A stretch of DNA of 64,000 nucleotides from positions 2,707,982-2,771,981 of the forward strand of contig CP064979.1 of assembly GCA_016699575.1 (NCBI GenBank). The letters are read 5' to 3'. The notes beneath the pieces were generated by a model, which was not told where the DNA came from, made no database searches, and saw only the letters and a program-made list of their open reading frames with translations. Of the stretch, positions 1-64,000 are shown piece after piece (position 1 is the stretch's first letter; the number at the start of each line of letters is the position of its first letter). The DNA comes from Flavobacteriales bacterium (GTDB lineage: Bacteria > Bacteroidota > Bacteroidia > Flavobacteriales_F > PHOS-HE28). The translations under genes were made by a program, and so were the position numbers.

Positions 1-308
1 TCCAAGAAGGTGATCTTGTTACCGTTGATCACCACCCCGGTCTGCTTCACGGGCTGGTAACCCACATAGCTGAAGGTGACATCGTAGGTCCCCGGTTCGA
101 TCGGCTTGATGAGGTACACCCCATCGAAGTCGGTGGAGCCACCGGCCGCTTGGGTGCCCTTGTTCTCGATCAGCACGTTCACGAACGGCAACGGCTCGCC
201 CGACTTGCCATCGGTGATCGTGCCCTTTAGACTTCCGGAGCCGACTTGAGCATAGCTGGCTGCCGTCGCGAGGCAAAGGGCGGCCAATGAGAGGAACCTT
301 CTCACCAT
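1..308 (-). CDS. 5' fragment (start codon at 306-308, gene runs off the window start) of a carboxypeptidase-regulatory-like domain protein, probably the N-terminus of a TonB-dependent/SusC-like outer-membrane receptor
   Basis: Own reverse-strand translation gives MVRRFLSLAALCLATAASYAQVGSGSLKGTITDGKSGEPLPFVNVLIENKGTQAAGGSTDFDGVYLIKPIEPGTYDVTFSYVGYQPVKQTGVVINGNKITFL: a signal peptide followed by the CarbopepD_reg-type beta-sandwich signature (G.I.D...GEPLPFVNV...TDFDGVY...G.Y...S.IGY). Absent from the ORF track because it is truncated. Confidence 0.55.
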   Translation of the reverse strand, partial: MVRRFLSLAALCLATAASYAQVGSGSLKGTITDGKSGEPLPFVNVLIENKGTQAAGGSTDFDGVYLIKPIEPGTYDVTFSYVGYQPVKQTGVVINGNKITFL

Positions 309-559
309 CAACTGAAGGATTTAGGACTGTTCAGGGTTGCAACGAGGGGCGGTAAAGATCGAAAAAGAACGCTTCCGGCCAAATGCGCTGAAACCCTTGA
401 TGGGCGCAGGTTTCCCGCGTTCGGGGCGTTTATGCCTCCCGGTCGTACAGTGCATTCGCCGTTCGTCATGGCCGATGTGATGGCGAAATATATCGGCCAG
501 CATTCCATAACACGGGGAAATGGGCCCGCGATCATGGTTCCGGGCTATACACGTCCGGT

Positions 560-859
560 CTAGTGCCGGCGTCCGAACAAGCGCACGAAGAAGGGGTCGC
601 GGTGCATGTTGGTGCCATGCTTGCCGGCCCGCTTTGTGTGTTGCTTGATGCGTTTGCGCGTGGCCTTGTCCTGGATGCCCAAGTGCCGTTTCTGCTTCTC
701 CTTTTCAGCCTTCTTGGCGGCCTTCTTCTCGTCCTTCTCCTTTCTGGCCTGCATCTTCTCGGCCTCCTTCTTCGAAATGCCCTCTTGCGCATACCCGGCA
801 AGGGCTCCTCCGCCAAGCAGTGCAATTAGCACCAGGATCCGGGTGATGGCTCGTTTCAT
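560..859 (-). CDS. small Lys/Glu-rich secreted protein (hypothetical)
   Basis: ORF 560..865 with a signal-peptide-like N-terminus (MKRAITRILVLIALLGGGALAGYAQ) followed by a low-complexity KEKDEKKAAKKAEKEKQK region; start placed at the second Met. Weak coding evidence only. Confidence 0.35.
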   Translation of the reverse strand: MKRAITRILVLIALLGGGALAGYAQEGISKKEAEKMQARKEKDEKKAAKKAEKEKQKRHLGIQDKATRKRIKQHTKRAGKHGTNMHRDPFFVRLFGRRH

Positions 860-926
860 GGTCACAAGGTTAATGTCATGGCCCCGCTTACATACCTACT
901 TTCGCTGGCGAACGTTCTACGCAGGC

Positions 927-1358
927 ATGTTCATACGCCCTCAGCATTGGTTTTTCGGTTTGGCGGTGGTCCTTACCATCATTACCGCCTGCAAGAAGGA
1001 GGAGAGGGGCGGGGTGCCTTACACGCTGGTGGACATCCAGTTCAATGTGAACAACCCCGCCTATGTTGATATCCAAGTGCCGGGCGGTTGGGTGTACATC
1101 TCCGGTGGAAGTCGCGGTATCATTGTGTACCGCAAAAGCATGGACGAGTTCGTTGCACTGGACCGGCATTGTACCTACCAGCCCGAGAACGTCTGCCAAG
1201 TGCATGTGGACGATACGCAAGTGATGGCACGCGACACGGTTTGCTGTGGATCAGGCTTCCTGATCATCGACGGCAGCGTCACCCAAGGTCCAGCGGGCAT
1301 TGCGTTGAAAAGCTATAACACCACCTTCAACGGCAGCATCTTGCGCATCTACAACTGA
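927..1358 (+). CDS. hypothetical lipoprotein (143 aa)
   Basis: ATG at 927 starts MFIRPQHWFFGLAVVLTIITACKKEE, a lipoprotein-type signal with Cys lipobox. The upstream 107 codons of track ORF 606..1358 are low-complexity F/S/C-rich and overlap the minus-strand small ORF, so the ORF was trimmed. Confidence 0.55.
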   Translation: MFIRPQHWFFGLAVVLTIITACKKEERGGVPYTLVDIQFNVNNPAYVDIQVPGGWVYISGGSRGIIVYRKSMDEFVALDRHCTYQPENVCQVHVDDTQVMARDTVCCGSGFLIIDGSVTQGPAGIALKSYNTTFNGSILRIYN

Positions 1359-1374
1359 CCCGCTGGGGGGAATT

Positions 1375-1405
1375 GAAAGGCCCTCGGGGGAACCGAAGGC
1401 CTTTC
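1375..1405. terminator. stem-loop between convergent genes (putative bidirectional terminator)
   Basis: GAAAGGCC ... GGCCTTTC inverted repeat with partial inner pairing (ctcgg/ccgaa), located between the lipoprotein stop (1358) and the ahcY stop (1425). No strong U-tract. Confidence 0.4.
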
Positions 1406-1424
1406 GCGTTGAAGGATCGAACGT

Positions 1425-2741
<1,317 letters not shown>

Positions 2742-2818
2742 TGTTCTGCTTGTTCCATCGCTAGACGCGAAGGGGCCGCGAAAGTAGCCTCTTACCGTGG
2801 ACCAGCAGGCGGTGTGGT

Positions 2819-3571
2819 ATGTTCGCGGGCATGGCGGGCGTGCTGCAGTTCCTCGACAGGTCGAAGGCCGAAGGGCGGAAGCTGCTGGCCGTGCTCATCG
2901 ATCCGGACCAGGCAACGGACGCGCGCCAATTGGAACGCACCGTTCAGAACGCGTGCATGGCCAAGGCCGATCTGCTCTTCGTGGGTGGGAGCCTCATGGC
3001 CACAGATGGGTTCGATGCCTGCGTGCGGCGGGTGAAGGATCTGAGCGACCGGCCAGTGGTGCTTTTCCCAGGAAGTCCGGCGCAGCTGAGCGCACATGCC
3101 GACGCAGTGCTTTTCCTCAGCCTGATCAGCGGGCGTAATCCCGAGCTGCTTATCGGGCATCATGTTACAGCAGCGCCTCGGGTGAAAGCGCTTGGCATCG
3201 AAGCTATACCCACCGGCTACATGCTCGTGGACGGTGGCCGCATGACCACAGCGCATTACGTGAGCCAGACCTCGCCCATACCGCACGACAAGCCCAGCAT
3301 CGCGGGCGCCACAGCCTTGGCCGGTTCGCTGCTCGGTTTGCGCGCCATGTACATGGACACAGGGAGCGGGGCCAAGCGCACCGTGAGCGAAGCCATGATC
3401 TCAGCCGTGCGCTCATCCGTTGATGTGCCGATCATTGTTGGTGGCGGTATCCGCGATGGCGCCACAGCACGCGCACTTTGCTTAGCGGGTGCGGATGTGG
3501 TCGTTGTCGGCACAGCGGTGGAAGAAGATCCCGAAGCCGTTTTCGCGCTGAGCGAGGCGGTGCACAGTTGA
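2819..3571 (+). CDS. geranylgeranylglyceryl/heptaprenylglyceryl phosphate synthase (PcrB/GGGPS family, TIM barrel)
   Basis: 250 aa with a PcrB-like signature: [46 protein letters not shown]....[10 protein letters not shown]. Confidence 0.8.
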
Positions 3572-3581
3572 CCCTGACATC

Positions 3582-5543
3582 ATGGTGCGGCGCCTCCTTG
3601 CCGGATGTCTTGTGCTGAGCGGGATCACCAGCGGCTTTTCCCAGCCGGATTCGCTCTGGAAAGCCTGGAGCGACACTTCGCTGCCGGACAGCTTGCGCCT
3701 GCAAGCGATTCAAACGCTCGCATGGAAAGCCGTCTTCGAGCAGCCCGACAGCGGGATGAAGCTCGCGGACCTTCAACTGGCCTTCGCGCTAAAGGCAAAG
3801 GACGGTCGGGCGCGCTACGAAGCGTACACGACGCTGGCGGTGGGAAGTAGCATGAAGAGCGATAACCAGGCTTCGCTCGAATACCTGGAACAGTGCGTGG
3901 CCGTGGCGAAGGAGATCGGTGACCGCAAGCGGGAGGCGAACGCTTACCGCAACATGAGCAACGTGCACAAGAACACAGGCGACCTCCCACAGGCGTTGGC
4001 CATGTGCCAGAAGGCGCTCGTCATCAACGAGGAGCTCGGTAACAAAACGGGTTTGGCCGATACGTACAATACCATCGGCAACCTCTACACGGAGCAGGAG
4101 GAGAGCACCAAGGCGCTGGAGAACTACGAACGCAGCCGGGCGCTCTACGAGGAGATGCAAGACACGAAGGGCCGTGCACAAGCATTGCAGAACATCGGCG
4201 CAACGCACCTTGCCATGGGCGAGCGGCCCAAGGCCATTGAAGAGTTCCTGCAAAGCCTCGACCTGTACCGGACCATGGGCCGACGGCTGGAGAGCGGCAT
4301 GGCCTTCAACAACCTCGGGCGTGCTTACACCGGGATGGAGCGCTATGCTGAGGCGCATGCGAGCCTCGATTCGGCACGGAGCATCTTCGGCACCATGGGC
4401 AACAAGCGCCTGCTGGCCCGCACCCACTACTACACCGGTGAGCTTTTGCGCGCGCAACAACTGCACCACGAAGCCGTGACGGCCTGCGAGGCCGGCCTTG
4501 CGCTGGCAAAGTCCTCCGACCTTCTGCAGCAGCAGAAGGAATGCAGTGAATGCTTGATGCTGGCCTACGAAGCGAGGGGCGACCTGGCCAACGCTTTCCG
4601 GGCGCAGAAGGTGTACATGACGGTAAGCGACTCGCTCGACCGCATGAACAACAACAAGGAGGTAATGCGTCTCGAACTACAGCACGCATTCCGCCAGCAG
4701 CAGACCGCGGACAGTTTGGAGCAGGCCCGTGCGCGTTACGAGCGCGACCTGGCATTCCAGCAAGAGCTTGCGGTCGAACGGGAACAACGCAACTGGATCC
4801 TTTTCTCCGGTATGGGCGTCCTGGTACTTGCCGGTGCGCTGTACGGTCGTCTTCGTTACATCCGCCGTTCGCGTGCTGCCATCCAACGCGAGAAGGACCG
4901 TAGCGACGATCTTCTGCACAACATCCTGCCGAAGGAAGTAGCCGCCGAGCTGAAGGACAAGGGCGCCGCGCAGGCGCGTGCATTCGACGAAGCCACGGTG
5001 CTGTTCACCGACTTCAAAGGATTCACGCAGCTATCGGAACAGCTTTCCGCAGCGGAGCTGGTGGCCGAGATCGATCACTGCTTCAAGGGCCTCGATGCCA
5101 TCGTGGACCGCTATCGCATCGAAAAGATCAAGACGATCGGTGATGCCTACATGGCGGTGGCGGGTGTGCCTGATCCCACGCATGCGTCCGCGAAGGAAGC
5201 GGTGCTTGCAGCATTGGACATGCAGGCGTTCATCCAAGGGCGCTTTGCCGAGCGGAGCGCTAAAGGACTTCCGGCGTTCGAGATGCGTGTTGGCATCCAT
5301 ACGGGCCACGTGGTTGCCGGTATCGTGGGGTCGAAGAAGTGGCAGTACGACATCTGGGGCGATACCGTGAACACAGCGGCCCGGCTTGAAAGCAGCGGTG
5401 CGCCGGGCGAGGTGAACATCAGTGCGGCCACGTTCGAGCGGGTGAAGGACCTCCCGGGACTTCATTTCGAAGCGCGCGGTCGCGTGGGCGCCAAGAACAA
5501 AGGCGAACTGGAGATGTTCTTCGTGCGACGCGTTCCGGCCTAG
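3582..5543 (+). CDS. TPR-repeat membrane-anchored class III adenylate/guanylate cyclase
   Basis: 653 aa: signal/TM, multiple TPR-like repeats (LGNKTGLADTYNTIGNLY..., ALQNIGATHLAMGE...), one TM helix (WILFSGMGVLVLAGALYG), then a CYCc catalytic domain (FTDFKGFTQLSE....KTIGDAYMAVAGVP....GIHTGHVVAGIVGSKKWQYDIWGDTVNTAARLES). Confidence 0.9.
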   Translation: MVRRLLAGCLVLSGITSGFSQPDSLWKAWSDTSLPDSLRLQAIQTLAWKAVFEQPDSGMKLADLQLAFALKAKDGRARYEAYTTLAVGSSMKSDNQASLEYLEQCVAVAKEIGDRKREANAYRNMSNVHKNTGDLPQALAMCQKALVINEELGNKTGLADTYNTIGNLYTEQEESTKALENYERSRALYEEMQDTKGRAQALQNIGATHLAMGERPKAIEEFLQSLDLYRTMGRRLESGMAFNNLGRAYTGMERYAEAHASLDSARSIFGTMGNKRLLARTHYYTGELLRAQQLHHEAVTACEAGLALAKSSDLLQQQKECSECLMLAYEARGDLANAFRAQKVYMTVSDSLDRMNNNKEVMRLELQHAFRQQQTADSLEQARARYERDLAFQQELAVEREQRNWILFSGMGVLVLAGALYGRLRYIRRSRAAIQREKDRSDDLLHNILPKEVAAELKDKGAAQARAFDEATVLFTDFKGFTQLSEQLSAAELVAEIDHCFKGLDAIVDRYRIEKIKTIGDAYMAVAGVPDPTHASAKEAVLAALDMQAFIQGRFAERSAKGLPAFEMRVGIHTGHVVAGIVGSKKWQYDIWGDTVNTAARLESSGAPGEVNISAATFERVKDLPGLHFEARGRVGAKNKGELEMFFVRRVPA

Positions 5544-5552
5544 GGGTGCAGC

Positions 5553-6887
5553 TCAGCGCACCACCATGCGCGCGTTCCTCGTGCCGAGCGGGGTGTGCAA
5601 TTGCACCGCATAGACCCCATCGGAAATTGGTTGGCCGAAACGAACGTCCAGCGTTTGCTCACCCTCGCTGAGGTTCAGAATGCCGTCGTACACCAGTCGG
5701 CCCGACAGATCGAACACCAACAGGCGCGCTGTTCCTTGCTCATCGATCACGGCATCCACCGTGATGTTCACTCCCGCGCCATCGTTGGGGACCGGGAAGA
5801 GCGTCAAAGAAGCGTCGGCTTGTGCGTCTTCCGCTTCAACCGAGCGCACCATGGCTTGCACGCCGTTGCGCGTGCGCACACTGCATACAGGACCGTACGG
5901 GCACCACGTTGCACCATTGTCAAAGCTCGCCCTCACTTGCACGTCGTAGTAGCGGCCCGGCTTCAGCGGGTTGGTGGCCCATTTGGTGATCGGCAACGCG
6001 TTCGTGGGTTTGGCTATGGCACGCGCGTAGGTGCCGCGCGTGAAGAGCCATTGGTAACGGTTTGCACCGGGTACTTGGGTTGCGTGGAGCGTGCTGCCTC
6101 CGCTCAGCCAAATGTCCGCACCACAGCTGGTTTCGGGGGCGTCACTTGCGGTCAGTTGGGTCAGGGCACAGGCATCGATGCCGGTCTTCAGGCCTTCACG
6201 CGCTTGGCTCGTCAGATCTGCGCCATCGATCTCCACCAGCGTTGCGCCCAAGCTGCTCACGCGGGCATAGCCGGGGCTGCGCGAACCGGCGCTCATGCCA
6301 TCGCCGCCGCTGTCCATCAGTTCGAAGGTGTAGCAATCCGAAGGCGACAGAACGAGCGTCGCCTGTTGCATCCCGTTCGGTTCCGTGTAAGGTCCGCCTT
6401 GCACCACCACGGCGCCGAGCTCATTGCGGATCATCCACGTGGTTTCGTCCGGGTTGTCGTCGGTCTTCACTTCCACGTTCACGCCATAGCTGCTGCCCGG
6501 TGCCGGTTCGGCTACCAGGGTCTTGCTCAGGATGTTCCCGTTGGCGTCCTCGTCCGCATTGCCGTTCACGCTGATGATGCGCAGCTCAATGACATCGCCC
6601 GGTGCTGCTGGAACTGGTGGGAACGACGGCGTACGCGACTCGCCCGTGGCCGCCGGAACACCAAGGATCCAGTTGAACGAGTTGTCCATCACGCCGTTCT
6701 TCCATGTTTCCACCACGCAAGTGCTCATGGTGGTAGTGCCCACGTTCTTGATCCGCGCTGCAGGACCCGCGCTTCCGGCGCAAGCGTGTTCAAGGCCGGT
6801 GTAGGCTTCGATGCGTGCGTCGTAGTTGGTCTGGGCAAAGGCTGCCGTGGTCAGCAGCGCAAGCGTGTAGGTGGGCAGGATCCGCAT
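5553..6887 (-). CDS. secreted hypothetical protein with T9SS type-A C-terminal sorting domain (Por_Secre_tail)
   Basis: Signal peptide MRILPTYTLALLTTAAFAQ. C-terminal ~75 aa (LTLFPVPNDGAGVNITVDA.....VYAVQLHTPLGTRNARMVVR) has the Por secretion-tail pattern. Confidence 0.75.
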   Translation of the reverse strand: MRILPTYTLALLTTAAFAQTNYDARIEAYTGLEHACAGSAGPAARIKNVGTTTMSTCVVETWKNGVMDNSFNWILGVPAATGESRTPSFPPVPAAPGDVIELRIISVNGNADEDANGNILSKTLVAEPAPGSSYGVNVEVKTDDNPDETTWMIRNELGAVVVQGGPYTEPNGMQQATLVLSPSDCYTFELMDSGGDGMSAGSRSPGYARVSSLGATLVEIDGADLTSQAREGLKTGIDACALTQLTASDAPETSCGADIWLSGGSTLHATQVPGANRYQWLFTRGTYARAIAKPTNALPITKWATNPLKPGRYYDVQVRASFDNGATWCPYGPVCSVRTRNGVQAMVRSVEAEDAQADASLTLFPVPNDGAGVNITVDAVIDEQGTARLLVFDLSGRLVYDGILNLSEGEQTLDVRFGQPISDGVYAVQLHTPLGTRNARMVVR

Positions 6888-6959
6888 GGTCGTTCAGTTG
6901 GCTCTGCCAAAAGAAACGCTCCGCGCGATCAGCTGCAATGGAACCTTTGTTACCCCTGC

Positions 6960-9338
6960 TCAGAACCGCACCGTCACCCCGCCCAGCACGTTCAGCGGTG
7001 CCTGCGGGAAGAGCCCCACCATCTCTTGCCGACGACTTTCGGAGTAGTAGGAATACACCCAGCCGTTGCTCTCGTATTCCTCGCTGAAGAGGTTGCGCAC
7101 GGTGAGGTTGATGTCGATGCCGTCCACCGGCCCGACGCCCGCAACGGTGATGTTGAGGCGGGCGTCGTTCACCAAGTAGGCATCCAGCGAACGTTCGACG
7201 CTGCCCGTGTTGTCGAGGAACTGCTGCCCCACGTATTTCGCGGCCCACGTCAGGTCCACGCGCCCGCCGCGTTGCGAGCGCCAGAGCGTGGCCGTGAGTT
7301 CGCCGCCCGCAATGGCGTTCGGTGAGAACGCGAGGTCCGTTTCCCCTTGCTCCACGCGCACCTGCCCGCCGTTGTCCCAGTCGTCCACGTATTCCGTGAA
7401 GTCGCGCACGCGGTTGCGGCTGAGGGTGGCGTTGGCGCTGAGCAAGAGACGTGGGTGCAGCCGTGCCGTGCACATCAGTTCGACCCCCGCGCGATAACTG
7501 CTGGTCACGTTGGTGCGCAAAGCGGCACCCACATCGTTCAGTTCACCGGTGAGGACGAGCTGATCCTTGTAGTTCATGTAGTAGCCGTTGATGCCGACCG
7601 TAAGGCGGGTGCTGCGCAATTCGTAACCGGCTTCGATATCCTGCATCTGTTCCGGTCGCGGGCGGCTTTGCGGACTGGTCTCGGTAAGGTCGTCGCGGTT
7701 AGGCTCGCGGTTCGCCACGGCGAATGAGGCGTACAACCGGTCGTTCTTGCGCACGCGAACGTTCACTCCGGCCTTGGGATTGAAGAAGGTGAAGGCCGCC
7801 TGCTGCGTCACGTTGCGCAGCTCGTTGTCGTAACCCAAGAAGTCGTGGTTCACGCTGCGCACCTGTGCATCAGCATGCAGATCGATGCGCGGATGAAGGG
7901 TCCACGTCGCTTTCAGGAAGGCGTTCATGTCGGTCTTCACGGCATCGTTGAAGTAGTAACGGTCGCGGATGCCGCCTTCACCGGCATAGCGCGCCCAGAT
8001 CACCTCGCCGAAGTGATCGCCTTCGTACTTGCTGTAGCTGCCGCCGAGCACCAAGCGCAGGTTGTCCATGCGCTGTTCGTAGCTCGCGTTCAACCCGGTG
8101 ATGACATTGTCGAGCCAACGCCTTCGGATGATGTCGCTCGTTGTGATGGTGTCGCCGCCCGCGATCACCGGGGCGATGCCGTAGTTGGCCAGGTCATCGT
8201 CTTCCCTGAACTGCTCGTAGAAGCCTTTGCCCAAAGTCCGGAACAAGGTGATGTTGAGCGCGCCCTTCGCGCCCACCTCTTGATCGAACAACAACTGGTA
8301 ATAGGTCTGCCGGTAGTCGTCCACCTCGTTGTCGTAAGTGTAGGGATTGAACGTGCGGTTGGTGTCGATCACCTCTCGTGGCACGCCGCCCCATGCCTGG
8401 TAGGTCACTTCCTTTCCGCTGAAGGTGATGAACCGCAAGGACCGTGACTTGCCGAGCCAAGCGCCTTGCAGGAAATAGCTGTTCAGGTCTGCGGAAGCGC
8501 GGTCGATGTAGCCGTCGCTGTGCATCGTGCTCAGGCGTCCATCAAGACTGAGGCCTTTGTGCACGCCAGTGCCGAAACGGGCTGCATACCGTTGCGTGTT
8601 GAACGATCCGCCGCTGACGCTCACCGCGCCGAACGCACTGTCGCTCACCGTTGTGGTCCGCACGTTCACGCTGGCACCAAAAGCACCTGGGCCGTTCGTG
8701 CTGCTGCCCACGCCGCGCTGCACCTCGATGTCCTGGGTGCTGGTCGCCAGATCGGGCATGTCCACCCAGTACATGCCTTGGCTCTCGGCGTCGTTGATGG
8801 GCACACCGTTCACCGTGACGTTGATGCGCGTGGCATCGCTGCCACGGATGCGTAGGCCGGTGTAGCCGAAGCCAGTGCCCGCATCGGTGGTGGTGACCAC
8901 ACTGGGCAAATGATCCAGCAGCAAAGGCATGTCCACGCCCGTGTTGGTCCTTTGAAGTCGTTCCGCATCCACCGTGTTCTTCACGAAGGGTGTGCGATCG
9001 CCAGCGCGCAACGCACGCACCTCGGCTTGCGGGAGCAAATAGGAGAGCGGGCGCAGCGAGAAGTTCACCGTTGCATTTCCTGTTGACCCCACCACGACCG
9101 TCGTGTCCACTGGAACGAAACCGAAGTAGGACGCGCTCATCGCAACCCTGCCCTGCTTCAGCACGCCGCTTGTGAACGCCCCATCGCGGTTGGTGAGCAG
9201 CACAGTGCCGTCGATGCTGACCAACGCACCTTCAAGCGCTTCGCCCTCGCCGCTTTTGATCGTGCCTGTGATCCTCGTTTGTGCCCCTGCGAGAACTGGC
9301 ACGGCCAAGGCCATCGCCAACACAACTGACTTCCGCAT
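6960..9338 (-). CDS. TonB-dependent outer-membrane receptor with N-terminal carboxypeptidase-regulatory domain; riboswitch context suggests a thiamin/TPP-related substrate
   Basis: 792 aa: signal peptide, CarbopepD_reg-like N-terminus (ITGTIKSGEGEALEGALVSIDG), plug-domain motifs (DAERLQRTNTGVDMPLLLDHLPSV, GLRIRGSDATRINVTVNGVPIND), long beta-barrel, C-terminal aromatic residue (TVRF). Preceded by a TPP riboswitch. Confidence 0.9.
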   Translation of the reverse strand: MRKSVVLAMALAVPVLAGAQTRITGTIKSGEGEALEGALVSIDGTVLLTNRDGAFTSGVLKQGRVAMSASYFGFVPVDTTVVVGSTGNATVNFSLRPLSYLLPQAEVRALRAGDRTPFVKNTVDAERLQRTNTGVDMPLLLDHLPSVVTTTDAGTGFGYTGLRIRGSDATRINVTVNGVPINDAESQGMYWVDMPDLATSTQDIEVQRGVGSSTNGPGAFGASVNVRTTTVSDSAFGAVSVSGGSFNTQRYAARFGTGVHKGLSLDGRLSTMHSDGYIDRASADLNSYFLQGAWLGKSRSLRFITFSGKEVTYQAWGGVPREVIDTNRTFNPYTYDNEVDDYRQTYYQLLFDQEVGAKGALNITLFRTLGKGFYEQFREDDDLANYGIAPVIAGGDTITTSDIIRRRWLDNVITGLNASYEQRMDNLRLVLGGSYSKYEGDHFGEVIWARYAGEGGIRDRYYFNDAVKTDMNAFLKATWTLHPRIDLHADAQVRSVNHDFLGYDNELRNVTQQAAFTFFNPKAGVNVRVRKNDRLYASFAVANREPNRDDLTETSPQSRPRPEQMQDIEAGYELRSTRLTVGINGYYMNYKDQLVLTGELNDVGAALRTNVTSSYRAGVELMCTARLHPRLLLSANATLSRNRVRDFTEYVDDWDNGGQVRVEQGETDLAFSPNAIAGGELTATLWRSQRGGRVDLTWAAKYVGQQFLDNTGSVERSLDAYLVNDARLNITVAGVGPVDGIDINLTVRNLFSEEYESNGWVYSYYSESRRQEMVGLFPQAPLNVLGGVTVRF

Positions 9339-9399
9339 GTGTACTTCCGTTTTCCTCCTTCCGCCGCACGCAGGGGCCGCGCGCGCCGGTGATCGTGTT

Positions 9400-9488
9400 C
9401 CGATCCCGTGTCCCTTGGCGGCATTACCCGCCCAGGTTCAATGGGTATGATCTCAGCCCCGACGGATCGGGACACCCCAGTGTGAAAC
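9400..9488 (-). promoter_or_regulatory. TPP (thiamin pyrophosphate, THI-box) riboswitch in the 5' leader of the TonB-dependent receptor
   Basis: Minus-strand sequence ACUGGGGUGUCCC-GAUCCGUCGGGG-CUGAGA-UCAUACCC-AUUGAACCUG-GGCGGGUAAUGCCGCC-AAGGGAC. It carries the conserved THI-element blocks in the right order (GGGGUGCCC-like, CUGAGA, ACCC, GAACCUG, UAAUGCC helix, AGGGA), with compensatory pairing in the GGCGG/CCGCC helix. It lies ~60 nt upstream of the start at 9338. Confidence 0.75.
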
Positions 9489-9560
9489 CGGGGCGAAGGT
9501 AATCGCGATGATGAGGTGCGCCACCGGATCACGAAGACGCGAAGAAGGCCAAGGCCGTGC

Positions 9561-10106
9561 TTAGCCAATTTTCTTGCACTGCCTAACGTCCACGATCATA
9601 CTGTAGATCGACGCGGCATCTTGCACAACATCGAACGCGGGCGGGCCTGCGTTGTTCCGGCCAAAACCTATGCGGGAAAAGGGCATTGCTGGCGCAGGTC
9701 CCAACAGCACCGTCCCCCATCCTCCATGCTGTGTTTCAACCGAGACGTTCGTAACGGAATGAAGATCCACTGAACGATCGATGCGCCTTGGTGCCGTGGC
9801 GGTGATGATCGCGCGCTGATCGGTCAGCGTATACCAAGTATGGCGGCGCTGATAGCTCTCAACAAGAAAGCGCCCGAATACGAAGTACATGCCGATACCG
9901 ACGAAAGCGAGCCCGAAGATCTTCATGATGAACGGGGCGCTTGTGGCGATCACCGAGACGGTCCAGAAGACTGCGAACCCGCACCATAGTAGGCTGAACG
10001 GGATCAAGAAGAGGTCGTGGGTCCGTACGCGAAGCCCTTGCTTCGGTTGACCCTGCCACAGGATACGCTCCTCTGCGTTCAATGCTATGACAGGTGGGAT
10101 TCTCAT
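9561..10106 (-). CDS. membrane protein with bacterial PH (bPH_2/DUF304, YdbS-like) domain
   Basis: 181 aa: ILWQGQP motif, two adjacent TM helices (LFLIPFSLLWCGFAVFWTV... / IFGLAFVGIGMYFVFG), then a soluble tail. Confidence 0.5.
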   Translation of the reverse strand: MRIPPVIALNAEERILWQGQPKQGLRVRTHDLFLIPFSLLWCGFAVFWTVSVIATSAPFIMKIFGLAFVGIGMYFVFGRFLVESYQRRHTWYTLTDQRAIITATAPRRIDRSVDLHSVTNVSVETQHGGWGTVLLGPAPAMPFSRIGFGRNNAGPPAFDVVQDAASIYSMIVDVRQCKKIG

Positions 10107-10128
10107 TGTTCCAAGCCAGGTCTGGCGA

Positions 10129-11436
10129 TCAATCCACTACGGAGATGTTGGCACCGATGGCGTTCAAGCGGCCTTCGATGTTCTGGTACCCGCGGCGGAT
10201 CTGTTCGATGTTGTCGATGGTGCTGGTGCCATCGGCGCTCATCGCGGCAATGAGCAGCGATACGCCCGCGCGGATGTCAGGACTCGTCATGCGGATAGCG
10301 CGCAAGGGTTTCTCGAAATCCTTGCCGATCACCAGTGCGCGGTGTGGATCGCACAATGTGATCTGCGCTCCCATTTCAATGAGCTTGTCCGTGAAGAACA
10401 GGCGGCTCTCGAACATCTTCTGATGGATGAGCACATGGCCGCTCGCTTGTGTGGCCGTAACCAGCACGATGCTGAGCAGGTCCGGGGTGAAGCCCGGCCA
10501 GGGATGGTCGCTCACCACGCGGTTGCTGCCGTCGAGGAAAGGCTCGATGGTGTAGTGCTCTTGCGCAGGAACGTGGATGTCGTCGCCACGGCGTTCCACG
10601 GCAATGCCCAATTTGCGGAACACGTCCGGGATCACGCCGAGATGCTCGTAGCCGGTGTCCTTGATGGTGATCTCGCTGCGCGTCATGGCGGCCAGGCCGA
10701 TGAAGGAGCCGATCTCGATCATGTCCGGTAGCATGCGGTGCTCGGTGCCGCTGAGTTCCTTCACGCCATCGATGTGCAGGAGGTTGCTACCGATGCCGCC
10801 GATCTTGGCACCCATGCGCACCAGCATGTTGCACAACTGCTGTAAGTACGGCTCGCACGCCGCGTTGAAGATGGTGGTGCGTCCTTCCGCCATCACGGCA
10901 GCCATCACGATGTTCGCTGTGCCGGTCACGCTGGCTTCGTCGAGGAGCATGTAGCAGCCGGTCAACTTCTTGGTTTCGGCGCGATAGAACCCATCTGTCT
11001 CGTCGTACTTGATGCTGGCACCCAATCGCTCGAAACCCGTGAAGTGCGTGTCCATGCGGCGGCGGCCGATCTTGTCGCCACCCGGACTGGGGATGTAACC
11101 ACGACCGAAGCGCGCAAGCATAGGTCCGGCCACCATCACGCTGCCGCGCAAGCTGCCGCCCATGCGTTTGTACTCGGGGTCGAGGAAGAACTCCGGGTTC
11201 ACGCTCTTGGCTTGGAAGCGGAAGGAACCTTCGCCGAGCTTCTCCACGCTCACGCCCATGGCTTTCAGCAGGTCGATGAGCTTGTTCACGTCCACGATGT
11301 CCGGCACGTTGTGGATCACCATCGGCTCGGACGTGAGCAACACGGCGCAGAGGATCTGCAGTGCCTCGTTCTTGGCGCCTTGCGGAACGAGTTCTCCCTT
11401 CAGCCTGCGGCCGCCTTCGATCTTGAAGCTCTTCAT
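10129..11436 (-). CDS. murA: UDP-N-acetylglucosamine 1-carboxyvinyltransferase
   Basis: MKSFKIEGGRRLKGELVPQGAKNEALQILCAVLLT... is the canonical MurA N-terminus, with an EPSP-synthase fold throughout. Start chosen at MKSFKIEG (internal Met of track ORF 10129..11469). Confidence 0.95.
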   Translation of the reverse strand: MKSFKIEGGRRLKGELVPQGAKNEALQILCAVLLTSEPMVIHNVPDIVDVNKLIDLLKAMGVSVEKLGEGSFRFQAKSVNPEFFLDPEYKRMGGSLRGSVMVAGPMLARFGRGYIPSPGGDKIGRRRMDTHFTGFERLGASIKYDETDGFYRAETKKLTGCYMLLDEASVTGTANIVMAAVMAEGRTTIFNAACEPYLQQLCNMLVRMGAKIGGIGSNLLHIDGVKELSGTEHRMLPDMIEIGSFIGLAAMTRSEITIKDTGYEHLGVIPDVFRKLGIAVERRGDDIHVPAQEHYTIEPFLDGSNRVVSDHPWPGFTPDLLSIVLVTATQASGHVLIHQKMFESRLFFTDKLIEMGAQITLCDPHRALVIGKDFEKPLRAIRMTSPDIRAGVSLLIAAMSADGTSTIDNIEQIRRGYQNIEGRLNAIGANISVVD

Positions 11437-11583
11437 GGTTGCGAAGCAACAACGCCGTTGGAGCGCCATTCCGTCTTGAGAGCGCTACCTACTAACAGAC
11501 GCCACCGCAAAACGCGCCGGAGATGCTCACGCGACCGCCTTGCCTTGACGGTTGGGGCTTGAGACTTGGGTCTTGAAGTTTAC

Positions 11584-12264
11584 CTAGTAACGGTTCTTCC
11601 GCTTGTTCCGGTAGCGCTTCTTGCCACCACCGCCGCGCCGCTGCGGCTGCTCCACGTTGCGTGGGCCGCTTTGTTGCATTCGGGCAATGTCCTGTGCGCT
11701 CACCAGCTGCGCTTCAGGTGCCAGGCGCAGCTTGCCTCCGCTCAGTTCGTGCAGGTCCTTGATGATGGTGCCGTCGCCGATGCTGTCGCGGTTCCACACC
11801 ACGAACTGCTTCTTCATCACGTTGGCGATGAGCTGTGTGAAGTAGTCCTTGGCCGCACCGGCTTCCATGGCCGTGCACTTCTCGATGAAGCGCTCCACCA
11901 TCTTGCCGTAGTGGCCGTACTTCACGCTGGTCTTCGGGTAAGGCACGGGAGCAGGCTTGCTCTCCAGGCTCTCGGGCGTGGGCTTCGGGAAGGGGCCGTC
12001 CACATCGAGCAGGAAGTTGCTCATGATGTAGAGGTGGTCCCACAGCGTGCGGTCGCCGTCCTCGCCGTTGCGCAGTTGCGGGTTCAGCCTGCCGATCACA
12101 TGGATGATGGCGTGCGCAAGGCGCGTGCGTTCGGCGCGGTCCTCCACGGTGAGGCAATGCTCCACCATGCGCTGCACGTGGCGGCCGTATTCAGGGATGA
12201 GGAGTTGTGGGCGCTGCGTGTTGTAGTCGAACGGCAGCAGTTGTTCAGTGGGCTTCGGCGGCAT
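11584..12264 (-). CDS. DUF4290 domain-containing protein (conserved Bacteroidota gene upstream of murA)
   Basis: 227 aa; conserved synteny with murA. C-terminal basic tail (RRGGGGKKRYRNKRKNRY). Start set at MPPKPTEQ. Confidence 0.7.
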   Translation of the reverse strand: MPPKPTEQLLPFDYNTQRPQLLIPEYGRHVQRMVEHCLTVEDRAERTRLAHAIIHVIGRLNPQLRNGEDGDRTLWDHLYIMSNFLLDVDGPFPKPTPESLESKPAPVPYPKTSVKYGHYGKMVERFIEKCTAMEAGAAKDYFTQLIANVMKKQFVVWNRDSIGDGTIIKDLHELSGGKLRLAPEAQLVSAQDIARMQQSGPRNVEQPQRRGGGGKKRYRNKRKNRY

Positions 12265-12412
12265 GGTAAGAAGTGCGAGGAAGTGCTGGCATCGGCCTGC
12301 ACGCACCGCACCGGGCGGCGTTCATCGGCGCCCAAATGTAGGCTGTGAACGCGGCCGACAGCACTAGGACAAGTCAGGGGCGAATGGCACTTTCGCTGCG
12401 ACCATCGTCCCC

Positions 12413-13678
12413 ATGCGTTGCCCGCTCCTGTTCCCGCCCCTAGTGCTCGCCTCCATCGCCACGGCCCAACAGCCCGGCCACTGGTGGTGGTTCTATTCCG
12501 ATTCGCTGCAGCAATACCACTACGAAACCGGCGACGAGTTCAACGGCCGCGCGCTGGACCGCAAGTTCTGGATGACCAGCGGTGAGGGACGGCGGAACCA
12601 CCACGGCAAGCACATGCTGGAGTACAACTCCGATGGCAAGAACGCCTTGCTCGGTGATGGCACGCTACGGATCCAGCTGCGCAGGGAGGAGGTGACGGCG
12701 CGCGGAGTGGAGTACGAAGCCGACACGGCCCGACTGGGCGATGGCGGCCCCAACCTGCGCACTTGGAACTACACAAGCACGCTGCTGGTCAGCAATCAGC
12801 ATTTCCAGTACGGTGTGTTCGAGGCACGGATCAAACTGCCCACTGGCAAGGGGGCGTGGCCGTCGTTCTGGCTGTACGGCGGCAATCCGAACGAAGAGAT
12901 CGATATCCTGGAAGGCAAGGGCGAGCGCCTCGACCAGTTCCATGTGGACGTTCATTGCCCGGGCGATGCTTGCGATAACTACCGGAACCCCATCGGTGCG
13001 TTCGGGCGTTGGCTCGGCATTAATTGGAAGGGTTTCGGGCATTGGAAAACGGCCAATGGGGATCTCACGGCGGCGTTCAACGACTACGTGGGAGAGTGGA
13101 CGCCGGGTGCGCTCCGCTTCTACCTCAACGGCGAACAGTGCGCTGAATGGAACGGTGGATTGCACGTGCCGGAACGTTTGATCCTGCAGAACGCCTTGGC
13201 CAACACATGTAAGGGCTGCCCGTTCGGCCCGGGACCCGACGACACGACCACCTTCGGCGAAATGGTGGTGGACCACGTGCGCGTCTGGAAGCTGATGCAC
13301 CCCGGCGATCCTGCGCTCACCATCATCAGTGGCGATGGTGTGCCCCGCGACCTCACTGTCGAAGTGAGCATGCGCTATGCAGAAGCTCCAGCGACACTGG
13401 AACCGAAGGGCGGCAAGCGGGGCAAGGTTCGCGATGTGTTCAGGGTGAAGACGCTGCACGACGGCGCCAAGCGCATCGTCATACTTGAAGTGACGGGTGA
13501 GATCCCCAAGGAAGCCTACATCGATCTCCAAGATCCTGAAGGTGCAACGCTGTTGAAGCGCCGAACCTTGCAACGCGGCATCTACACGTTCACGTTCGCT
13601 CCGGGCGCGGGCAACATCGTTGATGTGCTCGTCGGTGATCGCGAACGCTCCGCGGTCGAGCGGGTGGTGCTCAACTAA
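12413..13678 (+). CDS. secreted glycoside hydrolase family 16 (laminarinase/beta-glucanase-like)
   Basis: Signal peptide; the GH16 catalytic motif E-I-D-I-L-E (NEEIDILEGKGE) is preceded by GAWPSFWLYG, in a beta-jelly-roll-type sequence. Confidence 0.85.
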   Translation: MRCPLLFPPLVLASIATAQQPGHWWWFYSDSLQQYHYETGDEFNGRALDRKFWMTSGEGRRNHHGKHMLEYNSDGKNALLGDGTLRIQLRREEVTARGVEYEADTARLGDGGPNLRTWNYTSTLLVSNQHFQYGVFEARIKLPTGKGAWPSFWLYGGNPNEEIDILEGKGERLDQFHVDVHCPGDACDNYRNPIGAFGRWLGINWKGFGHWKTANGDLTAAFNDYVGEWTPGALRFYLNGEQCAEWNGGLHVPERLILQNALANTCKGCPFGPGPDDTTTFGEMVVDHVRVWKLMHPGDPALTIISGDGVPRDLTVEVSMRYAEAPATLEPKGGKRGKVRDVFRVKTLHDGAKRIVILEVTGEIPKEAYIDLQDPEGATLLKRRTLQRGIYTFTFAPGAGNIVDVLVGDRERSAVERVVLN

Positions 13679-13698
13679 TGCAACCCATCGGCTGGTCG

Positions 13699-15111
13699 TC
13701 AGAACAAATGCTTGGCCGCGCCGAGGAGCAGCTCCTCATCGAACGGTTTGGCCATCAGCTGCAAGCCGATCGGCAGTCCATTGCTGTGCGTTGCCGTAGG
13801 CAGGCTGATCGCCGGTGTGCCCGCTAAGTTCGCCTGCACGGTGAAGATGTCCTGCAGGTACATGGCAATGGGATCATTGCTCAGGGCACCTTGGTCGAAC
13901 GCGGTGATCGGTGTGGTGGGCATCAGCACCAGATCAACGTCGCTGAAGAGGCGCAGCGTGTTGTCGCGTATGAGCCGGCGCACGCGCATGGCCTTGGCGT
14001 AGTAGGCATCGTAGTAGCCCGCGCTCAGCACGAAAGTGCCCAGCAGGATGCGGCGTTTCACTTCAGGACCGAAGCCTTCGGTGCGACTGAGCTTGTAGGT
14101 CTCGTCCACACCAACAGCTTGCTTGCTGCGGTGGCCGTAGCGGATGCCGTCGAAGCGCGCCAGGTTGCTGCTCGCCTCGGCCGTGGCAAGGATGTAGTAG
14201 GCTGGTACCAGATGGTCGAGCATCGGCAGTTCGGCGGGCACGAGCGTGTGGCCATCGGCCTTCAAGCGGTCGATGGTCTCCTGCAGGTGCTTCACCACTT
14301 CCGGGTCCATGCCGGCCCGTTCCAGACCTTCACGGTAGTAGGCGATGCGCAGTTTGCCGGGATGCTTCAACCCAAGCGCGTTGTGGGGCTTGCGCGATGA
14401 TGTACTGTCGCGCTCGTCGGCCCCGGCGATGGCGCTGTAGATCGCAGCAGCGTCGTCCACCGTGTGCGCGAACGGACCGATCTGGTCGAACGACGAGGCG
14501 AAAGCGATGAGGCCGTAGCGGCTCACACGGCCGTAGGTCGGCTTGAAGCCGACCGTGCCCGTGAAGGCGGCAGGTTGACGGATGCTACCTCCCGTGTCGC
14601 TGCCGAGTGCCACGTGGCAGATACCCGAAGCCACGCTCACGGCCGCGCCGCCACTGCTTCCGCCGGGCACCTTCTTCGTGTCAAGCGGGTGGTTCACGTT
14701 ACCGTAGGCGCTGTTCTCGTTGCTGCTGCCCATGGCGAACTCGTCGCAGTTCGTACGGCCTATCACCACGGCATCGGCTGCCAGCAGGCGCTCAACCACC
14801 GTGGCGCTGTACGGGCTTACGAAGCCTTCGAGGATCTTCGATGATGCACCGGCCTTGTGGCCCTTGTAGCAGATGTTGTCCTTCAGGCTCACCGTCATGC
14901 CCGCCAATGGACCAGCGTTGCCGGCCTTGCGCTTGGCGTCCACTTCAGCGGCTTTGCGCAGTGCGCTTTCGGGGAAGAGTTCGCGGAAGGCGTTGAGGCC
15001 GGACTTCGCTGATGCTGCATCGAGCGATGCTTGCACGATGTCGTGGACGGAAACACCGGAGGCGATGGCCTCGCGGGCCTCGGCATGGGTGCGCGGATGA
15101 ACGATGCTCAT
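13699..15111 (-). CDS. gatA: Glu-tRNA(Gln)/Asp-tRNA(Asn) amidotransferase subunit A (amidase signature family)
   Basis: 470 aa with the amidase-signature block (...TNCDEFAMGSSNENSAYGNVNHPLDTKKVPGGSSGGAAVSVASGICHVALGSDTGGSIRQPAAFTGTVGFKPTYGRVSRYGLIAFASSFDQIGPF...). Confidence 0.95.
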   Translation of the reverse strand: MSIVHPRTHAEAREAIASGVSVHDIVQASLDAASAKSGLNAFRELFPESALRKAAEVDAKRKAGNAGPLAGMTVSLKDNICYKGHKAGASSKILEGFVSPYSATVVERLLAADAVVIGRTNCDEFAMGSSNENSAYGNVNHPLDTKKVPGGSSGGAAVSVASGICHVALGSDTGGSIRQPAAFTGTVGFKPTYGRVSRYGLIAFASSFDQIGPFAHTVDDAAAIYSAIAGADERDSTSSRKPHNALGLKHPGKLRIAYYREGLERAGMDPEVVKHLQETIDRLKADGHTLVPAELPMLDHLVPAYYILATAEASSNLARFDGIRYGHRSKQAVGVDETYKLSRTEGFGPEVKRRILLGTFVLSAGYYDAYYAKAMRVRRLIRDNTLRLFSDVDLVLMPTTPITAFDQGALSNDPIAMYLQDIFTVQANLAGTPAISLPTATHSNGLPIGLQLMAKPFDEELLLGAAKHLF

Positions 15112-15164
15112 TGGGAATGGCGCCGACGGTGCGGTAGGGCGCGGTGGAAGCTCCTGCTGCCGTT

Positions 15165-15329
15165 CTACTTCACTTCTTCCTTGCCGCCGTCCTCGCCCTT
15201 GCTGGCATCCTTGAAGTCCTTGATGCCTTTGCCCAAGCCCTTCATCAGATCGGGTATGCGCTTGGCGCCGAAGAGGATGATGATGATCAGCGCAATGACG
15301 AGGATCTCCTTGAAACCGATACCGCCCAT
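15165..15329 (-). CDS. tatA: twin-arginine translocase subunit TatA/E
   Basis: Own translation (below the ORF-track length cut-off): [54 protein letters not shown]. This is the canonical TatA N-terminal TM helix plus amphipathic helix (FG.K..P.L...LG.GI..FK). Confidence 0.8.
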
Positions 15330-15414
15330 GGTGGTGTGCTTCGGGGCGAATGTTGACCGCCGTTCAGCGCGGCGAAGGTAGGCCGATCGGCGGCGGCATT
15401 TTCCCGCGACTTTC

Positions 15415-16659
15415 TCAGCGGAACAGCCAAGGAGCCGGATCCACCTTCACGAGGCCTTCGGGTGTGATCTTCCAGATCTCGATGTGCGCCACGCTCCGGC
15501 CGTCCTCCGTCAGCACGACACCCACATTGTCCTTTGTTTCCAGCTTCTGGCCCTTGGTCACGTTGGTGTCCCGAAGGTTGCTGTACACCGTGCGGTAGGC
15601 GCCATGGTTGAGCACCACGGCCTTGCCTGCGCCGGGGATGACGATGATGCTGCTGACCTCGCCCTTGAAAATGGCCCGCACCGTACTGCCCTTCTCGGTG
15701 CACACATCGATGCCGTTGTTCTCGATCACAATGCCTTTCAGGACCGGATGTGGTTGCTTTCCGAAGCCACTGCAGATGACGCCCTTCTCCACCGGCCACG
15801 GCAGTTTGCCGCGGTTCTTCTCGAAGTCGGCACCGAGCAGTTTGGCTTCCGGGGTCAGGGTATATGTGGTCTTCGTTGTTCCGGTGCTCGAGCCCTTGCC
15901 TTTGTCCTTGGTCGCACCGCTGCTCTTCGCCAGCTCTTCCTCGATGATCCTCTTGATCTTGCTGGCCAGTTCCAGACGCTGCTTCTCCTGCTTGCGCATC
16001 TGGTCCTTCAAGCGGCCCTCCTCTTTCTTCAACCCGGCCAGCGCGCTTTGCTGCTCGCTTTTGTCGGCGGTGAGCTTCTTCTTTTCGGCCAGCTCGGCGC
16101 CTAGCAGATCGGCCTTCTTCTGTTTCTGTCCTTTGAGCGCATCCACTTTGGTGGCCAGCGAGGCCTGGGTGGCGGTGATGAGCTTGGCTTGGTTGGCGCG
16201 TTGTTCGGCCATCAGGTTCAGATAACGGCTACGGCGGAAGGCCTGCGCGAAGTTTTCCGCAGCGAACAAGTAGCTGAGCCGGTCCATGGCGTTGCGGTTG
16301 CGGTAGGCGAAGAGCACCATGCGCGAGTAGTCCTCTTTCAACTGCACCATGTCGCGTTCCAATGATCGGATCACCGCTTCATCGTCGCGGATCTGTTCTT
16401 CCACCTTGCTCAGTTCGCCGTTCATGGTGGCGATGAGTTCATTGCGTTGGCCTATCTGCGCTTCAAGCAGTTGCAGTTGTTCCTGTGTGAGGCGTTGCTC
16501 TTTTCTGGCTTGGTCGATCAGCGATGTGGTGGTCTTGATCTGCTTGTCCAGCGCGTCGCGCTTTTTCTCCAGGTCTTTCTTGCTCTGGGCCGTGGAGGCC
16601 AATGGCAGAAGCAGGAGCAGGAGGATGGGGATCGCACGAACGCTGCTTCGGAGCGTCAT
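15415..16659 (-). CDS. murein hydrolase activator-like M23 peptidase with long coiled-coil (EnvC/NlpD-like)
   Basis: Signal peptide [25 protein letters not shown]; ~250-aa coiled-coil rich in KQ/EL repeats; C-terminal LytM/M23 domain ([47 protein letters not shown]). The track ORF extends to 16953, but that extension overlaps DUF4292 and consists of palindromic repeat A, so the start was set at the internal Met (cat at 16657-16659). Confidence 0.8.
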
Positions 16660-16790
16660 CGCGAGCGAGGCTTTGCGAGCGAAGCGATCCAGCGGTGAGG
16701 GCTCGGCGTAGGCTGGATCGCTTCGGCCCGGACTGCTTCGTCGCAAAGCCTTCTCGCAGTGACGGGCCTCGCGATGACGAGGGCCCACAG
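16654..16790. repeat. intergenic palindromic repeat element, family A copy 1 (nested hairpin; motifs GTCATCGCGAG / CGAAGCGATCCAGC and their reverse complements)
   Basis: Left arm cgtcatcgcgagcgaggctttgcgagcgaagcgatccagc pairs with right arm gctggatcgcttcg...ctcgcgatgacg. A second copy is at 28417-28500. Confidence 0.7.
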
Positions 16791-16804
16791 GATCAGCGGA
16801 GAAC

Positions 16805-17680
16805 TCACTCCATCGGAACGAACTTCTCGGGGATGCTGAAACTGATGTTGGGCGGGTCGCCAAGGCGGATCTTGCTGAGGGCAAGTGTACCGCGCACCCT
16901 GCGGCCCGGTTCGGCCAGGGAGAGTTCGATCTGAACAGGCAGGTGGTGACCATCGGGGCTCCGCTCCAGATAACGCACGTCGGCCTGCTGGTCGCGTGCG
17001 AGGTCGGTCACTTGTACGCGTGTCACGAAGAAGCTGTCCGGATCGAGCCAGTACCGGAAAACGATGGCACCTTTCTCATCGGCCTTTTCCAGTGTTCGTT
17101 CCATGCGGCGCTCGCTGATGTCGCGGTCGCGCCGGGCTGTGGAGTCCGGTGTTTCCGTGATGTCCTCCGCTGCACGGCGGAAGCGGCGCTTTTCCTTGCT
17201 GGTGAGCACGTACTGCCCGTCCTCGCGGTCGGACTTGTACTTCTCTTTCGGGTCGAAGCCGATGGGGATGCCGAGCAGGGCTTGCTGGAGCAGTTGCAGG
17301 TCGGGCTGCAGGCCGAACCGCGCTTTCGCCTGTGCGCTGTTGCCGACGAAGTACGTGTCGTGCAAGCGGTCCAGCATTTTCACGCTGTCCTTGGTGAGCA
17401 CCACGCGGGCGGCTTCGATCCCCAGCACAGCCGTGATGGATGTCCAAAGTGCGCTGTCGGTCACCGAGCGCACTTGGGCGTTGAAGCTCTGGTCGCTGGA
17501 GTCCGTTGCGATCGTCACGTCCGCTTTCGCGCTGTACCACCTTACGTCCGGCCGGTTCGCCACCACCTTTTCCACGAGCTTGTCGGCGCCGCGCGGCGGG
17601 AGCTCGCGGTTCACGATGCGGATGGGCGTCTTGCAGGCCGCAACGAGCAGGAGCAGTATGATCGGCAGTGTCCGGCGCAC
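16805..17680 (-). CDS. DUF4292 domain lipoprotein
   Basis: Lipoprotein signal MRRTLPIILLLLVAAC. Lies in the TPR protein - DUF4292 - M23 peptidase gene order typical of Bacteroidota. Confidence 0.7.
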   Translation of the reverse strand: MRRTLPIILLLLVAACKTPIRIVNRELPPRGADKLVEKVVANRPDVRWYSAKADVTIATDSSDQSFNAQVRSVTDSALWTSITAVLGIEAARVVLTKDSVKMLDRLHDTYFVGNSAQAKARFGLQPDLQLLQQALLGIPIGFDPKEKYKSDREDGQYVLTSKEKRRFRRAAEDITETPDSTARRDRDISERRMERTLEKADEKGAIVFRYWLDPDSFFVTRVQVTDLARDQQADVRYLERSPDGHHLPVQIELSLAEPGRRVRGTLALSKIRLGDPPNISFSIPEKFVPME

Positions 17681-17688
17681 GCCCGAAG

Positions 17689-19452
17689 TTATTCCGGCAA
17701 ACGTCCTTCGCTCACTTTGCGACCTAGTTCATCGCTGGCGCCGGTCAATCCTTGCGCCTTCTTCCATTGGTCCAACGCGGCCATGGGCTCGCCGAGCTTG
17801 AAGAGAATGTCTCCGTAGTGCTCCACCACGGTGCCGTCGGCCGCGCCGCCATTGGCCAGCGCCTTCTCGATCCACACCTTGGCATCGGCGTAGCGCTTCA
17901 TCTGGAAGAGGATCCACGCGTAGGTGTCCTCGTAGCTGGCCTGGCCGGGTTGCAGCTCGTTGCTGCGCTTGCTCATGCGCTCCGCCTTTTCCAAGTTCTC
18001 GTTGCGGACGCTCAGGTAGTAGGCCCAGTTGTTCAGCGCGTTCGCGTTGTCGGGCTCCAACTTCAGTGCTTGCTCGAAGGCTTCGTCGCTCTGGGGATAA
18101 CGCTTGGCATCGTTATGTGCTTCACCGATGGTGCTCCAGAACTGCGCCAGCGTGGTGTTATCGTCCACCACCAGATCACGGCCGGTGATGAGCGTCTCCA
18201 CGGCTTCGTCGCTGCGCTTCAGGTTGTTCAGGGCCAGCCCGTCGATCAGGTAGAACCAAGGCACCGTCGGGAAGAGTTCGATGGCTTTGGCGGCGTCGTC
18301 GTGCGTGCCGGGGTAGTCGCGCAGTTGGAAGTCGAGCTGCACCAGTTGCTGCCAGATGGGGAATTTGTCGTGCTCGTGCTTCACGGCCTCGCGGAACTGG
18401 TCACGGGCATCGCCCAGCCGGCCATCGCGGAGGTAGAAGTCGCCGCGGATGGTGTTGGGCTTGCCGCTTTCGGGGTGCGTGCGCTGCAGTACGTCTATAA
18501 GGTCGTAGGCTTTCTTGAGCATGGCATCCTGCTCGGGGTTGCCGCTGCCCATGGCTCGCGTGTTCTCGTAAAAGCCGAGCAGCACGCCCATCTTCGGATC
18601 GATCTCCAGGTCCGCATCGCCGAACACGAGGGCAAGCTGTTCGTAAGCCTTCTCGAATTCGTTGGCAGCGGTGTAGTGCTCGGCCAAGGCCAGGCGGGCC
18701 ATACTGTTGCTGGGGTCCAGCTCCAACACTTTGTTGTAGTGCACCAATGCACCGGCATTGTCGCCGGTCTGCTCCAACAGTTCCCCGAGCATGCCATGGT
18801 ACTGCGCGTTCTGTGGGTCCTTGGCGATCTGCTTTTCCAACAAGGCCTTGGCCTCGGCAGTGCGACCGCTTTGCGCCAGCATGCCGTATTCCTCCATCAC
18901 CAGTTCCTCGCTCGCACCGATGCGCTTCTCCAGATCACGGAAGACCTGTTGCGCTTCTTCCACCTTGCCCAAGTAGGCGAGGGTGTGCGCCAGGTCCATC
19001 CATGTCTCGTGGTTCTCGGGCCACTTCTGCGTGATGGTGCGGTACACCTTGGCAGCTTCGGCCGGTTGGTTGGTCTGTTGGTAGAGGTCGGCCAGCAGGA
19101 ACTGGTACCACCGGTTCTCCTTGTCCAAGGTGGCGGCCTTCTTCGCCAGGTCAAGGGCACGGTCAGGTTGCTGCGCGGCGTGGTAGAGCTTGCTCAGCTC
19201 GAACATGGCCGCATGGTTCTGCGGGTCTTTGCGCAGGCACTCCTCGAACAGCTTGGCGGCGCTGGGCAGGTCGCCGATGAGGCGCGCCCGCGTGGCGGCC
19301 ATGAAGACCTTGGTCACCTCTTCGTTGGCGGTGCCGGCGCTGGCGTTGTCAGCCACTTCCGTCGGGTGGTCGCCTTTCACCACCGCGGTGCTCTTGGTGC
19401 CGCCACAAGCGACCAGCAGGGCAAGGCCCAGGAACAAGAGCACGTTCTTCAT
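17689..19452 (-). CDS. tetratricopeptide-repeat lipoprotein
   Basis: Lipoprotein signal MKNVLLFLGLALLVAC; ~12 TPR units (AL.LA..Y....EA, W..L....Y..G patterns) across 587 aa. Confidence 0.85.
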   Translation of the reverse strand: MKNVLLFLGLALLVACGGTKSTAVVKGDHPTEVADNASAGTANEEVTKVFMAATRARLIGDLPSAAKLFEECLRKDPQNHAAMFELSKLYHAAQQPDRALDLAKKAATLDKENRWYQFLLADLYQQTNQPAEAAKVYRTITQKWPENHETWMDLAHTLAYLGKVEEAQQVFRDLEKRIGASEELVMEEYGMLAQSGRTAEAKALLEKQIAKDPQNAQYHGMLGELLEQTGDNAGALVHYNKVLELDPSNSMARLALAEHYTAANEFEKAYEQLALVFGDADLEIDPKMGVLLGFYENTRAMGSGNPEQDAMLKKAYDLIDVLQRTHPESGKPNTIRGDFYLRDGRLGDARDQFREAVKHEHDKFPIWQQLVQLDFQLRDYPGTHDDAAKAIELFPTVPWFYLIDGLALNNLKRSDEAVETLITGRDLVVDDNTTLAQFWSTIGEAHNDAKRYPQSDEAFEQALKLEPDNANALNNWAYYLSVRNENLEKAERMSKRSNELQPGQASYEDTYAWILFQMKRYADAKVWIEKALANGGAADGTVVEHYGDILFKLGEPMAALDQWKKAQGLTGASDELGRKVSEGRLPE

Positions 19453-19463
19453 GGGTACAAAGA

Positions 19464-20471
19464 TCAGCCGATCGTGCTGTCGTCGCCGATGCTGAGCTCC
19501 ATGGCGCGACCGGTCACCTTGGCCCGCGCGCCGATGATGCTCTTGGCGATGACGGCATCGGTGATGACAGCGCTTTCACCCACCTGCGTATTGCGCAGCA
19601 CGCTGCCAACAACTGTTACGCCCTTGCCCAGCGATACGTCAGGCCCGATGATGCAGTCCGTGAGCACGGCGCCGTCAGCGATGGAGCAGGGCGCGATGAT
19701 CATGGCGTTCTTCAGCGTGATGTTCTTGCTAACGAGCGACGGGTCGTCCTTCAGGAAGCCAAGCACCTTGGCATTAGTGTCCAAGGTGGCGTCCTTGTTG
19801 CCGCAGTCCATCCACACGTCAACGCTGCCGCTCTTGAAGCGCGCACCCTTGCGCTTCATGTTCTCCATGGCGTTGGTCAGCTGGTATTCGCCCTTCTCCT
19901 TGATGTCGTTGTCCAGCAGGTACTGCATCTCCTTGCGCAGGTACTCGCCGTCGGCGAAGTAGTAGATGCCGATGATGGCCAGGTCGCTCACGAAGGTCTG
20001 TGGCTTCTCCACGAACTCGGTGATGATGCCGTTGGCGTCGAGCTTCACCACGCCGAAGGGTTTCGGGTCTTCCACCTTGTTCACCCAGATGACACCATCG
20101 CAATCCTTGTCGAGCTTCAGCTTGGCGCGGAAGAGCGTGTCGGCGAAGGCCACGATGATGCGGCCGTTGAGCGCGGGCTCGGCGCACAGAATGGCGTGCG
20201 CGGTGCCGAGCGCTTCTTTCTGGTAGTGGATGCTGCCCTTGCTGCCGATGGCCTTGGCGATGGCCAGCAGTTCGTCCTCCACCTTCTTCCCGAACGATGG
20301 ATGGATGATGTAGGCCACTTCTTCAATGGGCTCTCCGGCCACGGCGGCCAGGTCTTCCACAAGGCGCTGGACGATGGGCTTGCCGGCGATGGGCAGCAGT
20401 GGTTTGGCGGTGGTGTGCGTGTGCGGGCGCATGCGCTTGCCCATGCCCGCCATCGGAACGATGATCTTCAT
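19464..20471 (-). CDS. sugar-phosphate nucleotidyltransferase with C-terminal left-handed beta-helix domain
   Basis: MKIIVPMAGMGKRMRP....KPLLPIAGKPIV (NTP_transferase G-rich loop), then hexapeptide repeats in the C-terminus. Start set at MKIIVP. Confidence 0.85.
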   Translation of the reverse strand: MKIIVPMAGMGKRMRPHTHTTAKPLLPIAGKPIVQRLVEDLAAVAGEPIEEVAYIIHPSFGKKVEDELLAIAKAIGSKGSIHYQKEALGTAHAILCAEPALNGRIIVAFADTLFRAKLKLDKDCDGVIWVNKVEDPKPFGVVKLDANGIITEFVEKPQTFVSDLAIIGIYYFADGEYLRKEMQYLLDNDIKEKGEYQLTNAMENMKRKGARFKSGSVDVWMDCGNKDATLDTNAKVLGFLKDDPSLVSKNITLKNAMIIAPCSIADGAVLTDCIIGPDVSLGKGVTVVGSVLRNTQVGESAVITDAVIAKSIIGARAKVTGRAMELSIGDDSTIG

Positions 20472-20481
20472 GTTCTCAATT

Positions 20482-20562
20482 TCAAACCGCAAAGACGCAA
20501 AGAGCGCAACGACCCTCCATTGCTGGGACTTTCCGGGCGCGCTTTGCGTCTTTGCGGTTCAT
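20482..20562. repeat. intergenic palindromic hairpin, family B copy 1 (AACCGCAAAGACGCAAAGAGCGC ... GCGCTTTGCGTCTTTGCGGTT)
   Basis: 21-bp near-perfect inverted repeat arms flank a ~35-nt loop, between the nucleotidyltransferase start and the dut stop. A related copy is at 30243-30322. Confidence 0.65.
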
Positions 20563-20581
20563 TCTTCGGCCGCGAAGGTGC

Positions 20582-21037
<456 letters not shown>

Positions 21038-21074
21038 GATTTGGAAACAGGGCAAAGGAACATTCGCGGGGCTC

Positions 21075-21389
21075 ATGGGAGCGCTGCTTCTGTTCTTGCT
21101 CCCCTCCTGCACTAAAGACTATCCCACCGACATCCCCGATTGGGTCGAAGACCGCATCCGCAAGTGCAAGCAGCCCTTCACCGATTGCCGCGGCTTGAAG
21201 GTGTTGGAGTATAGCGGGCTTGGCCAGCGCTGGTTCTACTTCAGGGAGGCCAGCGGCAACGATGAGCTGTTCACCGAGGGGGCAAGCTCGGTTTGTTCAG
21301 GTAACGACCTGTTCGTGTGGGAGGCCCAGTGCACGGTCGTTCCGCTCGATTCCCTGCATCCGGTGCGGACCATTTGGGTTGAGGATTGA
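21075..21389 (+). CDS. small hypothetical lipoprotein
   Basis: [16 protein letters not shown] lipobox; 105 aa; divergent from dut. Weak evidence. Confidence 0.4.
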
Positions 21390-21484
21390 CCGAACCAGGA
21401 CACGGACCTTGTTGAACAAAACAAAGTTGTTGGTTGGACGGATCAATGCTGTGACTACCTTCGGACTGCCCAAGAACCAGAACC

Positions 21485-22198
21485 ATGAAGAAGTTCAACT
21501 TGTCCTGTCTCAGCGGGATCCTTTCCACGACGGCCGGTGTGCTGTTCACCACTGGAGCCTTTTCACAGGAGATCGCCAAGACCGGGTCAATGGCCGTGCC
21601 GATGCCGCTGAACCTGGAGCACGCGGGCGACGCGATCCACAACTACTCCCTCGGCGCCGGTCTGCGCTATACGTTCAAGAGCGAAGGCAACTTCACAGTG
21701 GCCTTCGGTGCGCTGCACGAGTGGCGCAATACGCGCTTGGATTACGGCCCGGTCAATGGCCGGAACTTGTACGCCGACCTGAGCCGACGCGCCTTCCAGT
21801 TCCAAGTGCTGGGCATCTACAAGCTCGGTGAATGCAAGAGCACCTGCGGTGGTGAGTTCAGCGCACTGCTCGGTGCCGATATGTCGCTTCCGTACAGCAA
21901 GGATGCACAGTACACTGCCAGCTCCGCGAACGAAACCTCCCACATGGTGCGCATCGACAACCGCACCGGTTACGGTTTGCGCGCCGGTCTGATGATGAAG
22001 AAATCGATGTGTGCGCACCTGGGCTTCTTCATCTCGCCTGAGATCGGTTACCGCCTGGTGCTCGACCACCCGGACTACGCCACGCTGCTCGACCTGCCCG
22101 CGCAGGACAGCAACCTGAGCGACCGCGTATCAATGGGCATGCAGATGGGCATCTACCTGAAACTCGACAAGAGCATGTGCCCGATGAAGAAGGGGTAA
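21485..22198 (+). CDS. hypothetical secreted/outer-membrane protein
   Basis: Signal peptide MKKFNLSCLSGILSTTAGVLFTTGAFSQ. Alternating hydrophobic pattern suggests a beta-rich fold. Followed by a terminator. Confidence 0.55.
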   Translation: MKKFNLSCLSGILSTTAGVLFTTGAFSQEIAKTGSMAVPMPLNLEHAGDAIHNYSLGAGLRYTFKSEGNFTVAFGALHEWRNTRLDYGPVNGRNLYADLSRRAFQFQVLGIYKLGECKSTCGGEFSALLGADMSLPYSKDAQYTASSANETSHMVRIDNRTGYGLRAGLMMKKSMCAHLGFFISPEIGYRLVLDHPDYATLLDLPAQDSNLSDRVSMGMQMGIYLKLDKSMCPMKKG

Positions 22199-22217
22199 GC
22201 TGAAAGAACGCGAACAG

Positions 22218-22256
22218 AGCGGGCCATCGAGAAGTCGATGGCCCGCTTTGCTTTTC
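22218..22256 (+). terminator. rho-independent terminator
   Basis: 13-bp stem AGCGGGCCATCGA / TCGATGGCCCGCT with a GAAG loop, followed by TTTGCTTTTC. 20 nt after the stop at 22198. Confidence 0.65.
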
Positions 22257-22269
22257 AAGATGCCATAGC

Positions 22270-24675
22270 TTACACCACCTTCAACTTCGCGAACCGCAAC
22301 AGCAACTGCTTCTGTCCCGCGCTCGGGAAGAAGATGGTCGCCTTGAGGTCGGGGTGGCGGCCTTCGATGCTGAGCACTTTGCCTTTGCCGAACCGTTCGT
22401 GCTCCACTTGTGCGCCCACTTCCAATCCGTCCACGGTGGTGAAACCTTCGGCAGCCGGCGTCTTGTCGGCGTCCACGCGCTTCAGGCCGCGTTTGGCCAC
22501 CATGGCGGGCGTGGGCGTGCTGGGCTGCGGTGGTGCGACAGGTCGTGATGGCGCCGGTGTGCGTGCTGGGCGTTCGTCGTGCTGGAACCCCGCGCTACGA
22601 CCGAAGGCACCGGTGCGGCTGGCCCAAGGCGGCGTGCGCTCGGTGCTGAAGGAGCGCTCGCTGAAGTTGGGCAGCTTCAGGTACTTGGCGTCGATCTCCT
22701 CAATGAAGCGGCTCGGCTCTGCGGCGGTGAGGTTGCCCCAGCGGTAGCGGCTAACGGCATAGCTGAGCGTGGCGCGCGTGCGTGCTCGCGTGAGCGCCAC
22801 ATAGAACAGACGGCGCTCTTCCTCCAGCTCCTGCCGGCTGCTCATGCTCATTTGGTTCGGGAAGAGTTCTTCCTCCAGACCCACCACATAGACGTAAGGG
22901 AACTCCAGGCCTTTCGCGCTGTGGATCGTCATCAGGCTCACGCGGTCGTTGTCGTTCGGGTCGTCGGTCTTGTCGGCATCGGTGAGCAAGGCGACGTCGA
23001 TGAGGAAGTCGGGCAGCGTGCGTGGCACATCGGCGTCTTCATTGGCGTCACTGAACTCCTTGATACCGTTCAGCAATTCCTGGATGTTCTCGTAGCGGCT
23101 GATCCCTTCCGGCGTGCGGTCAGCATAGAACTCCTTCAGCATGCCACTGGTGCGCGCAATGTGTTCCGCCAAGGCATAAGCGCTGTGACTTTCCAGCATC
23201 GTGCGGAAGCTCTGGATCATCGTCACGAAGTCGCCCAGCGCTTTGCGTGTGCCGCCGTGGATGCCGGTGGCGCCTTGCGATAGCATGCCGCCATCGCCGC
23301 GCTCCGGGAAGGCGGTGAGCAGGTCCCAGATGCTGCACTTCGCTTCGCTGCTCTGCACCACCAATTTCTCGATGGTGGTCTGGCCGATGCCGCGCACGGG
23401 GTAGTTGATGATGCGCTTCAGCGCCTCTTCGTCCTGCGGATTGCAGGTGAGCCGGAAGTACGCCAGCAGGTCCTTGATCTCCTTGCGCTGGTAGAAGCTG
23501 AGGCCGCCGTAGATGCGGTAGGGGATGTTGAGCTTGCGCAGCCCTTCCTCCATACTGCGGCTCTGTGCGTTGGTGCGGTACAGGATGGCGAAGCTGCGGT
23601 TGGGCAGCTGCTTCTGCATCTTGTGCTCGAAGATGTCGTGCGCCACGAAGCTGCCTTCCTCGTTGTCGCTGGGCGCGCGGTGCACGTGGATCAGGTCGCC
23701 CTGCTCGTTCTGCGTCCAGATGGTTTTCTTGATCTGCTCCTTGTTGTGGTCGATGAGGCTGTTGGCCGCGCCCACGATGGTGCCGGTGCTGCGGTAGTTC
23801 TGCTCGAGCTTGAAGAGCTGGTGGTCCGGGTAGTCCTTCCGGAAGTTGAGGATGTTCTGGATGTTGGCGCCGCGGAACGCGTAGATGCTCTGGCTGTCGT
23901 CGCCCACCACGGTGATGTTCTCGTGGCGCGCGGCGAGCGTCTTCACGATGTTGTACTGCACCAGGTTGGTGTCCTGGTACTCGTCCACCAGGATGTACTG
24001 GAAACGCTGCTGGTACTTGAGCATCGCTTCCGGGTGGTCGCGGAAGAGCAGTGCCGTGTTGTAGAGCAGGTCGTCGAAATCCATGGCGCCTGCGCGGAAG
24101 CATCGCTCGGCGTAGGTGCGATAGATCGCGGCCATCTGCGGCCGGCCCGTGCTCGTGTCCTGGGTGATCAGCTCGGCATCGTTGGCGTATTCCACCGGGC
24201 CGATGAGGTTGTTCTTGCAGATGCTGATGCGGCCGTGCACCTGGCTGGGCTTGTACATCTTGTCGTCCAGCTGCATCTCCTTCACGATGCTCCTGATCAA
24301 GCTGCGACTGTCGTCGGTGTCGTAGATGGTGAAGTTGCTCGGGTAGCCGAGCTTTTCCGCTTCGCTGCGGAGGATGCGGGCGAACACGCTGTGGAAGGTG
24401 CCCATCCACAGGTTGCGCGCTTCGGTGTTGAGGCCGGGCACATCGGCAAGCAGGTGTGCGATGCGCTCCTTCATTTCGCGCGCCGCCTTGTTGGTGAAGG
24501 TGAGTGCCAGGATGCGGAAGGGATCCACTTCCTTGGCCGCCATAAGGTGCGCAATGCGTACGGTGAGGACCTTCGTTTTGCCGGAGCCCGCACCCGCGAT
24601 CACCATCATGGGGCCCTCGGTGGCCGATGCGGCGTTGTACTGGGCTTCGTTGAGGCCCTTCAGATAGCTGGTCAC
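22270..24675 (-). CDS. ATP-dependent DNA helicase, UvrD/PcrA/Rep family
   Basis: 801 aa: Walker A in MMVIAGAGSGKTKVLTVRIAHL, helicase motifs (LALTFTNKAAREM, VDEYQDTN, ITVVGDDSQSIYAFRGA, LEQNYRST...), and a Pro-rich C-terminal tail. Confidence 0.9.
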   Translation of the reverse strand: MTSYLKGLNEAQYNAASATEGPMMVIAGAGSGKTKVLTVRIAHLMAAKEVDPFRILALTFTNKAAREMKERIAHLLADVPGLNTEARNLWMGTFHSVFARILRSEAEKLGYPSNFTIYDTDDSRSLIRSIVKEMQLDDKMYKPSQVHGRISICKNNLIGPVEYANDAELITQDTSTGRPQMAAIYRTYAERCFRAGAMDFDDLLYNTALLFRDHPEAMLKYQQRFQYILVDEYQDTNLVQYNIVKTLAARHENITVVGDDSQSIYAFRGANIQNILNFRKDYPDHQLFKLEQNYRSTGTIVGAANSLIDHNKEQIKKTIWTQNEQGDLIHVHRAPSDNEEGSFVAHDIFEHKMQKQLPNRSFAILYRTNAQSRSMEEGLRKLNIPYRIYGGLSFYQRKEIKDLLAYFRLTCNPQDEEALKRIINYPVRGIGQTTIEKLVVQSSEAKCSIWDLLTAFPERGDGGMLSQGATGIHGGTRKALGDFVTMIQSFRTMLESHSAYALAEHIARTSGMLKEFYADRTPEGISRYENIQELLNGIKEFSDANEDADVPRTLPDFLIDVALLTDADKTDDPNDNDRVSLMTIHSAKGLEFPYVYVVGLEEELFPNQMSMSSRQELEEERRLFYVALTRARTRATLSYAVSRYRWGNLTAAEPSRFIEEIDAKYLKLPNFSERSFSTERTPPWASRTGAFGRSAGFQHDERPARTPAPSRPVAPPQPSTPTPAMVAKRGLKRVDADKTPAAEGFTTVDGLEVGAQVEHERFGKGKVLSIEGRHPDLKATIFFPSAGQKQLLLRFAKLKVV

Positions 24676-24760
24676 GGCGCCGAAAATACCCCTCGCCCGC
24701 GCTCGGGATGACGGCCGAAGGGGTGGGTCAGTGAGGGTTTTGCACGATCGGGCAAGAAGG

Positions 24761-25237
24761 CTACGGACCAGGAGCCCCGCGTTTTCGAACGAGCTCCTGA
24801 ACGTCGAGCAGGTCTTTCGGTCGGGCCGCCCGAAGCTTGCTGTTCACGAGATCGGGGTAGCTGATGACCCGGTATCGCACAACGGGCAGATCAGCGAGTT
24901 CGCCCAGTTCGCCGCGTTCCCAGGCCTCATCGAAAGAGCAACCCGGGTCGAACCGTGTGATCAGCTCAAGTGTCAGGTCCGGAGAGAGCTTGATCGAGAC
25001 GTTCTGGTCCGCCGAGCGCACTGCATCGGGCCAGCGATCAACTTCATAGCCACACGCCGTCAAGGCTTGGCGCAACCGTTCCAGGTTTTCCGGTGAGTGG
25101 TCGATCCATAAGTCCACATCGGCGGACAAGCGCTGGTATCCGTGGAAGTTCACGGCGCCACCGCCCACGAGAAGGAACCGGACCCCGTGCTTTTCAGCAG
25201 CGGAAAGGAACTCCCGCAATTGCTCACCGAACAGCAT
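24761..25237 (-). CDS. nucleotidyltransferase-fold protein (minimal NTase, GG...D.D motif)
   Basis: MLFGEQLREFLSAAEKHGVRFLLVGGGAVNFHGYQRLSADVDLWID carries the G[GS]x9-13Dx[DE] polymerase-beta-type NTase signature. Start set at an internal Met; it overlaps the upstream small ORF by 14 nt. Confidence 0.55.
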   Translation of the reverse strand: MLFGEQLREFLSAAEKHGVRFLLVGGGAVNFHGYQRLSADVDLWIDHSPENLERLRQALTACGYEVDRWPDAVRSADQNVSIKLSPDLTLELITRFDPGCSFDEAWERGELGELADLPVVRYRVISYPDLVNSKLRAARPKDLLDVQELVRKRGAPGP

Positions 25238-25427
25238 CCGCCTGCTTGGTAATGACGAAATTGCCTTGGTCGTCCTTTCGCGCAGGTGCACCGAACCCGC
25301 TGCCCAGACACCGGATGAACCAATCGAACCGCTGGGACGGTGTCAGCGCCATGAACCGCTCCTCGCGTTCCTTGTTGCTTTCCTCCTTCTTGGTGAAGGT
25401 GATCCGCTTGTCCATCGCCAGTGCCAA
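25224..25427 (-). CDS. small hypothetical protein (67 aa) overlapping the NTase gene start
   Basis: ORF-track entry only. It sits 15 nt downstream of the membrane-protein stop and overlaps the NTase start. Coding status uncertain. Confidence 0.3.
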   Translation of the reverse strand: MALAMDKRITFTKKEESNKEREERFMALTPSQRFDWFIRCLGSGFGAPARKDDQGNFVITKQADAVR

Positions 25428-25442
25428 AGTACCGCCCGAGGA

Positions 25443-27155
25443 TCACTTCCGCTCCGGCAGGCTGGTGAGCCTCGCCATCAACGACCGGAAGAAGCCGTGG
25501 CCCACGAAGAGGTAGAGCGCCATGCCGCCCCAGAGGAAGATCTGCATGATGGTGAAGACCTTTTCGCGGAGCAGTTCGGCCTCTGCCCGCAGGGCCGGCA
25601 GCCGCAGGTCGAAGCCATTGTAGTTCTCGATCTCGTTGATCTTCTTCCACAACGCGTCCACGCCGAAAATGTCGAACTCTTCTTCCAAGATCATCAGCGT
25701 GGTGAAGAGGATGAACGGTGCAATGCAATTGGCGATGATGGTCATCACTGCGCGACTGGTCCGGTAGGCCTTCAACCTGAACACGAACGGAGCTTGGGCC
25801 AAGAGGAAGATGCCAATGAAATAGTGGCCGTAAAGGAGGATGTCATCCGGCCTCACACCATCGTAGCCGTAGTCGTTCCGCCATGTAACGAGGAATGCTA
25901 CGCACACGAGGACGATGGGAGTGAGGAAGCACACCACGAAGCCGATGAGGAAGGGTTGCCAGTAGATGTTCTTGAAGATGCCGATGAGCAAGGCCAGACA
26001 GAAGCTCATGATCACCACCGTATAGAACATGGCCCAGAACCTGGCGAACGAATAGTCCATGGTCTTCGCTTCCCAGAGGCGTTCGATCTGCCGATCGCAA
26101 TCGAAGACCATGCTGGAGGTTTGCTTGCGCTCGTTGAACTGGAGCAGCGCACTGTCCACGGTGCACCCGCTCGTATCGCGGCGGTAGCTGTCGGCGATGG
26201 CGAGCACGTTCGCGATGCGCTCCCGATCGATCATGTCCGGCGCGTCCAACTGTTTCACGTACCGGGCTTCCAGCAGGCTGTCGCTCAGGAAAGGCACACG
26301 TTCCACCTCATGCCTGCCGCGCAGGTCGTAGGTGAAGGTCCATCCCTTCTCCGGCGAGAACGGACCATGGGCCACGAAGTAGAGCGGGAAGTTGCGCTCG
26401 ATGCTGTCCATCTTGGCCAGGTAGCGCTTGGCCTTGTGCGGGTCGCGGGTGTCCGAACTTCCGAATGCCGCCGCATTGTAGGCCTCCTTGTATTCGTCGT
26501 AGAGCCCCTGGAGCGATTCCTCCTTTTCGGGGTCGCGTTCGAGCCGCTTGTTGTATTCGTCCAAGCTGCGGAAGTAGGCGTGCGATCCCGTGCCACTATA
26601 CCATTCTCCATCTTCGATCAGATAGTTGATCTCATCTGGATCCATCCCTTCCAAGGTGATGTTCGACAGGTGGAGCGCGCGCCCATCCCCTGTCAGGAAC
26701 ATGAAGGCCTCCTCGTTCAGGTCGTCCACCTCCTGCACGAACTGCTCATCGCTGATGATGCGGTCGATGCGCCAGGACAGCGTGAGCGCGATGTTGTACG
26801 GCAGCGACCAGATGAGGACAATGCTCAGCAGATGCACCATGAACTCGCCCACTTCAGCGAAGGGCTCGCGGAGACCATTGCGGCGCTCGAGGGTGAACAG
26901 CACCACCTTGTATACCCAGAAGGCACAGTAGAAGATGGCGGGTACCGTCATCCAGCCGAAGAACTCCTCGGGATCGGGGAAGCTCCGCTTGTCCACGTGC
27001 AGGAGCATGCCGAAAACGAACACGAGCACGTTCAGCAGCAGTATGAACCAGATGTGGTAATGGAAGCGCGTGGCCCACAAGCGCGGTTTGCTCTGCTGCA
27101 GGTACAGGTCGTACCGCTGCAAAGCGCCGGGGATGAGCTTGCGCAACCAGTTCAT
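25443..27155 (-). CDS. polytopic membrane protein (~8 TM with ~240-aa soluble insert), partner of the upstream ABC ATPase
   Basis: Start MNWLRKLIPGALQRY... overlaps the ABC stop (ATGA). Three N-terminal TM helices, a soluble region (aa ~160-400), then five C-terminal TM helices. No confident family assignment by eye. Confidence 0.75.
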   Translation of the reverse strand: MNWLRKLIPGALQRYDLYLQQSKPRLWATRFHYHIWFILLLNVLVFVFGMLLHVDKRSFPDPEEFFGWMTVPAIFYCAFWVYKVVLFTLERRNGLREPFAEVGEFMVHLLSIVLIWSLPYNIALTLSWRIDRIISDEQFVQEVDDLNEEAFMFLTGDGRALHLSNITLEGMDPDEINYLIEDGEWYSGTGSHAYFRSLDEYNKRLERDPEKEESLQGLYDEYKEAYNAAAFGSSDTRDPHKAKRYLAKMDSIERNFPLYFVAHGPFSPEKGWTFTYDLRGRHEVERVPFLSDSLLEARYVKQLDAPDMIDRERIANVLAIADSYRRDTSGCTVDSALLQFNERKQTSSMVFDCDRQIERLWEAKTMDYSFARFWAMFYTVVIMSFCLALLIGIFKNIYWQPFLIGFVVCFLTPIVLVCVAFLVTWRNDYGYDGVRPDDILLYGHYFIGIFLLAQAPFVFRLKAYRTSRAVMTIIANCIAPFILFTTLMILEEEFDIFGVDALWKKINEIENYNGFDLRLPALRAEAELLREKVFTIMQIFLWGGMALYLFVGHGFFRSLMARLTSLPERK

Positions 27156-28357
27156 GTGTCCTGATGGAAGAGTTTGCGCGTGCTGGTGCTGATATCGCGG
27201 AAGTAGCTCACCTCCAATCCGGCATCGCCCATGGCTTTCACCACGTGCTTGGCGGTGCATTCGCGCGGTGTGGTCAGTCGGAATAGCAATCCGGTGTCGT
27301 CGAGGTGAAGGATGCGTTCGGTGCCCATGGCGTGCACCAAGGCGCTGCGGTCGAATTCGCCGTTGATCTCAAAGACGTTGCTCGCGCGGTCCACATCGAA
27401 ACTGGCCACGGCCCCGCTGAACATCGGCCGGCCGTTCTTGAGGAAGATGATGTTGTCGGCCACGGCCTCGATCTCGTGCAACTGCTGGCTGCTGAGGATG
27501 ACACTGATGGGGTTGCGGCGCGAGGCGGCGAGGAATTTCAGGTCCTGCAGGAAGAGCTGCTGCGCTTGCAGGTCGAGGTTCGCGATGGGCTCATCGAGCA
27601 CCAGGATGCGCGGGCGCCATACCACCATCTTGGCCAGTTCGAAGCGCAGTTTGTAGCCGCTGCTCAACTGGCTCCAGCGTAGGTGCTGGAAGCGTGTGAG
27701 GCCAAGGCGGTGCAGCGTGTACATCACGCGGTCCTCGTTCTCCTCGCCGGTCACCCCGTGCACGGCGGCCATGAAGCGCAGGTTCTGCATCAGCGTGCCG
27801 TACCAACGCACGCTACGCTGCGGGATCCACGCTATGCCTTGTTTGATGAGGTACGGGTCGTTGCCGAGCGTGGGGTAGGAGACGCTGCCTTCGTTGTGGT
27901 CCAGCAGCCCGGCCACTTGGCGCAAGAGCGTGGTCTTGCCATTGCCGTTCTCGCCCACCAGCCCGGTGATCTCGCCAATGCGCAGGTCGAGGTCGATGGG
28001 GCCGAGCTGGAACTTGTGGCCGCGCGAGCTGAACCGTTTGGTGAGCCCTTGAGCACTGAACACCGTAGTGCGATCAGGCAGTGCAGCATCATCGTGCAAA
28101 GCCGAGGCCCGCGCAACGATCGTGTGCATGAGCTGCTGGGCGCGCTCCGCGTACGAGGCACCTACGTTGCCGCTCAGTTCGGCCGCACCGAGGTCGCGAC
28201 TGATGTTGTAATCGGCCCGGAGCGCCATGGCCGTGCGGCGCAGGTCGTGCAGCGCAGGGTACTCGTCGCACAGGTCCATGAGCCGGCGCGTGGCCAGGCT
28301 CAGGTCGCTGCCATGCACGAGCGCTTGCAGTTCGTTCAGGCGGTGCTGGGCGCTCAT
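27152..28357 (-). CDS. ABC transporter ATP-binding protein with ~95-aa N-terminal helical extension
   Basis: Walker A GENGNGKTT, Q-loop, signature LSSGYKLRFELAKM, Walker B ILVLDEP, H-loop. The N-terminal 95 aa has no ABC similarity. Confidence 0.85.
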   Translation of the reverse strand: MSAQHRLNELQALVHGSDLSLATRRLMDLCDEYPALHDLRRTAMALRADYNISRDLGAAELSGNVGASYAERAQQLMHTIVARASALHDDAALPDRTTVFSAQGLTKRFSSRGHKFQLGPIDLDLRIGEITGLVGENGNGKTTLLRQVAGLLDHNEGSVSYPTLGNDPYLIKQGIAWIPQRSVRWYGTLMQNLRFMAAVHGVTGEENEDRVMYTLHRLGLTRFQHLRWSQLSSGYKLRFELAKMVVWRPRILVLDEPIANLDLQAQQLFLQDLKFLAASRRNPISVILSSQQLHEIEAVADNIIFLKNGRPMFSGAVASFDVDRASNVFEINGEFDRSALVHAMGTERILHLDDTGLLFRLTTPRECTAKHVVKAMGDAGLEVSYFRDISTSTRKLFHQDT

Positions 28358-28416
28358 GCGGTGCTACAACTGCGGAAGTGGTGGGGAAAGTATGTGGCGC
28401 GCGAATAGGTGGCGGG

Positions 28417-28500
28417 GTGGATCGCTTCGGTCGCAACGCCGCCCTCGCGATGACGGTTGGGCTACCGTCATCGCGAGCCTTCTGAGGCGAAGCGATCCAG
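28417..28500. repeat. intergenic palindromic repeat element, family A copy 2
   Basis: ggatcgcttcg...cctcgcgatgacgg-ttgggctac-ccgtcatcgcgag...cgaagcgatcc: nested hairpin sharing the GTCATCGCGAG and CGAAGCGATCC motifs with 16654-16790. Confidence 0.7.
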
Positions 28501-28567
28501 AAGCCTTGCGTCATGCATGAAACGACGAAGGGCCCGAAGGCCCCTCGTTGCTCGACAAGTCGTGGGT

Positions 28568-28801
28568 TCAGGCTTTTTTGGCCGCCTTTTTCGCGGCCTT
28601 CTTGGCCTTCGGTGCTGCCTTGGGCTTGGCAGGTGCTGCGGCCTTCACGGCTGCTGCCACACGCTTCGCCGTGGCGGCTTTGCGCTTGGCGCGGCTGTTC
28701 TTCTTGGGTGCCTTGCCTTGGCCGGCAGGTGCGCTGGCGATGCGCTTGATCTTCCTTTTCTGGCCGCTCACAGCGGCTTTCTTGTGGCTCTTCTTTACCA
28801 T
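28568..28801 (-). CDS. histone H1-like Lys/Ala-rich DNA-binding protein
   Basis: 77 aa, AKKAAKKA / KPKAAPKAKK repeats typical of bacterial histone-H1-like (Hc1/AlgP-tail-like) proteins. Composition-based call. Confidence 0.55.
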   Translation of the reverse strand: MVKKSHKKAAVSGQKRKIKRIASAPAGQGKAPKKNSRAKRKAATAKRVAAAVKAAAPAKPKAAPKAKKAAKKAAKKA

Positions 28802-28906
28802 GATGTTCGGTTGATGGACGCAAGGATAGTTGCGCCATCAGCGCTTGTTCACGGAAGCCACGCGCCTCTTTCAACAGCGTGCAGTGCGGTACTGCGATCT
28901 TCGCGC

Positions 28907-29488
28907 ATGCAGTTGAACAAGGATTTCTGGGAGAAGCGTTACGCGGATCACGAAACCGGTTGGGACATCGGCCATGCGTCGCCACCGTTGCGCGAGTTCA
29001 TCGATGGTTTGCATTACAAGCATCTGCGAATCCTGATCCCCGGCGCTGGCAATGCCTACGAAGCCGAGCATGCGCACCGATCGGGCTTCACCAACGTCAC
29101 GGTCATCGACCTCGCTGCGGAACCGCTGCGGGCGCTCAAGCAGCGTTGCCCGGACTTTCCCGATGGGCACTTGGTCCAAGGCGACTTCTTCGAGCACGTT
29201 GCCGAGTACGACGTGATCCTGGAGCAGACCTTCTTCTGTGCATTGGACCCCTCGCTCCGTTCTCGCTACGTGGATCAAATGCATCGTTTGCTTGTTCCGA
29301 GCGGTCGTCTGGCCGGCGTGCTGTTCAACGATGCGCTCAACACCGACAAACCACCGTTCGGCGGTTTCGTGCCGGAGTACGCGAAGCTGTTCAGGCCCTT
29401 GTTCCCCGGAGCCACCTTCAAGCCTTGCCACAACTCCATCGGGCCGCGGGCAGGAAGAGAGGTGTGGCTGAAGGCGGTGAAGGTCTGA
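28907..29488 (+). CDS. SAM-dependent methyltransferase, thiopurine S-methyltransferase (TPMT/Tpm) family
   Basis: MQLNKDFWEKRYADHETGWDIGHASPPLREF.... It contains the Rossmann motif I block ILIPGAGNAYE and a conserved acidic block VILEQTFFCALDP. The start is moved to the Met at 28907; the upstream part of track ORF 28457..29488 is GC-shadow. Confidence 0.7.
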   Translation: MQLNKDFWEKRYADHETGWDIGHASPPLREFIDGLHYKHLRILIPGAGNAYEAEHAHRSGFTNVTVIDLAAEPLRALKQRCPDFPDGHLVQGDFFEHVAEYDVILEQTFFCALDPSLRSRYVDQMHRLLVPSGRLAGVLFNDALNTDKPPFGGFVPEYAKLFRPLFPGATFKPCHNSIGPRAGREVWLKAVKV

Positions 29489-29494
29489 GGCCGA

Positions 29495-30244
29495 TCAGAG
29501 CTGCGCGTTCAGCAGCTTGCCGCTGGCGATAAGCTTGTGCAGGTAGGGCTGCGTGAGCGCGTGCTGGATGCCTTCCACATGCGCCATGCTGTGGCAATCG
29601 CTGCCCAAGAGTTCATACCAACCGCGATCGATGAGCTGCTCGGCAGTGCGCTTGGCACCGGGGCCGTATGCACCCGCCAGCGCGATCGTGTTCAGTTGGA
29701 AGAGCACGCCACGGTCCTTCAGCTTTTCCATGCTGCTGAAGTCGGAATGCCAGAACTGGTAGCGTTCCGGATGCGCGAGGACGGGGCGATAGCCCATCGT
29801 CTGCATCTCGAACACCAGCCCAAGGAGCACGACGGGTTCACTGATGAACGGCAGTTCGAAGAGCACGCAGTTGTCGCCGAAGGTCAGCACGCGTTTCTCC
29901 TTCACCAGCCGCTCCAGGTCGTGATCGAGGTAGTATTCCGCCGCCGCGTCCACTTCCATGTCGATGCCTTGGCGGCGCACTTCAGCGCGCACCTTCTCCA
30001 AACCACCGAGTATGATCTCCGGTGTGTTCCTGTAGCCATCGGCCATCACATGCGGTGTGGTCACCACTTTCTTGTAGCCGAGGCCCTGCATCGCTTTGAT
30101 CAGTTCGATGCTCGCCTCCAGCGTGGGTGCGCCATCGTCGATGCCCGGGATGAAGTGGCTGTGCACATCGCACTTCAGCACGCTCAGGTCCGCCGGGCCC
30201 AGGTCGGGTTGGCGTTCACCGAACAGTTTGGAAAAGAAGCCCAT
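29495..30244 (-). CDS. capsular polysaccharide biosynthesis tyrosine-protein phosphatase, PHP family (CpsB/YwqE-like)
   Basis: N-terminal DVHSHFIPGIDDGA plus additional His-rich metal-binding motifs (TPHVMADGY, LAHPERY, GSDCHS) characteristic of CpsB. Confidence 0.85.
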   Translation of the reverse strand: MGFFSKLFGERQPDLGPADLSVLKCDVHSHFIPGIDDGAPTLEASIELIKAMQGLGYKKVVTTPHVMADGYRNTPEIILGGLEKVRAEVRRQGIDMEVDAAAEYYLDHDLERLVKEKRVLTFGDNCVLFELPFISEPVVLLGLVFEMQTMGYRPVLAHPERYQFWHSDFSSMEKLKDRGVLFQLNTIALAGAYGPGAKRTAEQLIDRGWYELLGSDCHSMAHVEGIQHALTQPYLHKLIASGKLLNAQL

Positions 30245-30322
30245 GATTTCTACCGCAAAGAACGCAAAGGGCGCAAAGAGGGACCTGCTCGGTTTTATTC
30301 CTTGGCGCTCTTTGCGTCTTGT
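30243..30322. repeat. intergenic palindromic hairpin, family B copy 2 (CGCAAAGAACGCAAAGGGCGCAAAGAG ... GCGCTCTTTGCGTCTT)
   Basis: Shares the GCAAAGACGCAAAGAGCGC core with 20482-20562. Lies between the CpsB start and the rfbB stop. Confidence 0.55.
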
Positions 30323-30331
30323 CGGTGAACG

Positions 30332-31438
30332 TCAGCGCTCAGCGTAGTGGTCAGCGTAGTACTGCTGGTAGGCCCCGGAAGTCACATGGTCCAACCATTC
30401 CGTGTTCGCCAGGTACCAATCCACCGTCCGCTCCAGGCCCACCTCGAAGGTGATGCTCGGTTTCCAGCCCAGCTCGCGTTCGATCTTGCTGGCATCGATG
30501 GCGTAACGCAGGTCATGCCCCGCGCGGTCGGTGACGTAGGTGATGAGCTTGGCGCTCTCGCCCTCCGCCCGGCCGAGCTTCTTGTCCATGATGCGGCAGA
30601 GCAGGTGCACCAGGTCGATGTTCTTCCACTCGTTGTGCCCGCCGATGTTGTAGGTCTCACCCGTTACGCCTTTGTGGAAGATCGTGTCGATGGCGGATGC
30701 ATGGTCCTCCACCCACAACCAGTCGCGCACGTTCTCACCCTTGCCGTACACCGGCAGCGGCTTGCTGTTGCGGATGTTGTTGATCATGAGCGGGATCAAC
30801 TTCTCCGGAAAGTGGTGACTGCCGTAATTGTTGCTGCAATTGCTCAGCACGAAGGGCAGCTTGTAGGTGTTGCCGTAAGCCCGCACGAAATGGTCGCTGG
30901 CGGCCTTGCTAGCGCTGTACGGGCTCTGCGGGTCGTAGGGCGTCTCCTCCGTGAAGAAGCCGCCATCGTGCAACGATCCGTACACCTCGTCGGTGCTGAC
31001 ATGATAGAAGCGGTGCTGGACCCCACTTGGGCTCGTATGGACCCCACCCCGACCCTCCCCGGTGGGGAGGGAGGAATGCCAGGCTTCCTTGGTAGCATTC
31101 AGCAGGTTGACCGTGCCGATGACGTTCGTGTTGACGAAGGCCATCGGATCGCTGATGCTCCGGTCAACGTGGCTCTCGGCCGCGAGGTGGATCACCCCAT
31201 CGGGCTTGTGCTCGTCGAAGACCTTGCGCAGCGCTTGCGCGTCGCGGATATCGCATTTCACGAAGGTGTAGTTCGGTGCGTCCTCGATGTCGCGCAGGTT
31301 CTCCAGGTTGCCCGCGTAGGTGAGGGCATCGAGGTTGATGATGCGGTATTGCGGGTAGTTGCGCACGAAACGGCGCACCACGTGGCTGCCGATGAAGCCG
31401 GCGCCGCCGGTGATGAGGATGGTGCAGGAGGAGTTCAT
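30332..31438 (-). CDS. rfbB: dTDP-glucose 4,6-dehydratase
   Basis: ILITGGAGFIGSHVVRR (NAD-binding GxxGxxG), YAGNLENL, and the catalytic YSASKAASDHFVRAYGNTY (YxxxK). Start approximated at the internal Met (MNSSCTILITGG); the track ORF begins with an alternative start codon. Confidence 0.9.
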   Translation of the reverse strand: MNSSCTILITGGAGFIGSHVVRRFVRNYPQYRIINLDALTYAGNLENLRDIEDAPNYTFVKCDIRDAQALRKVFDEHKPDGVIHLAAESHVDRSISDPMAFVNTNVIGTVNLLNATKEAWHSSLPTGEGRGGVHTSPSGVQHRFYHVSTDEVYGSLHDGGFFTEETPYDPQSPYSASKAASDHFVRAYGNTYKLPFVLSNCSNNYGSHHFPEKLIPLMINNIRNSKPLPVYGKGENVRDWLWVEDHASAIDTIFHKGVTGETYNIGGHNEWKNIDLVHLLCRIMDKKLGRAEGESAKLITYVTDRAGHDLRYAIDASKIERELGWKPSITFEVGLERTVDWYLANTEWLDHVTSGAYQQYYADHYAER

Positions 31439-31440
31439 AG

Positions 31441-31571
31441 GGAAGACCACAGAGGCACAGGGACACAGAGTTCGCCGAGAAACGGAAGAGACCGACCTGC
31501 ACAATAGCCACGGAGCAGCAAGGCAACGCGAACTCCGTGTGCTCTGTGGCTCCCTGCCTCTGTGGTCTTCA
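31441..31571. repeat. intergenic palindromic repeat, family C copy 1 (GAAGACCACAGAGGCACAGGGACACAGAG ... CTCTGTGGCTCCCTGCCTCTGTGGTCTTC)
   Basis: ~29-bp inverted arms flanking ~70 nt. Between the rfbB start and the dehydrogenase stop. Confidence 0.7.
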
Positions 31572-31574
31572 TCC

Positions 31575-32873
31575 TCACAGGCTCCAGTAGTTCACGCTCT
31601 TCACCTTCTTCCTGAAGATCCCCTTCAGGTCCACGAGCACGCCTTTCGGAGTGAGCATGCCCTTGAACCAGGCTTCGTCCTTGCTGGCGTACTCGGTGTG
31701 GTTCACGGCGACGATGATCGCGTCGTAAGGGCCTTTCATCTCCTTCACCAGCGAGTAACCGTATTCGTGCTGCACCTCGGCACTGTCAGCGTGCGGATCG
31801 GCAACGTCCACGGTGCAGCTGAAGCTCTTCAGCTCGCGCACCACATCGGCCACCTTGCTGTTGCGGATGTCCGTTACGTTCTCCTTGAAGGTGGCGCCCA
31901 TCACCAGCACACGGCTGTTGGCGGGGTTGGCGCCGCTCGCGATCATCTTCTTCACGGTCTGCTTGGCCACGTAGCCGCCCATGCTGTCGTTCACGTAACG
32001 GCCGCTGTCGATGATCTGCGCGTGGTAGCCGAGTTCCTTCGCTTTGTACACGAGGTAGTACGGGTCCACACCAATGCAGTGCCCGCCGACCAGTCCCGGT
32101 TGGAACTTGAGGAAGTTCCACTTGGTGCCGGCCGCTTCGAGCACGTCGTAGGTGTTGATGCCCATGCGGTTGAAGATGATCGAGAGCTCGTTGGTGAGCG
32201 CGATGTTCACGTCGCGCTGCGTGTTCTCGATGATCTTGGCGGCCTCGGCCACCTTGATGCTGCTGGCGCGGTGCACGCCGGCCTTCACCACCAGCTCGTA
32301 GGTCTTGGCGATGATCTCCGCGCTCTCCGGGTCGCAGCCGCTGCTCACCTTCACGATGCTGCTCAACGTGTGCTCCTTGTCGCCGGGGTTGATCCGCTCG
32401 GGCGAGTAACCCACCTTGAAATCGGTGATGTACTTCAGGCCGCTGAGTTGTTCGAGCAATGGCACGCAATCCTCTTCGGTGCAGCCGGGGTACACCGTGC
32501 TCTCGTACACTACGAAGTCGCCCTTCTTCAGCACTTTGCCCACGGTGTTGGAGGCGCCGAGCAGTGGCTTCAGGTCGGGGATGTTCTGGTCGTCGATGGG
32601 CGTGGGCACGGCCACGATGAAGAACTCGACGTCCTTAAGGTCGTTGAGGTCGGCGGTGAAGTGGATGTCGGCCCCTTTGAAGGCTTCGGCGGACAGCTCG
32701 TTGCTGGGGTCCTCGCCGTTGCGCATCATGTCCACGCGCTTCTGGTTGATGTCGAAGCCCACCACCTTGATGCGGCGCGCGAACTCCAATGCGATGGGCA
32801 GACCCACATAACCAAGGCCGATCACGGCCAGCTTGGCTTCCTTCTTGACAAGTCGATCGTAGAGAGAGGTCAT
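31575..32873 (-). CDS. nucleotide-sugar dehydrogenase (UDP-GlcNAc/ManNAc 6-dehydrogenase, WbpA/WecC-like)
   Basis: KLAVIGLGYVGLPIALEFA (Rossmann), catalytic GGHCIGVDPYYL, C-terminal UDP-binding domain. Start set at MTSLYDRL. Confidence 0.9.
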   Translation of the reverse strand: MTSLYDRLVKKEAKLAVIGLGYVGLPIALEFARRIKVVGFDINQKRVDMMRNGEDPSNELSAEAFKGADIHFTADLNDLKDVEFFIVAVPTPIDDQNIPDLKPLLGASNTVGKVLKKGDFVVYESTVYPGCTEEDCVPLLEQLSGLKYITDFKVGYSPERINPGDKEHTLSSIVKVSSGCDPESAEIIAKTYELVVKAGVHRASSIKVAEAAKIIENTQRDVNIALTNELSIIFNRMGINTYDVLEAAGTKWNFLKFQPGLVGGHCIGVDPYYLVYKAKELGYHAQIIDSGRYVNDSMGGYVAKQTVKKMIASGANPANSRVLVMGATFKENVTDIRNSKVADVVRELKSFSCTVDVADPHADSAEVQHEYGYSLVKEMKGPYDAIIVAVNHTEYASKDEAWFKGMLTPKGVLVDLKGIFRKKVKSVNYWSL

Positions 32874-32879
32874 TTCGAG

Positions 32880-32995
32880 TTCAATGTGCTTGAGTGAAGA
32901 AGACCACGGAGGCACAGGGTCACAGAGCGCACAGGAGTGATGTTCAGTTCGTTCTTTCTCATCTCAGGGTTCTCCGTGTCTCTGTGGTCTTCTTA
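32880..32995. repeat. intergenic palindromic repeat, family C copy 2
   Basis: gaagaccacggaggcacagggtcacagag ... ctccgtgtctctgtggtcttc. Between the dehydrogenase start and the oxidoreductase stop. Confidence 0.7.
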
Positions 32996-34003
32996 CTTCA
33001 GTTTGTAGATGCGTTCGATGATCTCCACCACCTTCAGTCCTTCCAGGGCGTTGGTGGTGAGCGTGGTTCGGCCTTTCAGCGTGTCCACCACGTTCTGGAT
33101 GATGTAGCTGTGGTTGTTCGCACTTCCCTTGTAAGCGCCATAGTCGTTGGCCGGGTTGGTGGGTGCGAGCTCGGGCATCGTGTAGTCCTTGATGTGGCAG
33201 TGCTCCACCTGGTCCATGTACTGCCCGCCGATCTTCACGCTGCCCTTGCTGCCGATGACGGTGAGGCTGCTCTCGAGGTTCTTGTCCCACACCGCGGTGC
33301 TGTAGTTGATGCACCCCATGCCGCCGTTCACGAAGTTGAATTGCACCAGGCCGCTGTCCTCGAAGTCGGTGAGGTCCTTGTGGTTGAAGTCGGCGAACTT
33401 GGCTTGGATGTCGGTGATGTCGCCGAACAGCCAGTACATGATGTCGATGAAGTGGCTGAACTGCGTGAAGAGCGTTCCGCCGTCGAGGTCCTTGGAGCCT
33501 TTCCACCCGCCCTTCTTGTAGTAGCGTTCGTCGCGGTTCCAATAGCAGTTCACCTGCACCATGAAGATCTCGCCGAGGTGCTTCCCGTCGATGACGCTCT
33601 TGATCCAGGCGCTGGGTGGCGAGTAGCGGTTCTGCATCACACCGAAGACCGTCAGGTGCATCTGCAGCGCTTTGTACAGCACTTCCTCGCACTCCTGCTT
33701 GCTCAGGCCCATGGGCTTTTCGCACACCACATGCTTGCCCGCACCTAGCGCTTTCAAGCTTTGTTGCGCATGCAGACCGTTGGGCGTGCACACGTTCACC
33801 ACCTCGATGCCCGGCACTTCGCGCAGCATCGTGTCCAAGTCGTTGAACACCGGCACGCCGAAGTCCTGCACGCCGGCTTCCGCTGCGGTACGCACATCGC
33901 ACAACGCGACCAGTTCCGCCTCGGCATGGCGCTTCACCATCTCCGCATGGCGCTTGCCGATGTGGCCGCAACCGACCACGGCGAATTTGATCCGGTCGCT
34001 CAT
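32993..34003 (-). CDS. Gfo/Idh/MocA-family NAD-dependent oxidoreductase (WbpB-like UDP-sugar 3-dehydrogenase candidate)
   Basis: IKFAVVGCGHIGKRHAEM Rossmann N-terminus, EKPMGLS motif, GFO_IDH_MocA C-terminal domain. Location in a Wbp-type cluster. Confidence 0.85.
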   Translation of the reverse strand: MSDRIKFAVVGCGHIGKRHAEMVKRHAEAELVALCDVRTAAEAGVQDFGVPVFNDLDTMLREVPGIEVVNVCTPNGLHAQQSLKALGAGKHVVCEKPMGLSKQECEEVLYKALQMHLTVFGVMQNRYSPPSAWIKSVIDGKHLGEIFMVQVNCYWNRDERYYKKGGWKGSKDLDGGTLFTQFSHFIDIMYWLFGDITDIQAKFADFNHKDLTDFEDSGLVQFNFVNGGMGCINYSTAVWDKNLESSLTVIGSKGSVKIGGQYMDQVEHCHIKDYTMPELAPTNPANDYGAYKGSANNHSYIIQNVVDTLKGRTTLTTNALEGLKVVEIIERIYKLK

Positions 34004-34017
34004 GAGGCAGATGAAAT

Positions 34018-34128
34018 AGAACCGCAGATGAAAGTCATGATGAAGATGATGTGCGCGTTGATGTTGCCCCGCACTGCCGCCTTTATCATCTTCATCATCT
34101 TCATCAAGGGTCGTATCTGTGGTTTCTT
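34018..34128. repeat. long imperfect palindrome (TGATGAAGATGATG / CATCATCTTCATCA core, outer GAACCGCAGAT / ATCTGTGGTTTC) between the oxidoreductase and acetyltransferase genes
   Basis: Reverse-complementary arms read directly from the sequence; single copy in the window. Confidence 0.55.
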
Positions 34129-34131
34129 CCC

Positions 34132-34719
34132 TTAGTGGATCCTCGTTACTCGTCCGCCCTCCAGCTTGTACCGCTGCCCGCTCTCCGGACAGATCGCTTC
34201 GCCGTTGCCATCGAACTTAAGCTTGTGGCCGAACTCGCTCATCCAGCCGGTTTGGCGCGCCGGGTTACCGACCACTAACGCGTAGTCCGGCACTTCCTTG
34301 GTCACCACGGCACCGGCACCGATGAAGGCGAAGCGCCCGATGTCGTGCCCGCAAACGATGGTGGCGTTAGCGCCGATGCTGGCACCCTGCTTCACCAAGG
34401 TCTTCAAGTAGGCGCTGCGGCGGTTCACGGCGCTGCGCGGGTTGATGACGTTGGTGAACACCATGCTCGGACCGAGGAACACGTCGTCCTCGCACTCCAC
34501 GCCGGTGTAGATGCTCACGTTGTTCTGCACCTTCACGTTGCGGCCCAGTTTCACGTCAGGGCTCACCACCACGTTCTGGCCGATGTTGCAGTTCTCGCCG
34601 ATCGTGCAGTTGGGCATGATGTGGCTGAAGTGCCAGATGCGCGTCCCTGCCCCGATGGTGCAGCCTTCGTCGATGACGGCGGTGGGATGTGCGGTGAATG
34701 TCATGTGACCTGTGGCCAT
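34132..34719 (-). CDS. hexapeptide-repeat N-acetyltransferase (WbpD/WlbB-like UDP-2-acetamido-3-amino-2,3-dideoxy-glucuronate N-acetyltransferase candidate)
   Basis: 195 aa left-handed beta-helix with [LIV]-G-x-x-x-x repeats throughout ([38 protein letters not shown]), in cluster with WbpA/WbpB-like genes. Confidence 0.8.
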
Positions 34720-34797
34720 GGGGTCACGGGCCCATGGCTGGCGGAAGGGCCGCGAATGTACCGATCGGGTTGGGTCTCGGAACTAGTTTTGAGCGGG

Positions 34798-35274
34798 ATG
34801 AAAGCCAGGTCAACTGTCCTGTCGGTCTTGGTCTTGGTTGGTCTGACCGGCGCTGGTTTGAGGCCGATAGTTCCTGTGGACAACCATTCAACCAAGAGCG
34901 GTCTTCCAAGGGACCTGGCCGGAACTCGATGGGCGGCGAGCTATTACTACTACCACGAAGACTGGGACTTCGTTTCCCGCGACAGTGTCGATGTGTGTTC
35001 CGGCCAAAGGGGCTGGAGCATGCCCGTGGATCCATCGCTCATCGATCAGGACAACCTGTATTTGGGATGCGAACGGAAAGCGTACCGGTTGGTTGATTCG
35101 CTGTTGATCCTTCATCGTTGGGTGAGCAGCGCAGAACCGGATACGTTCACTTGGCGTGACGGTGCCTTCCGTTCGAACTGGATGTTCACCTACGGCCATG
35201 TTGTGCTTCAGCCGTGGCCGATCGCGGACTGCTCAAAGCACGATCCGCTGGAGAAGCTGAAAGCCGTGCGATAA
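34798..35274 (+). CDS. secreted hypothetical protein (158 aa)
   Basis: ATG at 34798 starts MKARSTVLSVLVLVGLTGAGL (signal peptide). The upstream part of track ORF 34345..35274 is antisense to the acetyltransferase and was discarded. Confidence 0.5.
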   Translation: MKARSTVLSVLVLVGLTGAGLRPIVPVDNHSTKSGLPRDLAGTRWAASYYYYHEDWDFVSRDSVDVCSGQRGWSMPVDPSLIDQDNLYLGCERKAYRLVDSLLILHRWVSSAEPDTFTWRDGAFRSNWMFTYGHVVLQPWPIADCSKHDPLEKLKAVR

Positions 35275-35277
35275 GGG

Positions 35278-36159
35278 TCACACAGGCGGCCCCGTCCTCA
35301 CATCCAGTCCCCAGGTTAGCTTGGTGCGCAACGTTTGCAGGAAATCGCTGTCGGGCAAGCGGACGAGGCGGGCCGTATGCGGGGCGGTGCTGATGGCGAT
35401 GGGCGCATGGCCGGTGCAGGGCACGCTGCGGCTGTCCATGTTCACCAGGTATTTGTCCTCGCGTGCGTCCACGATCAGTGTGATGCGGCTGCGGTCCGGA
35501 AGCACGTAGGGGCGCACGTTCAGGTTGTGCGGCGCGATGGGCGTAATAACGATGCTGTCGCAGCTGGGGTCGAGCACCGGCCCGCCGCAACTGAGGCTGT
35601 AGGCGGTGCTGCCGGTGGGCGTGGCCACGATGAGCCCATCGGCCCAGTAGGTGTTCAGGTAGCGGCCGTCCACGTAGGCGTGCACGGTGAGCATGGTGCT
35701 GCTGTCGCGCTTGTGCACGCTCACCTCGTTGAGCGCCACGGTGTTGGTGCCCAAGGGATGGTCGCCGTCCACGCGCAGTTGGGTGCGTTCCTCCAGGGTG
35801 TAACGGCGCCGGGCCAGTGCATCCAATGCCGGGTCCACAGCATCCAGCGGAATGCTGCTGAGGAAGCCCAGCCGACCGAGATTGATGCCCAGCACGGGAA
35901 TGCCGCTGGTGCCGCTCAGGGCCACGCTGTCCAGGAAGGTGCCGTCGCCCCCGAGACTGATAAGCACTTCGGCCTTGGGCGGCAGGGTGTCGGCCGCCGT
36001 GTGCATTACCTCGCCAATGGTGCCGCTGGCTTGCAACCACTTGCTCAGATCGGGTTGCAGCACGGGCTGCAGTCCTGCCTTGCGCATGCGGCCCAACAGA
36101 TCAGCCACCACGGGCGCAGTGGCAGGCGACATCTCACGGCCGTTGATGGCGACGATCAT
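35278..36159 (-). CDS. nadK: NAD+ kinase
   Basis: GGDGT motif (ISLGGDGTFLDS), NE/D short motif, DGLIVATPTGSTAYSLSCGGPVL C-terminal domain. Start set at MIVAINGRE. Confidence 0.9.
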   Translation of the reverse strand: MIVAINGREMSPATAPVVADLLGRMRKAGLQPVLQPDLSKWLQASGTIGEVMHTAADTLPPKAEVLISLGGDGTFLDSVALSGTSGIPVLGINLGRLGFLSSIPLDAVDPALDALARRRYTLEERTQLRVDGDHPLGTNTVALNEVSVHKRDSSTMLTVHAYVDGRYLNTYWADGLIVATPTGSTAYSLSCGGPVLDPSCDSIVITPIAPHNLNVRPYVLPDRSRITLIVDAREDKYLVNMDSRSVPCTGHAPIAISTAPHTARLVRLPDSDFLQTLRTKLTWGLDVRTGPPV

Positions 36160-36269
36160 GCATTGGCCGCCGAAGCTTTGGGCGAAGGCGGCGTGCGAAG
36201 GTGGTGAAAGATCGAAGCCGCATCTTTGGCTTGAGCGGCGTCTAGCTAGAACCATCAACGATCACAGCC

Positions 36270-37145
36270 ATGAGAAACGTTACGCTCATTCTTGGCCTTG
36301 CCGCCGCCACCTTGGTGCAGGCCCAATCATGGTGTCCCCCAGGAGCAAGGTGGACCTTCAACACGAGCGACGTTGGGTTCGTGGAGTCTCAGACCTTCCT
36401 GACCTATGTTGGTGACACCGTGGTGGACGGCTTCCCATCCCAGCACATTGCACAGGTGAGCGCGATCACCCAGTTGTGGGGGAATGACACACTCATCGTC
36501 AACGACCAACTTCCCGTGTTCACGCGAGTGGACGGCGACGTGGTTTTCGATTGGGACTATTCCGATTGGGACACCCTGTTCTGGTTCGGTTCTGTTCCGG
36601 GCGACGAGTGGCAACCGCACTGGTCGTTCGGTTGGGAATGCCCCGACCGGGTCTTGCATGTCTTGGACACATCAACCATAGTCATTGATGGCTTGGCACT
36701 TCGCCATCTGGATGTCGAGGTCTATTGGAGCGGCGTGCCAACTGGTATCGTTTCGAGCATAACGGAGCGCATTGGCGGTGGTAGTTGGCAAGCGCCGCCG
36801 CCATGCGGAGCGGCGGAATGCACTTGCACCATGATCTGCTACCGGGACAATGACATATCCCATCCGATCGACTCATGCGAGTTCACGCTCGGGATCTATC
36901 CAGAAAGGCCAGCGATCGGGCAACTGACCGTCTTTGCCGAACGGGACGTGCTTTCGGTGCAAGTTCCCGATGAAATGGTCGGTGGGATCATGCATATCCG
37001 CGATGCCATCGGCCGGGAGGTGCTCAGCGCAAGGGTTGCGGCACCACGGACGGACTATCCAACGCAGGGCTTTGCAAGAGGCGCGTATTCCATACTGGTG
37101 GTGAACGGTGCCGTGCACAGAAGCGCGCGAGCGGTGTTGCCCTGA
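36270..37145 (+). CDS. secreted hypothetical protein with T9SS type-A C-terminal sorting domain
   Basis: Signal peptide MRNVTLILGLAAATLVQAQ; C-terminal Por_Secre_tail-like LTVFAERDVLSVQVPDEMVGGIMHIRDAIGREVLSARV....GAYSILVVNGAVHRS. Confidence 0.7.
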   Translation: MRNVTLILGLAAATLVQAQSWCPPGARWTFNTSDVGFVESQTFLTYVGDTVVDGFPSQHIAQVSAITQLWGNDTLIVNDQLPVFTRVDGDVVFDWDYSDWDTLFWFGSVPGDEWQPHWSFGWECPDRVLHVLDTSTIVIDGLALRHLDVEVYWSGVPTGIVSSITERIGGGSWQAPPPCGAAECTCTMICYRDNDISHPIDSCEFTLGIYPERPAIGQLTVFAERDVLSVQVPDEMVGGIMHIRDAIGREVLSARVAAPRTDYPTQGFARGAYSILVVNGAVHRSARAVLP

Positions 37146-37159
37146 GCGACCCGCGTTGC

Positions 37160-38611
37160 TCAGAACGGCTGCGTGAAGTGCAGGTAGATCCCCTGCTCCC
37201 CGATGGAATTGAAGCTGTACTCGAGCCGTATGATCTGATCATAGCTCGTCACCAGGTCCAGCCCCAGGCCGCTGCCGCTCTGCCATTCGTTGTCCAGGAA
37301 GTTGCGCTCGGCGTAACGTGCGTCCCACACGTGCCCGGCATCCACAAAGGCATGCAGGTAGAGCGCCAGGTTGAAGGTGCGGAACTCCTCCAGCGGCATG
37401 AACTCGGCGCGGCGCACCAGCGGTTTCACTAGCGTGTACACGATGTTGGCGCGCCCCAGCAGCCAGTGCTGGCCATCGATCACATAGTACTCGAAGCCGC
37501 GCACCGCGTTGCTGCTGTAGCCCAGGCCTTCCTGCGTGAAGTAGGGCACCGGACCGCCGAACGTCGCTTTGCCGCGCACGCTGGCGTTGAAGGTGTAGCG
37601 CTCGCGCACGGGCAGCCACTTGTTCACGCTGGCGAAGACCGTGGTGGTGTTGGGCGCTTGCTCATCGAGCAGGCCCAGGCCGTTGCGCAGCACGCGCAGG
37701 TCCGCGAAGTGGCCGCGGCGCGGGAAGACCCGCACATCGCGGCGGTCCCACGACACGGTATAGCCCAGCGAGAGGAAGCGCGTGTGCGTGGCCGTGTCGT
37801 TGAAGTAGTCCGGTGCACGCAGGGCCACGCTGTCCACCACATCGGCCTGGGTGAAGCCCAGGCGCAGCGAGTGCCGCACGTCGTGTTGGCGCCGGTACGT
37901 CACCTCCACGTCGGCATGCGTTTCCTCGCGCGCATTGCCTTTCGTCGGGCTGTGGAAGACGCGCACATTGTCCACTGTGCCGATGGTGATCTCCTTCTGC
38001 TGGAACCAGCCGCCGCCCACGCTCATGCCCCAGTGTTGTTTGCGATCGATCCACGGCACACGGTAGCGTAGGCCGAACTGCTGCGCATAACCGAACTGCA
38101 GTTGCAGGAACACCGTCTCGTTGCGGCCGCGGAAGTTGTACTTCGTGAGGAAGATGCCGTAGTTGAGCCGTGATGGATCGCGAGTGCGCCACCATGTGTT
38201 GAAGTTCGGATCGGCCAGTTCGAAGATCGGATTGGGCCACAGGTACCACCGTTCGTTCACCGTCACTTCGATGATGGCTTCCGTGGGGCTCACCCACAGC
38301 GGCAGCACCTGCACGGTGTTGAAGAGCCCGAGGTTCTGGAGGTTCTGCCGGCTGCGGTCCAGCTCGCGGTACAACGCCTTCACACCGAGCGTGTCGCCTT
38401 CGCGCACGGTGAGCTCGCGCAGGATGATGTGTTCCTTGGTGGTCTTGTTGCCGTTCACGGTACCGCCCAGCACCACCACGGGGAGATCCACCTGTGGCGT
38501 GTCCGGCTGGAACTGGGCTGACCCTATGTGAGGCAACAGGCACACGGCCGCGCAGACCACCGCAGTTAGGATGCTTCGGCTGCTCAGGTGGAACGGTCGG
38601 TGCATGGGCAC
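37160..38611 (-). CDS. Omp85-superfamily outer-membrane protein (BamA/TamA/ShlB-like; POTRA + beta-barrel)
   Basis: Signal peptide, POTRA-like segment (EHIILRELTVREGDTLGVKALYRELDRSRQNLQNLGLFNTVQV), C-terminal barrel with alternating aromatic pattern, terminal F. Confidence 0.7.
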   Translation of the reverse strand: MPMHRPFHLSSRSILTAVVCAAVCLLPHIGSAQFQPDTPQVDLPVVVLGGTVNGNKTTKEHIILRELTVREGDTLGVKALYRELDRSRQNLQNLGLFNTVQVLPLWVSPTEAIIEVTVNERWYLWPNPIFELADPNFNTWWRTRDPSRLNYGIFLTKYNFRGRNETVFLQLQFGYAQQFGLRYRVPWIDRKQHWGMSVGGGWFQQKEITIGTVDNVRVFHSPTKGNAREETHADVEVTYRRQHDVRHSLRLGFTQADVVDSVALRAPDYFNDTATHTRFLSLGYTVSWDRRDVRVFPRRGHFADLRVLRNGLGLLDEQAPNTTTVFASVNKWLPVRERYTFNASVRGKATFGGPVPYFTQEGLGYSSNAVRGFEYYVIDGQHWLLGRANIVYTLVKPLVRRAEFMPLEEFRTFNLALYLHAFVDAGHVWDARYAERNFLDNEWQSGSGLGLDLVTSYDQIIRLEYSFNSIGEQGIYLHFTQPF

Positions 38612-38620
38612 CCGTGTCGA

Positions 38621-39283
38621 TCAGATGTCCAGGTAGCGCATCAGCTCGTCGTAGCGCTCCTTCAGGTTGTCGTGGAAGCGCGAGCCCTGGTAGGTGTTCT
38701 TGACGAAGATGTCGTGCCGCTCGAAGCCCGCCAGCACATCGCTGATGTCCTCACGGTTGATCTTCAGCGTTACTTCCACGCGCACACTGTCCGGCAGGGT
38801 GTGCGTGTACACGCTAAGGACCTTCGCGTCGTTGCCTTCCACGATGCCCGCTATACGGTGCAGGCTGTAGTCCACGCTGTTCAGTTCGAGCACCACCACG
38901 CTGCCGGGCTGGTTGATGTTGGCCACTTCGCTCAGCCTGCGCAGCGCCTCGTGCTCACCGATCGTGCCCAGGAACTGGCCCATGTCGTCGAGCACCGGCA
39001 CCACGGTGAGGTTCTGCTCGCTGAACACCTTCATGACGTCGTAGATGTGCTGTCCGCCGCGCACGAAGGCGTGCGTGAACCGGTCGCGCACGCTGTCCAG
39101 CATGGCCGCGGCATCGCCGTTGTCCACAAGCGCGCTGTCCTGCACAACGCCCACCAGACGCTTGTTCTCCACCACGGGCAGGTGGTTCACCTTGAATTCT
39201 TCCATCCAGTCGAGCGCGCGGCCGATGGTGTCGCTGGTGCGCAACGGTGGGATATCGTCGGTGATGAGGTCGATGGCGTGCAT
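38621..39283 (-). CDS. CBS-domain pair protein
   Basis: Two CBS motifs ([14 protein letters not shown] ... [17 protein letters not shown]) followed by a C-terminal regulatory-type domain. Confidence 0.75.
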
Positions 39284-39365
39284 CTATCGCGGGATCGTGC
39301 TTCTACTTTTGGGCCGTCGTGCCAAAGGCTTCCAGCCTGTGCGCGGCCAAGGTAGAAGCGTAACC

Positions 39366-40085
39366 GTGACCCGTCTCAGCGTCAATATCAACAAGCTCGC
39401 CACGTTGCGCAATGCACGCGGCGGCAACAACCCCGATGTGGTGCAATGGGCCGTGGACATCCAGCGCATGGGCGCGCACGGCATCACCGTGCATCCCCGG
39501 CCGGATGAACGCCACATCCGCCGCAGCGACGTGTACGCGCTGAAGGAAGCCGTTCACACCGAGTTCAACATCGAAGGCTATCCCAGCGACGACTTCATCG
39601 GGCTGGTGATGAACGTGAAGCCGCACCAGGTGACGCTGGTGCCCGATCCGCCGGGCGTGCTTACCAGCAACGCCGGCTGGGACACGCTGAAGCACCGCGA
39701 CTTCCTCCGCACCGTGTTGGCGCGGTTCAAGGACGCGGGCATCCGCACCAGCGTCTTCATCGGCACCGATGCGGACATGATCGCGGGCGCGGCGGAGACC
39801 GGTAACGATCGCATCGAGCTCTACACCGAGCCATACGCGGCCAATTTTCACAAGGACCGGCAGAACGCCGTGCTGCCGTTCAGCATTGCCGCCAAGCATG
39901 CCACTTCGCTGGGCTTGGGCATCAACGCGGGCCACGACCTCGACCTCCACAACCTCCGGCATTTCCAGGAGAACGTGCCCGGCCTGCTGGAAGTATCCAT
40001 CGGCCACGCGCTCGTGTGCGATGCGCTGCGCTACGGCATGGCGAACACCGTTGAACTCTACCTGCGCGAACTACAGCAACACTAG
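39366..40085 (+). CDS. pdxJ: pyridoxine 5'-phosphate synthase
   Basis: [25 protein letters not shown] is the canonical PdxJ N-terminus (GTG start inferred at 39366). [13 protein letters not shown] motifs; length 239 aa. Confidence 0.9.
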
Positions 40086-40119
40086 CTCATTGGTTCTGTC
40101 CAGATGAGGAACTTAATGA

Positions 40120-40210
40120 AGTATCACACGGAGGCACAGAGGCACGGAGACCCATCGGACATCCTGACCCAACTGGCGCTCCGTGCCTCTGTGCCTCTGT
40201 GTGGGATCCT
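40120..40210. repeat. intergenic palindromic repeat, family C copy 3 (CACACGGAGGCACAGAGGCACGGAG ... CTCCGTGCCTCTGTGCCTCTGTGTG)
   Basis: Perfect 25-bp reverse-complement arms around a 41-nt spacer; shares the CACAGAGGCAC motif with copies at 31441 and 32880. Confidence 0.7.
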
Positions 40211-40246
40211 CCTTGGTCGCCATGTTTTCATGGTTCATTCAAAGTC

Positions 40247-41017
40247 ATGAGTGCGGTCGCCTTGCATTTCCGCCGCTTGGGCACGGAAGGCCGCACGCCC
40301 ATCGTGGTACTGCACGGCTTGTTCGGCAGTGGCGACAACTGGGGCAGCATCGGCACCGACCTCGCCACCGACTTCGATGTGCTGCTGGTGGACCAGCGCG
40401 ACCACGGCAAGAGCCCACGCACCGAACTGACCGGCTATCCTGAGATGGCCGCCGATGTGCACGCGCTCATCACGTCGCTCGGGTTGACCAACGTGGTGCT
40501 GGTTGGCCACAGCATGGGCGGCAAGACCAGCATGGTGTTCGCGCAGCACTGGCCGGAGGTGTTGAAGCATTTGGTGGTCATCGACATCAGCCCGCGCGAG
40601 CACGAGAACAACCACGCGCACATCCTGCACGCATTGCGCACCGCCGACCTCTCGCCCGGCCGCACACGCAAGGATGTGGAAGAACACATCAAGGCGCACA
40701 TCAAGGAGCCGGGCGTGGTGCAGTTCATCCTTAAGAACCTCTATTGGGAAACCCCCGAGCAGCTGGCTTGGCGCATGAACGTGGAGGGCCTCTACCGGAA
40801 CTTGGGCAACATCCTTGCGCCCATCGGTGCCACCACCGTGCGCGTGCCCACGCTCTTCATCCGCGGCGGCCAGAGCGACTACATCACCCGGGAGGACATC
40901 CCGCAGATCCGTGAGCAGTTCCCCAACAGCCGCATCGAAACCATCGACTATGCCGGGCATTGGGTGCACGCGCAAGCACCGCAGGAAGTGGTACGCATGA
41001 TCAGGGAGGTCGCATGA
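40247..41017 (+). CDS. alpha/beta-fold hydrolase
   Basis: HGLFGS oxyanion region, nucleophile elbow GHSMGG, and a C-terminal His (GHWVHAQAP). Start set at MSAVALHF. Confidence 0.85.
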   Translation: MSAVALHFRRLGTEGRTPIVVLHGLFGSGDNWGSIGTDLATDFDVLLVDQRDHGKSPRTELTGYPEMAADVHALITSLGLTNVVLVGHSMGGKTSMVFAQHWPEVLKHLVVIDISPREHENNHAHILHALRTADLSPGRTRKDVEEHIKAHIKEPGVVQFILKNLYWETPEQLAWRMNVEGLYRNLGNILAPIGATTVRVPTLFIRGGQSDYITREDIPQIREQFPNSRIETIDYAGHWVHAQAPQEVVRMIREVA

Positions 41018-41718
41018 AGCGGGTGCTGCTCATACCGGTCTGCTTGCTCCTCGGCGTGCGTCTCTGCGCCCAAGCGGACTCAACTGCTCAAGTGCTGGAG
41101 GAGGAACGGGTCGATGAGGAAGAGGAGATCGTGGAAGAGAACGACTGGGTGGAGTATGTCGGTGGCTTCGACTTCCGGGAGGGTGTTTATCGCACATGGC
41201 GAGAGTTCCGGTTGAACGCGCCGTCGATACCCTTGGAAGCTTTCCGACGCTCAGATGGCCAACCCATTGAGGATTTTCGAAGGCATGAAGGACGTTTGTT
41301 CATCCTGAACGATTCGACGAAGAACCTTGAGGTCTATCGTGGCCCTATGTGGGGCTTCTGCAGTAGGAACGTTGTTCTCGTTGCTGCGGGCATCGGATAC
41401 AACCGCATCGGCATTATGGGCAGCCTTTGCCACCTCACCTACGAATTCATGACACCTACGGCGGAAAGCATGGGCCGAAGCTTCATTTCGGGAGTGCCTC
41501 AGATGGGCACTATGGTTGCGCAGGCGCTGCTGAACATGGAAACGGGTGAGCTGACCGGATACGATGCCGCCGCACTTCGCGCCGCCATTTCGGGGGATGG
41601 TCAATTGCTCGCTGAGTTCGACGCTTTGCCGAAACGCAAGCGCAACAAACCGGAGACCTTGTTCCAGTTCCTTCGTCACTACAACCAGCGCAACCCTTTG
41701 CGGTTCCCCCCGAGCTGA
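41014..41718 (+). CDS. secreted hypothetical protein
   Basis: ATG overlaps the hydrolase stop (ATGA). Signal peptide MKRVLLIPVCLLLGVRLCAQA, acidic EEERVDEEEEIVEEN segment. Confidence 0.5.
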   Translation: MKRVLLIPVCLLLGVRLCAQADSTAQVLEEERVDEEEEIVEENDWVEYVGGFDFREGVYRTWREFRLNAPSIPLEAFRRSDGQPIEDFRRHEGRLFILNDSTKNLEVYRGPMWGFCSRNVVLVAAGIGYNRIGIMGSLCHLTYEFMTPTAESMGRSFISGVPQMGTMVAQALLNMETGELTGYDAAALRAAISGDGQLLAEFDALPKRKRNKPETLFQFLRHYNQRNPLRFPPS

Positions 41719-41794
41719 ACCCACTCCGGCACGCGATCGGATTTGTCATCCCGAGCGCAGTCGAGGGGTACTTTCGGCCGCCGCAACCACCGCC

Positions 41795-42829
41795 ATGCTC
41801 CGCAAGCTTCTTCTCACGGCATCCATCGTTGTGCCGTCCCTGCTCCTCGCGCAGGACAAACAACGCCTCGTTCCCGCCATCATCGGGTTCTACAACATCG
41901 AGAACCTGTTCGACACCATCAACGACCCCGCCATCAACGACGAAGAGTTCCTGCCCAGAGGCGCCAACCAATGGACAGGCGAGCGTTACCGGATGAAGTT
42001 GCACAACATGGCCAAGGTGATCGGCGAATTGGGCACCGACATCCACCCGCGCGGACCTGCACTACTGGGCCTGGCGGAGGTGGAGAACGGGACGGTGGTG
42101 GAGGATCTGGTCCGCACTGAGCCGCTGACAAGTCGCGGATTGAAGGTCGTGAGCCACGAAGGGCCCGACGAGCGCGGTGTTGATGTGGCCTTCATCTACG
42201 ACCCGCAGCAGTTCAAGCTCTTGGGGCAGAAGGCCTACCGCTTGAACGTGCCCAATGAACCCGACTTCAAGACGCGCGATCAGTTGCTCGTGAGCGGGAT
42301 CCTCGACGGCGACACCATCCACGCTATCGTGGCGCACTGGCCCAGCCGCAGGGGAGGGGAGAAGCGCAGCCGACCATATCGCAACATGGCCGCCGACCTC
42401 GGCCGCCACATCATCGATTCGCTCACCGCGCGCAACCCCAACGCACGCGTGTTCTACATGGGCGACCTCAACGACGATCCCATCAACGAGAGCGTGCGCA
42501 AGCACATGAAAGCCGTCGGCGACAAGAACGCCGCCAAAGGGGAACTGCTCTATGGCCCGATGGACAAGTACTACAAGGACGGCATCGGCACGCTGGCATG
42601 GCGCGATAGCTGGAACCTGTTCGATCAGATCATCCTGACACCGGCCCTGTGCACCGGCGATGGCGGCCGATACAAGCACCACGGCACCTTCATCCACAAC
42701 AAGCCGTACATGCGCCAGAAGGAGGGCAACTTCGAGGGCTATCCCTTCCGCACGTTCGTCGGTAACCAGTTCATGAACGGTTACAGCGACCACTTCCCCG
42801 TGTATGTAGTGCTCACCCGGCCGGAGTAG
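41795..42829 (+). CDS. endonuclease/exonuclease/phosphatase (EEP) family secreted protein
   Basis: Signal peptide MLRKLLLTASIVVPSLLLAQ. EEP motifs: GFYNIENLF, LLGLAEVEN, IVAHWPSRRGG, GDLNDDP, SDHFPV. Confidence 0.8.
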   Translation: MLRKLLLTASIVVPSLLLAQDKQRLVPAIIGFYNIENLFDTINDPAINDEEFLPRGANQWTGERYRMKLHNMAKVIGELGTDIHPRGPALLGLAEVENGTVVEDLVRTEPLTSRGLKVVSHEGPDERGVDVAFIYDPQQFKLLGQKAYRLNVPNEPDFKTRDQLLVSGILDGDTIHAIVAHWPSRRGGEKRSRPYRNMAADLGRHIIDSLTARNPNARVFYMGDLNDDPINESVRKHMKAVGDKNAAKGELLYGPMDKYYKDGIGTLAWRDSWNLFDQIILTPALCTGDGGRYKHHGTFIHNKPYMRQKEGNFEGYPFRTFVGNQFMNGYSDHFPVYVVLTRPE

Positions 42830-42840
42830 GGCAGGACCGG

Positions 42841-42880
42841 AACGAAGAAGGCCCCCGAGTTGTCGGGGGCCTTCTTCGTT
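42841..42880. terminator. perfect 18-bp stem hairpin between convergent genes (putative bidirectional terminator)
   Basis: AACGAAGAAGGCCCCCGA-gttg-TCGGGGGCCTTCTTCGTT, between the EEP stop (42829) and the T9SS-cargo stop (42894). Confidence 0.6.
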
Positions 42881-42893
42881 GTTAGAGCTCTGA

Positions 42894-44234
42894 TCAGCGC
42901 TGCACCATCACACGCACCGTGCCGATCGCACCGCCCGTGTTGAGCACCAGGCTGTATGCTCCAGGAGCAAGTGCGGAAACCTCCACCGTGCTGCGCATGC
43001 TGTTCATTTGGCCATTGAGCACTGTGCGGCCAGTGGCGTCCACCATGGTGAAGATGGCGTTGCCGTTCGGCAGCACAACGTTCAGCACATCAGCGGTCGG
43101 GTTCGGGAAGACTTCCACGCCGAAGCTCGCGGCATCGGAGATGCCTGATCCAGCGGTGATATCGCTCAGTTGGCGCGGTTCGATCTTGCGCGATCCGTTG
43201 GCCCAGTGCATCACGCCGGTAACATCGTAGTAGTTGCCGACGGTGGGAGCATAGAGGTACATGAGGTCGTCGATAGCCATGGAACCCTGCCAGCTGGTGC
43301 CCGTCCATTCGAAGAACGTTACAAGGTCAGGGAGGTTCATGCATTGCAGGCTGTTGATGTGGCACAGGACGCCCTCCCATTGCTCATCTGCGGCGGCCAC
43401 GGGGTCCAGCACCTGGGGCGCGGGTTCCGGGTATTGGCCCACCACCACAAGGTTGGTCACGTTGGTCAGCTCCGTGGTGCCGTTGAATTCGGCAACCGTT
43501 GCCGTGAAGGTCACGCTGTCGCCCAGGGCCACTACCGAGGTGTTGTCGAACGCGTAGACACCGCTCCAAGGGCCGGTGCCCGCTTGCACGAACCAGGAGT
43601 TGGTCCCGGCCGTGTCAACGCCGGTGACGATGCCGCCCGTGTTCACCACTTGGTTCATCAAGGGCGAATTGCCGCTCACATCGGTGGTGAATTGGATCTC
43701 GTAGATGCTGGCGTCCACCGGTGGGTTGATGATGCCGGAGGTGATGTTGACGTCGTCGATGACCAGATGCTCGGGGCCGCTGGTGAGCTGCACGCTCAGT
43801 ATGAACTCCGCTGCGGTGGTGTCGTTGGCGCAGGTGATCTGTTGCGTCACCTGGGTCCAGGTGTTGCCCGTGGAAGTGAAGTACGGATTGTAGGAGGCAT
43901 AGCCGGACCCGCTTGTACGACCATCGAACAGTCCTACGCGGACGTTGCCTGATCCGCGTACCCAGAAGCTCACGTCGTACGTGGTGCCATCGACAACCGT
44001 CACCGGCTGCGTTGTGAACCGCTTGTGTGCGCTGGGGCCGTTGATCACGCGCACGGCATAGGTGCCGCCGTGAACGTTCACCGACACTTGCTCAACGCTG
44101 TCGGCGCTGAGGGTCGTTTTGGAGCCCATCCAATCACCGGGCACGGTGTCGGGCCATAGTTCGAAGCCGCTGGTGAATTGGGCGTTGGCGCACATGCCAG
44201 TGGCCAAGGCGGTGAGGAGTAGTGCGTGTTTCAT
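42894..44234 (-). CDS. secreted hypothetical protein with T9SS type-A C-terminal sorting domain
   Basis: Signal peptide MKHALLLTALATGMCANAQ; C-terminal VFPNPTADVLNVVLPNGNAIFTMVDATGRTVLNGQMNSMRSTVEVSALAPGAYSLVLNT is a classic Por_Secre_tail. Confidence 0.75.
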   Translation of the reverse strand: MKHALLLTALATGMCANAQFTSGFELWPDTVPGDWMGSKTTLSADSVEQVSVNVHGGTYAVRVINGPSAHKRFTTQPVTVVDGTTYDVSFWVRGSGNVRVGLFDGRTSGSGYASYNPYFTSTGNTWTQVTQQITCANDTTAAEFILSVQLTSGPEHLVIDDVNITSGIINPPVDASIYEIQFTTDVSGNSPLMNQVVNTGGIVTGVDTAGTNSWFVQAGTGPWSGVYAFDNTSVVALGDSVTFTATVAEFNGTTELTNVTNLVVVGQYPEPAPQVLDPVAAADEQWEGVLCHINSLQCMNLPDLVTFFEWTGTSWQGSMAIDDLMYLYAPTVGNYYDVTGVMHWANGSRKIEPRQLSDITAGSGISDAASFGVEVFPNPTADVLNVVLPNGNAIFTMVDATGRTVLNGQMNSMRSTVEVSALAPGAYSLVLNTGGAIGTVRVMVQR

Positions 44235-44282
44235 GCGTTGGGCGCGTTGAAGGGTTGGTGTTGGGCTGTCCGGGCGTGGCGA

Positions 44283-45614
44283 TCAGTTCAATTGAACATC
44301 ATCCACGCGCATGTTGGTGTCTTGATTGTTGGGGCCACTGCCGGTGTAGCGGAAGCCGACCACGAAGCCGCCGCTGTATCCGTTGGGCAGCAGGCTGGTC
44401 AGGTCGATGATGCCGCTGTCCACCCATACGAAGTCGGCCGTACCGTCGTCGGCATAGGTGCAGGACACCGGTGCCCAGTTGGCCGTGCTGAGGTTGGTGC
44501 CATCGAAGTCGGTGCAGATGAACAAGGCGAACGGATCGTGGCCCGCATCGCCGAAGGCCCGTTGGGTCTTGAACTGCAAGGTGTTGCTGCCGTTCGCCTG
44601 CATGTTCGGGCTCACGAGCCAGCTTACGGTGGTGGCCGCCGTGCTGGTGTAGGCACTGCCTTGCGCGAAGAGTTCAGCTTGGAAGGCCCCGCCGCGCCAC
44701 ACGCGCAGATCGCTCGATTGGGTGCCGTTGTACCAGCACGCCAGGTCGATGTTGGTATTGGCCGTAACGGTGCTGAAGTCTTCTTGCACGCCGCCTGTGG
44801 GCGGGCAAGGCTGGAAGGGCAGCGGACATGGATCGCAACGGTCGCCGAAGAGCGCTACCTCAGCCAGGTTGCGGATGATGAGCTGGTTGGTGCCATTGTA
44901 TTGGCCAAGAATACCGGTGAAGGTGCCATTGCCGGCCGCCAGTGGCGTGTTGGCGAAGTTGGCATAGCCGCTGCTGCGTACGATGATGCTGTTGGTGCAG
45001 TCGCCCATGTACCGGTCCACGGAGTTCTGCCCGACCGCATCGGCGTAGGTGAGCCCGTTGCACGCGTCATTCTGGTCGAATTCAACCCCCACGATACGAA
45101 TGAGCATGCTTTGCAGCGTATCGAGGCCGAAACCGTTCAAATGCGATTGGTTGAGCTCCGCGATGGTCATTTCCAGTGGCTCCACATGGTTCAGCGTGCT
45201 CTGCTTCACCACGTTGTTGTCCACGTCCACGGAATCGAGCTGCAGCACACCGTTGTATTGGCTCAGCGTGGTGCCCGGCAGGTAGATGCGCACGCGATCG
45301 CCCTGGTAAAGACCACCGCTGTTCTTCAAACGTACGTTGATGGCCTGGCCACCGTCCTGCATGTACACGTTCTTGTAGAGGTTGCCGTTCTGCTCGTCGG
45401 CCGTGATGGTGCCGTAAACGCTCAATGGCGCTGTGAAGCGAACTGCAATTTGTCCGCTGTCGGCGAACATCTGCCGCAGGTCGCGGACGGTGATGACCGC
45501 GCTGTCCGGGATGCTTGCGATCGGCGGTGTGTCGAATTCCTTGTCGCACGAAGCGAAGAGCGACAAGGCGCCCAGGGCGAAGAACAAGTTGCGCACGGAA
45601 AAGGTGTTGTTCAT
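44283..45614 (-). CDS. cell-surface lipoprotein (DUF5689/choice-of-anchor-J-like), encoded 3 nt downstream of a TonB-dependent receptor
   Basis: Lipobox MNNTFSVRNLFFALGALSLFASC; C-terminal FVVGFRYTGSGPNNQDTNMRVDDVQLN resembles the choice-of-anchor J domain end. Confidence 0.6.
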   Translation of the reverse strand: MNNTFSVRNLFFALGALSLFASCDKEFDTPPIASIPDSAVITVRDLRQMFADSGQIAVRFTAPLSVYGTITADEQNGNLYKNVYMQDGGQAINVRLKNSGGLYQGDRVRIYLPGTTLSQYNGVLQLDSVDVDNNVVKQSTLNHVEPLEMTIAELNQSHLNGFGLDTLQSMLIRIVGVEFDQNDACNGLTYADAVGQNSVDRYMGDCTNSIIVRSSGYANFANTPLAAGNGTFTGILGQYNGTNQLIIRNLAEVALFGDRCDPCPLPFQPCPPTGGVQEDFSTVTANTNIDLACWYNGTQSSDLRVWRGGAFQAELFAQGSAYTSTAATTVSWLVSPNMQANGSNTLQFKTQRAFGDAGHDPFALFICTDFDGTNLSTANWAPVSCTYADDGTADFVWVDSGIIDLTSLLPNGYSGGFVVGFRYTGSGPNNQDTNMRVDDVQLN

Positions 45615-45617
45615 GGA

Positions 45618-48152
45618 TCAGAAACTGAAGGTGGCCATCACGAAGAAGGTGCGGCCGTACATGTAACTGTAGCGGTTCGGGAAGCGGTCCACGTCCTGGC
45701 GGTCGAAGCGCAGTTGCTCGAAGCCGCCGGTGATGAAGTCCGTTACATTGAAGAGGTTGTTGATGTTGGCGTTGACGGCGAAGCGGTACTTGCGCTTGAA
45801 CATCCAGCTCTTGCCACCGTAGATGTCCACGATGAACGCGCTGTTGAGCTTCTCCTGTTCGAGCAGTTTTTCCACCTGCGGATCGTCCTGCACGAAGATC
45901 TCCGTGGCTTCGGCCGTGCGGCGTGCAGGGTTCGGGTCCAGGTAGATGTCGTCGAAGTAGTTGCCGTTGGCGCCCACGAACCAGAATTTGGGTGCACTGT
46001 ACTTGAGGCCGATGCTCGCGGCGGTCTGCGGCATGCCGCCCACGCGGTAGTTCTTCCAGTAAACGGTACGGTCGCTCGCCAATACTTCGCTGCTGTTGTC
46101 GCGTGTTGCTGTCGCTTGCGGACGGCTGCTGTAGAGGTATTGCCCCCCTGCGTACACAGCGGTCATCGTCCATGTTGCGGTGATGTTGGCCTCGGCGCCG
46201 AGCTCCACGCCCATGTGCGTCTGGTCAACCCCGCTCATGGTGTAGTTGACGATGGTGAGGAACTCCTCGTTGAAGAAACTGCGGCTCCAGATCTGGTCCG
46301 TGAACTTCGTCCAGTAACCAGTCAAGCGCCCTTTGATGCGCGGGGCGCGAAGGATGTAGTTGATGTCGGCGCTGGTGACCTTCTCGTTGGTGAGGCCGTC
46401 GATCACGCCATCCTGGTTGCGCGCGCTCAGGTACGACCAGCGGGGAGCAGGCGGCCGGGTCATGTACGCGGCATTGGCGGATACGTAGTGACGGCCACTG
46501 ATCTTGTACACGGCACCGCCCTTCAACCCGTAATGGAAGAAGCTGTGCGTTCCGCCCTTGCCCTTGCTGCTGGTGGGGAAGCGGCCGTTGGCCACGTTGC
46601 CTTCGCGGAAGAAACTGGTGTTCGCGAGGTTCAGGCCCAGGTACACCTCCAGTGTGCGCCACTTCTGCTCGAACTGGCCGAAGGCGTTCAGGTTGCTCAC
46701 GTGCAGTTCATAGTCGTAGCCGAAACGATCGCCCACGCGCACCACACGGTTGGGGTTCTCGATGTCGTTCTGTGCCGCGTTCGGGTCGTCCTGGTCCAGC
46801 TCCGCGAACTGGTTCAGGTCGAGCCAGTAGTCGCCGCCCAGCAGGTCCTTCACCACCTTGAAATTGTGCGTCACCTGCTTGTTCCAGCTGATGCCGGCGG
46901 TGATGTGGCCGTTCTCTTTCCAGGGCTTGTTCCACACGCTGTTGATGCCCCAACGCGTGGGGTCGTTGCGCTGCTCTTCCACGATGTACTTGCTGCGCAT
47001 GCCCGTCACGTTGTTCCCAACAATGCCATCGGCGTTCACCACCGTGTGCAGGTTCTTGCTGTTGGCGAAGTAGAGCTGCTCCCAGTCGATCTGGCGCACA
47101 TTGTCGTCGCTGCCCCAAAGGCTCGCCAGTTGCGCGGCGTAGGCCGGGTCGGTCTGGTCGTAGTAGCTCGGCAGGTAGCGGTAGTAATCGGGGCGGGGGT
47201 CCTTGGCGTCGAACCAGTTCAGGTTGGTAAGGCCATCGCGACCGAATGTGTAGACCACGCTCGTCTGCACTTTGCCCTTCTTGTCCAGGTCCCAGTTGTG
47301 CGTGAGCAGGAACACGGGCTTGTGGTCGTGGCTCATCCTTGCGTTGCGCTTTTCGCCATCCTGGTAACCCCAGTTCGGGTTGTAATAGTTGGTGCCAGTG
47401 AGATCATAGATCTCTTGGATGGCAGCGCCTTGGCGGCCTTGGATGATAGGCGCGCCGAAGTAGGTGAAGTTCAGGCTCTGCTTCTCGGTGAGCTTGCGCT
47501 CCACGGCCAGGAAGTAGGCCCAGGCATTGTAGCTGGTTCCGTCCACGTATCCTTCCTCGGCCCAACGGCGGCTGCCGCTCACGCTCAGTGCCCAGCCATT
47601 GCTCTGCATGCCCGTGTTATAGGTCACCATCACGCGGTTACGGTAGCTGCGGTTGGTGAAGGCCACCGAGGTGCGCAGGCCCTTGCGCAGGTGACCGGCG
47701 CGCAGGCCGATCTCCGTGTGCCCGCCTATGCTGCCGAAGGTCTCGCGGCTCGCTGCCACACCGTTGTGCACCCGCATCCAGCGGGTAACGTCGTTCAGGC
47801 CGCCCCAGAGGGTCCACGGCGCGAAGCCGCTCTCCAGGTCGTTGATCATCACGCCGTTCAGCGTCACAAGCGTGTTCTCGCCGTCGTAGCCGCGGATACG
47901 GAACCGTGCGTTGCCGAAGTTGAAGCCTGCCGTGCTGGTGAACACATCGCGGGAGCTTTGCAGCACACCACTGATGTCCTGGGCGCCCAGGGCCGCATCG
48001 AGCTCCTGCGCATCCATGGTGTACATGGGTGCGCGGGAGGCGCCGCCGGCCGTGTCGGCGGGCATGTACAGGGTGGTATCGATCTGCGCCAGAACGCCCA
48101 AGGCCGGGCCGAACGAAGCGAGCAAGAGGAGCGAGCGTACAGAACGGATCAT
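45618..48152 (-). CDS. TonB-dependent outer-membrane receptor
   Basis: Start MIRSVRSLLLLASFGPALGVLAQ (track ORF extends to 48329 through a non-Met start). Plug region TLVTLNGVMINDLESG, a >700-aa barrel, C-terminal FSF. Confidence 0.85.
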   Translation of the reverse strand: MIRSVRSLLLLASFGPALGVLAQIDTTLYMPADTAGGASRAPMYTMDAQELDAALGAQDISGVLQSSRDVFTSTAGFNFGNARFRIRGYDGENTLVTLNGVMINDLESGFAPWTLWGGLNDVTRWMRVHNGVAASRETFGSIGGHTEIGLRAGHLRKGLRTSVAFTNRSYRNRVMVTYNTGMQSNGWALSVSGSRRWAEEGYVDGTSYNAWAYFLAVERKLTEKQSLNFTYFGAPIIQGRQGAAIQEIYDLTGTNYYNPNWGYQDGEKRNARMSHDHKPVFLLTHNWDLDKKGKVQTSVVYTFGRDGLTNLNWFDAKDPRPDYYRYLPSYYDQTDPAYAAQLASLWGSDDNVRQIDWEQLYFANSKNLHTVVNADGIVGNNVTGMRSKYIVEEQRNDPTRWGINSVWNKPWKENGHITAGISWNKQVTHNFKVVKDLLGGDYWLDLNQFAELDQDDPNAAQNDIENPNRVVRVGDRFGYDYELHVSNLNAFGQFEQKWRTLEVYLGLNLANTSFFREGNVANGRFPTSSKGKGGTHSFFHYGLKGGAVYKISGRHYVSANAAYMTRPPAPRWSYLSARNQDGVIDGLTNEKVTSADINYILRAPRIKGRLTGYWTKFTDQIWSRSFFNEEFLTIVNYTMSGVDQTHMGVELGAEANITATWTMTAVYAGGQYLYSSRPQATATRDNSSEVLASDRTVYWKNYRVGGMPQTAASIGLKYSAPKFWFVGANGNYFDDIYLDPNPARRTAEATEIFVQDDPQVEKLLEQEKLNSAFIVDIYGGKSWMFKRKYRFAVNANINNLFNVTDFITGGFEQLRFDRQDVDRFPNRYSYMYGRTFFVMATFSF

Positions 48153-48352
48153 GGGTGGCGGACGTCGGGCGGCTTTCTGAAAGGGCGCCAAATGTAGCCC
48201 GCTGCTTGCCCCGGCTAAGGCCGAGTTGTTCACCGTTGCGCTAAGGCTGTGCAAAGGATCCGTGCACCGCCCGACTTGCGTAACTCGTCTTCCACCGGCG
48301 TCGACAGCGCCCCCCCGCGGGCGATACATTCGACGGCTTTTCCCGGCCCCTC

Positions 48353-51300
48353 ATGGCTTTCCCCTCCATGCCCGCCTTCCGAAGCGTCCTCCTGGCCGCA
48401 CTATTGGGCTGCGCCAGCGGGTTGAGGGCCGGCCACTTCGCCGGGGGCAACATCACGTACGAGTGCCTTGGTGGAACCAGCTACGAGGTGACGCTTGATC
48501 TCTTCCTGGATTGCTCGGGGGCCGCCATGATCCCCCAGGACCTCAATTTCCAAAGTGATTGCGGCGTCAGCTTCTCCCTGAACTCGCTGCCTGCACCCGT
48601 GCCCACCGAGGTGAGCCAGCTCTGCGCGGCGGAGATCCCGAACAGCACCTGCAACGGCGGTGCCTTGCCAGGCATTGAACACTACCAGTTCACCGTGGTG
48701 GTGAACCTGGCGGCGTGCAACGACTGGACGATCAGCTGGGATCTCTGCTGTAGGGCAGGCACCAACAACCTCATGGGCGTGCCGGGGATGTACGTCTCCG
48801 CCAACCTGGACAATGCAACAGCGCCCTGCAACAACAGTCCTGTCTTCACGGATTACTCCATCCCTTACGTGTGCGTGGGCCAACCGGCCAGCTACAACTA
48901 CGGCATCACCGAGCCCGATGGCGACAGTATCACGTATGCGCTGATCTCCGCATTACAGAACGTAGGCGTGCCGGTGCCTTACCAAGGTGGATTCACCGGC
49001 GCGGTGCCGATCCCGGGTGTGGCGCTCGACACACAAACCGGCCAGCTGACCTTCACCCCGCCCAACATCGGCAACTATGTGGTGGCGGTGCTCGTGAACG
49101 AGTACGATGCCAATGGCGTGCTCATCGGCCAGGTGATGCGCGACCAAATGTTCATCGCCATCGCATGCACCGGAAGCACACCAACGACAACGGGTATTTC
49201 CGGCGTCACCGGTCCCGCGGGCACTTACCTGGTGACGAGTTCCAACAGTATCGAGATCTGCGATGGTGCCAACGTGTGCGTTGATGTGGAGTTCACCGAC
49301 GTTGACCCGGCAACCACCATCCAGGTCGTATCCCAAGCGGCCACGTTGCTTCCTGGCTCAACCTTCACCATTACCGGCACCAACCCGGCAGTGGCCACCA
49401 TTTGCTGGACGGCCAACATCAACAACTCACCGGTGAACGTGCTCATCCAGGCGGATGATGGCGCGTGCCCGATCGAGAACACCGTCAGTACGTCCATCAA
49501 CTTCGTGGTGACGCAGCCGCAGGCCGGTGCCTTCGATCCGGGGACGAACGGTAGCATCACCGTGTGTGAGAACGTTGCACCCTTTCCGCTGTTCGGCGAA
49601 CTGGGCGGAACGCCGGATGCTGGTGGGACTTGGACTGCACCGGGCGGTGCCGCTCACAGCGGTACGTACGATCCTTCCGTTGATGTGCCCGGTGTGTACA
49701 CCTACACGGTGGGCAATGCCTGTGGCGGCGCCAGTGCAACTGTTACCGTGACGGAGAACCCGCTGCCGAACGCTGGAACCAACGGGAATCTGCAGGTGTG
49801 CGATAACGCAGGCCCTGTTGCATTGTTCAGCGGTTTGGGCGGCGCGCCTTTGGTGGGTGGGACCTGGACGGCCCCAGGCGGAGCAGCACATGGTCCCAAT
49901 TACGATCCGGCCAGCGATGTGCCTGGCGTGTACACCTACACGGTGAACGGTGTTGCACCCTGTGTCACTGCTTCGGCAACCGTAGCGGTGACCGAAGTGG
50001 CCCCACCGAACGCCGGAACCAACGGATTCTGGACGCTCTGCGGACAGACCGGTACTGTGAACATGTTCCTGGCCTTGGGCGGAGCGCCGCAAGCAGGTGG
50101 CACATGGACCGCTCCCGGTGGCGTTGCTCACGGCGCGATCTACGATCCGGTGGTCGACAATCCCGGTGTGTACACCTACACTGTTCCGGGCACCGCGCCG
50201 TGTGCTGCTTCCTCCGCCACTGTAACTGTTACAGAGAATCCCGCGGCGAACGCCGGTTCTAACGGGGCCATCACCATCTGTTCCACCAGTGCGCCGTTCG
50301 TGCTGTTCGCACAGCTGGGCGGAACGCCCGATGCTGGCGGAACATGGACCGGCCCCGGTGGCGCTGCGCATGGCCCGAACTACAACCCGGCAGTGGACGG
50401 TAGCGGTGTATACACCTACACTGTTGCAGGCATTGCGCCCTGCCTGAACTCAGTGGCCACGGTCACTGTCACGGAGAACGCGGCGCCGAACGCAGGAACG
50501 AACAACGCGATCACGGTGTGTTCCAACGGAGCGCCTGTTTCGCTTTTAGGCTCACTCTTGGGCGGTCCATCGGCCGGTGGCACATGGACCGATCCCGGTG
50601 GGGTGGCCCACGGTGCGCTCTACGATCCGCTGGTTGACGCTCCCGGCGTTTACACCTACACCATTCTTGGCAACGCTCCTTGCGCCAATGCCTCGGCGAC
50701 CATCACCGTAACGGAAACCACCGCTCCCAATGCCGGTACGAACGGAGTGCTGACCGTGTGCGCGAACAGTGCTGCAACTGGTCTCTTCGCTTCACTTGGT
50801 GGTGCGCCGCAAGCTGGCGGAACATGGACAGCCCCAGGCGGCGCAGGGCACAGCGGCACCTACGATCCTGCGGTGGATGCACCCGGCGCATTCACATACA
50901 CTGTTGCTGGTGCACCTCCCTGCGCGAACGCGACGGCAACGGTGACGGTGACGGAGAACGCACCGCCGAACGCTGGCACGAACGGAGCACTAACGGTCTG
51001 CGCCAACAGTGCTGCAACAGGTCTCTTCGCTTCACTTGGTGGCGCGCCGCAAGCAGGCGGAACATGGACTGCACCCGGTGGCGCAGCGCACAGTGGTACG
51101 TATGACCCGGCGGTGGATGCACCGGGCGCATACACATACACCGTCGCTGGACCGGCGCCTTGCGCGAACGCGACGGCAACGGTGACGGTGACCGAGAACG
51201 CACCGCCGAACGCTGGCACGAACGGAGCACTAACGGTCTGCGTCAACAGTGCTGCAACAGGTCTCTTCGCATCGCTCGGCGGTTCGCCGCAAGCAGGCGG

Positions 51301-54300
51301 AACATGGACCGCCCCAGGCGGCGCAGCGCACAGCGGCACCTACGATCCTGCGGTGGATGCACCCGGCGCATTCACATACACTGTTGCTGGTGCACCTCCC
51401 TGCGCGAACGCGACGGCAACGGTGACGGTGACGGAGAACGCACCGCCGAACGCAGGCACGAACGGAGCACTAACGGTCTGCGCCAACAGTGCTGCAACAG
51501 GTCTCTTCGCTTCACTTGGTGGCGCGCCGCAAGCAGGCGGAACATGGACTGCACCCGGTGGCGCAGCGCACAGCGGTACGTATGACCCGGCGGTGGATGC
51601 ACCGGGCGCATACACATACACCGTCGCTGGACCGGCGCCTTGCGCGAACGCGACGGCAACGGTGACGGTGACCGAGAACGCACCGCCGAACGCTGGCACG
51701 AACGGAGCACTAACGGTCTGCGTCAACAGTGCTGCAACAGGTCTCTTCGCATCGCTCGGCGGTTCGCCGCAAGCAGGCGGAACATGGACCGCCCCCGGCG
51801 GTGCAGCGCACAGCGGCACGTATGATCCGGCTGTTGATGCACCCGGGGCATACACATACACTGTCGCTGGACCGGCGCCTTGCGCGAACGCGACGGCAAC
51901 GGTGACGGTGACCGAGAACGCACCGCCGAACGCTGGCACGAACGGAGCACTAACGGTCTGCGCCAACAGTGCTGCAACAGGTCTCTTCGCATCGCTCGGC
52001 GGTTCGCCACAAGCAGGCGGAACATGGACCGCCCCCGGCGGTGCAGCGCACAGCGGCACGTACGATCCGGCCGTTGATGCACCCGGTGCGTACACATACA
52101 CCGTCGCTGGAACGGCGCCTTGCGCGAACGCAACGGCAACGGTGACGGTGACGGAGAACGCACCGCCGAACGCTGGAACGAACGGCGTGCTTACGCTTTG
52201 TGCGAACAGTGCTGCATCAGCGCTCTTCGCTTCACTTGGTGGCGCGCCGCAAGCAGGCGGAACATGGACTGCACCCGGTGGTGCGGCTCACAGTGGCACG
52301 TATGATCCGGCTGTTGATGGCGCCGGTGCATACACATACACCGTTGCTGGTACACCGCCTTGCGCGAACGCCACGGCAACGGTGACGGTGACCGAGAACG
52401 CACCGCCGAACGCTGGCACGAACGGTGTGCTGACCGTGTGCGTGAACGGTGTCGCGACCGGTCTCCTCACATCGCTTGGTGGTGCACCGCAAGCCGGTGG
52501 AACATGGACCGCCCCCGGTGGTGCAGCACACAGCGGCACGTACGATCCGGCTGTTGATGGGCCTGGGGTTTACACCTACACTGTTGTCGGCGCTGTGCCA
52601 TGTGCTGATGCTGTTGCCACGGTTTTGGTAACTGAGAATGCTGCTCCGGATGCCGGGATCGACGGTGCGCTTGTGGTCTGCTCCAACGGTCCAATGGTCG
52701 GCTTGATCGCTTCGTTGGGTGGTGCACCCCAAGGAGGAGGTGTGTGGACGGCCCCAGGTGGGCTCGCGCATTCCGGCAACTACGATCCGACCGTGGATGG
52801 TCCAGGCGTATACACCTATTCGGTTTGGGGCACCGCACCCTGTGCAGTTGCCACAGCTTCGGTCACTGTCACCGAAAACGTTCCACCCTCTGCAGGTACG
52901 AACGGCGGGTTGTCCATATGCTCCAATGGAGCACCCACGGGGCTGTTCTTTTGGCTGGCAGGGGCCCCGCAAGCCGGTGGGACCTGGACAGCGCCTGGTG
53001 GTGCGGCGCACAGCGGTACGTACGATCCAGCGGTCGACATGCAGGGTGCATATACCTACACGGTCCTTGGGTCGGCACCCTGTGCGGATGCCAGTGCCAC
53101 CGTAACGGTCACGGAGAATGCGGCTCCCGATGCCGGAGCCGATGCTGTGCTGACCATCTGTTCCAGCGATGGGCCACTGGCACTCTTCACCTTGTTGGGT
53201 GGCGCGCCGCAACCAGGTGGCAGCTGGACGGGTCCGGGTGGCACGGCGCATAGTGGCACGTATGATCCCGCCGTCGATGCCACGGGTGCCTACATGTACA
53301 CCGTTGTTGGGTTGCCCCCGTGCGCCAATGCAACTGCCACCGTTACGGTGACGGAAGTCGCTGCCGTTGATGCTGGTGCGAACGGAGCGCTGAGTGTTTG
53401 CGCAAGCACCCCGGCTGTTGCACTGATCAGTAGTTTGGGGGGGGCTCCTGGTGCAGGTGGCTCGTGGACCGCGCCGGGCGGTGCCGCACACAGTGGTGTC
53501 TTCGATCCAGCGGTGGATGTGGCAGGCAACTACACGTACACGCTGTTAGGAACTGCACCCTGTCCCGATGCCGCTGCTGTGGTGGCTGTCACCATCGCGC
53601 CGGCTCCGGATGCCGGCGGTAGTGCTGGGTCCCTTGCTTGCAGCGACGGGCCAGCAATGGACCTCTTCCTTGGGTTGACCGGAGCACCTGATGCAGGTGG
53701 GACGTGGACCGCGCCAGGTGGTTTGGCGCACTCGGGCTTGTACGATCCACTGGTCGATGCTCCGGGGGTCTACACCTACACCGTACCAGGAACACCGCCG
53801 TGTGCGAACGCAAGTGCCGGTGTTACGATGATGGAAGTGGCACCTGCCAACGCGGGCATTGATGCGGCGTTCGCGGCTTGTGCCACCGGTGGGGCAACGA
53901 ACCTGTTCCCATTGTTGGGTGGTGCCCAACCCGGTGGAACATGGACCGCTCCGGGCGGTGGTGCGCACAATGGCTTCTTCGATCCCGCGGTGGATCTTGC
54001 CGGTGCATATGCATACACCGTTCTTGGAAATGCTCCGTGCCCGGACGACGTGGCTGTGATCACTGTCGTGATCACGGCAACACCGGATGCCGGTACGAAT
54101 GGAACGCTGACGCTGTGCGAAGACATGGCGCCAACGTCGCTCTTCGCGGCGCTCGGTGGCGGCCCGGATGCCGGGGGAACATGGACCGATCCCAATGGCA
54201 ATGTGCATGGTCCAACGGTCGACCCGACCGTTGACCCCAGCGGTGTGTACACGTACACTATCGCGGCGGTGCCGCCCTGCTTGGGTGACGTCAGTACCGT

Positions 54301-57300
54301 CACGGTGTCCATTAACGCATTGCCTGATCCCGGCACCAACGGTTCACTCACCGTGTGCGACCAGGGTGCTCCGCAACCGCTCTTCGCCGCGCTCGGTGGA
54401 AGTCCGGACGCTGGAGGAACGTGGACCGATCCCAACGGCAACGCACACAGTGGCAGCATCGACCCGAGCATTGATCCAGCAGGCAACTACACCTACACGG
54501 TGAACGGAACAGCGCCATGCGGCAGTGCAAGTGCGATCGTTTCTGTAACGATCACCGGCTCTCCCACCGCTGGAACAGACGGAGCTTGGACCTTGTGCGA
54601 GGACATGGCGCCAACGTCGCTCTTCGCGGCGCTCGGTGGCGGCCCTGATGCCGGGGGAACATGGACCGATCCCAATGGCAATGTGCATGGTCCAACGGTC
54701 GACCCGACCGTTGACCCCAGCGGTGTGTACACGTACACTATCGCGGCGGTGCCGCCCTGCTTGGGTGACGTCAGTACCGTCACGGTGTCCATTAACGCAT
54801 TGCCTGATCCCGGCACCAACGGTTCACTCACCGTGTGTGACCAAGGCGCGCCACAATCGCTCTTTGCCGCGCTCGGTGGAAGTCCGGACGCTGGAGGAAC
54901 GTGGACCGATCCCAACGGCAACGCACACAGTGGCAGCATCGATCCGAGCGTTGATCCCGCGGGCAACTACACATACACCGTGAATGGCACAGCGCCGTGC
55001 GGCAGTGCAAGTGCGATCGTTGCTGTATCGATCACCGGCTCTCCCACCGCTGGAACAGACGGAGCTTGGACCTTGTGCGAAGACATGGCGCCGACATCGC
55101 TCTTCGCGGCCTTGGGTGGTGGCCCTGATGCTGGCGGCACATGGACCGATCCGAACGGCAATGCACACAGCGGCACTATTGATCCCGCAACGGATCCTGC
55201 AGGGATCTACACGTACACTATTGCGGCTGTTCCACCTTGCCTTGGAGATGTGAGCACAGTTACGGTCACCATCAACGCGCTGCCCGATCCCGGCACCAAC
55301 GGCGCGCTCACCGTGTGCGATCAAGGAGCGCCGCAGTCGCTCTTCGCCGCGCTTGGTGGAAGTGCGGACGTCGGTGGCACATGGACTGATCCCAACGGCA
55401 ATGCACACAGCGGCAGCATCGACCCGAGCATTGATCCGGCGGGCAACTACACCTACACCGTGAATGGCACAGCGCCGTGCGGTAGTGCTAGTACGGTCGT
55501 TGCAGTAACGATCACCGGCTCTCCCGATGCGGGAACAGATGGCGCATGGACCTTGTGCGAAGACATGGCGCCGACGTCGCTCTTCGCGGCGCTCGGTGGC
55601 GGCCCTGATGCTGGCGGCACATGGACCGATCCGAACGGCAACGCACACAGCGGCACGGTCGACCCCGCCAATGATCCCGCTGGTGTCTACACGTACACGA
55701 TCGCAGCCGTTCCACCGTGCTTGGGTGATGTCAGCACAGTGACAGTGACGATCAATGCGCTTCCTGATCCCGGCACCAACGGCGCGCTCACCGTGTGCGA
55801 TCAAGGTGCTCCGCAAACGCTCTTCGCGGCGCTTGGTGGAAGTCCGGACGCAGGCGGAACATGGACGGATCCCAACGGCAACGCACACAGCGGCAGCATC
55901 GACCCGAGCATTGATCCAGCGGGCAACTACACCTACACCGTGAATGGCACAGCGCCATGCGGCAATGCCTCCTCTGTTGTTGCAGTCACCATTTCCGGTT
56001 CACCGAACGCGGGCACCAATGGTGCGTGGACGCTCTGTGAGTCCTTCGCTCCAACGTCGCTCTTCGCAGCACTCGGCGGCGGCCCTGATGCCGGGGGAAC
56101 ATGGACCGATCCCAACGGCAATGCGCACGGTCCAACGGTCGACCCGACCGTTGACCCCAGCGGTGTGTACACCTACACCATCGCTGGTGTACCCCCCTGC
56201 CCAGGTGATGTGAGCACGGTGACCGTTACCATCAATCCATCGCCGGATGCGGGTCTGGATGGAGCGTTGACGGTGTGCGATCAGGGAGCATCACAATCGC
56301 TCTTCCCCGCGCTCGGTGGAAGTCCGGATGCCGGTGGCACATGGACCGATCCCAACGGCAACGCACACAGTGGCAGCATCGATCCGAGCGTTGATCCGGC
56401 GGGCAACTACACCTACACCGTGAATGGCACAGCGCCGTGCGGTAGTGCAAGTTCGGTCGTTGCAGTAACGATCACCGGATCGCCCACTGCTGGAACAGAT
56501 GGCGCATGGACCTTGTGCGAAGACATGGCACCAACGTCGCTCTTCGCAGCGCTCGGCGGCGGCCCTGATGCCGGGGGAACATGGACCGATCCCAACGGCA
56601 ATGCGCACGGTCCAACGGTCGACCCGACCGTTGACCCCAGCGGTGTTTACACCTACACCATCGCTGGTGTACCCCCCTGCCCAGGTGATGTGAGTACAGT
56701 GACCGTCACCATCAACCCATCGCCGGATGCGGGTCTGGATGGAGCGTTGACGGTGTGCGATCAGGGAGCATCACAATTGCTCTTCCCCGCGCTCGGTGGA
56801 AGTCCGGATGCCGGTGGCACATGGACCGACCCGAACGGCAACGCACACAGCGGCAGCATCGACCCGAGCATTGATCCGGCAGGCAACTACACCTACACGG
56901 TGAACGGCATCGTGCCATGCGGCAGTGCTAGTGCGATCGTGGCCGTAACGATCACGGGATCGCCGAACGCGGGCATCATGGGTGTGCTCACCGTTTGTGA
57001 GAACGCTGCGATCACCGATCTTTTCTTGTCGCTAGGTGGCACTCCTGATGCGGGTGGTGCATGGACCGATCCCAATGGGAACATGCACAGCGGGCAGTTC
57101 GATCCGGCAAATGATCCGCAGGGCGGTTACATCTACACCATTTCCGCTGTTCCACCCTGTCTCGGCGCATCCGCTGGTGTGAATGTCTCTGTTGAGGCGC
57201 TTCCGGACGCAGGGACCGACGCAAGCAACACGTTCTGCGAGAGTTGGGGCGCTGTCAACTTGTTCAACGAACTGGGCGGCGCGCCCACCGGCGGCGGTAC

Positions 57301-59662
57301 TTGGGCCGACCCCAATGGCGACCCGTTCGTTGGCCTTTTCAACACCGGATCATCGTTGGTGGGTGCCTATACCTACACGGTCGTGGGCGTTGTTTGCCCA
57401 GGCGATCAATCGACCGTGACGATCAACGTGGTGCCCGATCCCGACGCCGGAGTGAACAACATGATCACGGTGTGCGCCACCGCTCCCGGGTTCACGATGC
57501 TCGATTCGTTGCTGGGCACCCCCGACAATACGGGCACATGGTTCGATGCGAACAGCGTAGCGGTGGCGCCGATGTTCGATCCTGCCTTCGACCCAGCAGG
57601 TGTTTATACCTACGTAGTTCCGGCACCTGCGACCTGTCCTGGTGCACCACCAACATCAACGCTCACCGTCGCTGTGGATCCCGTACCCGATGCCGGCCTC
57701 GATGCAGCCATCACCGTGTGCACCGGCGATGCGCCTTTCGCCCTCCTTGCACAGTTGGGCGGAAGCCCCGATGCCGGTGGAACGTGGACCGATCCCAACG
57801 GCGTTGCGTTCGGTCCAGTTTTCGACCCTGGAACGGATGCGCCAGGCAATTACACGTACACGGTCGGTGGCGGTGCATGTCCCCCGGACCAGAGCGTGGT
57901 CGCTATCACCGTGAACCCCGGTCCGGATGCGGGCCTCGACAACGCCATCGCCCTTTGCAGCAACGGCGCGCCCATCCAACTTACCGGCGCGCTGCTCGGA
58001 ACGCCGGACCTCAACGGTTCATGGACCGATCCCAACGGTGTTGCGTTCGGTGGAACGTTCGACCCCAGTGCTTCGCAACCGGGCGTGTACGCCTACACCG
58101 TGCCCGGCAACGCGGGCTGCCCCGATGATGTCGCTGAACTGACCATGGCCGTGAGCCCGGAAGCCGATGCGGGCACCAACGGTGTTGCGCAATTGTGCAG
58201 CAACGACGCGCCGGTGGACCTCTTCACCTTGCTAGTTGGTACACCGGATGCAGGTGGGGCATGGGTTGATCCCAACGGCATTGCCACCACCGCGGTCATG
58301 GACCCGAGCAATGCACTGAGCGGAGCCTACACGTACACGGTGACAGGCCTTCCGCCGTGCGCCAACGCCACCGCGAGCGTCTCTGTTACCATCACACCTG
58401 CGCCCGATGCGGGTGCTGATGCGATTGCGACCTACTGCAACACCTCGCCGCCAGTTCAGCTCTTCGGGTTGCTGGGTGGTGCACCGCAAACAGGGGGCGC
58501 CTGGACCGATCCGAACGGGAACCCGAGCGGTGGTGCTTTCGATCCAGCGAATGATACGCCCGGCGCCTATACCTATCGTGTGGTCGGACAGGGCAATTGT
58601 GTCGATGACGCATCAGTGGTGACGGTGAACGTGAGCATCGCCGCCGATGCTGGAAGCGACGGCAGCATCACCGTGTGCAGCAACGATGCCGCCTTCACGC
58701 TCTTCCCGCTGCTCGGTGGAAGTCCGGATGCAGGCGGCACTTGGACGGACCCGAACGGGACAGCGATGAACGGTACCGTGGATCCCTTCACTGCTGTCGG
58801 TGGCGACTACACCTATACCGTGAATTCACCAGTGCCGTGTGCGGCGCAGAGCGCGGTGGTGACCGTCACCATCATCCCCAACAACGCACCTGGGATCACC
58901 ATCGACATCGGGAATGGATGCGCGCCTGTGCTGGCCAGCATCACCAGCAGCTATACCGGGCCGGGCACGTGCGTGTGGGACCTCGGCAACGGCACCAGCG
59001 TCAACGAATGCGAGCCTGATTCCATCGAATACCTAGCGGGCACCTACGACCTTTCCGTGACGATCGATCCCGGGAACGGGTGCAACGGCACCTTCACGTA
59101 CACGGATGCAGTGGTGGTGGTTGATCCGCCCACCGCATCCTTCTACGCACTGCCCGATACGCAGGTGAGCATTGCCAACACCGAGGTCTTCTTCGCCAAT
59201 ACCAGCTCCGGCGCCAACGCATGGCTGTGGCAGTTCGACAGTCTGGACGAAAGCACCACGGAGAACCCACTGTACGTGTTCCCCAACGAAGAGCCCGGCG
59301 AGTACGAGGTCTGTCTGGTCGCATACGCATCAGCAACATGCGCCGACACAGCCTGCCATACCATCATCGTTGTGGGCAGCGGCGTGTGGGTGCCGAACAG
59401 CTTCACACCCGATGGTGACGGCCACAACGACTTCTTTTTCCCGGTCCTGGGAAACCCATCACCGGAAGAATACCGCTTCGCGATCTTTGATCGTTGGGGC
59501 CAGCCGCTCTTCGACACCACCGACCCTGCGCAAGGCTGGGACGGCAGTTTCGTTGATGGCCAGCAGACACCGCTCGGTGTCTACATCTGGAAACTCTGGA
59601 TGCGCGAACCCTTCACCAGTGATAGGGTGGAGCGCACTGGGCATGTGACGTTGGTGAGGTGA
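48353..59662 (+). CDS. giant (3769-aa) SprB-like cell-surface adhesin: signal peptide, ~350-aa Cys-rich N-terminal domain, 39 tandem ~80-aa Ig-like (HYR/SprB-type, family unverified) repeats, two PKD-like domains, T9SS type-B (gliding-motility-associated) C-terminal domain
   Basis: Single uninterrupted ORF. Repeat consensus N(A)GTNG.LTVC.......LF..LGG.P(D/Q)AGGTWT.P.G.AHSG.YDP..D..G.YTYTV.G..PC.....TVTVTE. C-terminus VPNSFTPDGDGHNDFFFPV...FAIFDRWGQPLFDT......WDGSF.....P.GVYIWKL matches TIGR04131-type CTD. Confidence 0.9.
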   Translation: MAFPSMPAFRSVLLAALLGCASGLRAGHFAGGNITYECLGGTSYEVTLDLFLDCSGAAMIPQDLNFQSDCGVSFSLNSLPAPVPTEVSQLCAAEIPNSTCNGGALPGIEHYQFTVVVNLAACNDWTISWDLCCRAGTNNLMGVPGMYVSANLDNATAPCNNSPVFTDYSIPYVCVGQPASYNYGITEPDGDSITYALISALQNVGVPVPYQGGFTGAVPIPGVALDTQTGQLTFTPPNIGNYVVAVLVNEYDANGVLIGQVMRDQMFIAIACTGSTPTTTGISGVTGPAGTYLVTSSNSIEICDGANVCVDVEFTDVDPATTIQVVSQAATLLPGSTFTITGTNPAVATICWTANINNSPVNVLIQADDGACPIENTVSTSINFVVTQPQAGAFDPGTNGSITVCENVAPFPLFGELGGTPDAGGTWTAPGGAAHSGTYDPSVDVPGVYTYTVGNACGGASATVTVTENPLPNAGTNGNLQVCDNAGPVALFSGLGGAPLVGGTWTAPGGAAHGPNYDPASDVPGVYTYTVNGVAPCVTASATVAVTEVAPPNAGTNGFWTLCGQTGTVNMFLALGGAPQAGGTWTAPGGVAHGAIYDPVVDNPGVYTYTVPGTAPCAASSATVTVTENPAANAGSNGAITICSTSAPFVLFAQLGGTPDAGGTWTGPGGAAHGPNYNPAVDGSGVYTYTVAGIAPCLNSVATVTVTENAAPNAGTNNAITVCSNGAPVSLLGSLLGGPSAGGTWTDPGGVAHGALYDPLVDAPGVYTYTILGNAPCANASATITVTETTAPNAGTNGVLTVCANSAATGLFASLGGAPQAGGTWTAPGGAGHSGTYDPAVDAPGAFTYTVAGAPPCANATATVTVTENAPPNAGTNGALTVCANSAATGLFASLGGAPQAGGTWTAPGGAAHSGTYDPAVDAPGAYTYTVAGPAPCANATATVTVTENAPPNAGTNGALTVCVNSAATGLFASLGGSPQAGGTWTAPGGAAHSGTYDPAVDAPGAFTYTVAGAPPCANATATVTVTENAPPNAGTNGALTVCANSAATGLFASLGGAPQAGGTWTAPGGAAHSGTYDPAVDAPGAYTYTVAGPAPCANATATVTVTENAPPNAGTNGALTVCVNSAATGLFASLGGSPQAGGTWTAPGGAAHSGTYDPAVDAPGAYTYTVAGPAPCANATATVTVTENAPPNAGTNGALTVCANSAATGLFASLGGSPQAGGTWTAPGGAAHSGTYDPAVDAPGAYTYTVAGTAPCANATATVTVTENAPPNAGTNGVLTLCANSAASALFASLGGAPQAGGTWTAPGGAAHSGTYDPAVDGAGAYTYTVAGTPPCANATATVTVTENAPPNAGTNGVLTVCVNGVATGLLTSLGGAPQAGGTWTAPGGAAHSGTYDPAVDGPGVYTYTVVGAVPCADAVATVLVTENAAPDAGIDGALVVCSNGPMVGLIASLGGAPQGGGVWTAPGGLAHSGNYDPTVDGPGVYTYSVWGTAPCAVATASVTVTENVPPSAGTNGGLSICSNGAPTGLFFWLAGAPQAGGTWTAPGGAAHSGTYDPAVDMQGAYTYTVLGSAPCADASATVTVTENAAPDAGADAVLTICSSDGPLALFTLLGGAPQPGGSWTGPGGTAHSGTYDPAVDATGAYMYTVVGLPPCANATATVTVTEVAAVDAGANGALSVCASTPAVALISSLGGAPGAGGSWTAPGGAAHSGVFDPAVDVAGNYTYTLLGTAPCPDAAAVVAVTIAPAPDAGGSAGSLACSDGPAMDLFLGLTGAPDAGGTWTAPGGLAHSGLYDPLVDAPGVYTYTVPGTPPCANASAGVTMMEVAPANAGIDAAFAACATGGATNLFPLLGGAQPGGTWTAPGGGAHNGFFDPAVDLAGAYAYTVLGNAPCPDDVAVITVVITATPDAGTNGTLTLCEDMAPTSLFAALGGGPDAGGTWTDPNGNVHGPTVDPTVDPSGVYTYTIAAVPPCLGDVSTVTVSINALPDPGTNGSLTVCDQGAPQPLFAALGGSPDAGGTWTDPNGNAHSGSIDPSIDPAGNYTYTVNGTAPCGSASAIVSVTITGSPTAGTDGAWTLCEDMAPTSLFAALGGGPDAGGTWTDPNGNVHGPTVDPTVDPSGVYTYTIAAVPPCLGDVSTVTVSINALPDPGTNGSLTVCDQGAPQSLFAALGGSPDAGGTWTDPNGNAHSGSIDPSVDPAGNYTYTVNGTAPCGSASAIVAVSITGSPTAGTDGAWTLCEDMAPTSLFAALGGGPDAGGTWTDPNGNAHSGTIDPATDPAGIYTYTIAAVPPCLGDVSTVTVTINALPDPGTNGALTVCDQGAPQSLFAALGGSADVGGTWTDPNGNAHSGSIDPSIDPAGNYTYTVNGTAPCGSASTVVAVTITGSPDAGTDGAWTLCEDMAPTSLFAALGGGPDAGGTWTDPNGNAHSGTVDPANDPAGVYTYTIAAVPPCLGDVSTVTVTINALPDPGTNGALTVCDQGAPQTLFAALGGSPDAGGTWTDPNGNAHSGSIDPSIDPAGNYTYTVNGTAPCGNASSVVAVTISGSPNAGTNGAWTLCESFAPTSLFAALGGGPDAGGTWTDPNGNAHGPTVDPTVDPSGVYTYTIAGVPPCPGDVSTVTVTINPSPDAGLDGALTVCDQGASQSLFPALGGSPDAGGTWTDPNGNAHSGSIDPSVDPAGNYTYTVNGTAPCGSASSVVAVTITGSPTAGTDGAWTLCEDMAPTSLFAALGGGPDAGGTWTDPNGNAHGPTVDPTVDPSGVYTYTIAGVPPCPGDVSTVTVTINPSPDAGLDGALTVCDQGASQLLFPALGGSPDAGGTWTDPNGNAHSGSIDPSIDPAGNYTYTVNGIVPCGSASAIVAVTITGSPNAGIMGVLTVCENAAITDLFLSLGGTPDAGGAWTDPNGNMHSGQFDPANDPQGGYIYTISAVPPCLGASAGVNVSVEALPDAGTDASNTFCESWGAVNLFNELGGAPTGGGTWADPNGDPFVGLFNTGSSLVGAYTYTVVGVVCPGDQSTVTINVVPDPDAGVNNMITVCATAPGFTMLDSLLGTPDNTGTWFDANSVAVAPMFDPAFDPAGVYTYVVPAPATCPGAPPTSTLTVAVDPVPDAGLDAAITVCTGDAPFALLAQLGGSPDAGGTWTDPNGVAFGPVFDPGTDAPGNYTYTVGGGACPPDQSVVAITVNPGPDAGLDNAIALCSNGAPIQLTGALLGTPDLNGSWTDPNGVAFGGTFDPSASQPGVYAYTVPGNAGCPDDVAELTMAVSPEADAGTNGVAQLCSNDAPVDLFTLLVGTPDAGGAWVDPNGIATTAVMDPSNALSGAYTYTVTGLPPCANATASVSVTITPAPDAGADAIATYCNTSPPVQLFGLLGGAPQTGGAWTDPNGNPSGGAFDPANDTPGAYTYRVVGQGNCVDDASVVTVNVSIAADAGSDGSITVCSNDAAFTLFPLLGGSPDAGGTWTDPNGTAMNGTVDPFTAVGGDYTYTVNSPVPCAAQSAVVTVTIIPNNAPGITIDIGNGCAPVLASITSSYTGPGTCVWDLGNGTSVNECEPDSIEYLAGTYDLSVTIDPGNGCNGTFTYTDAVVVVDPPTASFYALPDTQVSIANTEVFFANTSSGANAWLWQFDSLDESTTENPLYVFPNEEPGEYEVCLVAYASATCADTACHTIIVVGSGVWVPNSFTPDGDGHNDFFFPVLGNPSPEEYRFAIFDRWGQPLFDTTDPAQGWDGSFVDGQQTPLGVYIWKLWMREPFTSDRVERTGHVTLVR
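49500..58880 (+). repeat. coding tandem-repeat array, 39 x 240 bp, with higher-order 480-bp units that are >=99% identical at DNA level in two blocks (50.70-52.42 kb and 54.06-56.95 kb)
   Basis: Direct comparison: 50941-51180 vs 51421-51660 differ at 2 of 240 nt; 54110-54350 vs 54590-54830 are near-identical. Confidence 0.85.
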
Positions 59663-59672
59663 TGGGCTTCCC

Positions 59673-60593
59673 ATGGACCTGACGCGGTTCATAACAACAG
59701 TGGCTCTTGTCGGCGGGGTACTTGTCGCGCATTCGCAACCCTGCAGTGCTGGCGACCTGAAGAAGTTGGAGCGTCGGATGGACAAGAGCGATGTGGCATG
59801 TGGCGCGCATATAGCGTACGCCATAGCGCAGTGCTACAGGGACGTGAACGATTCGCTCTGGAAGCACTGGTTGGGCGAGGCCATTCGTCTGCGCAAGGCT
59901 TGTATGCAGTGCTTGAACATGGCCGACCGCATTGATCAGATCAGCAGCATCGCGAAGTGGTACCTGGAATTGGGGGACGAGACGAACTCCGAACTATGGG
60001 CGGAGAAGTGGACCAAGGTGGAATGCGAAAGCAACGAGCCGCATTACCATTTGGCCAAAGTGTACCTCCATCAAAACAAGCGGAAGGAAGCCCTTGCGGG
60101 ATTCCGGGTTGCCCAGAAGAAGGGCGGAAAGCAGGAAGACTTGTCCAGGCACATCGCTCACCTCGATTCGTTGTTCAACTACCCCGTTACCGTACGGCTC
60201 CTACAAGATGTTGAGTTGACCGGGCGAGTGGTGGATCTCGACTCCACGCAGCATTCCATCCAGCGTTGCAGATCTGAGCACGGTTGGGATTTCATCTGCA
60301 CCATCGATGGGCGGCCCTTCTTCGGCATGGACACTGGGAATGAGCCTCCGCGGAACGAGTTCGTATTCCTCTACCTGACCCTTGCTGGCCAGCGCATCGA
60401 CCTCGACGTGTCCGGCATGTTCAACCCGTGTTGGGATGGCGTTATCGATCAGGGTATGTTCGATTGGCAATTTATCGAGAGCGGCTATCTGCTCCGTGGT
60501 TACTTCAGCGACGGTGCCGGTTCCTACATCGCGGAGTGGACCATTATCGGTGGGTCGTCCATGCGTACGCGGATCGAGCGGTTCAGTCCATAA
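59673..60593 (+). CDS. hypothetical Cys-containing secreted protein encoded 11 nt downstream of the giant adhesin
   Basis: 306 aa, N-terminal hydrophobic segment (FITTVALVGGVLVAHS), 12 Cys, no beta-barrel-like C-terminus. Not PorP/SprF-like. Confidence 0.55.
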   Translation: MDLTRFITTVALVGGVLVAHSQPCSAGDLKKLERRMDKSDVACGAHIAYAIAQCYRDVNDSLWKHWLGEAIRLRKACMQCLNMADRIDQISSIAKWYLELGDETNSELWAEKWTKVECESNEPHYHLAKVYLHQNKRKEALAGFRVAQKKGGKQEDLSRHIAHLDSLFNYPVTVRLLQDVELTGRVVDLDSTQHSIQRCRSEHGWDFICTIDGRPFFGMDTGNEPPRNEFVFLYLTLAGQRIDLDVSGMFNPCWDGVIDQGMFDWQFIESGYLLRGYFSDGAGSYIAEWTIIGGSSMRTRIERFSP

Positions 60594-60620
60594 CACGGAA
60601 CAATGGGTGTGTGAACTCAT

Positions 60621-61403
60621 GTGAACCGGACGCACTTACAAGCAGCGCGCCCCGGCCCCCCTCTATCTTCGGCCGCCTTCCCGCAGCCCGTGCCCGAACG
60701 CCTCGTCATCATCCCCACCTACGATGAGAAAGAGAACATCGAGGACGTGCTCACGCGCGTTTTCGGGCTGCAACCGGAGTTCCAGGTGCTGGTGGTGGAC
60801 GACGGAAGTCCGGACGGTACTGCGGACATCGTGAAAGACCTTATGGCCCGCTGGCCTGGGCGCCTGCACCTGATGGAGCGCAAGGGCAAGCTCGGGTTGG
60901 GCACCGCCTACATCGCAGGTTTCAAGTGGGCACTGGAGCGCAACTATGCGTTCATCTTCGAGATGGACGCGGATATGAGCCACAACCCCGACGACCTAAT
61001 CCGACTGTACAACGCTTGCGCTCAGGAGGGCGTGGGTATGAGCGTTGGCAGTCGTTATGTGCGCGGCGGCAGCGTGCGCGACTGGGCGTGGCACCGCGTG
61101 GCCATCAGCTGGTGCGCGTCGCTGTACGTGCGTACGGTTTTGTGGCTGGGCGTCATGGACACCACCGCCGGTTTCGTTTGCTACCGGCACGGCACCTTGG
61201 CCCAGCTCGATCTCGATGCCATCAAGTTCATCGGCTACGCGTTCCAGATCGAGATGAAGTACCGCGTGAAGCGCAAGGGACTGCGTATCGTGGAGGTGCC
61301 CATCACTTTCGTGGATCGTGTTAAGGGCCGCAGCAAGATGAGCCTCAACATCTTCAACGAAGCCTTCATCGGCGTGCTGAAGATGCGTGCGACGGTGAAG
61401 TAG
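60621..61403 (+). CDS. GT2-family polyprenol-phosphate mannosyl/glycosyltransferase (Dpm1-like)
   Basis: IIPTYDEKENI, VVDDGSPDGT, the Dpm1-type D.D motif (EMDADMSHNP), VCYRH. Start may be an alternative codon near VPERLVIIP. Confidence 0.85.
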   Translation: MNRTHLQAARPGPPLSSAAFPQPVPERLVIIPTYDEKENIEDVLTRVFGLQPEFQVLVVDDGSPDGTADIVKDLMARWPGRLHLMERKGKLGLGTAYIAGFKWALERNYAFIFEMDADMSHNPDDLIRLYNACAQEGVGMSVGSRYVRGGSVRDWAWHRVAISWCASLYVRTVLWLGVMDTTAGFVCYRHGTLAQLDLDAIKFIGYAFQIEMKYRVKRKGLRIVEVPITFVDRVKGRSKMSLNIFNEAFIGVLKMRATVK

Positions 61404-61446
61404 GGAGGGTGCTCGAACGAGGCCCAGGCGGTTCCCGGTCCATGGA

Positions 61447-62454
61447 TTACCGGACCAGGGCGACGCTCTGGGTCCTGGTCGAGGGTCCATTGGCCAAGAC
61501 CACAGTGTAAGCGCCACCGGGCAGTGCGCTCAGGTCAAGGGTGCCTTGCGGCCGCACCAGTTCGTTCACCACTACACGGCCAGCGGCATCCATTACACTG
61601 CACACGGCAGGGCCGGATGCGAGCAGGCCAAAATGCCCCGGAGTGCTGATGGGAACAAGTGCAAGCTGCTCCGGTGCAGGCGGCACATCCGCCGAGGTCG
61701 TGCCGTTCAAACAGAACTTCATATCGCGTTGAACACGGCCCACCAAGGTGCCGTTCCTGTATTCGTTCACGTTGATCAGGATGACATAGGCGCCGATGAT
61801 GAACGGGTCCTGGAACTGGAACAGTCCGGAGCTCAGGTCCACCCAGCTCGTGTCGCCGGGCGGGCTCAGTTCATGGGGCATGTCGTAGCCGAGCATCACG
61901 TTGCAGAAGTTCCCTGACGGGGTCCCCAATGTGATGGCCAAGCTGTCACCATCGGCGTCAACAGGCGTGGTCTCATGGATCAGTGTGTTGCCGTTGAAGT
62001 ACACATAGGTCTGCGGTGAGGTGAGCCGCACGGAACTATTGTAAGTGAAGGGGCTGCTGGCGTTGATGATGCCACGGACGCAGATGCTCTGGTTGGTGGG
62101 GAAGGGGATGTTGATCACGTCGGCGCTCCGCACGGAAAGCTCAATGCCGATGGGGTATTGCCCTGCAGCGGCATAGGTGTGCTGCCCGGTATAGATCAAG
62201 CGGTAAGAACAACAGAACGACGGTAGCGTGTCGATCTGTGCAAGCGTCATCGGCGCAGTGTTGCCATCGCCCATTTCCAGGTTGTAGGTCGAGGGATTGA
62301 TCGTACTACTGGCGTAGATGTGCAGCTCGAGGTTGTACATCAAGGCAGTCATATGGTCATGGTAGATCTCGGCGCCGCACAAATGGGAGGCTGATGCGGA
62401 CGCACTGAAAAGGGACGATGTGGCCAGCGCGGCAACGACAGGAAGAGTGCGCAT
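61447..62454 (-). CDS. secreted protein combining the giant adhesin's N-terminal Cys-rich domain with a T9SS type-A C-terminal sorting domain
   Basis: Signal peptide MRTLPVVAALATSSLFSASASA. HLCGAEIYHDH..LELHIY // DADGDSLAITL // YVILINVNEYRNGTLVGRVQRDMKFCL align with HFAGGNITYEC..VTLDLF // EPDGDSITYAL // YVVAVLVNEYDANGVLIGQVMRDQMFIAIAC of the giant protein. C-terminal ...GAYTVVLANGPSTRTQSVALVR is Por_Secre_tail-like. Confidence 0.75.
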   Translation of the reverse strand: MRTLPVVAALATSSLFSASASASHLCGAEIYHDHMTALMYNLELHIYASSTINPSTYNLEMGDGNTAPMTLAQIDTLPSFCCSYRLIYTGQHTYAAAGQYPIGIELSVRSADVINIPFPTNQSICVRGIINASSPFTYNSSVRLTSPQTYVYFNGNTLIHETTPVDADGDSLAITLGTPSGNFCNVMLGYDMPHELSPPGDTSWVDLSSGLFQFQDPFIIGAYVILINVNEYRNGTLVGRVQRDMKFCLNGTTSADVPPAPEQLALVPISTPGHFGLLASGPAVCSVMDAAGRVVVNELVRPQGTLDLSALPGGAYTVVLANGPSTRTQSVALVR

Positions 62455-62513
62455 GGAGGGTTGGTGTTGGGGCCCACGGTTGACGTTCCTGCGCATCCAA
62501 GCGTTGCACAGGC

Positions 62514-63782
62514 TTACAAACGATCGCCGATGGTCGCGGCGATGGTGCGCGTGGCGCCGGCCTTTTCTTGCACGTAGTTGCGTGCCGCTTGCGAGGCGTT
62601 TGCGAGTGCTGCCGCATCGCCGAAGAGCGTTTCGAGCGGCGCCGCCAAAGTGCCCGCGTCGCGTACCTCGTGCGCTGCGCCTGCCGCTATCAAGCCTGCT
62701 GCTTCCGTGAACTTCACGTGCTTCGGCCCGAAGAGCACCGGCTTGCCCCACGCGGCGGCCTCGAGCACGCTGTGGATCCCATCGCCGAAGCCGCCGCCGA
62801 CGTACGCCACATCGGCGTACTTGTACAACCGGGCGAGCAGTCCCATGCGGTCCACCAGCAACGTGCCCTGTGCTTCGTGGCCCAAGGTGGCAGCAATGTT
62901 CTCCGGCGAGGATCCTTCAAGCTCGCTCCAACGCACCAGCGGTTTCGGGAAGCGCGCCTCGATGCGTTGCAGTTGTTCGGGCTTCAATTCGTGCGGCACC
63001 ACCATCAGTTTGTACTGGCTGGCGCTCGGCTCTTTGCCGAGTGCTTCCAGCAACAGATCCTCATCGGCAGGCCATGTGCTTCCGCAGACCAGCACGCGGT
63101 GTGAGCCCCGGAATGCCGCAGCGATGGGCAGTGCTTCATCCGATTCCACGATGCGCAGCACGCGGTCGGGCCTTGTGTCGCCAACGGTCTCAGCGTTCGT
63201 GATGCCGATCTCAGCGAGCAAGCGGCGCGAGGCCTCGTCCTGGGTGAAGATGCGGGTGTAGCATCGGAGCATGCTGCGCCATGCAGCGCCGTACCAGCGG
63301 AAGAACAGCTGTCCGGGGCGGAACAAGGCGCTGATCAGGAACACCGGTGTGCCCGCCGCCTTCAATGCGTGCAGGTGGTGGTACCAGAATTCGTACTTCA
63401 CGAACACCGTCACGCGTGGATGCACCAACTCCACCAACCGCGATGCATTGGCAGCGCTGTCCGGTGGCAGGTATTCGACGTGCGTGGCGAGCGGGTGCTC
63501 TTTTCGCGCTTCATAGCCGCTGGGCGAGAAGAACGTAATGAGCACCGGCAGTCCGGGCTGCTTGCGCTTCAGTTCCTCCACTACTGGGAGTCCTTGCTCG
63601 AACTCGCCTACGCTGGCGCAGTGCATCCACACGCATCCCTGCAGCACATCCGCCTTTGACTGTAGCCGCTGCCAAGTGCCGCGCCGCCCTTCCACCCACG
63701 CCTTGGCCTTCGGGTTGAACGGTGCCGCCGCCCGGATGCCCCAATGGTAGAGGCCCGTGGCGATGGTGTACAGCAACGGCAT
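62514..63782 (-). CDS. waaA: 3-deoxy-D-manno-octulosonic acid (Kdo) transferase
   Basis: 422 aa: N-terminal WMHCASVGEF, GT30/GT-B fold C-terminal EAAAWGKPVLFGP motif. Confidence 0.9.
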   Translation of the reverse strand: MPLLYTIATGLYHWGIRAAAPFNPKAKAWVEGRRGTWQRLQSKADVLQGCVWMHCASVGEFEQGLPVVEELKRKQPGLPVLITFFSPSGYEARKEHPLATHVEYLPPDSAANASRLVELVHPRVTVFVKYEFWYHHLHALKAAGTPVFLISALFRPGQLFFRWYGAAWRSMLRCYTRIFTQDEASRRLLAEIGITNAETVGDTRPDRVLRIVESDEALPIAAAFRGSHRVLVCGSTWPADEDLLLEALGKEPSASQYKLMVVPHELKPEQLQRIEARFPKPLVRWSELEGSSPENIAATLGHEAQGTLLVDRMGLLARLYKYADVAYVGGGFGDGIHSVLEAAAWGKPVLFGPKHVKFTEAAGLIAAGAAHEVRDAGTLAAPLETLFGDAAALANASQAARNYVQEKAGATRTIAATIGDRL

Positions 63783-63790
63783 GGGCCGGC

Positions 63791-64000
63791 CTAGTAGATG
63801 TAGAAATCGTCCGCCATCCGCTTGAAGATGGGCAGCGTCCAGCCCGCACGGATCCCGTAGAGCATGTCCTTGCGCGTGCCGGTTTCCGTGGTGCGCGTGT
63901 CGAAGTTGAAGGCCCGCAACGGCTCGGTGAACCCCAAGATCGTCTCGAACGTGATCTGGAAGTTGATGAGCCGCTTGTTGCCGATGTGCTGGTAGCCTGC
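63791..64000 (-). CDS. 3' end of an upstream gene (C-terminal fragment ...TRKDMLYGIRAGWTLPIFKRMADDFYIY*), possibly an outer-membrane protein
   Basis: Own reverse translation of 63791-64000 gives an open frame ending in a stop at 63791-63793, 8 nt before the waaA start. No family call. Confidence 0.35.
   Translation of the reverse strand, partial: AGYQHIGNKRLINFQITFETILGFTEPLRAFNFDTRTTETGTRKDMLYGIRAGWTLPIFKRMADDFYIY

Follow-up and report, generated by a model that had tools for sequence, protein, structure and literature searches.

A putative divergent TPP-type riboswitch in the leader of a TonB-dependent receptor gene from a Flavobacteriales bacterium

Locus and gene content

The window analyzed in this study is a 64,000-nucleotide (64-kb) stretch of DNA from a Flavobacteriales bacterium. 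On its minus strand, the window encodes a 792-aa TonB-dependent receptor (6960..9338), a candidate outer-membrane thiamin transporter, in which Pfam detected an N-terminal CarboxypepD_reg domain, a Plug domain (E = 1.4e-11), and a TonB_dep_Rec_b-barrel domain (E = 5.7e-22); no specific family was matched when the receptor was compared with NCBIfam. A protein 100% identical to the receptor occurs in a Flavobacteriales MAG. A TPP-type (THI-box) aptamer match spans 9393..9489 on the same strand, with a core running from 9478 to 9411, and the receptor ATG, at 9338, lies 72 nt downstream of the end of this core. The aptamer was matched both by the Rfam model RF00059 and by a second covariance model, R1, which was built from the variant form of the aptamer described below. 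Read along the minus strand, the leader has the order AUUACCUUCGCCCCGGUUUCACACU-GGGGUGUCCCGAUCCGUCGGGGCUGAGAUCAUACCCAUUGAACCUGGGCGGGUAAUGCCGCCAAGGGA-CACGGGAUCGGAACACGAUCACCGGCGCGCGCGGCCCCUGCGUGCGGCGGAAGGAGGAAAACGGAAGUACAC-AUG. No other riboswitch was found within the 64-kb window with Rfam in gathering and E-value modes or with R1.

A second minus-strand gene (5553..6887), located 72 nt downstream of the receptor gene, encodes a 444-aa cargo protein of the type IX secretion system (T9SS) with a T9SS C-terminal sorting domain and is the probable second gene of the receptor operon. This protein has only 45 homologues among 5.8 billion proteins. Its AlphaFold model, which is of high confidence (pLDDT 87.6), consists of four beta-sandwich domains, and fold searches returned generic Ig/FN3/CARDB-like folds and T9SS C-terminal domains only. 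The N-terminal domain, of approximately 220 aa, is encoded immediately behind the receptor in 16 related loci, 11 of them clustering by a full downstream ORF; this recurrence suggests that the 444-aa protein is a clade-specific partner of the receptor, and assigning it a role in thiamin capture would be speculation. A census of 130 loci turned up neither pnuT nor tnr3, nor any other thiamin gene, downstream of the receptor, and 69 of the 130 have no co-directional ORF within 400 nt of the receptor gene.

Conserved blocks and Rfam score

A sequence-only reading of this DNA had listed six THI-element blocks in the receptor leader, and direct reading of the minus strand recovered all six in the same order: GGGGUGUCCC (9478..9469), CUGAGA (9456..9451), ACCC (9446..9443), GAACCUG (9439..9433), GGCGGGUAAUGCCGCC (9432..9417), and AAGGGA (9416..9411). 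The span that it gave for the element, 9400-9488, was essentially right, with the RF00059 match covering 9489..9393 and R1 producing a single match in the window (9490..9405, 82.7 bits).

The RF00059 match extends end to end (model positions 1-105) and scores 49.0 bits, corresponding to E = 1.1e-8 on a 501-nt region and to E = 1.5e-6 over both strands of the 64 kb when searched against 4227 families, where it was the best match in the window. The curated gathering score of RF00059 is 54.3 bits, and Rfam in its default (gathering) mode reported nothing across the whole 64 kb. A cmsearch score below the gathering threshold had been named in advance as grounds for discarding the riboswitch, and formally the score does fall short (49.0 vs 54.3 bits). 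In our judgment this cutoff is too strict for the aptamer, because the whole clade scores 39-50 bits and distant orthologous loci score 55-72 bits. The alignment locates the lost bits in three places: the P1 pairs are all non-canonical, P3a is deleted, and one nucleotide is missing from each side of the P4/P5 internal loop. Because the element falls below the gathering score and lacks both P1 and the C77/G78 positions, it is therefore classed as a variant rather than as a plain member of RF00059.

Helices and covariation of the aptamer

Covariation was assessed in 116 distinct sequences against column shuffles (n = 500) and controls in which the partners were slid. Within P2, P3, and P4-P5 together, 90.9% of cells were paired vs 81.7% in the shuffles, and changes on both sides of a pair were counted in 233 cells vs 85, with 0 of 500 shuffles as high in permutation tests that take no account of sequence relatedness. 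Sliding the partners by 1-3 columns reduced pairing to 34-58%. The covariation is carried by P3 and P5; P2 and P4 are invariant, partly due to a search pattern that fixed them.

The 5' strand of P2, GGGG (9475..9478, minus strand), pairs with ACCC (9446..9443) in the covariance model alignment and is invariant in the 116 sequences. It is followed by the P3 hairpin GUCCC-GAUCCGUC-GGGGC (9456..9473, minus strand), which is supported by covariation: four of its five pairs carry changes on both sides across the 116 sequences, and three different P3 sequences occur among the eight closest relatives. The directly read J3-2 segment CUGAGA (9451..9456, minus strand), invariant in all relatives, corresponds to the pyrimidine-sensor T-loop of TPP riboswitches (PMC3764141). 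The pyrimidine-sensor core composed of GGGG, the CUGAGA T-loop, and ACCC is thus present in the window and invariant in the relatives.

The earlier claim that P3 carries compensatory changes relative to E. coli thiM holds loosely. When compared with the thiM aptamer sequence, which was confirmed in E. coli genomes, the window differs on both strands of P3 (GCC-CUUC/GAAGGC in thiM vs GUCCC/GGGGC in the window) and likewise of P5 (CUGG/CCAG vs GCGG/CCGC). The expectation that the conserved blocks fold into P1 through P5 was borne out in part: P2, P3, P4, and P5 fold and are supported by covariation, whereas P1 pairs at the level of chance and P3a is absent from the window aptamer.

Conservation of the element across Bacteroidota

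A search for relatives of the receptor, with one genome per species, found 590 loci, of which the best 80 were kept. Among these best 80 of 590, 77 Bacteroidota genome loci have an R1 aptamer 5' of the receptor gene and on its coding strand; for the three loci that gave no R1 match, the upstream sequence amounts to 0-289 nt. Eight close relatives score 38.9-50.4 bits against RF00059. The 14 closest genome loci (57-61% receptor identity) gave no RF00059 match at the gathering score, and the same element is present at 39-50 bits in those 14 and in seven nearer relatives chosen by protein identity. Distant orthologous receptor loci (40-48% identity), from Cytophagales, Bacteroidales, Balneolales, and others, carry canonical RF00059 matches of 55-72 bits in the same position, 60-190 nt upstream of the receptor gene; Bacteroidales receptor homologues at 40-45% identity are among those with canonical riboswitches. 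Eight relatives of the window share an identical aptamer core, while the identity of their receptor proteins is only 71-91%.

A metagenome scan for the short form of the aptamer located at least 120 loci. Among the matches listed that have at least 700 nt of downstream DNA, the receptor family follows the short form in 88 of 94. Five of the six exceptions have ThiC (twice), Thi4, ThiT/YuaJ, or an ABC ATPase downstream, four of these having been identified by Pfam scan and the second ThiC by eye. Since the short form also precedes ThiC, Thi4, and ThiT/YuaJ, these loci provide independent evidence for a thiamin riboswitch.

Combined, the orthologous position (77 of the best 80 of 590 loci), the covariation, the association with thiC, thi4, and thiT, and the precedent of OMthi in Bacteroides support the interpretation of the leader element as a genuine, divergent TPP-type riboswitch preceding a gene for a TonB-dependent receptor, as judged from comparative sequence evidence. 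The proposal that the receptor is a candidate thiamin transporter is supported as part of the same interpretation, with OMthi again as precedent (PMC5613172; bioRxiv 10.1101/867226).

Predicted promoter, short 5' leader, and absence of P1

Upstream of the aptamer is the sequence TACCTTCG (9494..9501, minus strand), which fits the consensus TAnnTTTG, has a fixed spacing in relatives, and which we take to be a Bacteroidota-type -7 promoter box. Of 136 related leaders, 108 contain a TAnnTT[TC]G box whose end lies 10-19 nt 5' of GGGG, and the spacing from the promoter box to GGGG is 13-15 nt in all 22 of 22 close relatives. Transcription is therefore predicted from the promoter motif to start near 9490-9488, about 6-11 nt before P2. 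The resulting short 5' leader, GGUUUCACACU (9479..9489, minus strand), has no P1 partner adjoining the aptamer. In folds and duplex calculations, the leader shows complementarity to J3-2 (UGAGAUC) and, when GGGG is included, to a decoy downstream of the aptamer.

A canonical P1 beside the aptamer was rejected: in the 116 sequences, 34.7% of its cells were paired vs 34.2% in shuffles, and slid registers behaved alike. The receptor leaders lack P1 because the promoter box places the mRNA start just before P2. Copies of the short form that are associated with thiC show an adjoining P1 on visual inspection, which makes the lack of P1 a property of the receptor leaders rather than of the short arm.

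Several substitutes for P1 and other long-range pairings were also considered and rejected. A long-range P1 between CCGGU (9491..9487) and ACCGG (9390..9386) is available in the window, is not conserved in relatives L083-L087, and would lie partly 5' of the predicted transcription start. Base pairing between the P3 loop CCGAUCC and GGAUCGG in the downstream hairpin H1, and between GUGUCCC and GGGACAC, is in each case specific to the window and not conserved in relatives L081-L087; both were treated as coincidence. Finally, pairing of the leader with the purine-rich ribosome-binding region amounts to 3-4 bp only, and a change in the leader from GGUUUC to GGACUC occurs without a matching change in the partner.

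The pyrophosphate arm and ligand specificity

The P4-P5 arm, CCUG-G-GCGG-GUAAUG-CCGC-C-AAGG (9413..9436, minus strand), was delimited by covariance model alignment and covariation. One G.A mismatch is the only departure from a continuous helix, and the arm is 98.6% paired in the 116 sequences. Each side of the J4-5/J5-4 internal loop of canonical aptamers (A61 U62 / C77 G78 in E. coli numbering) is shortened here by one nucleotide, and what is left is Watson-Crick paired, with the model G78 aligned to a gap. The extra pair that replaces A61/C77 (columns 68-83) varies in sequence, being GC in 64 cases, CG in 33, AU in 9, and UA in 3. The aptamer retains equivalents of U59, G60, and A80 but not of C77 and G78.

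In canonical aptamers, G60, C77, and G78 contribute the metal and pyrophosphate contacts, and G78 is the sole direct contact between the RNA and the pyrophosphate (PMC3764141). Since C77 and G78 are not conserved, the ligand could be thiamin vitamers generally and not strictly TPP. A real aptamer of relaxed or shifted specificity, which would respond equally to thiamin, TMP, and TPP or else chiefly to thiamin, is accordingly the alternative that survives best; under it, the imported vitamin itself and not the finished cofactor would throttle the receptor. The deletion of the model G78 and the variable Watson-Crick pairing in place of the former internal loop argue for such a shift, and precedent exists in an unpublished set mentioned by McCown et al. 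2017, in which many TPP variants are mutated in the pyrophosphate-binding core and bind thiamin about as well as TMP and TPP (PMC5473149). However, orthologues of the same receptor are found under canonical aptamers with an intact CG in other lineages, the short form precedes thiC and thi4 as ordinary TPP riboswitches do, and U59, G60, and A80 are retained. We therefore regard relaxed specificity as possible but somewhat unlikely, and prefer a sensor of the TPP type.

Downstream leader and proposed regulatory mechanism

Directly after the aptamer is the hairpin H1 (GGGAUCG-GAACA-CGAUCACC; 9388..9407, minus strand), which has a predicted energy of approximately -8.2 kcal/mol in 8/8 clade members and a near-invariant sequence that displays no covariation. 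A second hairpin, H2 (CCG-G-CGCGCGCGG / CUGCGUGCG-G-CGG; 9361..9389, minus strand), holds a CCCC decoy (9376..9373) in its loop and is predicted at -14 to -22.7 kcal/mol in 8/8 clade members with differing stem sequences, the window having the value of -22.7 kcal/mol. H2 is followed by the purine-rich ribosome-binding region AAGGAGGAAAACGGAAGUACAC (9339..9360, minus strand), which was read directly and whose purine-rich tract is conserved in the clade. The start-codon segment CAUGCGG (9333..9339, minus strand) can pair with CUGCGUG (9373..9367), a candidate weak sequestor; this duplex (-11.2 to -14.1 kcal/mol) was the best partner of the start region found in the window and in relatives L081 and L082.

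The duplex of the leader and GGGG with the decoy is calculated at -13.5 kcal/mol in the window. In per-sequence shuffles, only 34% of the leader-decoy duplexes reach p <= 0.05, because GC-rich shuffles pair easily, and positional conservation is the more useful indicator. The downstream partner of the leader and GGGG ends a median of 21 nt before the AUG (interquartile range 19-28) in 101 related leaders, and 23 nt before it in the window. An H-type pseudoknot in which GGGG would pair with the loop of an intact H2 was rejected, having been judged sterically implausible from the loop lengths.

The clearest view of a switching mechanism comes from a sister clade (16 leaders; 57-61% receptor identity), in which the leader together with GGGG, for example GUCUUGCAACGGGG, can pair with the downstream sequence CCUCCGUGCAAGGAC. 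The outer part of this long-range helix covaries (GUCGC/GCGAC, GUCAUC/GAUGAC, CUUGCA/UGCAAG, and UACAC/GUGUA). In the alternative fold, the decoy and its flank, CCUCCGUG, pair with CACGGAGG, located 3-7 nt before the AUG. The two folds are nearly isoenergetic and both helices covary: cognate combinations gave -8.61 vs -7.04 kcal/mol for non-cognate ones in the long-range helix (1 of 5000 permutations as low, with relatedness ignored) and -15.84 vs -14.00 kcal/mol in the sequestor (0 of 5000 permutations as low, again with relatedness ignored). On these comparative grounds, the sister-clade arrangement amounts to what would be a translational OFF switch, with the signal carried by the 5' strand of P2 and not by the 3' strand of P1. 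In the low-GC relatives, AAGAAUAAUnACCCCUUUUAUUCGAAU is conserved and precedes a hairpin containing the AUG.

Given the absence of P1, it would likewise be the GGGG strand of P2 that conveys ligand binding in the window. With ligand bound, GGGG would be locked to ACCC; with ligand absent, GGGG and the short leader would pair with the downstream decoy (CCCC, 9376..9373, and its flank). In the window clade, the decoy lies in the loop of H2, and its flank could also pair weakly with the start codon. The ligand-dependent choice between GGGG-ACCC and GGGG-decoy pairing is well grounded in this clade; the output step is not. According to the modeled energies, H2 (-22.7 kcal/mol) is stronger and should out-compete both the decoy-leader helix and the start-codon sequestor. 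Start-site accessibility was also modeled with the aptamer forced or blocked; in the window clade, where along with the low-GC relatives this modeling is uninformative (it is informative for part of the sister clade), the aptamer-on and aptamer-off values for the window itself were 0.58 vs 0.74, almost no difference, and the difference was smaller in relatives. Translational control is nonetheless the favored output for the window clade, because of the homology to the sister clade, the short distance between the aptamer and the AUG, and the translational OMthi riboswitch of B. thetaiotaomicron.

A second alternative is that the riboswitch in this clade acts on transcription or on the fate of the RNA, with H2 serving as an attenuator, a pause, or a processing signal that forms only if its 3' strand and the decoy escape the leader and GGGG. 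The strength of H2 and its conservation with changed stems in all eight clade members are consistent with such a role, as is the mutual exclusivity of H2 and the leader-decoy pairing, which follows terminator/antiterminator logic. Accessibility modeling produced no convincing start-site sequestor, and the OMthi riboswitch, which acts on translation in B. thetaiotaomicron, regulates at the mRNA level in B. uniformis (bioRxiv 10.1101/867226). However, H2 was rejected as an intrinsic terminator because it is not followed by a U-tract (the next bases are AAGGAGGAAAAC), and a 20-kb terminator scan displayed no enrichment of hairpins followed by U and none at the H2 position. The clear start-site hairpin in the sister clade and the distance of 72 nt from the aptamer to the AUG, which belongs to the short-distance class that is translational in B. 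thetaiotaomicron, also argue against it. Control through H2 is therefore improbable in our estimation.

It is very improbable that the element is a decaying relic, in which H2 would act as a permanent anti-sequestor and the receptor would be constitutive: the Rfam score below threshold, the absent P1, and the high modeled accessibility in both states would fit decay, but the core is unchanged in the eight relatives despite receptor divergence, the changes in P3 are compensated, the same architecture recurs in more than 100 independent sequences, and in a relic the decoy would not stay at a fixed distance from the AUG.

Overall interpretation and significance

Taken together, the locus very probably contains a functional TPP-type riboswitch for thiamin vitamers, transcribed from its own Bacteroidota-type promoter and located in the leader of a TonB-dependent receptor gene with which the T9SS partner is probably co-operonic, and the riboswitch likely lowers receptor expression when TPP or its vitamers are plentiful. 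It is a known kind of system, following the OMthi paradigm of Bacteroides, in a variant form that is missed by standard Rfam annotation. More tentatively, and with considerable doubt, the element could represent a widespread THI-box subclass (at least 120 metagenome loci and approximately a quarter of receptor leaders). Such a subclass would be P1-less at the 5' end of the mRNA, would have a pocket without C77/G78 and possibly act as a general vitamer sensor, would switch through competition of ACCC with an ACCCC/CCUCC decoy for GGGG, and would include one clade with a T9SS partner. If this were true, the T9SS partner could be a new accessory of vitamin B1 capture.

From the riboswitch, thiamin or one of its vitamers can be predicted as the substrate of an otherwise generic family of TonB-dependent receptors. 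This family spans Flavobacteriales, Cytophagales, Bacteroidales, Balneolales, and their relatives, many of them environmental, for which B1 exchange is ecologically important. The results also highlight an annotation blind spot: a clade that scores 39-50 bits vanishes at the gathering score, so that surveys of B1 auxotrophy and uptake will under-count it. Additionally, a P1-less form with a rebuilt pyrophosphate arm constitutes a natural test of how much of the canonical pocket is needed, and it can be used to test whether uptake genes track another vitamer than biosynthesis genes do.

Comparison with known systems

In comparison with canonical TPP riboswitches (RF00059, e.g., E. coli thiM), the window element shares the P2 formed by GGGG and ACCC, a variable P3, the CUGAGA T-loop, the GAACCUG...AAGGGA arm with its (G/A)UAAUG loop, a position in the leader of a thiamin-related gene, and an output that is likely OFF when ligand is bound. 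The sister clade further resembles thiM in that a pyrimidine-rich CCUCC covers a GGAGG near the AUG. The window element differs in lacking P1 and P3a, in having Watson-Crick pairs in place of the C77/G78 loop, and in placing the aptamer approximately 10 nt from the transcription start; whereas canonical TPP switching uses the 3' strand of P1, switching in the window element seems to rely on a downstream decoy and the 5' strand of P2. The variants mentioned by McCown et al. 2017 are similar, in sets compared by description only, in that the pyrophosphate-sensor arm is changed, the pyrimidine-sensor arm is intact, and thiamin genes are still associated (PMC5473149).

The cobalamin riboswitch of btuB offers a parallel in which a vitamin-sensing leader RNA throttles the TonB-dependent importer of that same vitamin. 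TonB-dependent receptors of the btuB type in Bacteroidota often have surface-exposed accessory proteins. The btuB system differs from the window in RNA family and ligand, and the T9SS partner is only a candidate accessory.

Among the closest known systems is also OMthi, and the sequence-only reading was correct in stating that TonB-dependent thiamin transporters gated by TPP riboswitches are known in Bacteroides (PMC5613172; bioRxiv 10.1101/867226). In B. thetaiotaomicron, a TPP riboswitch precedes the OMthi gene (BT2390), whose product contributes to thiamin uptake and becomes necessary for growth at low thiamin in cells that cannot make the vitamin. The thiamin requirement rises about 10-fold in mutants deprived of biosynthesis and OMthi together, and 91 of 114 gut Bacteroidetes genomes encode OMthi as well as PnuT (PMC5613172). 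The window locus resembles OMthi in combining a Bacteroidota gene for a TonB-dependent outer-membrane transporter with a TPP-type riboswitch close to the start codon. It differs in its host, a high-GC environmental Flavobacteriales MAG, in the short variant form of its aptamer, and in its neighborhood, since no pnuT or tnr3 lies nearby in the loci examined and the downstream partner in the window is a T9SS cargo gene instead.

Gene context of the receptor

Immediately downstream of the receptor gene, starting after 72 nt, lies a gene encoding a 444-aa cargo protein of the type IX secretion system (5553-6887, minus strand), which has beta-sandwich domains throughout and an N-terminal domain with many invariant residues, including D23, C36, C57, W73 and R85. 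Only 45 homologues are known from a search of 5.8 billion proteins. Within the high-GC Flavobacteriales clade, the N-terminal domain is a repeated downstream neighbour of this receptor, and the cargo protein could be a surface accessory of the transporter. The genes for a PcrB-family geranylgeranylglyceryl/heptaprenylglyceryl phosphate synthase (2819-3571, plus strand) and, next after it, a TPR-domain adenylate/guanylate cyclase (3582-5543, plus strand) keep their synteny with the receptor locus among close relatives.

On the upstream side, the gap between murA and the receptor gene measures about 790 nt in the window, owing to a 181-aa ORF (9561-10106, minus strand) located between murA and the riboswitch promoter; in L081, L083, L084 and L087, which are the closest relatives, the same interval spans only 190-300 nt. 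This ORF has a weak PuhB-like NCBIfam match (39 bits vs. a cutoff of 110); it may be an insertion, or it may not be a real gene.

A further intergenic element, at 40126-40202, is an inverted repeat on both strands with 25-bp arms, CACACGGAGGCACAGAGGCACGGAG and CUCCGUGCCUCUGUGCCUCUGUGUG. The arm motif recurs elsewhere in the window (three matches against 0.01 expected), with one copy at 31448-31468 (minus strand), and is also found in a related genome upstream of the L082 receptor gene; this recurrence in both sequences suggests that the lineage has a family of REP-like repeats. A mir-3622 match at the same interval, scored on both strands, is spurious.

Leader elements of the window and its relatives

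The 5' leader (window 9479-9489, minus strand; equivalent leaders in L088-L207) is complementary to UGAGAU of the invariant aptamer strand J3-2, with a family consensus of UCUCAAA and GGUUUCA in the window. The minimum-free-energy folds of several leaders use this pairing, with the P2 helix blocked, and the predicted pairing may represent an anti-aptamer helix of the ligand-free state; alternatively, the leader may simply be a conserved initiation region.

Upstream of the receptor gene in four loci, two adjacent matches to the covariance model of the short aptamer form were detected (L027, 1224-1414; L029, 1108-1223; L033, 535-730; L076, 3706-3943). These pairs could be tandem aptamers, or they could be split alignments arising from long P3 insertions.

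In sixteen leaders (L001, L002, L005-L014, L022, L045, L130 and L178), a GGAGG resembling a Shine-Dalgarno sequence is conserved at the canonical distance, approximately 3-7 nt before the receptor ATG, together with an anti-SD-like CCUCC that pairs with it. Bacteroidota are commonly regarded as relying little on SD pairing, and the GGAGG/CCUCC pair in a lineage of this phylum is of interest for SD-dependent translation in Flavobacteriia.

Among low-GC relatives (L088, L089, L105, L116, L122, L125, L126, L137, L138, L145 and L148), the motif AAGAAUAAUnACCCCUUUUAUUCGAAU, lying some 20-45 nt upstream of the receptor's ATG, is strikingly conserved and overlaps a hairpin containing the start codon. 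The motif can itself form a small hairpin, which resembles the window hairpin H2 (9361-9389, minus strand) in showing ACCCC in its loop.

Follow-up and report, generated by a model that had tools for sequence, protein, structure and literature searches.

A conserved ABC ATPase–membrane protein operon of Bacteroidota and a putative toxin-antitoxin-like cassette inserted beside it in one Flavobacteriales lineage

ABC systems are grouped according to membrane-domain fold, and to our knowledge each new fold of this kind has brought a new mechanism. The described systems that come closest to the locus analyzed here are, on the ABC side, those built on ABC-2-associated ATPases (DrrA, CcmA, GldA, NosF, Rv1218c, and the ABCA NBDs) and the type VII systems of the MacB/FtsX/HrtB/BceB type. 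On the nucleotidyltransferase (NTase) side they are AbiE (a type IV toxin-antitoxin system, whose AbiEi is a winged-helix protein of roughly 200–300 aa), HEPN-MNT (a type VII toxin-antitoxin system), and the family DUF6036 (PF19502), of which we found no mention in the literature searched. We studied four adjacent genes in a window of 64,000 nucleotides (the whole stretch of DNA that was analyzed) from a Flavobacteriales bacterium. The region probably consists of two independent units (probability about 0.65): an ABC ATPase–membrane protein pair (unit A) and an inserted toxin-antitoxin-like cassette composed of a small ORF and an NTase (unit B).

The coordinate-level statements of a preliminary description of this DNA all hold when the sequence is read again (Table 1). 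The four genes are co-directional and tightly packed between uvrD and a copy of a palindromic repeat, the ATPase stop overlaps the start of the membrane gene (CATGAAC; ATG 27155–27153, TGA 27154–27152), the small ORF of 67 aa opens with a TTG 15 nt after the membrane gene stop, and the NTase starts 14 nt before the small ORF stop. The palindrome is perfect, lies upstream of the ATPase gene and outside both units, and belongs to a short repeat family that has related copies elsewhere in the window.

Table 1. Features of the region, with positions in the window
Feature	Position	Strand	Basis
uvrD/pcrA	22270–24675	-	flanking context
Inserted cassette, 695 nt (small ORF and NTase)	24746–25440	-	comparison with cassette-free relatives
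NTase, minimal, 158 aa	24761–25237	-	Pfam/PADLOC profiles; ORF list
Small ORF, 67 aa (TTG) or 63 aa (ATG at 25415)	25224–25427	-	sequence
Membrane protein, 570 aa, 8 predicted TM	25443–27155	-	hydropathy and AlphaFold model
C-terminal module of membrane protein, aa 369–570, TM4–TM8	25446–26051	-	alignment, hydropathy, AlphaFold model
Soluble acidic insert, ~240 aa, TM3–TM4	26052–26774	-	predicted periplasmic
N-terminal module of membrane protein, aa 1–127	26775–27155	-	alignment
Stop/start overlap of ATPase and membrane genes, ATGA	27152–27155	-	sequence
ABC-type ATPase, 401 aa	27152–28357	-	Pfam ABC_tran
N-terminal extension of ATPase, aa 1–95	28073–28357	-	conservation across homologues
Palindrome, 14-nt arms, 6-nt loop	28444–28477	no strand	sequence

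Profile matches and alignments place the ATPase in a distinct ABC subfamily. Walker A (GENGNGKTT) and the Q-loop (Q180) are intact, Walker B (ILVLDEP) has the catalytic Glu, and these motifs, together with the signature LSSGYK and the D-loop ANLD, are invariant in an alignment of 16 close and 6 distant homologues. Of the PF00005 superfamily features examined, all are present except the H-loop switch histidine, and the signature is a variant. The switch position is occupied by Q291 (SSQQLHE), unchanged in homologues both close and distant; SSQ aligns with the STH/TSH of ABCA domains (STHH/TSHS of ABCA4/ABCA7). The C-terminal tail YFRDISTST is conserved across loci of 31–62% GC. The best NCBIfam matches, all partial, are PQQ_ABC_ATP, GldA, CcmA, and DrrA, the best PDB matches are domains of ABCA4/7/3/1, and every one of these nearest families partners ABC-2-type permeases. 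ABC-2-associated ATPases give the best match to aa 100–320 and share with the window ATPase Walker A, the Q-loop, the catalytic Glu of Walker B, and a C-terminal domain after the core. However, scores fall far under every family cut-off (e.g., 110 vs. 302 bits), and the window ATPase differs from these relatives in its signature (LSGGQ in theirs), in the Gln at the position of the switch His, and in an extra conserved N-terminal domain of 95 aa.

This N-terminal extension had been described as a helical stretch of ~95 aa with no ABC similarity. Pfam ABC_tran (PF00005; 5.7e-22) covers only aa 120–259 and matches to NCBIfam ABC models begin near aa 94–118, so the first ~95 aa are indeed without ABC similarity. 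The extension is a real conserved domain, with residues invariant across homologues (E9, R25, D28, R47, Y50, and N51; motif LRAxYN) and conservation across loci with 31–62% GC. It has no Pfam model above threshold, no sequence relative was found in the PDB, and comparison of homologues marks it as a domain specific to this ATPase family.

The membrane protein has the layout first read from the sequence, 3 TM, a soluble insert, and 5 TM: segments assigned by hydropathy (about 33–55, 69–89, 102–127, 372–395, 400–424, 439–458, 466–492, and 533–552) agree with the helices of an AlphaFold model, and TM layout and charge bias predict that both termini are cytoplasmic. The N-terminal module combines a conserved amphipathic N-terminus, TM1–TM3, and a conserved cytoplasmic TM2–TM3 loop (E90, R92, R96), and is the best-conserved part in the wider family, whose distant members match best at profile positions 1–155. 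The acidic soluble stretch (aa 128–368; 30 K/R vs. 49 D/E) varies in length within the family and has conserved H192, DSI (250–252), DSLLE (292–296), and AK (363–364). In the C-terminal module, the cytoplasmic turn FKNIYWQP is invariant, TM7 and TM8 are joined by a helical loop of ~40 aa in the periplasm, and the tail ALPERK is conserved. The family comprises at least 634 sequence clusters and is uncatalogued, since Pfam and NCBIfam have no model for it and return no match for the membrane protein or any of 39 diverse relatives. The preliminary description could match the protein to no ABC-2, FtsX, or other permease, and our searches lead to the same result, with no fold match for the protein and no known fold for its insert. 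The models are of moderate confidence (pLDDT 74–76), so these negative fold searches are not conclusive.

Gene order and divergence across loci indicate that unit A is a conserved two-gene operon, widespread in Bacteroidota and uncharacterized. Its genes are translationally coupled wherever the pair occurs: the same ATGA junction is seen in 16/16 related loci examined, and distant relatives have an overlap of 1–17 nt or a gap of ~5 nt at this point. All related loci that reach upstream of the membrane gene have the ABC pair (17 complete, 1 cut by a contig end), and uvrD/pcrA lies beside unit A in 18/18 related loci reaching past the membrane gene. This synteny is restricted to the Flavobacteriales clade, and uvrD is not adjacent in distant relatives. 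Identities in related loci are 68–88% for uvrD, 64–82% for the ATPase, and 37–66% for the membrane protein; divergence of the pair tracks that of uvrD, a pattern of vertical inheritance. Among eight distant contexts, seven have the ATPase gene directly upstream of the membrane gene with otherwise unrelated neighbors, and the exception has two tandem membrane paralogues with no ATPase gene adjacent. One subclade has htrA before the ABC pair and an Omp85/POTRA gene after it, neighbors that fit an envelope role for unit A.

The ATPase and its 8-TM partner most likely form a 2:2 complex, an ABC machine directed at the envelope. Since the partner has no detectable likeness to known ABC membrane-domain folds, it is the coupling of the genes alone that points to contact between the two proteins. 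Closure of the ATPase dimer on ATP would reach the TM bundle and periplasmic domain through cytoplasmic elements of the membrane protein (amphipathic N-terminus, TM2–TM3 loop, FKNIYWQP turn, and ALPERK tail). The Gln at the switch position is predicted to make hydrolysis slow and tightly controlled, and the N-terminal domain may serve in regulation or docking. The outcome could be export or extraction of a hydrophobic or lipid-linked envelope component, as proposed from the closest relatives of the ATPase (ABCA lipid exporters, DrrA, GldA, and CcmA), or mechanical work in the periplasm; any transport by unit A, and its direction, are predictions. Tentatively, the 8-TM protein may represent a new ABC membrane-domain class, with a fold unlike the described types, confined to Bacteroidota, and driven by an ATPase subfamily with Gln in both ATP sites and its own N-terminal control domain.

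Other readings of unit A start from known permease types. There is perhaps some chance, though not a large one, that the membrane protein belongs to the ABC-2 (type V) permeases but has diverged very far, with two additional helices at its N-terminus and a large insert on the extracytoplasmic side. Unit A would then be an ordinary exporter missed by sequence and fold searches. The ABC-2 partnerships of the ATPase's nearest relatives argue for this, as do alignment of the ATPase C-terminal domain with that of Rv1218c (aa 101–380) and, in our own comparison, parallels of layout (a conserved amphipathic N-terminus, a conserved cytoplasmic loop following TM2, and extracytoplasmic helices ahead of the final TM). 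However, no test that we ran identifies the membrane protein as an ABC-2 permease, unlike the partners in DrrA/CcmA/GldA-type systems: hhalign gives a probability of 0.1 with the one ABC-2 permease compared, and no superposition of the model, itself of moderate confidence (pLDDT 74–76), on the six-TM ABC-2 fold (Wzm, ABCG, and ABCA membrane domains) was found. We consider it improbable that unit A works as a mechanotransducer of the MacB/FtsX-like kind (type VII), in which ATP would move the periplasmic domain with no substrate crossing the inner membrane. The insert lies between TM3 and TM4 rather than TM1 and TM2 as in the four-TM FtsX/MacB unit, and it has no known fold. The number of TM helices also differs, neither the FtsX/MacB type VII profile nor any type VII sequence matches the membrane protein, and the ATPase lies outside the MacB/LolD/FtsE lineage.

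The suggestion in the preliminary description that the pair might belong to a conflict or defense system, here with the ATPase N-terminal domain as an effector-associated adaptor, fares worse and is very unlikely. In distant homologues this domain is matched by Pfam EAD11 in one case (E 8e-4, 19.7 bits, cut-off 26) and EAD7 in another (E 0.022), yet these matches lie under the gathering cut-off, occur in 2/8 sequences tested, and are seen neither for the window ATPase nor for the family consensus. A PADLOC scan returned mad3, mad8, AriA, GajA, and others for the ATPase, but these matches span generic ATPase segments alone; the remaining match was AbiEii for the NTase, with none for the membrane protein or small ORF. 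Moreover, inheritance of the ABC pair is vertical and parallels that of uvrD, and the pair's varied neighborhoods contain no recurring defense genes or conserved defense partner.

Unit B has a separate history. Comparison of loci indicates that the cassette was inserted next to the ABC pair in the window lineage only, at GATC, which stands on both sides of it (25441–25444 and 24746–24749). In cassette-free relatives the membrane gene and uvrD are separated by the spacer TGATCGTGTAAAACCC, and the window spacer is split exactly at its GATC. The cassette is absent from 17/17 GTDB loci covering the spacer (found in 0/19 related loci in all) and present in the closest relative (L027/L028). The same overlapping small-ORF/NTase pair (ATGA overlap) occurs in an unrelated metagenome contig, L031, with 47–48% identity in both proteins, and a decayed copy occurs in L030. 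A single functional module of all four genes, in which an exporter or sensor would act together with the NTase pair, is suggested by their shared direction, tight packing, and 15-nt and overlapping junctions, but is highly improbable because the NTase pair is missing from related loci that keep the ABC pair, sits in a cleanly bounded insertion, and is found in L030 and L031 without any ABC pair; other relatives have unrelated genes in this position.

With two independent units as the preferred reading, unit B is most likely a mobile toxin-antitoxin-like cassette; the idea of a separate unit of this kind, raised in the preliminary description, gains from recurrence of the overlapping pair in L031. 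Relatives of the NTase are borne on plasmids, one of them between IS6 copies. Codon-position bias of substitutions indicates that both cassette genes are under purifying selection: 16 of the 23 nt differences between the NTase gene and that of the close relative fall at third codon positions, and the 10 nt changes separating the small ORF from that of the closest relative produce only 3 aa changes, all conservative.

The NTase carries GGGAVNFHGYQRLSADVDLWID, with the motif GG-x11-DVD, which together with its AbiEii and DUF6036 profile matches bears out the minimal nucleotidyltransferase fold recognized earlier by eye and places it in the DUF6036/AbiEii/DUF2204 clan. It passes the cut-off of Pfam AbiEii (PF08843; 28.6 bits, cut-off 22.5), matches PADLOC AbiEii (5.8e-6), and is borderline for Pfam DUF6036 (23.7 bits, cut-off 23.6). 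Its relatives score best with DUF6036, including the L031 homologue (48% identical, 26.4 bits, below the AbiEii cut-off) and, clearly, plasmid-borne relatives (47.4 bits for one from Acidisarcina); relatives on haloarchaeal plasmids are annotated as DUF6036. Unit B shares with AbiE a bicistronic layout in which the genes overlap and the partner gene comes first. However, the window NTase covers only positions 3–171 of the 238-position AbiEii profile, its L031 homologue fits DUF6036 better, and no AbiEi-type antitoxin was found upstream, where the partner is instead a protein of 63–67 aa that Pfam, NCBIfam, PADLOC, and PHROGs assign to no family. HEPN-MNT likewise sets a minimal nucleotidyltransferase beside a small partner gene, but the small ORF of unit B has no HEPN family match and, lacking any His, cannot have the Rx4-6H motif of HEPN proteins.

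In public assemblies, gene callers begin the small ORF at an ATG four codons in. The protein has no recognizable fold. In L031, the gene immediately before the NTase homologue encodes a 58-aa homologue of this protein (47% identity, 1e-15); small ORFs upstream of more distant NTases have no significant sequence similarity to the window protein. We infer that the small ORF encodes a putative NTase partner, an antitoxin or regulator. By analogy with AbiEii-type enzymes, the NTase would be the putative toxin, which the upstream small protein may neutralize or regulate. With the tools used, we found no description of a conserved small upstream partner for DUF6036.

The cassette adds such a partner to an unstudied family of minimal NTases, and makes the small-ORF/NTase pair a concrete candidate toxin-antitoxin pair. 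The partner family of unit A has many clusters, is covered by neither Pfam nor NCBIfam, and has no structural relative that could be detected at the model confidence given above; across Bacteroidota of varied base composition it is coupled to an ATPase whose catalytic site is unusual and which has an additional domain. If it does form a new membrane-domain class, the ABC pair would be a previously unrecognized envelope machine of Bacteroidota, and if the pair acts on the envelope, it could bear on how these bacteria build or maintain their outer layers, for which several transport steps are unassigned.

The four co-directional genes between uvrD and a palindromic-repeat copy constitute two units: unit A, an ABC ATPase gene and the gene of an 8-TM membrane protein, and unit B, a cassette of a small ORF and a minimal nucleotidyltransferase (NTase) gene. 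The ORF map and the sequence agree with the preliminary description of this arrangement, placing all four genes on the minus strand in that same setting, with an ATGA in which the ATPase gene ends and the membrane gene begins, a 15-nt gap between the membrane gene stop and the small ORF start, and a 14-nt overlap between the small ORF end and the NTase start.

Features of the locus in window coordinates
Feature	Position	Strand	Length	Remark
ATPase	27152–28357	-	401 aa	ORF map
Membrane protein	25443–27155	-	570 aa	ORF map
Small ORF	25224–25427	-	67 aa from TTG	63 aa from the ATG used in public gene calls
NTase	24761–25237	-	158 aa	ORF map
uvrD/pcrA	22270–24675			follows the four genes
Perfect palindrome	28444–28477		14-nt arms	upstream; contains core CTCGCGATGACGGT
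Other copies of the repeat	16652–16665, 16768–16781, 24702–24715, 33249–33262			core CTCGCGATGACGGT
Histone H1-like protein	28568–28801	-	77 aa	Lys/Ala-rich; just upstream of the ATPase gene
Insertion with cassette	24746–25440		695 nt	
TACTTTGG	25424–25431			overlaps the TTG start of the small ORF; 8 nt before the ATG start
TATTTTCG	24681–24688			just before uvrD

Comparison of related loci separates the two units. One genome per GTDB species was scanned for relatives of the membrane protein, yielding 19 loci from Flavobacteriales MAGs, and gene content was determined by tblastn with the window proteins as queries. In every locus that continues upstream of the membrane gene, the next gene is that of the ATPase (complete in 17 and truncated at a contig end in one), and uvrD lies downstream in 18/18 loci extending past the membrane gene. 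Where uvrD identity is 87–88%, the ATPase is 78–82% and the membrane protein 62–66% identical, and where uvrD identity is 68–71%, these values are 64–69% and 37–44%; the three thus drop in step, a pattern of vertical descent for unit A. The small ORF and NTase were found in 0/19 loci; the spacer that separates the membrane gene from uvrD is covered in 17 of these. This spacer is a variable spot, measuring ~60 nt in relatives or being occupied by unrelated secreted proteins. Relatives lacking the NTase pair read TGATCGTGTAAAACCC there; in the window that spacer is broken after GATC by the 695 nt of the insertion and continues as GATCGTGCAAAACCC, and the closest relative, whose membrane protein is 87% identical, has the same insertion. 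An earlier reading of all four genes as one module does not survive this clean insertion and the absence of the cassette from the 19 loci, while the accompanying suggestion that the NTase pair is a separate toxin-antitoxin-like unit is borne out by both and by recurrence of the pair in a metagenome contig (L031, below), its toxin role being proposed by analogy.

Several further features of these loci were observed. The position of the histone H1-like protein is kept in five close relatives (L001, L002, L010, L027, and L028). The palindromic repeat family looks like a REP-like intergenic element, and its core has 6 matches at ≤2 mismatches versus a chance expectation of 0.96; of the copies, one precedes the ATPase gene, and the NTase–uvrD spacer has a degenerate one. 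At the window's cassette site, related loci L004 (5491–6822) and L007 (9802–11226) each encode an unrelated secreted protein (443 aa and 474 aa, respectively). In another, L006, an isolated second copy of the last 44 UvrD residues (13223–13354; Tudor-like C-terminus, 77% identity) follows the complete uvrD gene at a distance of ~1 kb.

The NTase of unit B is of the minimal Pol-beta type (motif GG-x11-DVD). It passes the Pfam cut-off of AbiEii (28.6 bits, cut-off 22.5), is borderline for DUF6036 (23.7, cut-off 23.6), and matches AbiEii in PADLOC (5.8e-6); its profile has no significant match among PDB sequences. Its relatives fit DUF6036, for which a literature search found no paper, better than AbiEii, and some are plasmid-borne, in Acidisarcina (between IS6 copies), Spirosoma, and haloarchaea. 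The small ORF has no match in Pfam, NCBIfam, or PADLOC. Relative to the closest relative, 16/23 NTase substitutions fall at third codon positions, and the 10 substitutions in the small ORF cause only 3 amino-acid changes, all conservative. Scanning metagenomes for the small ORF recovered two further contigs. L031 (42% GC) encodes a 58-aa small-ORF homologue (47% identity, 1e-15) sharing an ATGA overlap with a 157-aa NTase homologue (48% identity, 1e-47), and L030 (8–393) is a decaying cassette copy, with an intact small ORF adjoining an NTase of which an internal deletion has left 70 aa, the N-terminal part being fused to the C-terminal part. The overlapping pair in the former and the small ORF with deleted NTase in the latter indicate that the two genes form a conserved, mobile unit. 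Small ORFs also occur in the same position upstream of more distant NTases in L025 and L026, one likewise with a 14-nt overlap; they were rejected as homologues of the window's, their similarity being no greater than that of shuffled sequences.

By analogy, unit B is a minimal-NTase toxin-antitoxin-like pair with a previously undescribed small partner. As in AbiEii-type enzymes, toxicity would reside in the NTase, and the small protein encoded upstream would act as antidote or regulator. The partner is unlike AbiEi, so the pair is not AbiE in the strict sense; nor is it HEPN-MNT, since the partner contains no histidine. Judging from sequence, the cassette may have its own promoter. A sigma-70 promoter scan, whose coverage excludes Bacteroidota promoters, found none. 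The Bacteroidota −7 promoter consensus is TAnnTTTG; TACTTTGG, TATTTTCG, and TACTTTCG, which relatives have in place of TATTTTCG, are each one mismatch off it.

The ATPase of unit A was compared with 16 close homologues (mean column identity 76%) and 6 distant ones. Common to both sets are the Walker A motif GENGNGKTT, the signature SSGYKLRF, the Walker B/D-loop DEP(I/L)ANLD, an (S/T)SQ(Q/H)LHE segment, and a C-terminal YFRDISxST. When the ATPase is aligned to ABCA4 and ABCA7, Q291 falls where they have the switch histidine of the H-loop. Replacement of this histidine strongly slows hydrolysis in ABC ATPases, and in a homodimer the Gln-for-His change would affect both ATP sites. Pfam, NCBIfam, and PADLOC return generic ABC matches only; the closest families are the PQQ-system, GldA, CcmA, and DrrA ATPases and ABCA domains, whose partners are ABC-2-type membrane proteins, with every score far below the family cut-off. 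Pfam ABC_tran is confined to aa 120–259 and NCBIfam models start at ~aa 94–118, so the N-terminal extension without ABC similarity, recognized previously by eye, is real. This domain is common to close and distant homologues, with invariant E9, R25, D28, R47, Y50, and N51. Searched alone it retrieved one fragment in the word-indexed search and was then examined in related loci; it has no Pfam match above threshold and no significant profile match to PDB sequences. Sub-threshold matches of distant homologues to effector-associated domains of conflict systems (EAD11, 19.7 bits, in one; EAD7, E 0.022, in another) were set aside because they are missing from the family consensus, from the window protein, and from one more member.

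By hydropathy, 241 aa of acidic, soluble sequence separate the first 3 TM segments of the membrane protein from the other 5, a layout matched by the helices of an AlphaFold model (26 sequences; pLDDT 74, pTM 0.64), in accord with the topology in the preliminary description; Lys/Arg distribution predicts cytoplasmic termini and a periplasmic insert. A word-indexed search found 27 clusters, Flavobacteriales MAGs throughout, the window's own protein being annotated hypothetical in a MAG contig of 4.48 Mb. Repetition with the diverse alignment A3 returned the same close clade alone, as the word filter limits reach. Searched exhaustively against 1.84 billion representatives, the family profile returned 634 clusters at E ≤ 1e-3 (324 at E ≤ 1e-10), with lengths of ~380–730 aa (majority ~410–580 aa). 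The N-terminal three-helix module and C-terminal helices are conserved in the family, and the insert is variable. Conserved cytoplasmic elements in the alignment are an amphipathic N-terminus, E90, R92, and R96 in the TM2–TM3 loop, an invariant FKNIYWQP turn (TM4–TM5), and an ALPERK tail. The failure to match ABC-2, FtsX, or standard permeases by eye extends to database searches: none of 40 diverse family members matches Pfam-A or NCBIfam, PADLOC has no match for the window's protein, Foldseek of the full model (of moderate confidence) against PDB gives nothing at E ≤ 1e-3, the family profile has no significant match to PDB sequences, and hhalign against one ABC-2 permease gives a probability of 0.1. 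From these negative fold searches with moderate-confidence models, it is conceivable but rather doubtful that the protein represents an ABC membrane domain with a new class of fold.

Gene coupling in unit A extends to distant relatives. In 7/8 distant members looked up, the membrane gene is immediately preceded by an ABC gene of 377–431 aa, with an overlap of 1–17 nt or a gap of ~5 nt and otherwise unrelated neighbors; uvrD adjoins unit A only within the window's clade. Nearby T9SS-tail and SusC/SusD genes identify the distant contigs as Bacteroidota. Two loci (L022, 4767–10328; L034, 3722–9250) share the order htrA (divergent), ATPase, membrane protein, Omp85/POTRA protein, and zinc-ribbon protein (365–381 aa), which may represent a larger envelope operon in one subclade. 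In L033 (5001–7633), tandem membrane paralogues (420 and 446 aa) stand without an adjacent ATPase gene, and an ordinary ABC-2 permease gene lies ~2.4 kb upstream.

Unit A combines strictly coupled genes, an ATP-binding cassette that has the catalytic Glu, and a partner with conserved cytoplasmic elements and an acidic, predicted periplasmic insert. The two proteins would assemble 2:2, and closure of the ATPase dimer would be transmitted to the TM bundle and periplasmic domain. The main alternative is that unit A is purely mechanical, like MacB. A defense role, as in the earlier proposal of a conflict-like ABC pair, is unlikely, since its PADLOC matches reflect generic ATPase similarity, unit A is inherited vertically, and no defense genes recur in its neighborhoods. 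We commit to a role of unit A at the envelope, where it would export or extract some component that is hydrophobic or lipid-linked; we infer this from the lineage of the ATPase and, in one subclade, from the linkage to Omp85 and htrA. Among known ABC systems, unit A is a pair of families that is not catalogued.

Follow-up and report, generated by a model that had tools for sequence, protein, structure and literature searches.

Giant T9SS adhesins govern attachment, gliding, floc formation, and prey capture in Bacteroidota. To our knowledge, in-depth study of such proteins is confined to SprB and GhpA. SprB of Flavobacterium johnsoniae is a repetitive, 6497-aa surface filament that is exported through Sec and the T9SS, ends in a C-terminal domain (CTD) of the TIGR04131/PF13585 family, and has SprF as its partner. 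Proteins with type B CTDs of this kind bind PorP-like barrels, and their CTDs remain uncleaved (PMC9143113). [quoted passage not shown] Complex prediction for cognate CTD-shuttle pairs of F. johnsoniae yielded ipTM values above 0.8 (PMC12618676). The CTD alone sets coupling to the track in this organism: Fjoh_4750, a type B substrate other than SprB, also moves helically, while Fjoh_3952 is static and the CTD of the orphan-type Fjoh_1123 is mostly static (PMC12618676). GhpA, the grappling-hook protein of Aureispira sp. CCB-QB1 (PDB 9flp and related; bioRxiv 10.1101/2024.01.29.577165), carries a hook of ~1400 aa, is glycosylated in all of its Ig domains, and is encoded upstream of ghpB (PorP) and ghpC (PorE).

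The gene described here is located at 48353..59662 on the plus strand of the window, the 64-kb stretch of DNA that was analysed. Its product resembles SprB in being giant and repetitive, in its C-terminal domain of the TIGR04131/PF13585 family, and in its predicted export through Sec and the T9SS as a surface filament, for which PorP-like barrel anchorage is the expected mode in both cases (PMC9143113). However, it is shorter (3769 aa), lacks PF13573 repeats, and instead builds its stalk from an unnamed 80-aa Ig-like unit. It is not part of a sprC-sprD-sprB-sprF type operon, and no sprF-like gene is found adjacent to it or elsewhere in the window. The relationship to SprB/RemA that the first-pass annotation had implied is thus supported for overall architecture only, and the term ‘SprB-like’ fits in this sense only. 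[quoted passage not shown] Its likeness to GhpA exists at the fold level only.

The giant gene and its terminal domains

The open reading frame starts with ATG and contains 3769 codons plus a stop, with zero internal stops in its translation. By our own arithmetic, the chance of encountering 3769 stop-free codons at 62% G+C is ~1e-48. Syntenic orthologues in other MAGs are intact or near-intact. A short-read Logan assembly (SRR11674035) is 100% identical to positions 56851-64000 of the window, so that the final 2.8 kb of the gene are backed by independent sequence; the short-read contig, which derives from the same organism, ends within the stalk unit R31. The risk of misassembly is limited to the exact copy number inside two repeat blocks (R6-R13 and R20-R31, described below), such that 39 is the count of stalk units as assembled. 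The gene is real, and its 3769-residue product is predicted to be a fibre protein on the cell surface of an uncultured member of the Flavobacteriales.

Residues 1-26 (48353..48430, plus strand) form a predicted Sec signal peptide (MAFPSMPAFRSVLLAALLGCASGLRA followed by GHF...), whose basic, hydrophobic, and small-residue regions follow the typical n/h/c pattern. AF2 places a low-pLDDT helix at aa 7-23 of this leader, and homologues of the adjoining head carry equivalent leaders that end just ahead of a nearly invariant His28, which is consistent with this assignment.

The leader is followed by a head of 365 aa, whose AF2 model (pLDDT 94.7, pTM 0.89) contains three beta-sandwiches. Structure comparison of the model shows that these resemble cadherin, Ig, and SraP adhesion domains. 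The first domain (aa 27-170; 48431..48862, plus strand) is a Cys-rich beta-sandwich modelled with pLDDT >93 and all-beta strands across residues 29-152. Residues C54, C91, C100, and C122 are invariant among 74 homologues, and a Pfam search with this domain yielded zero matches. The second domain (aa 171-271; 48863..49165, plus strand) is a He_PIG/cadherin-like Ig domain, and the third (aa 272-391; 49166..49525, plus strand) is Ig-like in the AF2 model. The window copy of the third domain has zero Pfam matches, and the equivalent position in the homologue P0098 gives a sub-threshold match to Big_9 (20.8 bits versus a cut-off of 23.6). There are 16 Cys residues in aa 1-391, in keeping with the Cys-rich N-terminal module noted in the first-pass annotation.

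Among the 130 head homologues found, some are complete proteins of 475-483 aa that comprise the head, a type A or type B CTD, and nothing else. Others include one or two stalk units between head and CTD, and the short head-bearing proteins as a group span 460-680 aa with either CTD type. The head is a self-standing conserved module.

At the opposite end of the protein are two PKD-like domains (aa 3509-3595 and aa 3596-3679; 58877..59389, plus strand). Their match to the PKD models (PF18911/PF00801) is weak, with the pair (aa 3509-3679) scoring 29.3-34 bits for PKD_4 versus a cut-off of 27 and the single domains falling below it at 18.2 and 20.8 bits, respectively. The WDLGNG and W.F.. motifs of the pair are kept in orthologues. 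The final domain (aa 3680-3769; 59390..59659, plus strand) is a type B T9SS sorting domain, which matches CHU_C (PF13585) across aa 3680-3764 with 45.8 bits versus a curated cut-off of 27, and TIGR04131 across aa 3680-3769 with 38.5 bits versus 35. The protein belongs to this T9SS type B CTD family, with the domain at its extreme C-terminus. The CTD is highly conserved across six orthologues and carries 7 of the 12 Lys/Arg residues of the whole protein. The uninterrupted frame, the signal peptide, the PKD-like pair, and the type B CTD had all been proposed in the first-pass annotation and were all recovered in our analysis, with the PKD-like pair present at weak scores. None of the outcomes that the annotation had listed as refuting it was encountered.

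A stalk of 39 Ig-like units

The stalk (aa 392-3508; 49526..58876, plus strand) consists of 39 tandem Ig-like units, R1-R39, each containing two Cys residues. The anchor sequence [YF]xY[TSVR][VIL] occurs 39 times at a spacing of ~80 aa, and the units range from 78 to 82 aa, with 34 of the 39 being exactly 80 aa in length. Positions G6, C14, L26, G28, G34, W36, G56, Y58, Y60, and C66 are invariant across 23 non-redundant units. These observations agree with the repeat number and period reported earlier, and the invariant positions correspond to the two conserved Cys, the LGG.P..GGTW block, and the G.YTYTV strand that had been recognized by eye. A three-unit AF2 model (pLDDT 95.4, pTM 0.74) displays one small beta-sandwich per unit with linker-less joins, and superposition of the predicted structure on solved Ig-type domains identifies the fold as an Ig-like beta-sandwich.

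A tentative suggestion that the repeat is HYR-like or SprB-repeat-like is not borne out. Pfam searches with single units return no family even at a threshold of E<=10, PF02494 (HYR) is matched by neither the whole protein nor the repeat units, and PF13573 (SprB repeat) is absent from the whole protein at E<=0.01 and from single units at E<=10. Likewise, none of the 39 units gives a PKD match when searched singly against Pfam. We also rejected, at the sequence level, a derivation of the unit from the PKD domains of the same protein by divergence, as hhalign comparison of the unit profile with the C-terminal PKD/CTD alignment returned a probability of 0.4%.

Two regions of the array are tandemly repetitive at the DNA level. 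Units R6-R13 (50720..52639, plus strand) form a homogenised block with a 240-bp period (TRF, 240 bp x 7.6 copies at 88%), in which R7 and R9 share 99.2% DNA identity. Units R20-R31 (54077..56956, plus strand) form six copies of a two-unit super-repeat with a 480-bp period (TRF, 480 bp x 5.9 copies at 86%). In this second block, alternate units (R_i versus R_i+2) are 81-95% identical in protein and 75-93% in DNA, and the best partner of each unit is 92-95% identical in protein. The same alternating pattern recurs in the orthologue at locus L005. Values of dN/dS are 0.00-0.11 within R6-R13 and 0.05-0.18 within R20-R31, where dS reaches 1.7. Each stalk unit is under strong purifying selection.

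Several compositional features of the array can also be recorded. Lys and Arg are nearly absent from the stalk, and the net charge is about −270. Codon usage is flattened within the array. In addition, the general O-glycosylation sequon is depleted in the stalk, with one occurrence observed versus ~16 expected.

Relatives and genomic neighbourhood

Giant syntenic orthologues of about 2950-3590 aa are present in other Flavobacteriales MAGs. At L005 the ORF is intact and encodes 3589 aa and 37 units, and the orthologue at L006 has about 2950 aa with 29 units. Intact giant orthologues of similar size include P0122 (2871 aa) and P0280 (3023 aa), and five other loci have head-to-CTD spans of 9.5-10.7 kb. 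In three orthologues from Nanopore-based MAGs (L004, L011, and L015) the frame is broken. Identity reaches 92-100% among paralogous units of one genome, versus 60-71% between orthologues. We propose that duplication of units and their concerted evolution make stalk length differ from lineage to lineage.

The 80-aa unit belongs to a large family with 6163 representative protein clusters. Many relatives of the gene are partial and cut off at contig ends. A word-index search with the repeat profile was uninformative, returning nine short fragments only. Public members include HMU14189.1 and MCW5899457.1 from Flavobacteriales MAGs and WP_308347155.1 from Marivirga salinae, with 30 matched units in the 3028-aa representative of the HMU14189.1 cluster, 28 in MCW5899457.1, and 24 in WP_308347155.1. 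These relatives are similarly low in Lys/Arg. They differ from the adhesin in unit number, and the Marivirga protein also differs in its other domains; a CHU_C domain was found in it as well by our Pfam scan. In Marivirga P0185, a distant relative, the K319L-like_PKD score is reached only by summing weak stretches. The public relatives are annotated as ‘gliding motility-associated C-terminal domain-containing protein’, and these annotations show no experimental study. The adhesin had been considered probably lineage-specific. This description suits the head-plus-stalk gene, which is conserved and syntenic in an uncultured Flavobacteriales clade, but not the repeat family, which extends to Cytophagales such as Marivirga.

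The neighbours of the adhesin gene are a divergent TonB-dependent receptor gene, an orphan ORF, and a GT2 glycosyltransferase gene. The receptor gene (45618..48152, minus strand) encodes a Pfam Plug domain and likely starts at the ATG at 48152, after which the sequence resembles a signal peptide; receptor homologues align to the longer ORF only from residue 45 or so onward. In a direct reading of the intergenic region (48153..48352), minus-strand positions 48189-48196 match the −7 box typical of Bacteroidota (TAnnTTTG), and a copy with one mismatch (TACATTCG) is found at 48325 of the plus strand; both are motif matches alone. The inverted repeats in this region are short and imperfect, and an invertible or phase-variable promoter was therefore rejected. 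The receptor gene heads a conserved cluster that continues with a choice-of-anchor-J lipoprotein and a CBM4_9 protein with a type A CTD, and this synteny is kept in at least 12 MAGs. Because the short head paralogues sit elsewhere, we take the cluster as context rather than as a functional part of the adhesin system.

Positioned 10 bp downstream of the adhesin gene is a 306-aa ORF (59673..60593, plus strand), whose translation has a signal peptide and a weak TPR match. None of the orthologous loci contains this ORF; in them, the adhesin gene is directly followed by the GT2 gene. Only two homologues of the ORF were found among 5.8 billion proteins. It was rejected as a PorP/SprF partner given this distribution and a TPR-type match in place of any Pfam/NCBIfam match to PorP/SprF. 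Zero exact database matches were obtained for the giant protein, this ORF as delimited in our analysis, the lipoprotein, or the receptor. None of the ORFs in the window is PorP/SprF-like (PF11751/TIGR03519-type) or PorE-like, and none is a gld or spr gene. The adhesin is therefore an ‘orphan’ type B substrate, and its anchoring partner is assumed rather than seen. Indirect evidence that the organism uses the T9SS comes from a protein with a type A CTD that is encoded 4 kb upstream (42894-44234).

Predicted export, display, and alternative functions

We consider it likely that the protein is a fibrillar adhesin, roughly 150 nm long, that is exported by the T9SS and anchored in the outer membrane. 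The signal peptide would take the chain via Sec into the periplasm, where its 44 beta-sandwich domains would fold and the two invariant Cys residues of each stalk unit would probably pair as one disulfide. Judging from the function of its family, the type B CTD would be recognised by the T9SS translocon and then passed to an outer-membrane barrel of the PorP/SprF type, whose gene would lie elsewhere in the genome. By analogy with the F. johnsoniae orphan type B substrates, PG1035/PorP, and SprB/SprF, this barrel would keep the uncleaved C-terminus at the cell surface. The 39 linker-less Ig-like units and the two PKD-like domains would form a thin, strongly acidic stalk that holds the conserved three-domain N-terminal head, a putative ligand-binding tip, roughly 150 nm off the cell.

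A special case of this adhesin reading is a SprB-type motility adhesin, wherein the fibre, once secreted, is coupled through its type B CTD to the gliding motor apparatus and travel along a helical track propels the cell. The giant size, repetitive nature, and CTD of the protein, the gliding-related annotation of its public relatives, the determination of track coupling by the CTD alone in F. johnsoniae, and the helical movement of Fjoh_4750 are as this model would have it. It is nonetheless unlikely, as there are no SprB repeats, the window holds neither a sprC/sprD/sprF-like operon nor a gld gene, and the static behaviour of Fjoh_3952 and, for the most part, of the Fjoh_1123 CTD demonstrates that type B substrates need not move.

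A more elaborate proposal, which we find rather doubtful when taken as a whole, is that the head and the 80-aa unit mark out a distinct, undescribed class of T9SS surface fibre: a rigid, disulfide-stapled, polyanionic, unglycosylated rod, nearly free of Lys/Arg, with the same conserved ligand-binding head displayed either near the cell or ~150 nm away. Under this proposal, near-cell display would be the task of the short head-CTD paralogues and ~150-nm display that of the giant form. The rod might possibly consist of several chains, as in GhpA, and the flattened codon usage of the array would have evolved to protect it from collapse by recombination.

If the resemblance to GhpA were to run deeper than fold, parallel chains would form a rigid hollow rod with the heads as a capture device, as in the prey-catching Aureispira grappling hook. 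The evidence makes this very improbable. Repeat and head profiles searched against all PDB chain sequences, GhpA fragments included, found nothing below E=0.1, and the gene is not followed by PorP/PorE homologues, unlike the arrangement with ghpB and ghpC. The 365-aa head is also small relative to the GhpA hook, the single O-glycosylation sequon contrasts with the glycosylation of every GhpA Ig domain, and the net charge would work against side-by-side packing of chains that are not bridged by cations.

There is even less reason to favour a role as an accessory of a TonB-dependent uptake locus, in which the fibre would capture a polymer (e.g. extracellular nucleic acid or a glycan) and deliver it to the divergently encoded receptor, lipoprotein, and CBM/nuclease-like proteins. 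Such a role could explain why the divergent arrangement is conserved in at least 12 MAGs and why neighbours have weak ExeM/NucH and endonuclease/exonuclease/phosphatase matches. However, gene order is also kept on the opposite flank, among housekeeping genes with no relation to uptake (GT2), which fits plain collinearity of related genomes. Moreover, the short head paralogues P0098, P0090, and P0020 reside in unrelated gene contexts with no receptor nearby, and we therefore rejected a link to the receptor locus as the main explanation.

Finally, a mis-joined or mis-counted array in a non-functional gene might be suspected from the 84-99% DNA identity of units in the two blocks, the short-read break in R31, and the broken Nanopore-based frames, but is scarcely credible given the 11.3-kb open frame, the unit dN/dS of 0.05-0.18, the independently matched last 2.8 kb, the intact giants at L005, P0122, and P0280, and the comparable spans of the five other loci.

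The T9SS-exported fibrillar adhesin is an ordinary kind of protein, assembled from domain families without a database name, and the finding is ordinary apart from these families and the orphan CTD. Members of this adhesin family are usually truncated in metagenome assemblies, and the gene provides a clean, complete example. With its orphan type B CTD, it also lends itself to testing shuttle specificity in a natural setting beyond the model organism. Neither the 80-aa Ig-like stalk unit nor the three-domain head of roughly 365 aa is represented in Pfam/NCBIfam, although both families are abundant. Curating the two would better annotate thousands of ‘hypothetical’ or generically named proteins of activated-sludge and aquatic Flavobacteriales.

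Integrity and domain architecture of the giant reading frame

The giant adhesin is encoded by one uninterrupted ORF (48353..59662, + strand) with an ATG start, 3769 aa and zero internal stops, as the first-pass annotation had described. By our own arithmetic, a stop-free run of 3769 codons at 62% G+C has a chance of ~1e-48. A Logan short-read contig of the same organism (run SRR11674035; L016) begins at the edge of a super-repeat block, inside stalk unit R31 (window position 56851), and is 100% identical to window 56851-64000, which independently confirms the final 2.8 kb of the gene. The break of this short-read contig at the block edge also shows why family relatives are usually truncated. 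ORFs of up to 419 aa on the opposite strand or in other frames also lie within the gene (49427-50371, 52232-53491, 54824-55888 (-) and others). They arise from the G+C-rich repeat sequence and are not genes.

At the C terminus, CHU_C (PF13585; aa 3680-3764) scores 45.8 bits (cut-off 27) and TIGR04131, the T9SS type B sorting domain, 38.5 bits (cut-off 35). Both bear out the type B C-terminal sorting domain (CTD) proposed earlier and place the adhesin in the type B substrate class. The claim of two preceding PKD-like domains holds in part, with PKD_4 passing its cut-off of 27 for the pair (29.3-34 bits) but not for the segments singly (18.2 and 20.8 bits). Beyond these CTD and PKD-like matches, a search of the whole adhesin against Pfam and NCBIfam returned no further family.

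The N-terminal leader, MAFPSMPAFRSVLLAALLGCASGLRA, is organised like a Sec signal peptide, and the leaders of homologues terminate just ahead of a nearly invariant His28. In the head-family alignment (A2), this residue (window 48434-48436) follows the predicted cleavage site within the motif HxxGGxITYxC. Its predicted place in the mature protein is residue 2, which makes an LPMO-type histidine brace unlikely.

The three-domain head has no Pfam match (aa 1-391 searched). A homologue search matched 130 proteins (120 of them listed) that are 35-63% identical to it, and the named ones among the matches listed are all from uncultured Flavobacteriales or Bacteroidota. Complete short forms join the head to a type A CTD (P0020, 475 aa), to a type B CTD (P0098, 483 aa), or to two units and a type A CTD (P0090 and P0036). 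An AlphaFold2 model using 74 homologues as the alignment (pLDDT 94.7, pTM 0.89) has three beta-sandwich domains (aa ~27-170, 171-271 and 272-391). Thus, from the short forms, the homologues and the model, the head is a conserved, self-standing module with adhesion-molecule-like folds and no assignable ligand. The closest head relatives (P0001, P0003, P0004 and P0006, the first, second and last annotated as partial) end inside the array. Because the closest public homologues stop there, giant family members are under-represented in assemblies.

Fold, family and evolution of the stalk units

The anchor [YF]xY[TSVR][VIL] occurs 39 times at a spacing of ~80 aa, and cutting at the first Cys yields, as assembled, 39 units (aa 392-3508), 34 of them exactly 80 aa long. 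Positions G6, C14, L26, G28, G34, W36, G56, Y58, Y60 and C66 are invariant in 23 non-redundant units, in agreement with the 39 repeats originally described as carrying two Cys, an LGG.P..GGTW block and a G.YTYTV strand. The suggestion that the unit is HYR-like or SprB-repeat-like did not survive, as single units gave no genuine Pfam match, even with the threshold relaxed to E<=10. Among PDB chains, the unit profile found none below E=0.1, and it is unrelated at the profile level to the adhesin's own PKD/CTD region (hhalign probability 0.4%). Units were modelled with AlphaFold2 in sliding three-unit windows with homologues as the alignment, and the R2-R4 model (pLDDT 95.4, pTM 0.74) gives a small beta-sandwich with one short helix and a linker-less junction to the next unit. 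Judged from this predicted structure, 'Ig-like' is correct at the level of fold, with titin named for comparison, and the family is unnamed.

A 44-sequence unit profile run against 1.84 billion representative proteins recovered 6163 proteins at E<=1e-3, of which 3028 reach E<=1e-10 and 1003 reach E<=1e-30; as many as 31 units occur in some of them. Named members are annotated as 'gliding motility-associated C-terminal domain-containing protein' and come from Flavobacteriales MAGs and cultured Marivirga species. Most of eight members scanned in Pfam lacked any match, and the Marivirga member reached a K319L-like PKD score only by adding up weakly matching stretches. In the short head-family proteins P0036, P0040, P0043, P0048, P0051, P0056 and P0057, the unit has four Cys rather than two (GVYCY...PC...AC), a pattern that points to an additional disulfide in these proteins' subfamily.

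At the DNA level, Tandem Repeats Finder detects two arrays, with periods of 240 bp (50738-52559) and 480 bp (54114-56955). The homogenised blocks are R6-R13 and R20-R31, the latter a two-unit super-repeat, and the remaining units share <70% DNA identity. The alternating pattern of R20-R31 recurs at the same place in the orthologue L005. Paralogous units within a genome are 92-100% identical, whereas orthologous units are 60-71% identical, which is the outcome of concerted evolution or lineage-specific re-amplification. Near-identical units have dN/dS of 0.05-0.18 with dS reaching 0.25-1.7; each unit is thus strongly conserved as protein, and many of the duplicates are old when judged by their DNA. 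The stalk units are under purifying selection.

Third bases at 4-fold sites in the array (49526-58876) are nearly uniform (GC3 0.61, entropy 1.97 bits), compared with GC3 of 0.80 in the head (48353-49525), 0.77 in the C terminus (58877-59659) and 0.82 in 18 other window genes. Within the window gene this flattening is limited to the array, the head, C terminus and other genes being strongly G/C-ending, and L005 and a second orthologue, L006, are flattened in the same direction. Recombination avoidance and isoacceptor balancing are candidate explanations.

Orthologous loci and gene neighbourhood

Surveying one genome per species gave 15 orthologous loci, every one from an uncultured Flavobacteriales or Bacteroidota MAG; identity over the head is 39-72%. 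L005 has an intact ORF of 3589 aa with 37 units, and L006 encodes ~2950 aa with 29 units. The frame is broken in three nanopore-derived MAGs, which nonetheless retain 9.5-10 kb from head to CTD. Most of the loci (12-13) keep the same gene order: on one strand a CBM4_9 protein bearing a type A CTD, a choice-of-anchor-J lipoprotein and a TonB-dependent receptor, then the adhesin in divergent orientation. In the five loci that reach far enough, the next gene after the adhesin encodes a GT2 glycosyltransferase. A functional link between adhesin and receptor cluster is disfavoured, as short head paralogues lie in unrelated neighbourhoods without the receptor. The conserved order looks like plain collinearity.

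In the window, this cluster (41564-48152) includes the receptor, the choice-of-anchor-J/DUF5689 lipoprotein, the CBM4_9 and type A T9SS CTD protein, which matches ExeM/NucH weakly, and a protein of the endonuclease/exonuclease/phosphatase family; the locus may serve to scavenge extracellular nucleic acids or phosphoesters. The remaining content of the window is chromosomal housekeeping and polysaccharide genes, with a surface-polysaccharide set at 29495-34719 (CpsB/CapC-type phosphatase, dTDP-glucose 4,6-dehydratase, TviB-like UDP-GlcNAc 6-dehydrogenase, Gfo/Idh/MocA oxidoreductase and hexapeptide acyltransferase). The gene at 3582-5543 (+) encodes a fusion of a TPR-repeat protein with an adenylate/guanylate cyclase catalytic domain.

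An orphan 306-aa ORF (59673-60593, +) with a signal peptide and a GC3 of 0.73 lies 10 bp 3' of the adhesin, before the GT2 gene. It has no equivalent in any orthologous locus, and a search of 5.8 billion proteins gave just two homologues, both on short Logan contigs. A weak TPR match is its only one, and it does not belong to the PorP/SprF family. No PorP/SprF, PorE, gld or spr genes are present anywhere in the 64-kb window.

Probable surface presentation and relation to known systems

PorP/SprF-like barrels take type B CTD proteins from the translocon, and these proteins remain on the barrel with the CTD uncleaved, as for PG1035-PorP and SprB-SprF (PMC9143113). In F. johnsoniae, a shuttle gene is adjacent for 9 of the 12 type B substrates, and the three orphans use a common remote shuttle, Fjoh_1677; SprB and Fjoh_4750 are mobile, whereas Fjoh_3952 and, mostly, the Fjoh_1123 CTD are static (PMC12618676). 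For the adhesin itself, the analysis shows the order of the domains, a type B CTD, an Ig-like fold in the stalk, conservation of the head, purifying selection acting on the units and a further T9SS substrate nearby. With the family precedents, we therefore read it as an orphan type B substrate. By analogy, it would be taken from the translocon by a PorP/SprF-like barrel and kept attached uncleaved, with the distal head held on a stalk of perhaps ~150 nm (our own estimate, from 44 sandwich domains of 3.5-4 nm).

The first-pass observation is confirmed and its reading is right in substance, but 'SprB-like' applies to the architecture alone. The protein resembles both SprB and GhpA in the outline of its working but is a member of neither family: tests for SprB repeats and a sprF neighbour were negative, as were those for sequence homology to GhpA and for ghpB/ghpC neighbours. 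GhpA is glycosylated in every Ig domain, whereas the adhesin stalk has one sequon, a contrast inflated by the non-independence of the units. Specifically, the 3117-aa stalk (49526-58876) has a single copy of the general Bacteroidota O-glycosylation sequon D[ST][AILVMT], against 15.6 +/- 3.7 in shuffles, the significance of which is overstated for the same reason.

The giant adhesin is built from two abundant, uncurated domain families. Of its 3769 residues, one is Lys and 11 are Arg, and the net charge is ~-270; R3409 is the only basic residue between aa 264 and 3707, and the CTD holds 7 of the 12 Lys/Arg. Low Lys/Arg content is family-wide, Marivirga included. This near-absence of basic residues implies resistance to trypsin-like proteases, and owing to it tryptic proteomics would miss the stalk.

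Follow-up and report, generated by a model that had tools for sequence, protein, structure and literature searches.

The window analysed here, a 64,000-nucleotide stretch of contig CP064979.1 from an uncultured Flavobacteriales bacterium (positions 2,707,982–2,771,981), contains a giant gene whose coding sequence repeats with periods of 240 and 480 bp. A preliminary description of this DNA read the periodicity as the mark of a recent expansion or of concerted evolution among near-identical units, which raises the question of how alike and how old the copies are, and by which processes the array took its present form.

Architecture of the giant protein

The gene (48353–59662, + strand) is a single intact open reading frame of 11.3 kb and 3769 amino acids, as seen from the ORF list and translation, and its CHU_C, PKD_4 and TIGR04131 matches mark the product as a very large, repeat-rich substrate of the T9SS type B class and a putative fibrillar surface protein. 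It opens with a hydrophobic leader, MAFPSMPAFRSVLLAALLGCASGLRA, a putative signal peptide judged by eye from the translation, and a head of three beta-sandwich domains (48353–49537, +; AF2 pLDDT 94.7, pTM 0.90). Fold comparison of the head returned generic Ig/cadherin-like tandem beta-sandwich matches only, and a specific ligand-binding fold was sought and not found; a homology search with the 400-aa head as query found 137 homologues, the top ones at 59–63% identity. The array follows (49538–58888, +): 39 in-frame tandem repeats of 80 aa (240 nt), recognized as Ig-like from the unit table, HMM domains, AF2 modeling (two-repeat model, pLDDT 79.7) and fold matches, each with two conserved cysteines, C10 and C64, which are invariant. 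Repeats r2–r18 and r20–r33 are spaced at exactly 240 nt with zero indels. The periodicity described earlier is real, and reflects at the DNA level the 39 Ig-like domains encoded in tandem. The repeat domain is present in 4707 protein clusters and has no Pfam model, and Pfam and NCBIfam searched at permissive thresholds gave nothing credible for either the 80-aa repeat or the head; a domain this widespread is worth cataloguing.

Downstream of the array lie a PKD domain (aa 3600–3666; 59150–59350, +; PF18911) and a T9SS type B C-terminal sorting domain (aa 3680–3769; 59390–59659, +), with both of its matches above the curated cut-offs: PF13585 CHU_C at 45.8 bits (cut-off 27; aa 3680–3764) and TIGR04131 at 38.5 bits (cut-off 35). 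By analogy with other proteins that carry this type of sorting domain, the product is expected to pass through the T9SS and remain attached to the cell surface. The Ig-like array would then form the stalk of the exported protein, with surface display, and any adhesive role, being putative. The adjoining downstream ORF of 306 aa (59673–60593) gave no Pfam match at E ≤ 0.001, its NCBIfam matches being weak and TPR-like, and a PorP/SprF-like partner is not recognizable in it in either scan; a cognate partner gene of this kind beside a type B substrate is frequent, not universal.

The giant protein can be set beside known systems. [quoted passage not shown] The window protein resembles SprB in its repetitive build, its length of several thousand residues and its type B sorting domain (CHU_C / TIGR04131); unlike SprB, it has no match to the SprB repeat PF13573 at E ≤ 0.01 over its 3769 aa and no recognizable PorP/SprF gene directly downstream, and the gliding role is a feature of SprB rather than one evidenced here. 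The grappling-hook protein GhpA of Aureispira sp. CCB-QB1 (PDB 9flp, 9flv and others; PMC12428579) is likewise a T9SS substrate, and Ig-like domains make up most of it. Among solved structures it matches the two-repeat model best (Foldseek E = 1e-5 to 1e-3, TM about 0.3, 15–21% identity), and it is the only PDB sequence-profile match below E = 0.01 (E = 0.0078, six stretches), a weak similarity; the heptamer, the hooks and prey capture are features of GhpA, not evidenced for the window protein.

Identity and age of the repeats

Two blocks, together holding 19 of the 39 repeats, are 85–100% identical in protein within their own repeat type, and the flanking repeats are far more diverged (50–65% nt), as had been noted. 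Block 1 (repeats 6–12; 50732–52411, +) shows pairwise identities of 82–99% nt and 87.5–100% aa, and is reported by Tandem Repeats Finder as period 240 × 7.6 copies with 88% matches (50738–52559). The proposed alternation of two variants holds in r6–r9 (AF..APP / AY..PAP) and stops there, r10–r12 being all of the AY type. Positions 50941–51180 and 51421–51660 do differ at exactly 2 of 240 positions, as counted by hand, but the approximately 99% identity claimed for the 480-bp units of this block belongs to one tract pair only: 50848–51315 and 51328–51795 (468 nt, 2 mismatches, lag 480, +). This pair, which contains the longest exact repeat of the array (221 nt, 51095–51315 = 51575–51795; none reaches 250 nt) and has a sharp breakpoint at its edge at about 50848, is the youngest event, and fits one tandem duplication or crossover in two-repeat register. 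Compared in register, the 480-nt units are 95.8% (r6r7 vs r8r9), 91.7% (r8r9 vs r10r11) and 87.9% (r6r7 vs r10r11) identical; in the first of these comparisons, the initial 116 nt hold 18 of the 20 differences. A second young tract (51623–51822 = 51863–52062, +) spans 200 nt with 2 mismatches at lag 240; apart from the young tracts, DNA identity within repeats 6–12 is 82–96%.

Block 2 (repeats 20–31; 54089–56968, +) consists of six two-domain units of 480 nt in which domain types A and B alternate (identity 62% nt at lag 1, 86% at lag 2), and Tandem Repeats Finder gives period 480 × 5.9 copies with 86% matches (54114–56955). The A/B alternation described for these repeats is therefore borne out; their near-identity is not, the units being 85–96% identical in protein and only 77.3–93.5% in DNA. 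Near-identical sequence is found here in two tract pairs only. One is 54122–54357 = 54602–54837 (236 nt, 1 mismatch, +), beyond which the sequence is about 92% identical and whose longest perfect run, 191 nt, was reached by 0 of 20,000 permutations; the other is 56072–56349 = 56552–56829 (278 nt, 6 mismatches, +). Self-comparison of the whole array yields just four tract pairs of at least 97.8% identity (468, 236, 200 and 278 nt), with most unit pairs at 77–93%, so that near-identity had been overstated: protein-level identity appears to have been carried over to the DNA.

The proteins remain 85–100% identical because most of the DNA differences are synonymous, at third codon positions, with dN/dS of 0.03–0.19 within blocks. 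Synonymous divergence itself is deep, with dS of 0.24 to above 1 for most unit pairs and, outside r7–r9, a full range from 0.13 to saturation. In block 1 it spans 0.03–0.8 (0.13–0.8 for units), r7–r9 standing at 0.03 vs 0.3–0.8 for their neighbors; in block 2 it runs from 0.17 to saturation among A-type repeats and from 0.27 to 1.2 among B-type repeats. As a benchmark, orthologous head domains of different species have dN/dS of 0.03–0.05 at dS 0.5–1.4 (for the pair L004–L005, 0.05 at dS 0.54), and the units are as deeply diverged as these. Given this depth, and the same constraint in the orthologous heads, most of the duplications are old, and a recent expansion does not describe most of the region. 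Ordinary purifying selection suffices for the gap between protein and DNA identity; selection for synonymous "scrambling" that would stabilize the array was rejected, since dN/dS matches the head benchmark and synonymous sites in block 1 are unsaturated. It should be noted that protein repeat identity is a poor proxy for DNA identity, and that claims of recent expansion or fast switching need a check of synonymous sites.

Orthologous arrays and the assembly hazard

No conspecific sequence was found in protein, genome or metagenome collections, where the best contig match had 71% aa identity, and a look-up of the exact protein product gave no match. We compared six syntenic arrays: the window and L001, L006, L007, L012 and L015, four of these five coming from error-prone long-read contigs. 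The five orthologues have about 29–34 units each, so that repeat copy number differs between species, ranging from 28.7 to 39 with the window included. Terminal repeats of the syntenic arrays are diverged, and the interiors are homogenized within each genome: for the 13–19 internal repeats per array, the best paralogue averages 92.5–96.3% identity vs 67.7–74.0% for the best match in another genome, whereas for the first and last repeats the closest match is the positional orthologue (L007_26/27/29 with L012_34/35/37; window_1/2 with L003_1/2). A two-unit higher-order periodicity is present in four of the six lineages, and nucleotide divergence between species is too great to call orthology among A and B types. 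Higher identity within than between genomes is expected equally from independent expansions and from concerted evolution, and does not cleanly separate the two.

The assembly hazard raised earlier proved real for the gene family, as all 13 orthologous contigs that fail to span the array end inside it; in the window itself only two exact repeats, those longer than 127 nt, pose such a hazard. Four of the five spanning long-read contigs carry 5–13 frame changes; most of these are indels of a single nt within short homopolymers, which point to sequencing error; pseudogenization of the orthologues was rejected on this account. The consequences are practical more than conceptual. In short-read MAGs the gene is truncated after 2–12 repeats and deposited as a "partial hypothetical protein", and in long-read MAGs frameshifts break it into strings of small ORFs, so that surveys of T9SS cargo or adhesins in activated-sludge Flavobacteriales would both undercount and mis-size these proteins.

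Probable recombination and the history of the array

Individual repeats are pieced together as mosaics from patches, each matching a different partner at 100% identity, in some cases from 1.4 kb away. Repeat r8 matches r10 over nt 1–96 and r6 over nt 97–240, and r29 is assembled from patches of r31, r23 and r25, each 100% identical. A Sawyer-type permutation test of fragment clustering was strongly significant, with the observed values 25 sd (A type), 10 sd (B type) and 35 sd (480-nt units) above the permutation mean; for block 1 the excess was 4.5 sd, which does not surpass the 4.2 sd given by diverged repeats taken as a control, and the case for conversion there rests on its sharp breakpoints. 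Clustered mismatches and identical patches, together with the permutation test, point to the unequal crossing-over and gene conversion proposed earlier, but as occasional events of short-tract conversion and crossing-over on an old array. We consider it the best explanation, with a probability of roughly 75%, that the stalk consists of old blocks of tandem Ig-like domains under purifying selection with occasional recombination.

On this reading, the blocks formed by repeats 6–12 and 20–31 would have arisen through duplications of one and of two repeats after the split from the sequenced relatives. The majority of copies would be old, their proteins held alike by purifying selection while synonymous sites drift. 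Misaligned repeats may still recombine occasionally, units of 240 or 480 nt being gained or lost by unequal crossing-over and patches of 50–470 nt being copied between repeats by short-tract gene conversion; such events would yield the few near-identical tracts and the mosaic. Terminal repeats would escape recombination and so retain positional orthology across species.

A history of ancient tandem duplication and purifying selection alone, with no later conversion or crossing-over, would account for the high dS (0.24 to above 1), for dN/dS as low as in the orthologous head and for a block 1 permutation signal not above control. We nevertheless hold it to be very unlikely, as divergence is strongly uneven along unit pairs (in one, a 236-nt stretch with 1 mismatch gives way to about 8% divergence; in another, a 116-nt segment of the 480 nt holds 18 of 20 mismatches), patches match different, non-adjacent partners at 100%, and dS drops to 0.03 in r7–r9 next to values of 0.3–0.8. 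The near-identical tracts and the mosaic could instead be products of the assembler or of reads mis-mapped during polishing, the true unit count or variants being different. The contig ends and frame changes in the orthologues show how hard such arrays are to assemble, and cross-mapping during polishing could transfer variants among repeats. However, the window's ORF is intact over 11.3 kb with its long runs of indel-free 240-nt spacing, the differences are overwhelmingly synonymous and at third positions, as real evolution predicts, and homogenized interior blocks recur in five independent assemblies of other species, making an artefact improbable.

The possibility of a fast, selected length switch, in which repeat number changes frequently within a population and tunes how far the head projects, derives from the Periscope proteins and fibrillar adhesins (SasG/Aap, Sgo_0707 SHIRT, Rib/alpha C, Esp, CdrA), whose genes need long reads to assemble correctly (PMC8201768, PMC9704523). 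The window protein shares with this class an N-terminal head carried on a long stalk whose tandem beta-sandwich domains resemble one another (PMC8201768). Repeats that are alike in DNA would offer material for intragenic recombination and for changes in length, high identity being confined here to the four tract pairs of 200–468 nt; array length does vary between species. In L015 and L018, a conspecific pair of a relative with 98.0% identity over 12.8 kb, colinearity is also lost within the array, where the two sequences are shifted by about 283 nt, although this discrepancy may be an assembly error. In contrast to the class, whose members are sortase-anchored, autotransporter or T1SS proteins, the window protein is a Bacteroidota T9SS type B substrate, its repeat domain lacks a Pfam model, its DNA identity is much lower, at 77–96% for most unit pairs, its synonymous divergence is deep, and the length variation known here is between species. 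With most units at 77–93% DNA identity and exact repeats of at most 221 nt, there would be few substrates for frequent RecA-dependent slippage, and we regard a switch in the strict Periscope sense as unlikely.

Occasional recombination on an old array is repeat evolution of an ordinary, well-known kind. Concerted evolution, in which the edge repeats of a tandem array are diverged and higher-order units occur, is a general phenomenon, and intragenic repeat variation is documented in bacteria (PMC2639597). The present arrays are like it in that internal units are closer within than between genomes, divergence and positional orthology mark the terminal units, and four of six lineages show the two-unit periodicity; they are unlike it in that homogenization is slow relative to synonymous drift, which leaves the array a patchwork and not a set of near-identical copies.

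A broader rule for uncultured Flavobacteriales can be put forward only tentatively, and we think it rather doubtful: a syntenic T9SS type B stalk of about 29–39 uncatalogued Ig-like domains, its length held while the heads diverge to about 50% identity, which would imply length homeostasis, and its interior continually rewritten by crossing-over in two-repeat register and short-tract conversion, with A/B alternation favored in most lineages. Should this hold, the alternation would possibly serve to avoid misfolding between identical neighbors.

Nucleotide identity within the repeat array

The gene for the giant, putative T9SS surface protein is a single ORF (48353-59662, + strand) encoding 3769 aa: a hydrophobic N-terminal leader, judged by eye, a head of ~370 aa with three beta-sandwich domains (within 48353-49537; AlphaFold pLDDT 94.7), 39 tandem repeats of 80 aa or 240 nt each (49538-58888; r1-r39), a PKD domain and, C-terminal to it, a T9SS type B sorting domain recognized by CHU_C (45.8 bits, cut-off 27) and TIGR04131 (38.5 bits, cut-off 35). 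Self-alignment of the array confirmed its periodicity and two homogenised blocks, r6-r12 (block 1, 50732-52411) and r20-r31 (block 2, 54089-56968), as real and far above background, and the flanking repeats are indeed far more diverged (50-65% identical). The nucleotide near-identity given in the preliminary description for 50.7-56.95 kb is, however, true only of ~1.2 kb of tracts. An exhaustive self-comparison at a threshold of >=97.8% identity returned only four tract pairs: 50848-51315 with 51328-51795 (468 nt, 2 mismatches, lag 480), 51623-51822 with 51863-52062 (200 nt, 2 mismatches, lag 240), 54122-54357 with 54602-54837 (236 nt, 1 mismatch, lag 480), and 56072-56349 with 56552-56829 (278 nt, 6 mismatches, lag 480). 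A fifth row, 51143-51315 with 51863-52035 (173 nt, 2 mismatches, lag 720), links the 468-nt and 200-nt tracts; exact repeats do not exceed 221 nt.

For 50941-51180 against 51421-51660, the earlier count (2 mismatches in 240 nt) was exact. The ~99% identity claimed for the 480-bp units of r6-r12 holds for the 468-nt tract pair, but not for the two-repeat units in register (r6r7 vs. r8r9, 95.8%; r8r9 vs. r10r11, 91.7%; r6r7 vs. r10r11, 87.9%), and the alternation of two variants (AF and AY) is limited to r6-r9. Single repeats of block 1 in register share 82-99% identity in DNA and 87.5-100% in protein. As described, r20-r31 form six two-domain units of alternating A and B types (nucleotide identity 62% at lag 1 and 86% at lag 2), but rather than being near-identical these are just 77.3-93.5% identical in DNA, versus 85-96% in protein. 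Tandem Repeats Finder gave matches of 88% and 86% for the block 1 and block 2 arrays, respectively.

Probable recombination and the age of the copies

Mismatches between units are clustered: 18 of the 20 between r6r7 and r8r9 lie within the first 116 nt, and between r20r21 and r22r23 a perfect run of 191 nt, a length reached by 0/20,000 permutations, adjoins ~8% diverged sequence. When every repeat was coloured by its closest relative in 48-nt windows, mosaics emerged: the first 96 nt of r8 match r10 and the remainder matches r6, and r29 carries 100%-identical patches of r31, r23, and r25, sources <=1.4 kb away. A Sawyer-type permutation of polymorphic sites gave an excess of fragment clustering of 25 sd for the A type, 10 sd for the B type, and 35 sd for the 480-nt units; block 1 reached 4.5 sd, not above the 4.2 sd of diverged control repeats, and the case for recombination there therefore rests on the breakpoints. 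One recent tandem duplication in the two-repeat register would produce the 468-nt tract at lag 480.

Differences between units fall mostly at third codon positions (e.g., 16/20, 35/40, and 65/89). Nei-Gojobori estimates gave a dS of 0.03 with zero non-synonymous differences for r7-r9, 0.13 for r10-r11 (dN/dS 0.09), 0.24-0.80 for the rest of block 1 (dN/dS 0.03-0.11), 0.17 to saturation for A-type repeats (dN/dS 0.04-0.12), and 0.27-1.2 for B-type repeats (dN/dS 0.07-0.19). As a yardstick, orthologous head domains were compared between species; they differ by a dS of 0.54 (dN/dS 0.05) between L004 and L005 and of 1.0-1.4 (dN/dS 0.03-0.04) between either of these and L006. Since the two ranges are comparable, most duplications in the two blocks appear to be as old as species-level splits, and the repeat proteins seem to be kept alike by ordinary constraint on the giant gene. 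Selection for synonymous "scrambling" was rejected, as the same constraint as in the head-domain benchmark accounts for the repeat dN/dS. Unequal crossing-over or gene conversion, as originally proposed, is favored by the clustered mismatches, mosaics, and permutation excess (the latter outside block 1), but as an occasional process, with mostly old duplications and slow homogenisation.

Orthologous arrays in relatives

The syntenic orthologue L001 (GCA_020635595.1) covers 9.6 kb (L001 10001-19557) and is split into ten ORFs, and the L002 contig stops 1.6 kb into the gene. Scans of genome and metagenome collections added 21 loci (L003-L023), all from Flavobacteriales/Bacteroidota MAGs or metagenome contigs; a conspecific locus was not found in these collections, the best match having 71% aa identity. 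Units were counted with an HMM of the repeat. Only five contigs, all from long-read projects, span the array: L001 (31.7 units, 13 frame changes), L006 (31.8 units, 5), L007 (28.7 units, 0), L012 (33.6 units, 7), and L015 (33.2 units, 5). Most frame changes stem from the gain or loss of one nucleotide in a short homopolymer and are therefore probably sequencing errors. The four frame-split arrays are annotated as runs of small hypothetical proteins, and some of their ORFs have faint spurious Pfam matches (Terminase_6 or Phage_T7). The sole intact spanning orthologue, L007 11195-18076, carries 29 repeats, each 237-240 nt long, and includes two higher-order blocks built of dimers; its repeats 17, 19, and 21 are 100% identical, and the array is far more homogeneous than that of the window.

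A further 13 contigs (L002-L005, L008-L011, L016-L019) stop inside the array after 1.7-12.5 units, and the remaining loci (given as five) have one repeat or none each: L013 has a single repeat, L014, L022, and L023 share just 39-42% head identity, and the L020 and L021 contigs end within the head region. The predicted hazard of short-read collapse or mis-counting is, as the broken contigs show, real in practice for the gene family. In the window it is only local, since non-unique pairs at k = 127 are confined to 51095-51315 / 51575-51795 and 54167-54357 / 54647-54837, with zero in the array at k = 250.

In each spanning array (four of the five comparison arrays being of low quality), the best paralogues of 13-19 internal repeats average 92.5-96.3% identity, versus 67.7-74.0% for the closest repeat from any other genome. 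First and last repeats are closer to their positional orthologues (e.g., repeats 26, 27, and 29 of L007 to 34, 35, and 37 of L012; 1 and 2 of the window to 1 and 2 of L003), and a two-repeat higher-order periodicity is present in the window, L007, L015, and L012 and absent in L006 and L001. In classical concerted evolution of tandem arrays, the interior is homogenised, the edges are diverged, and higher-order units arise; judged from sequence, the window array appears to follow this pattern, running slowly. L018 and L015, a conspecific pair of a relative, are 98.0% identical over 12.8 kb but lose colinearity at about unit 7 (L018 12500-14185 vs. L015 12783-14466; offset ~283 nt, identity dropping to 90.9%), a hint of array variation that assembly quality confounds, the break reflecting either such variation or an assembly error.

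Repeat domain, head module, and known systems

The 80-aa repeat (consensus ..TVC...AP..LF..LGG.PDAGGTWTDPGG.AHSG..DP.VD..G.YTYTV.G.APC..A.ATVTVT..) contains two invariant cysteines and has no match in Pfam or NCBIfam at thresholds as permissive as E = 10. A two-repeat AlphaFold model consists of two small beta-sandwich domains (pLDDT 79.7), its top solved-structure matches being the Ig-like arrays of GhpA (Foldseek E = 1e-5, TM ~0.3), which the repeat sequence profile also matched in the PDB (E = 0.0078). The nearest solved structure, GhpA (PMC12428579), is a grappling-hook protein that Aureispira secretes through the T9SS; the likeness is at the level of Ig-like arrays only. The profile search returned 4707 cluster representatives, of which 866 scored E <= 1e-30, with <=31 copies per protein; two sampled relatives have the same architecture (repeats, PKD, and CHU_C). 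The repeat is apparently a widespread Ig-like domain of T9SS cargo that has yet to be catalogued.

A fold search with the head matched generic Ig/cadherin-like structures only. The head-domain search found 137 homologues (best 59-63% identity), nearly all of 460-700 aa and many labelled "partial" because contigs end in the gene (L002) or the orthologue splits into ORFs (L001). The three-domain module occurs in >130 proteins, many of which are short (~460-625 aa) and have a type A CTD (PF18962), while a type B CTD (PF13585) is found in others; the head is thus paired with either class of T9SS sorting signal, and a long stalk may be present or absent.

In fibrillar or "Periscope" surface proteins, a stalk of similar folded domains projects a head, and DNA similarity permits intragenic recombination (PMC8201768). 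By analogy, the giant protein would work in the same way, although it belongs to the T9SS type B substrates and has an uncatalogued repeat domain, its array has much lower DNA identity, and, in contrast to the strain-level length variation of Periscope proteins, the array is known from one genome, with no conspecific locus found. It resembles SprB in size, repetitiveness, and CTD type, and contains no SprB repeats. The kind of system is already known; what is new is this particular member, together with the domain repeated in it.

Proteins with a type B CTD are retained by PorP/SprF-like partners (PMC9143113), but a gene recognisable as PorP/SprF is absent next to the giant gene. Its neighbors upstream and downstream encode an Exo_endo_phos_3 protein, a CBM4_9 protein with a type A CTD, a DUF5689 protein, a TonB-dependent receptor, and a GT2 glycosyltransferase. 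Between the giant gene and the latter lies a 306-aa ORF (59673-60593, + strand), absent from the syntenic L001, with no Pfam match and weak, TPR-like NCBIfam matches, and not recognisably PorP/SprF. The longest ORF of the divergent receptor (45618-48329, - strand) starts 23 nt from the giant-gene ATG (48353, + strand); the true start of the receptor is probably further in, because its counterpart in L001 is shorter by 58 aa and leaves an intergenic gap of 261 nt.
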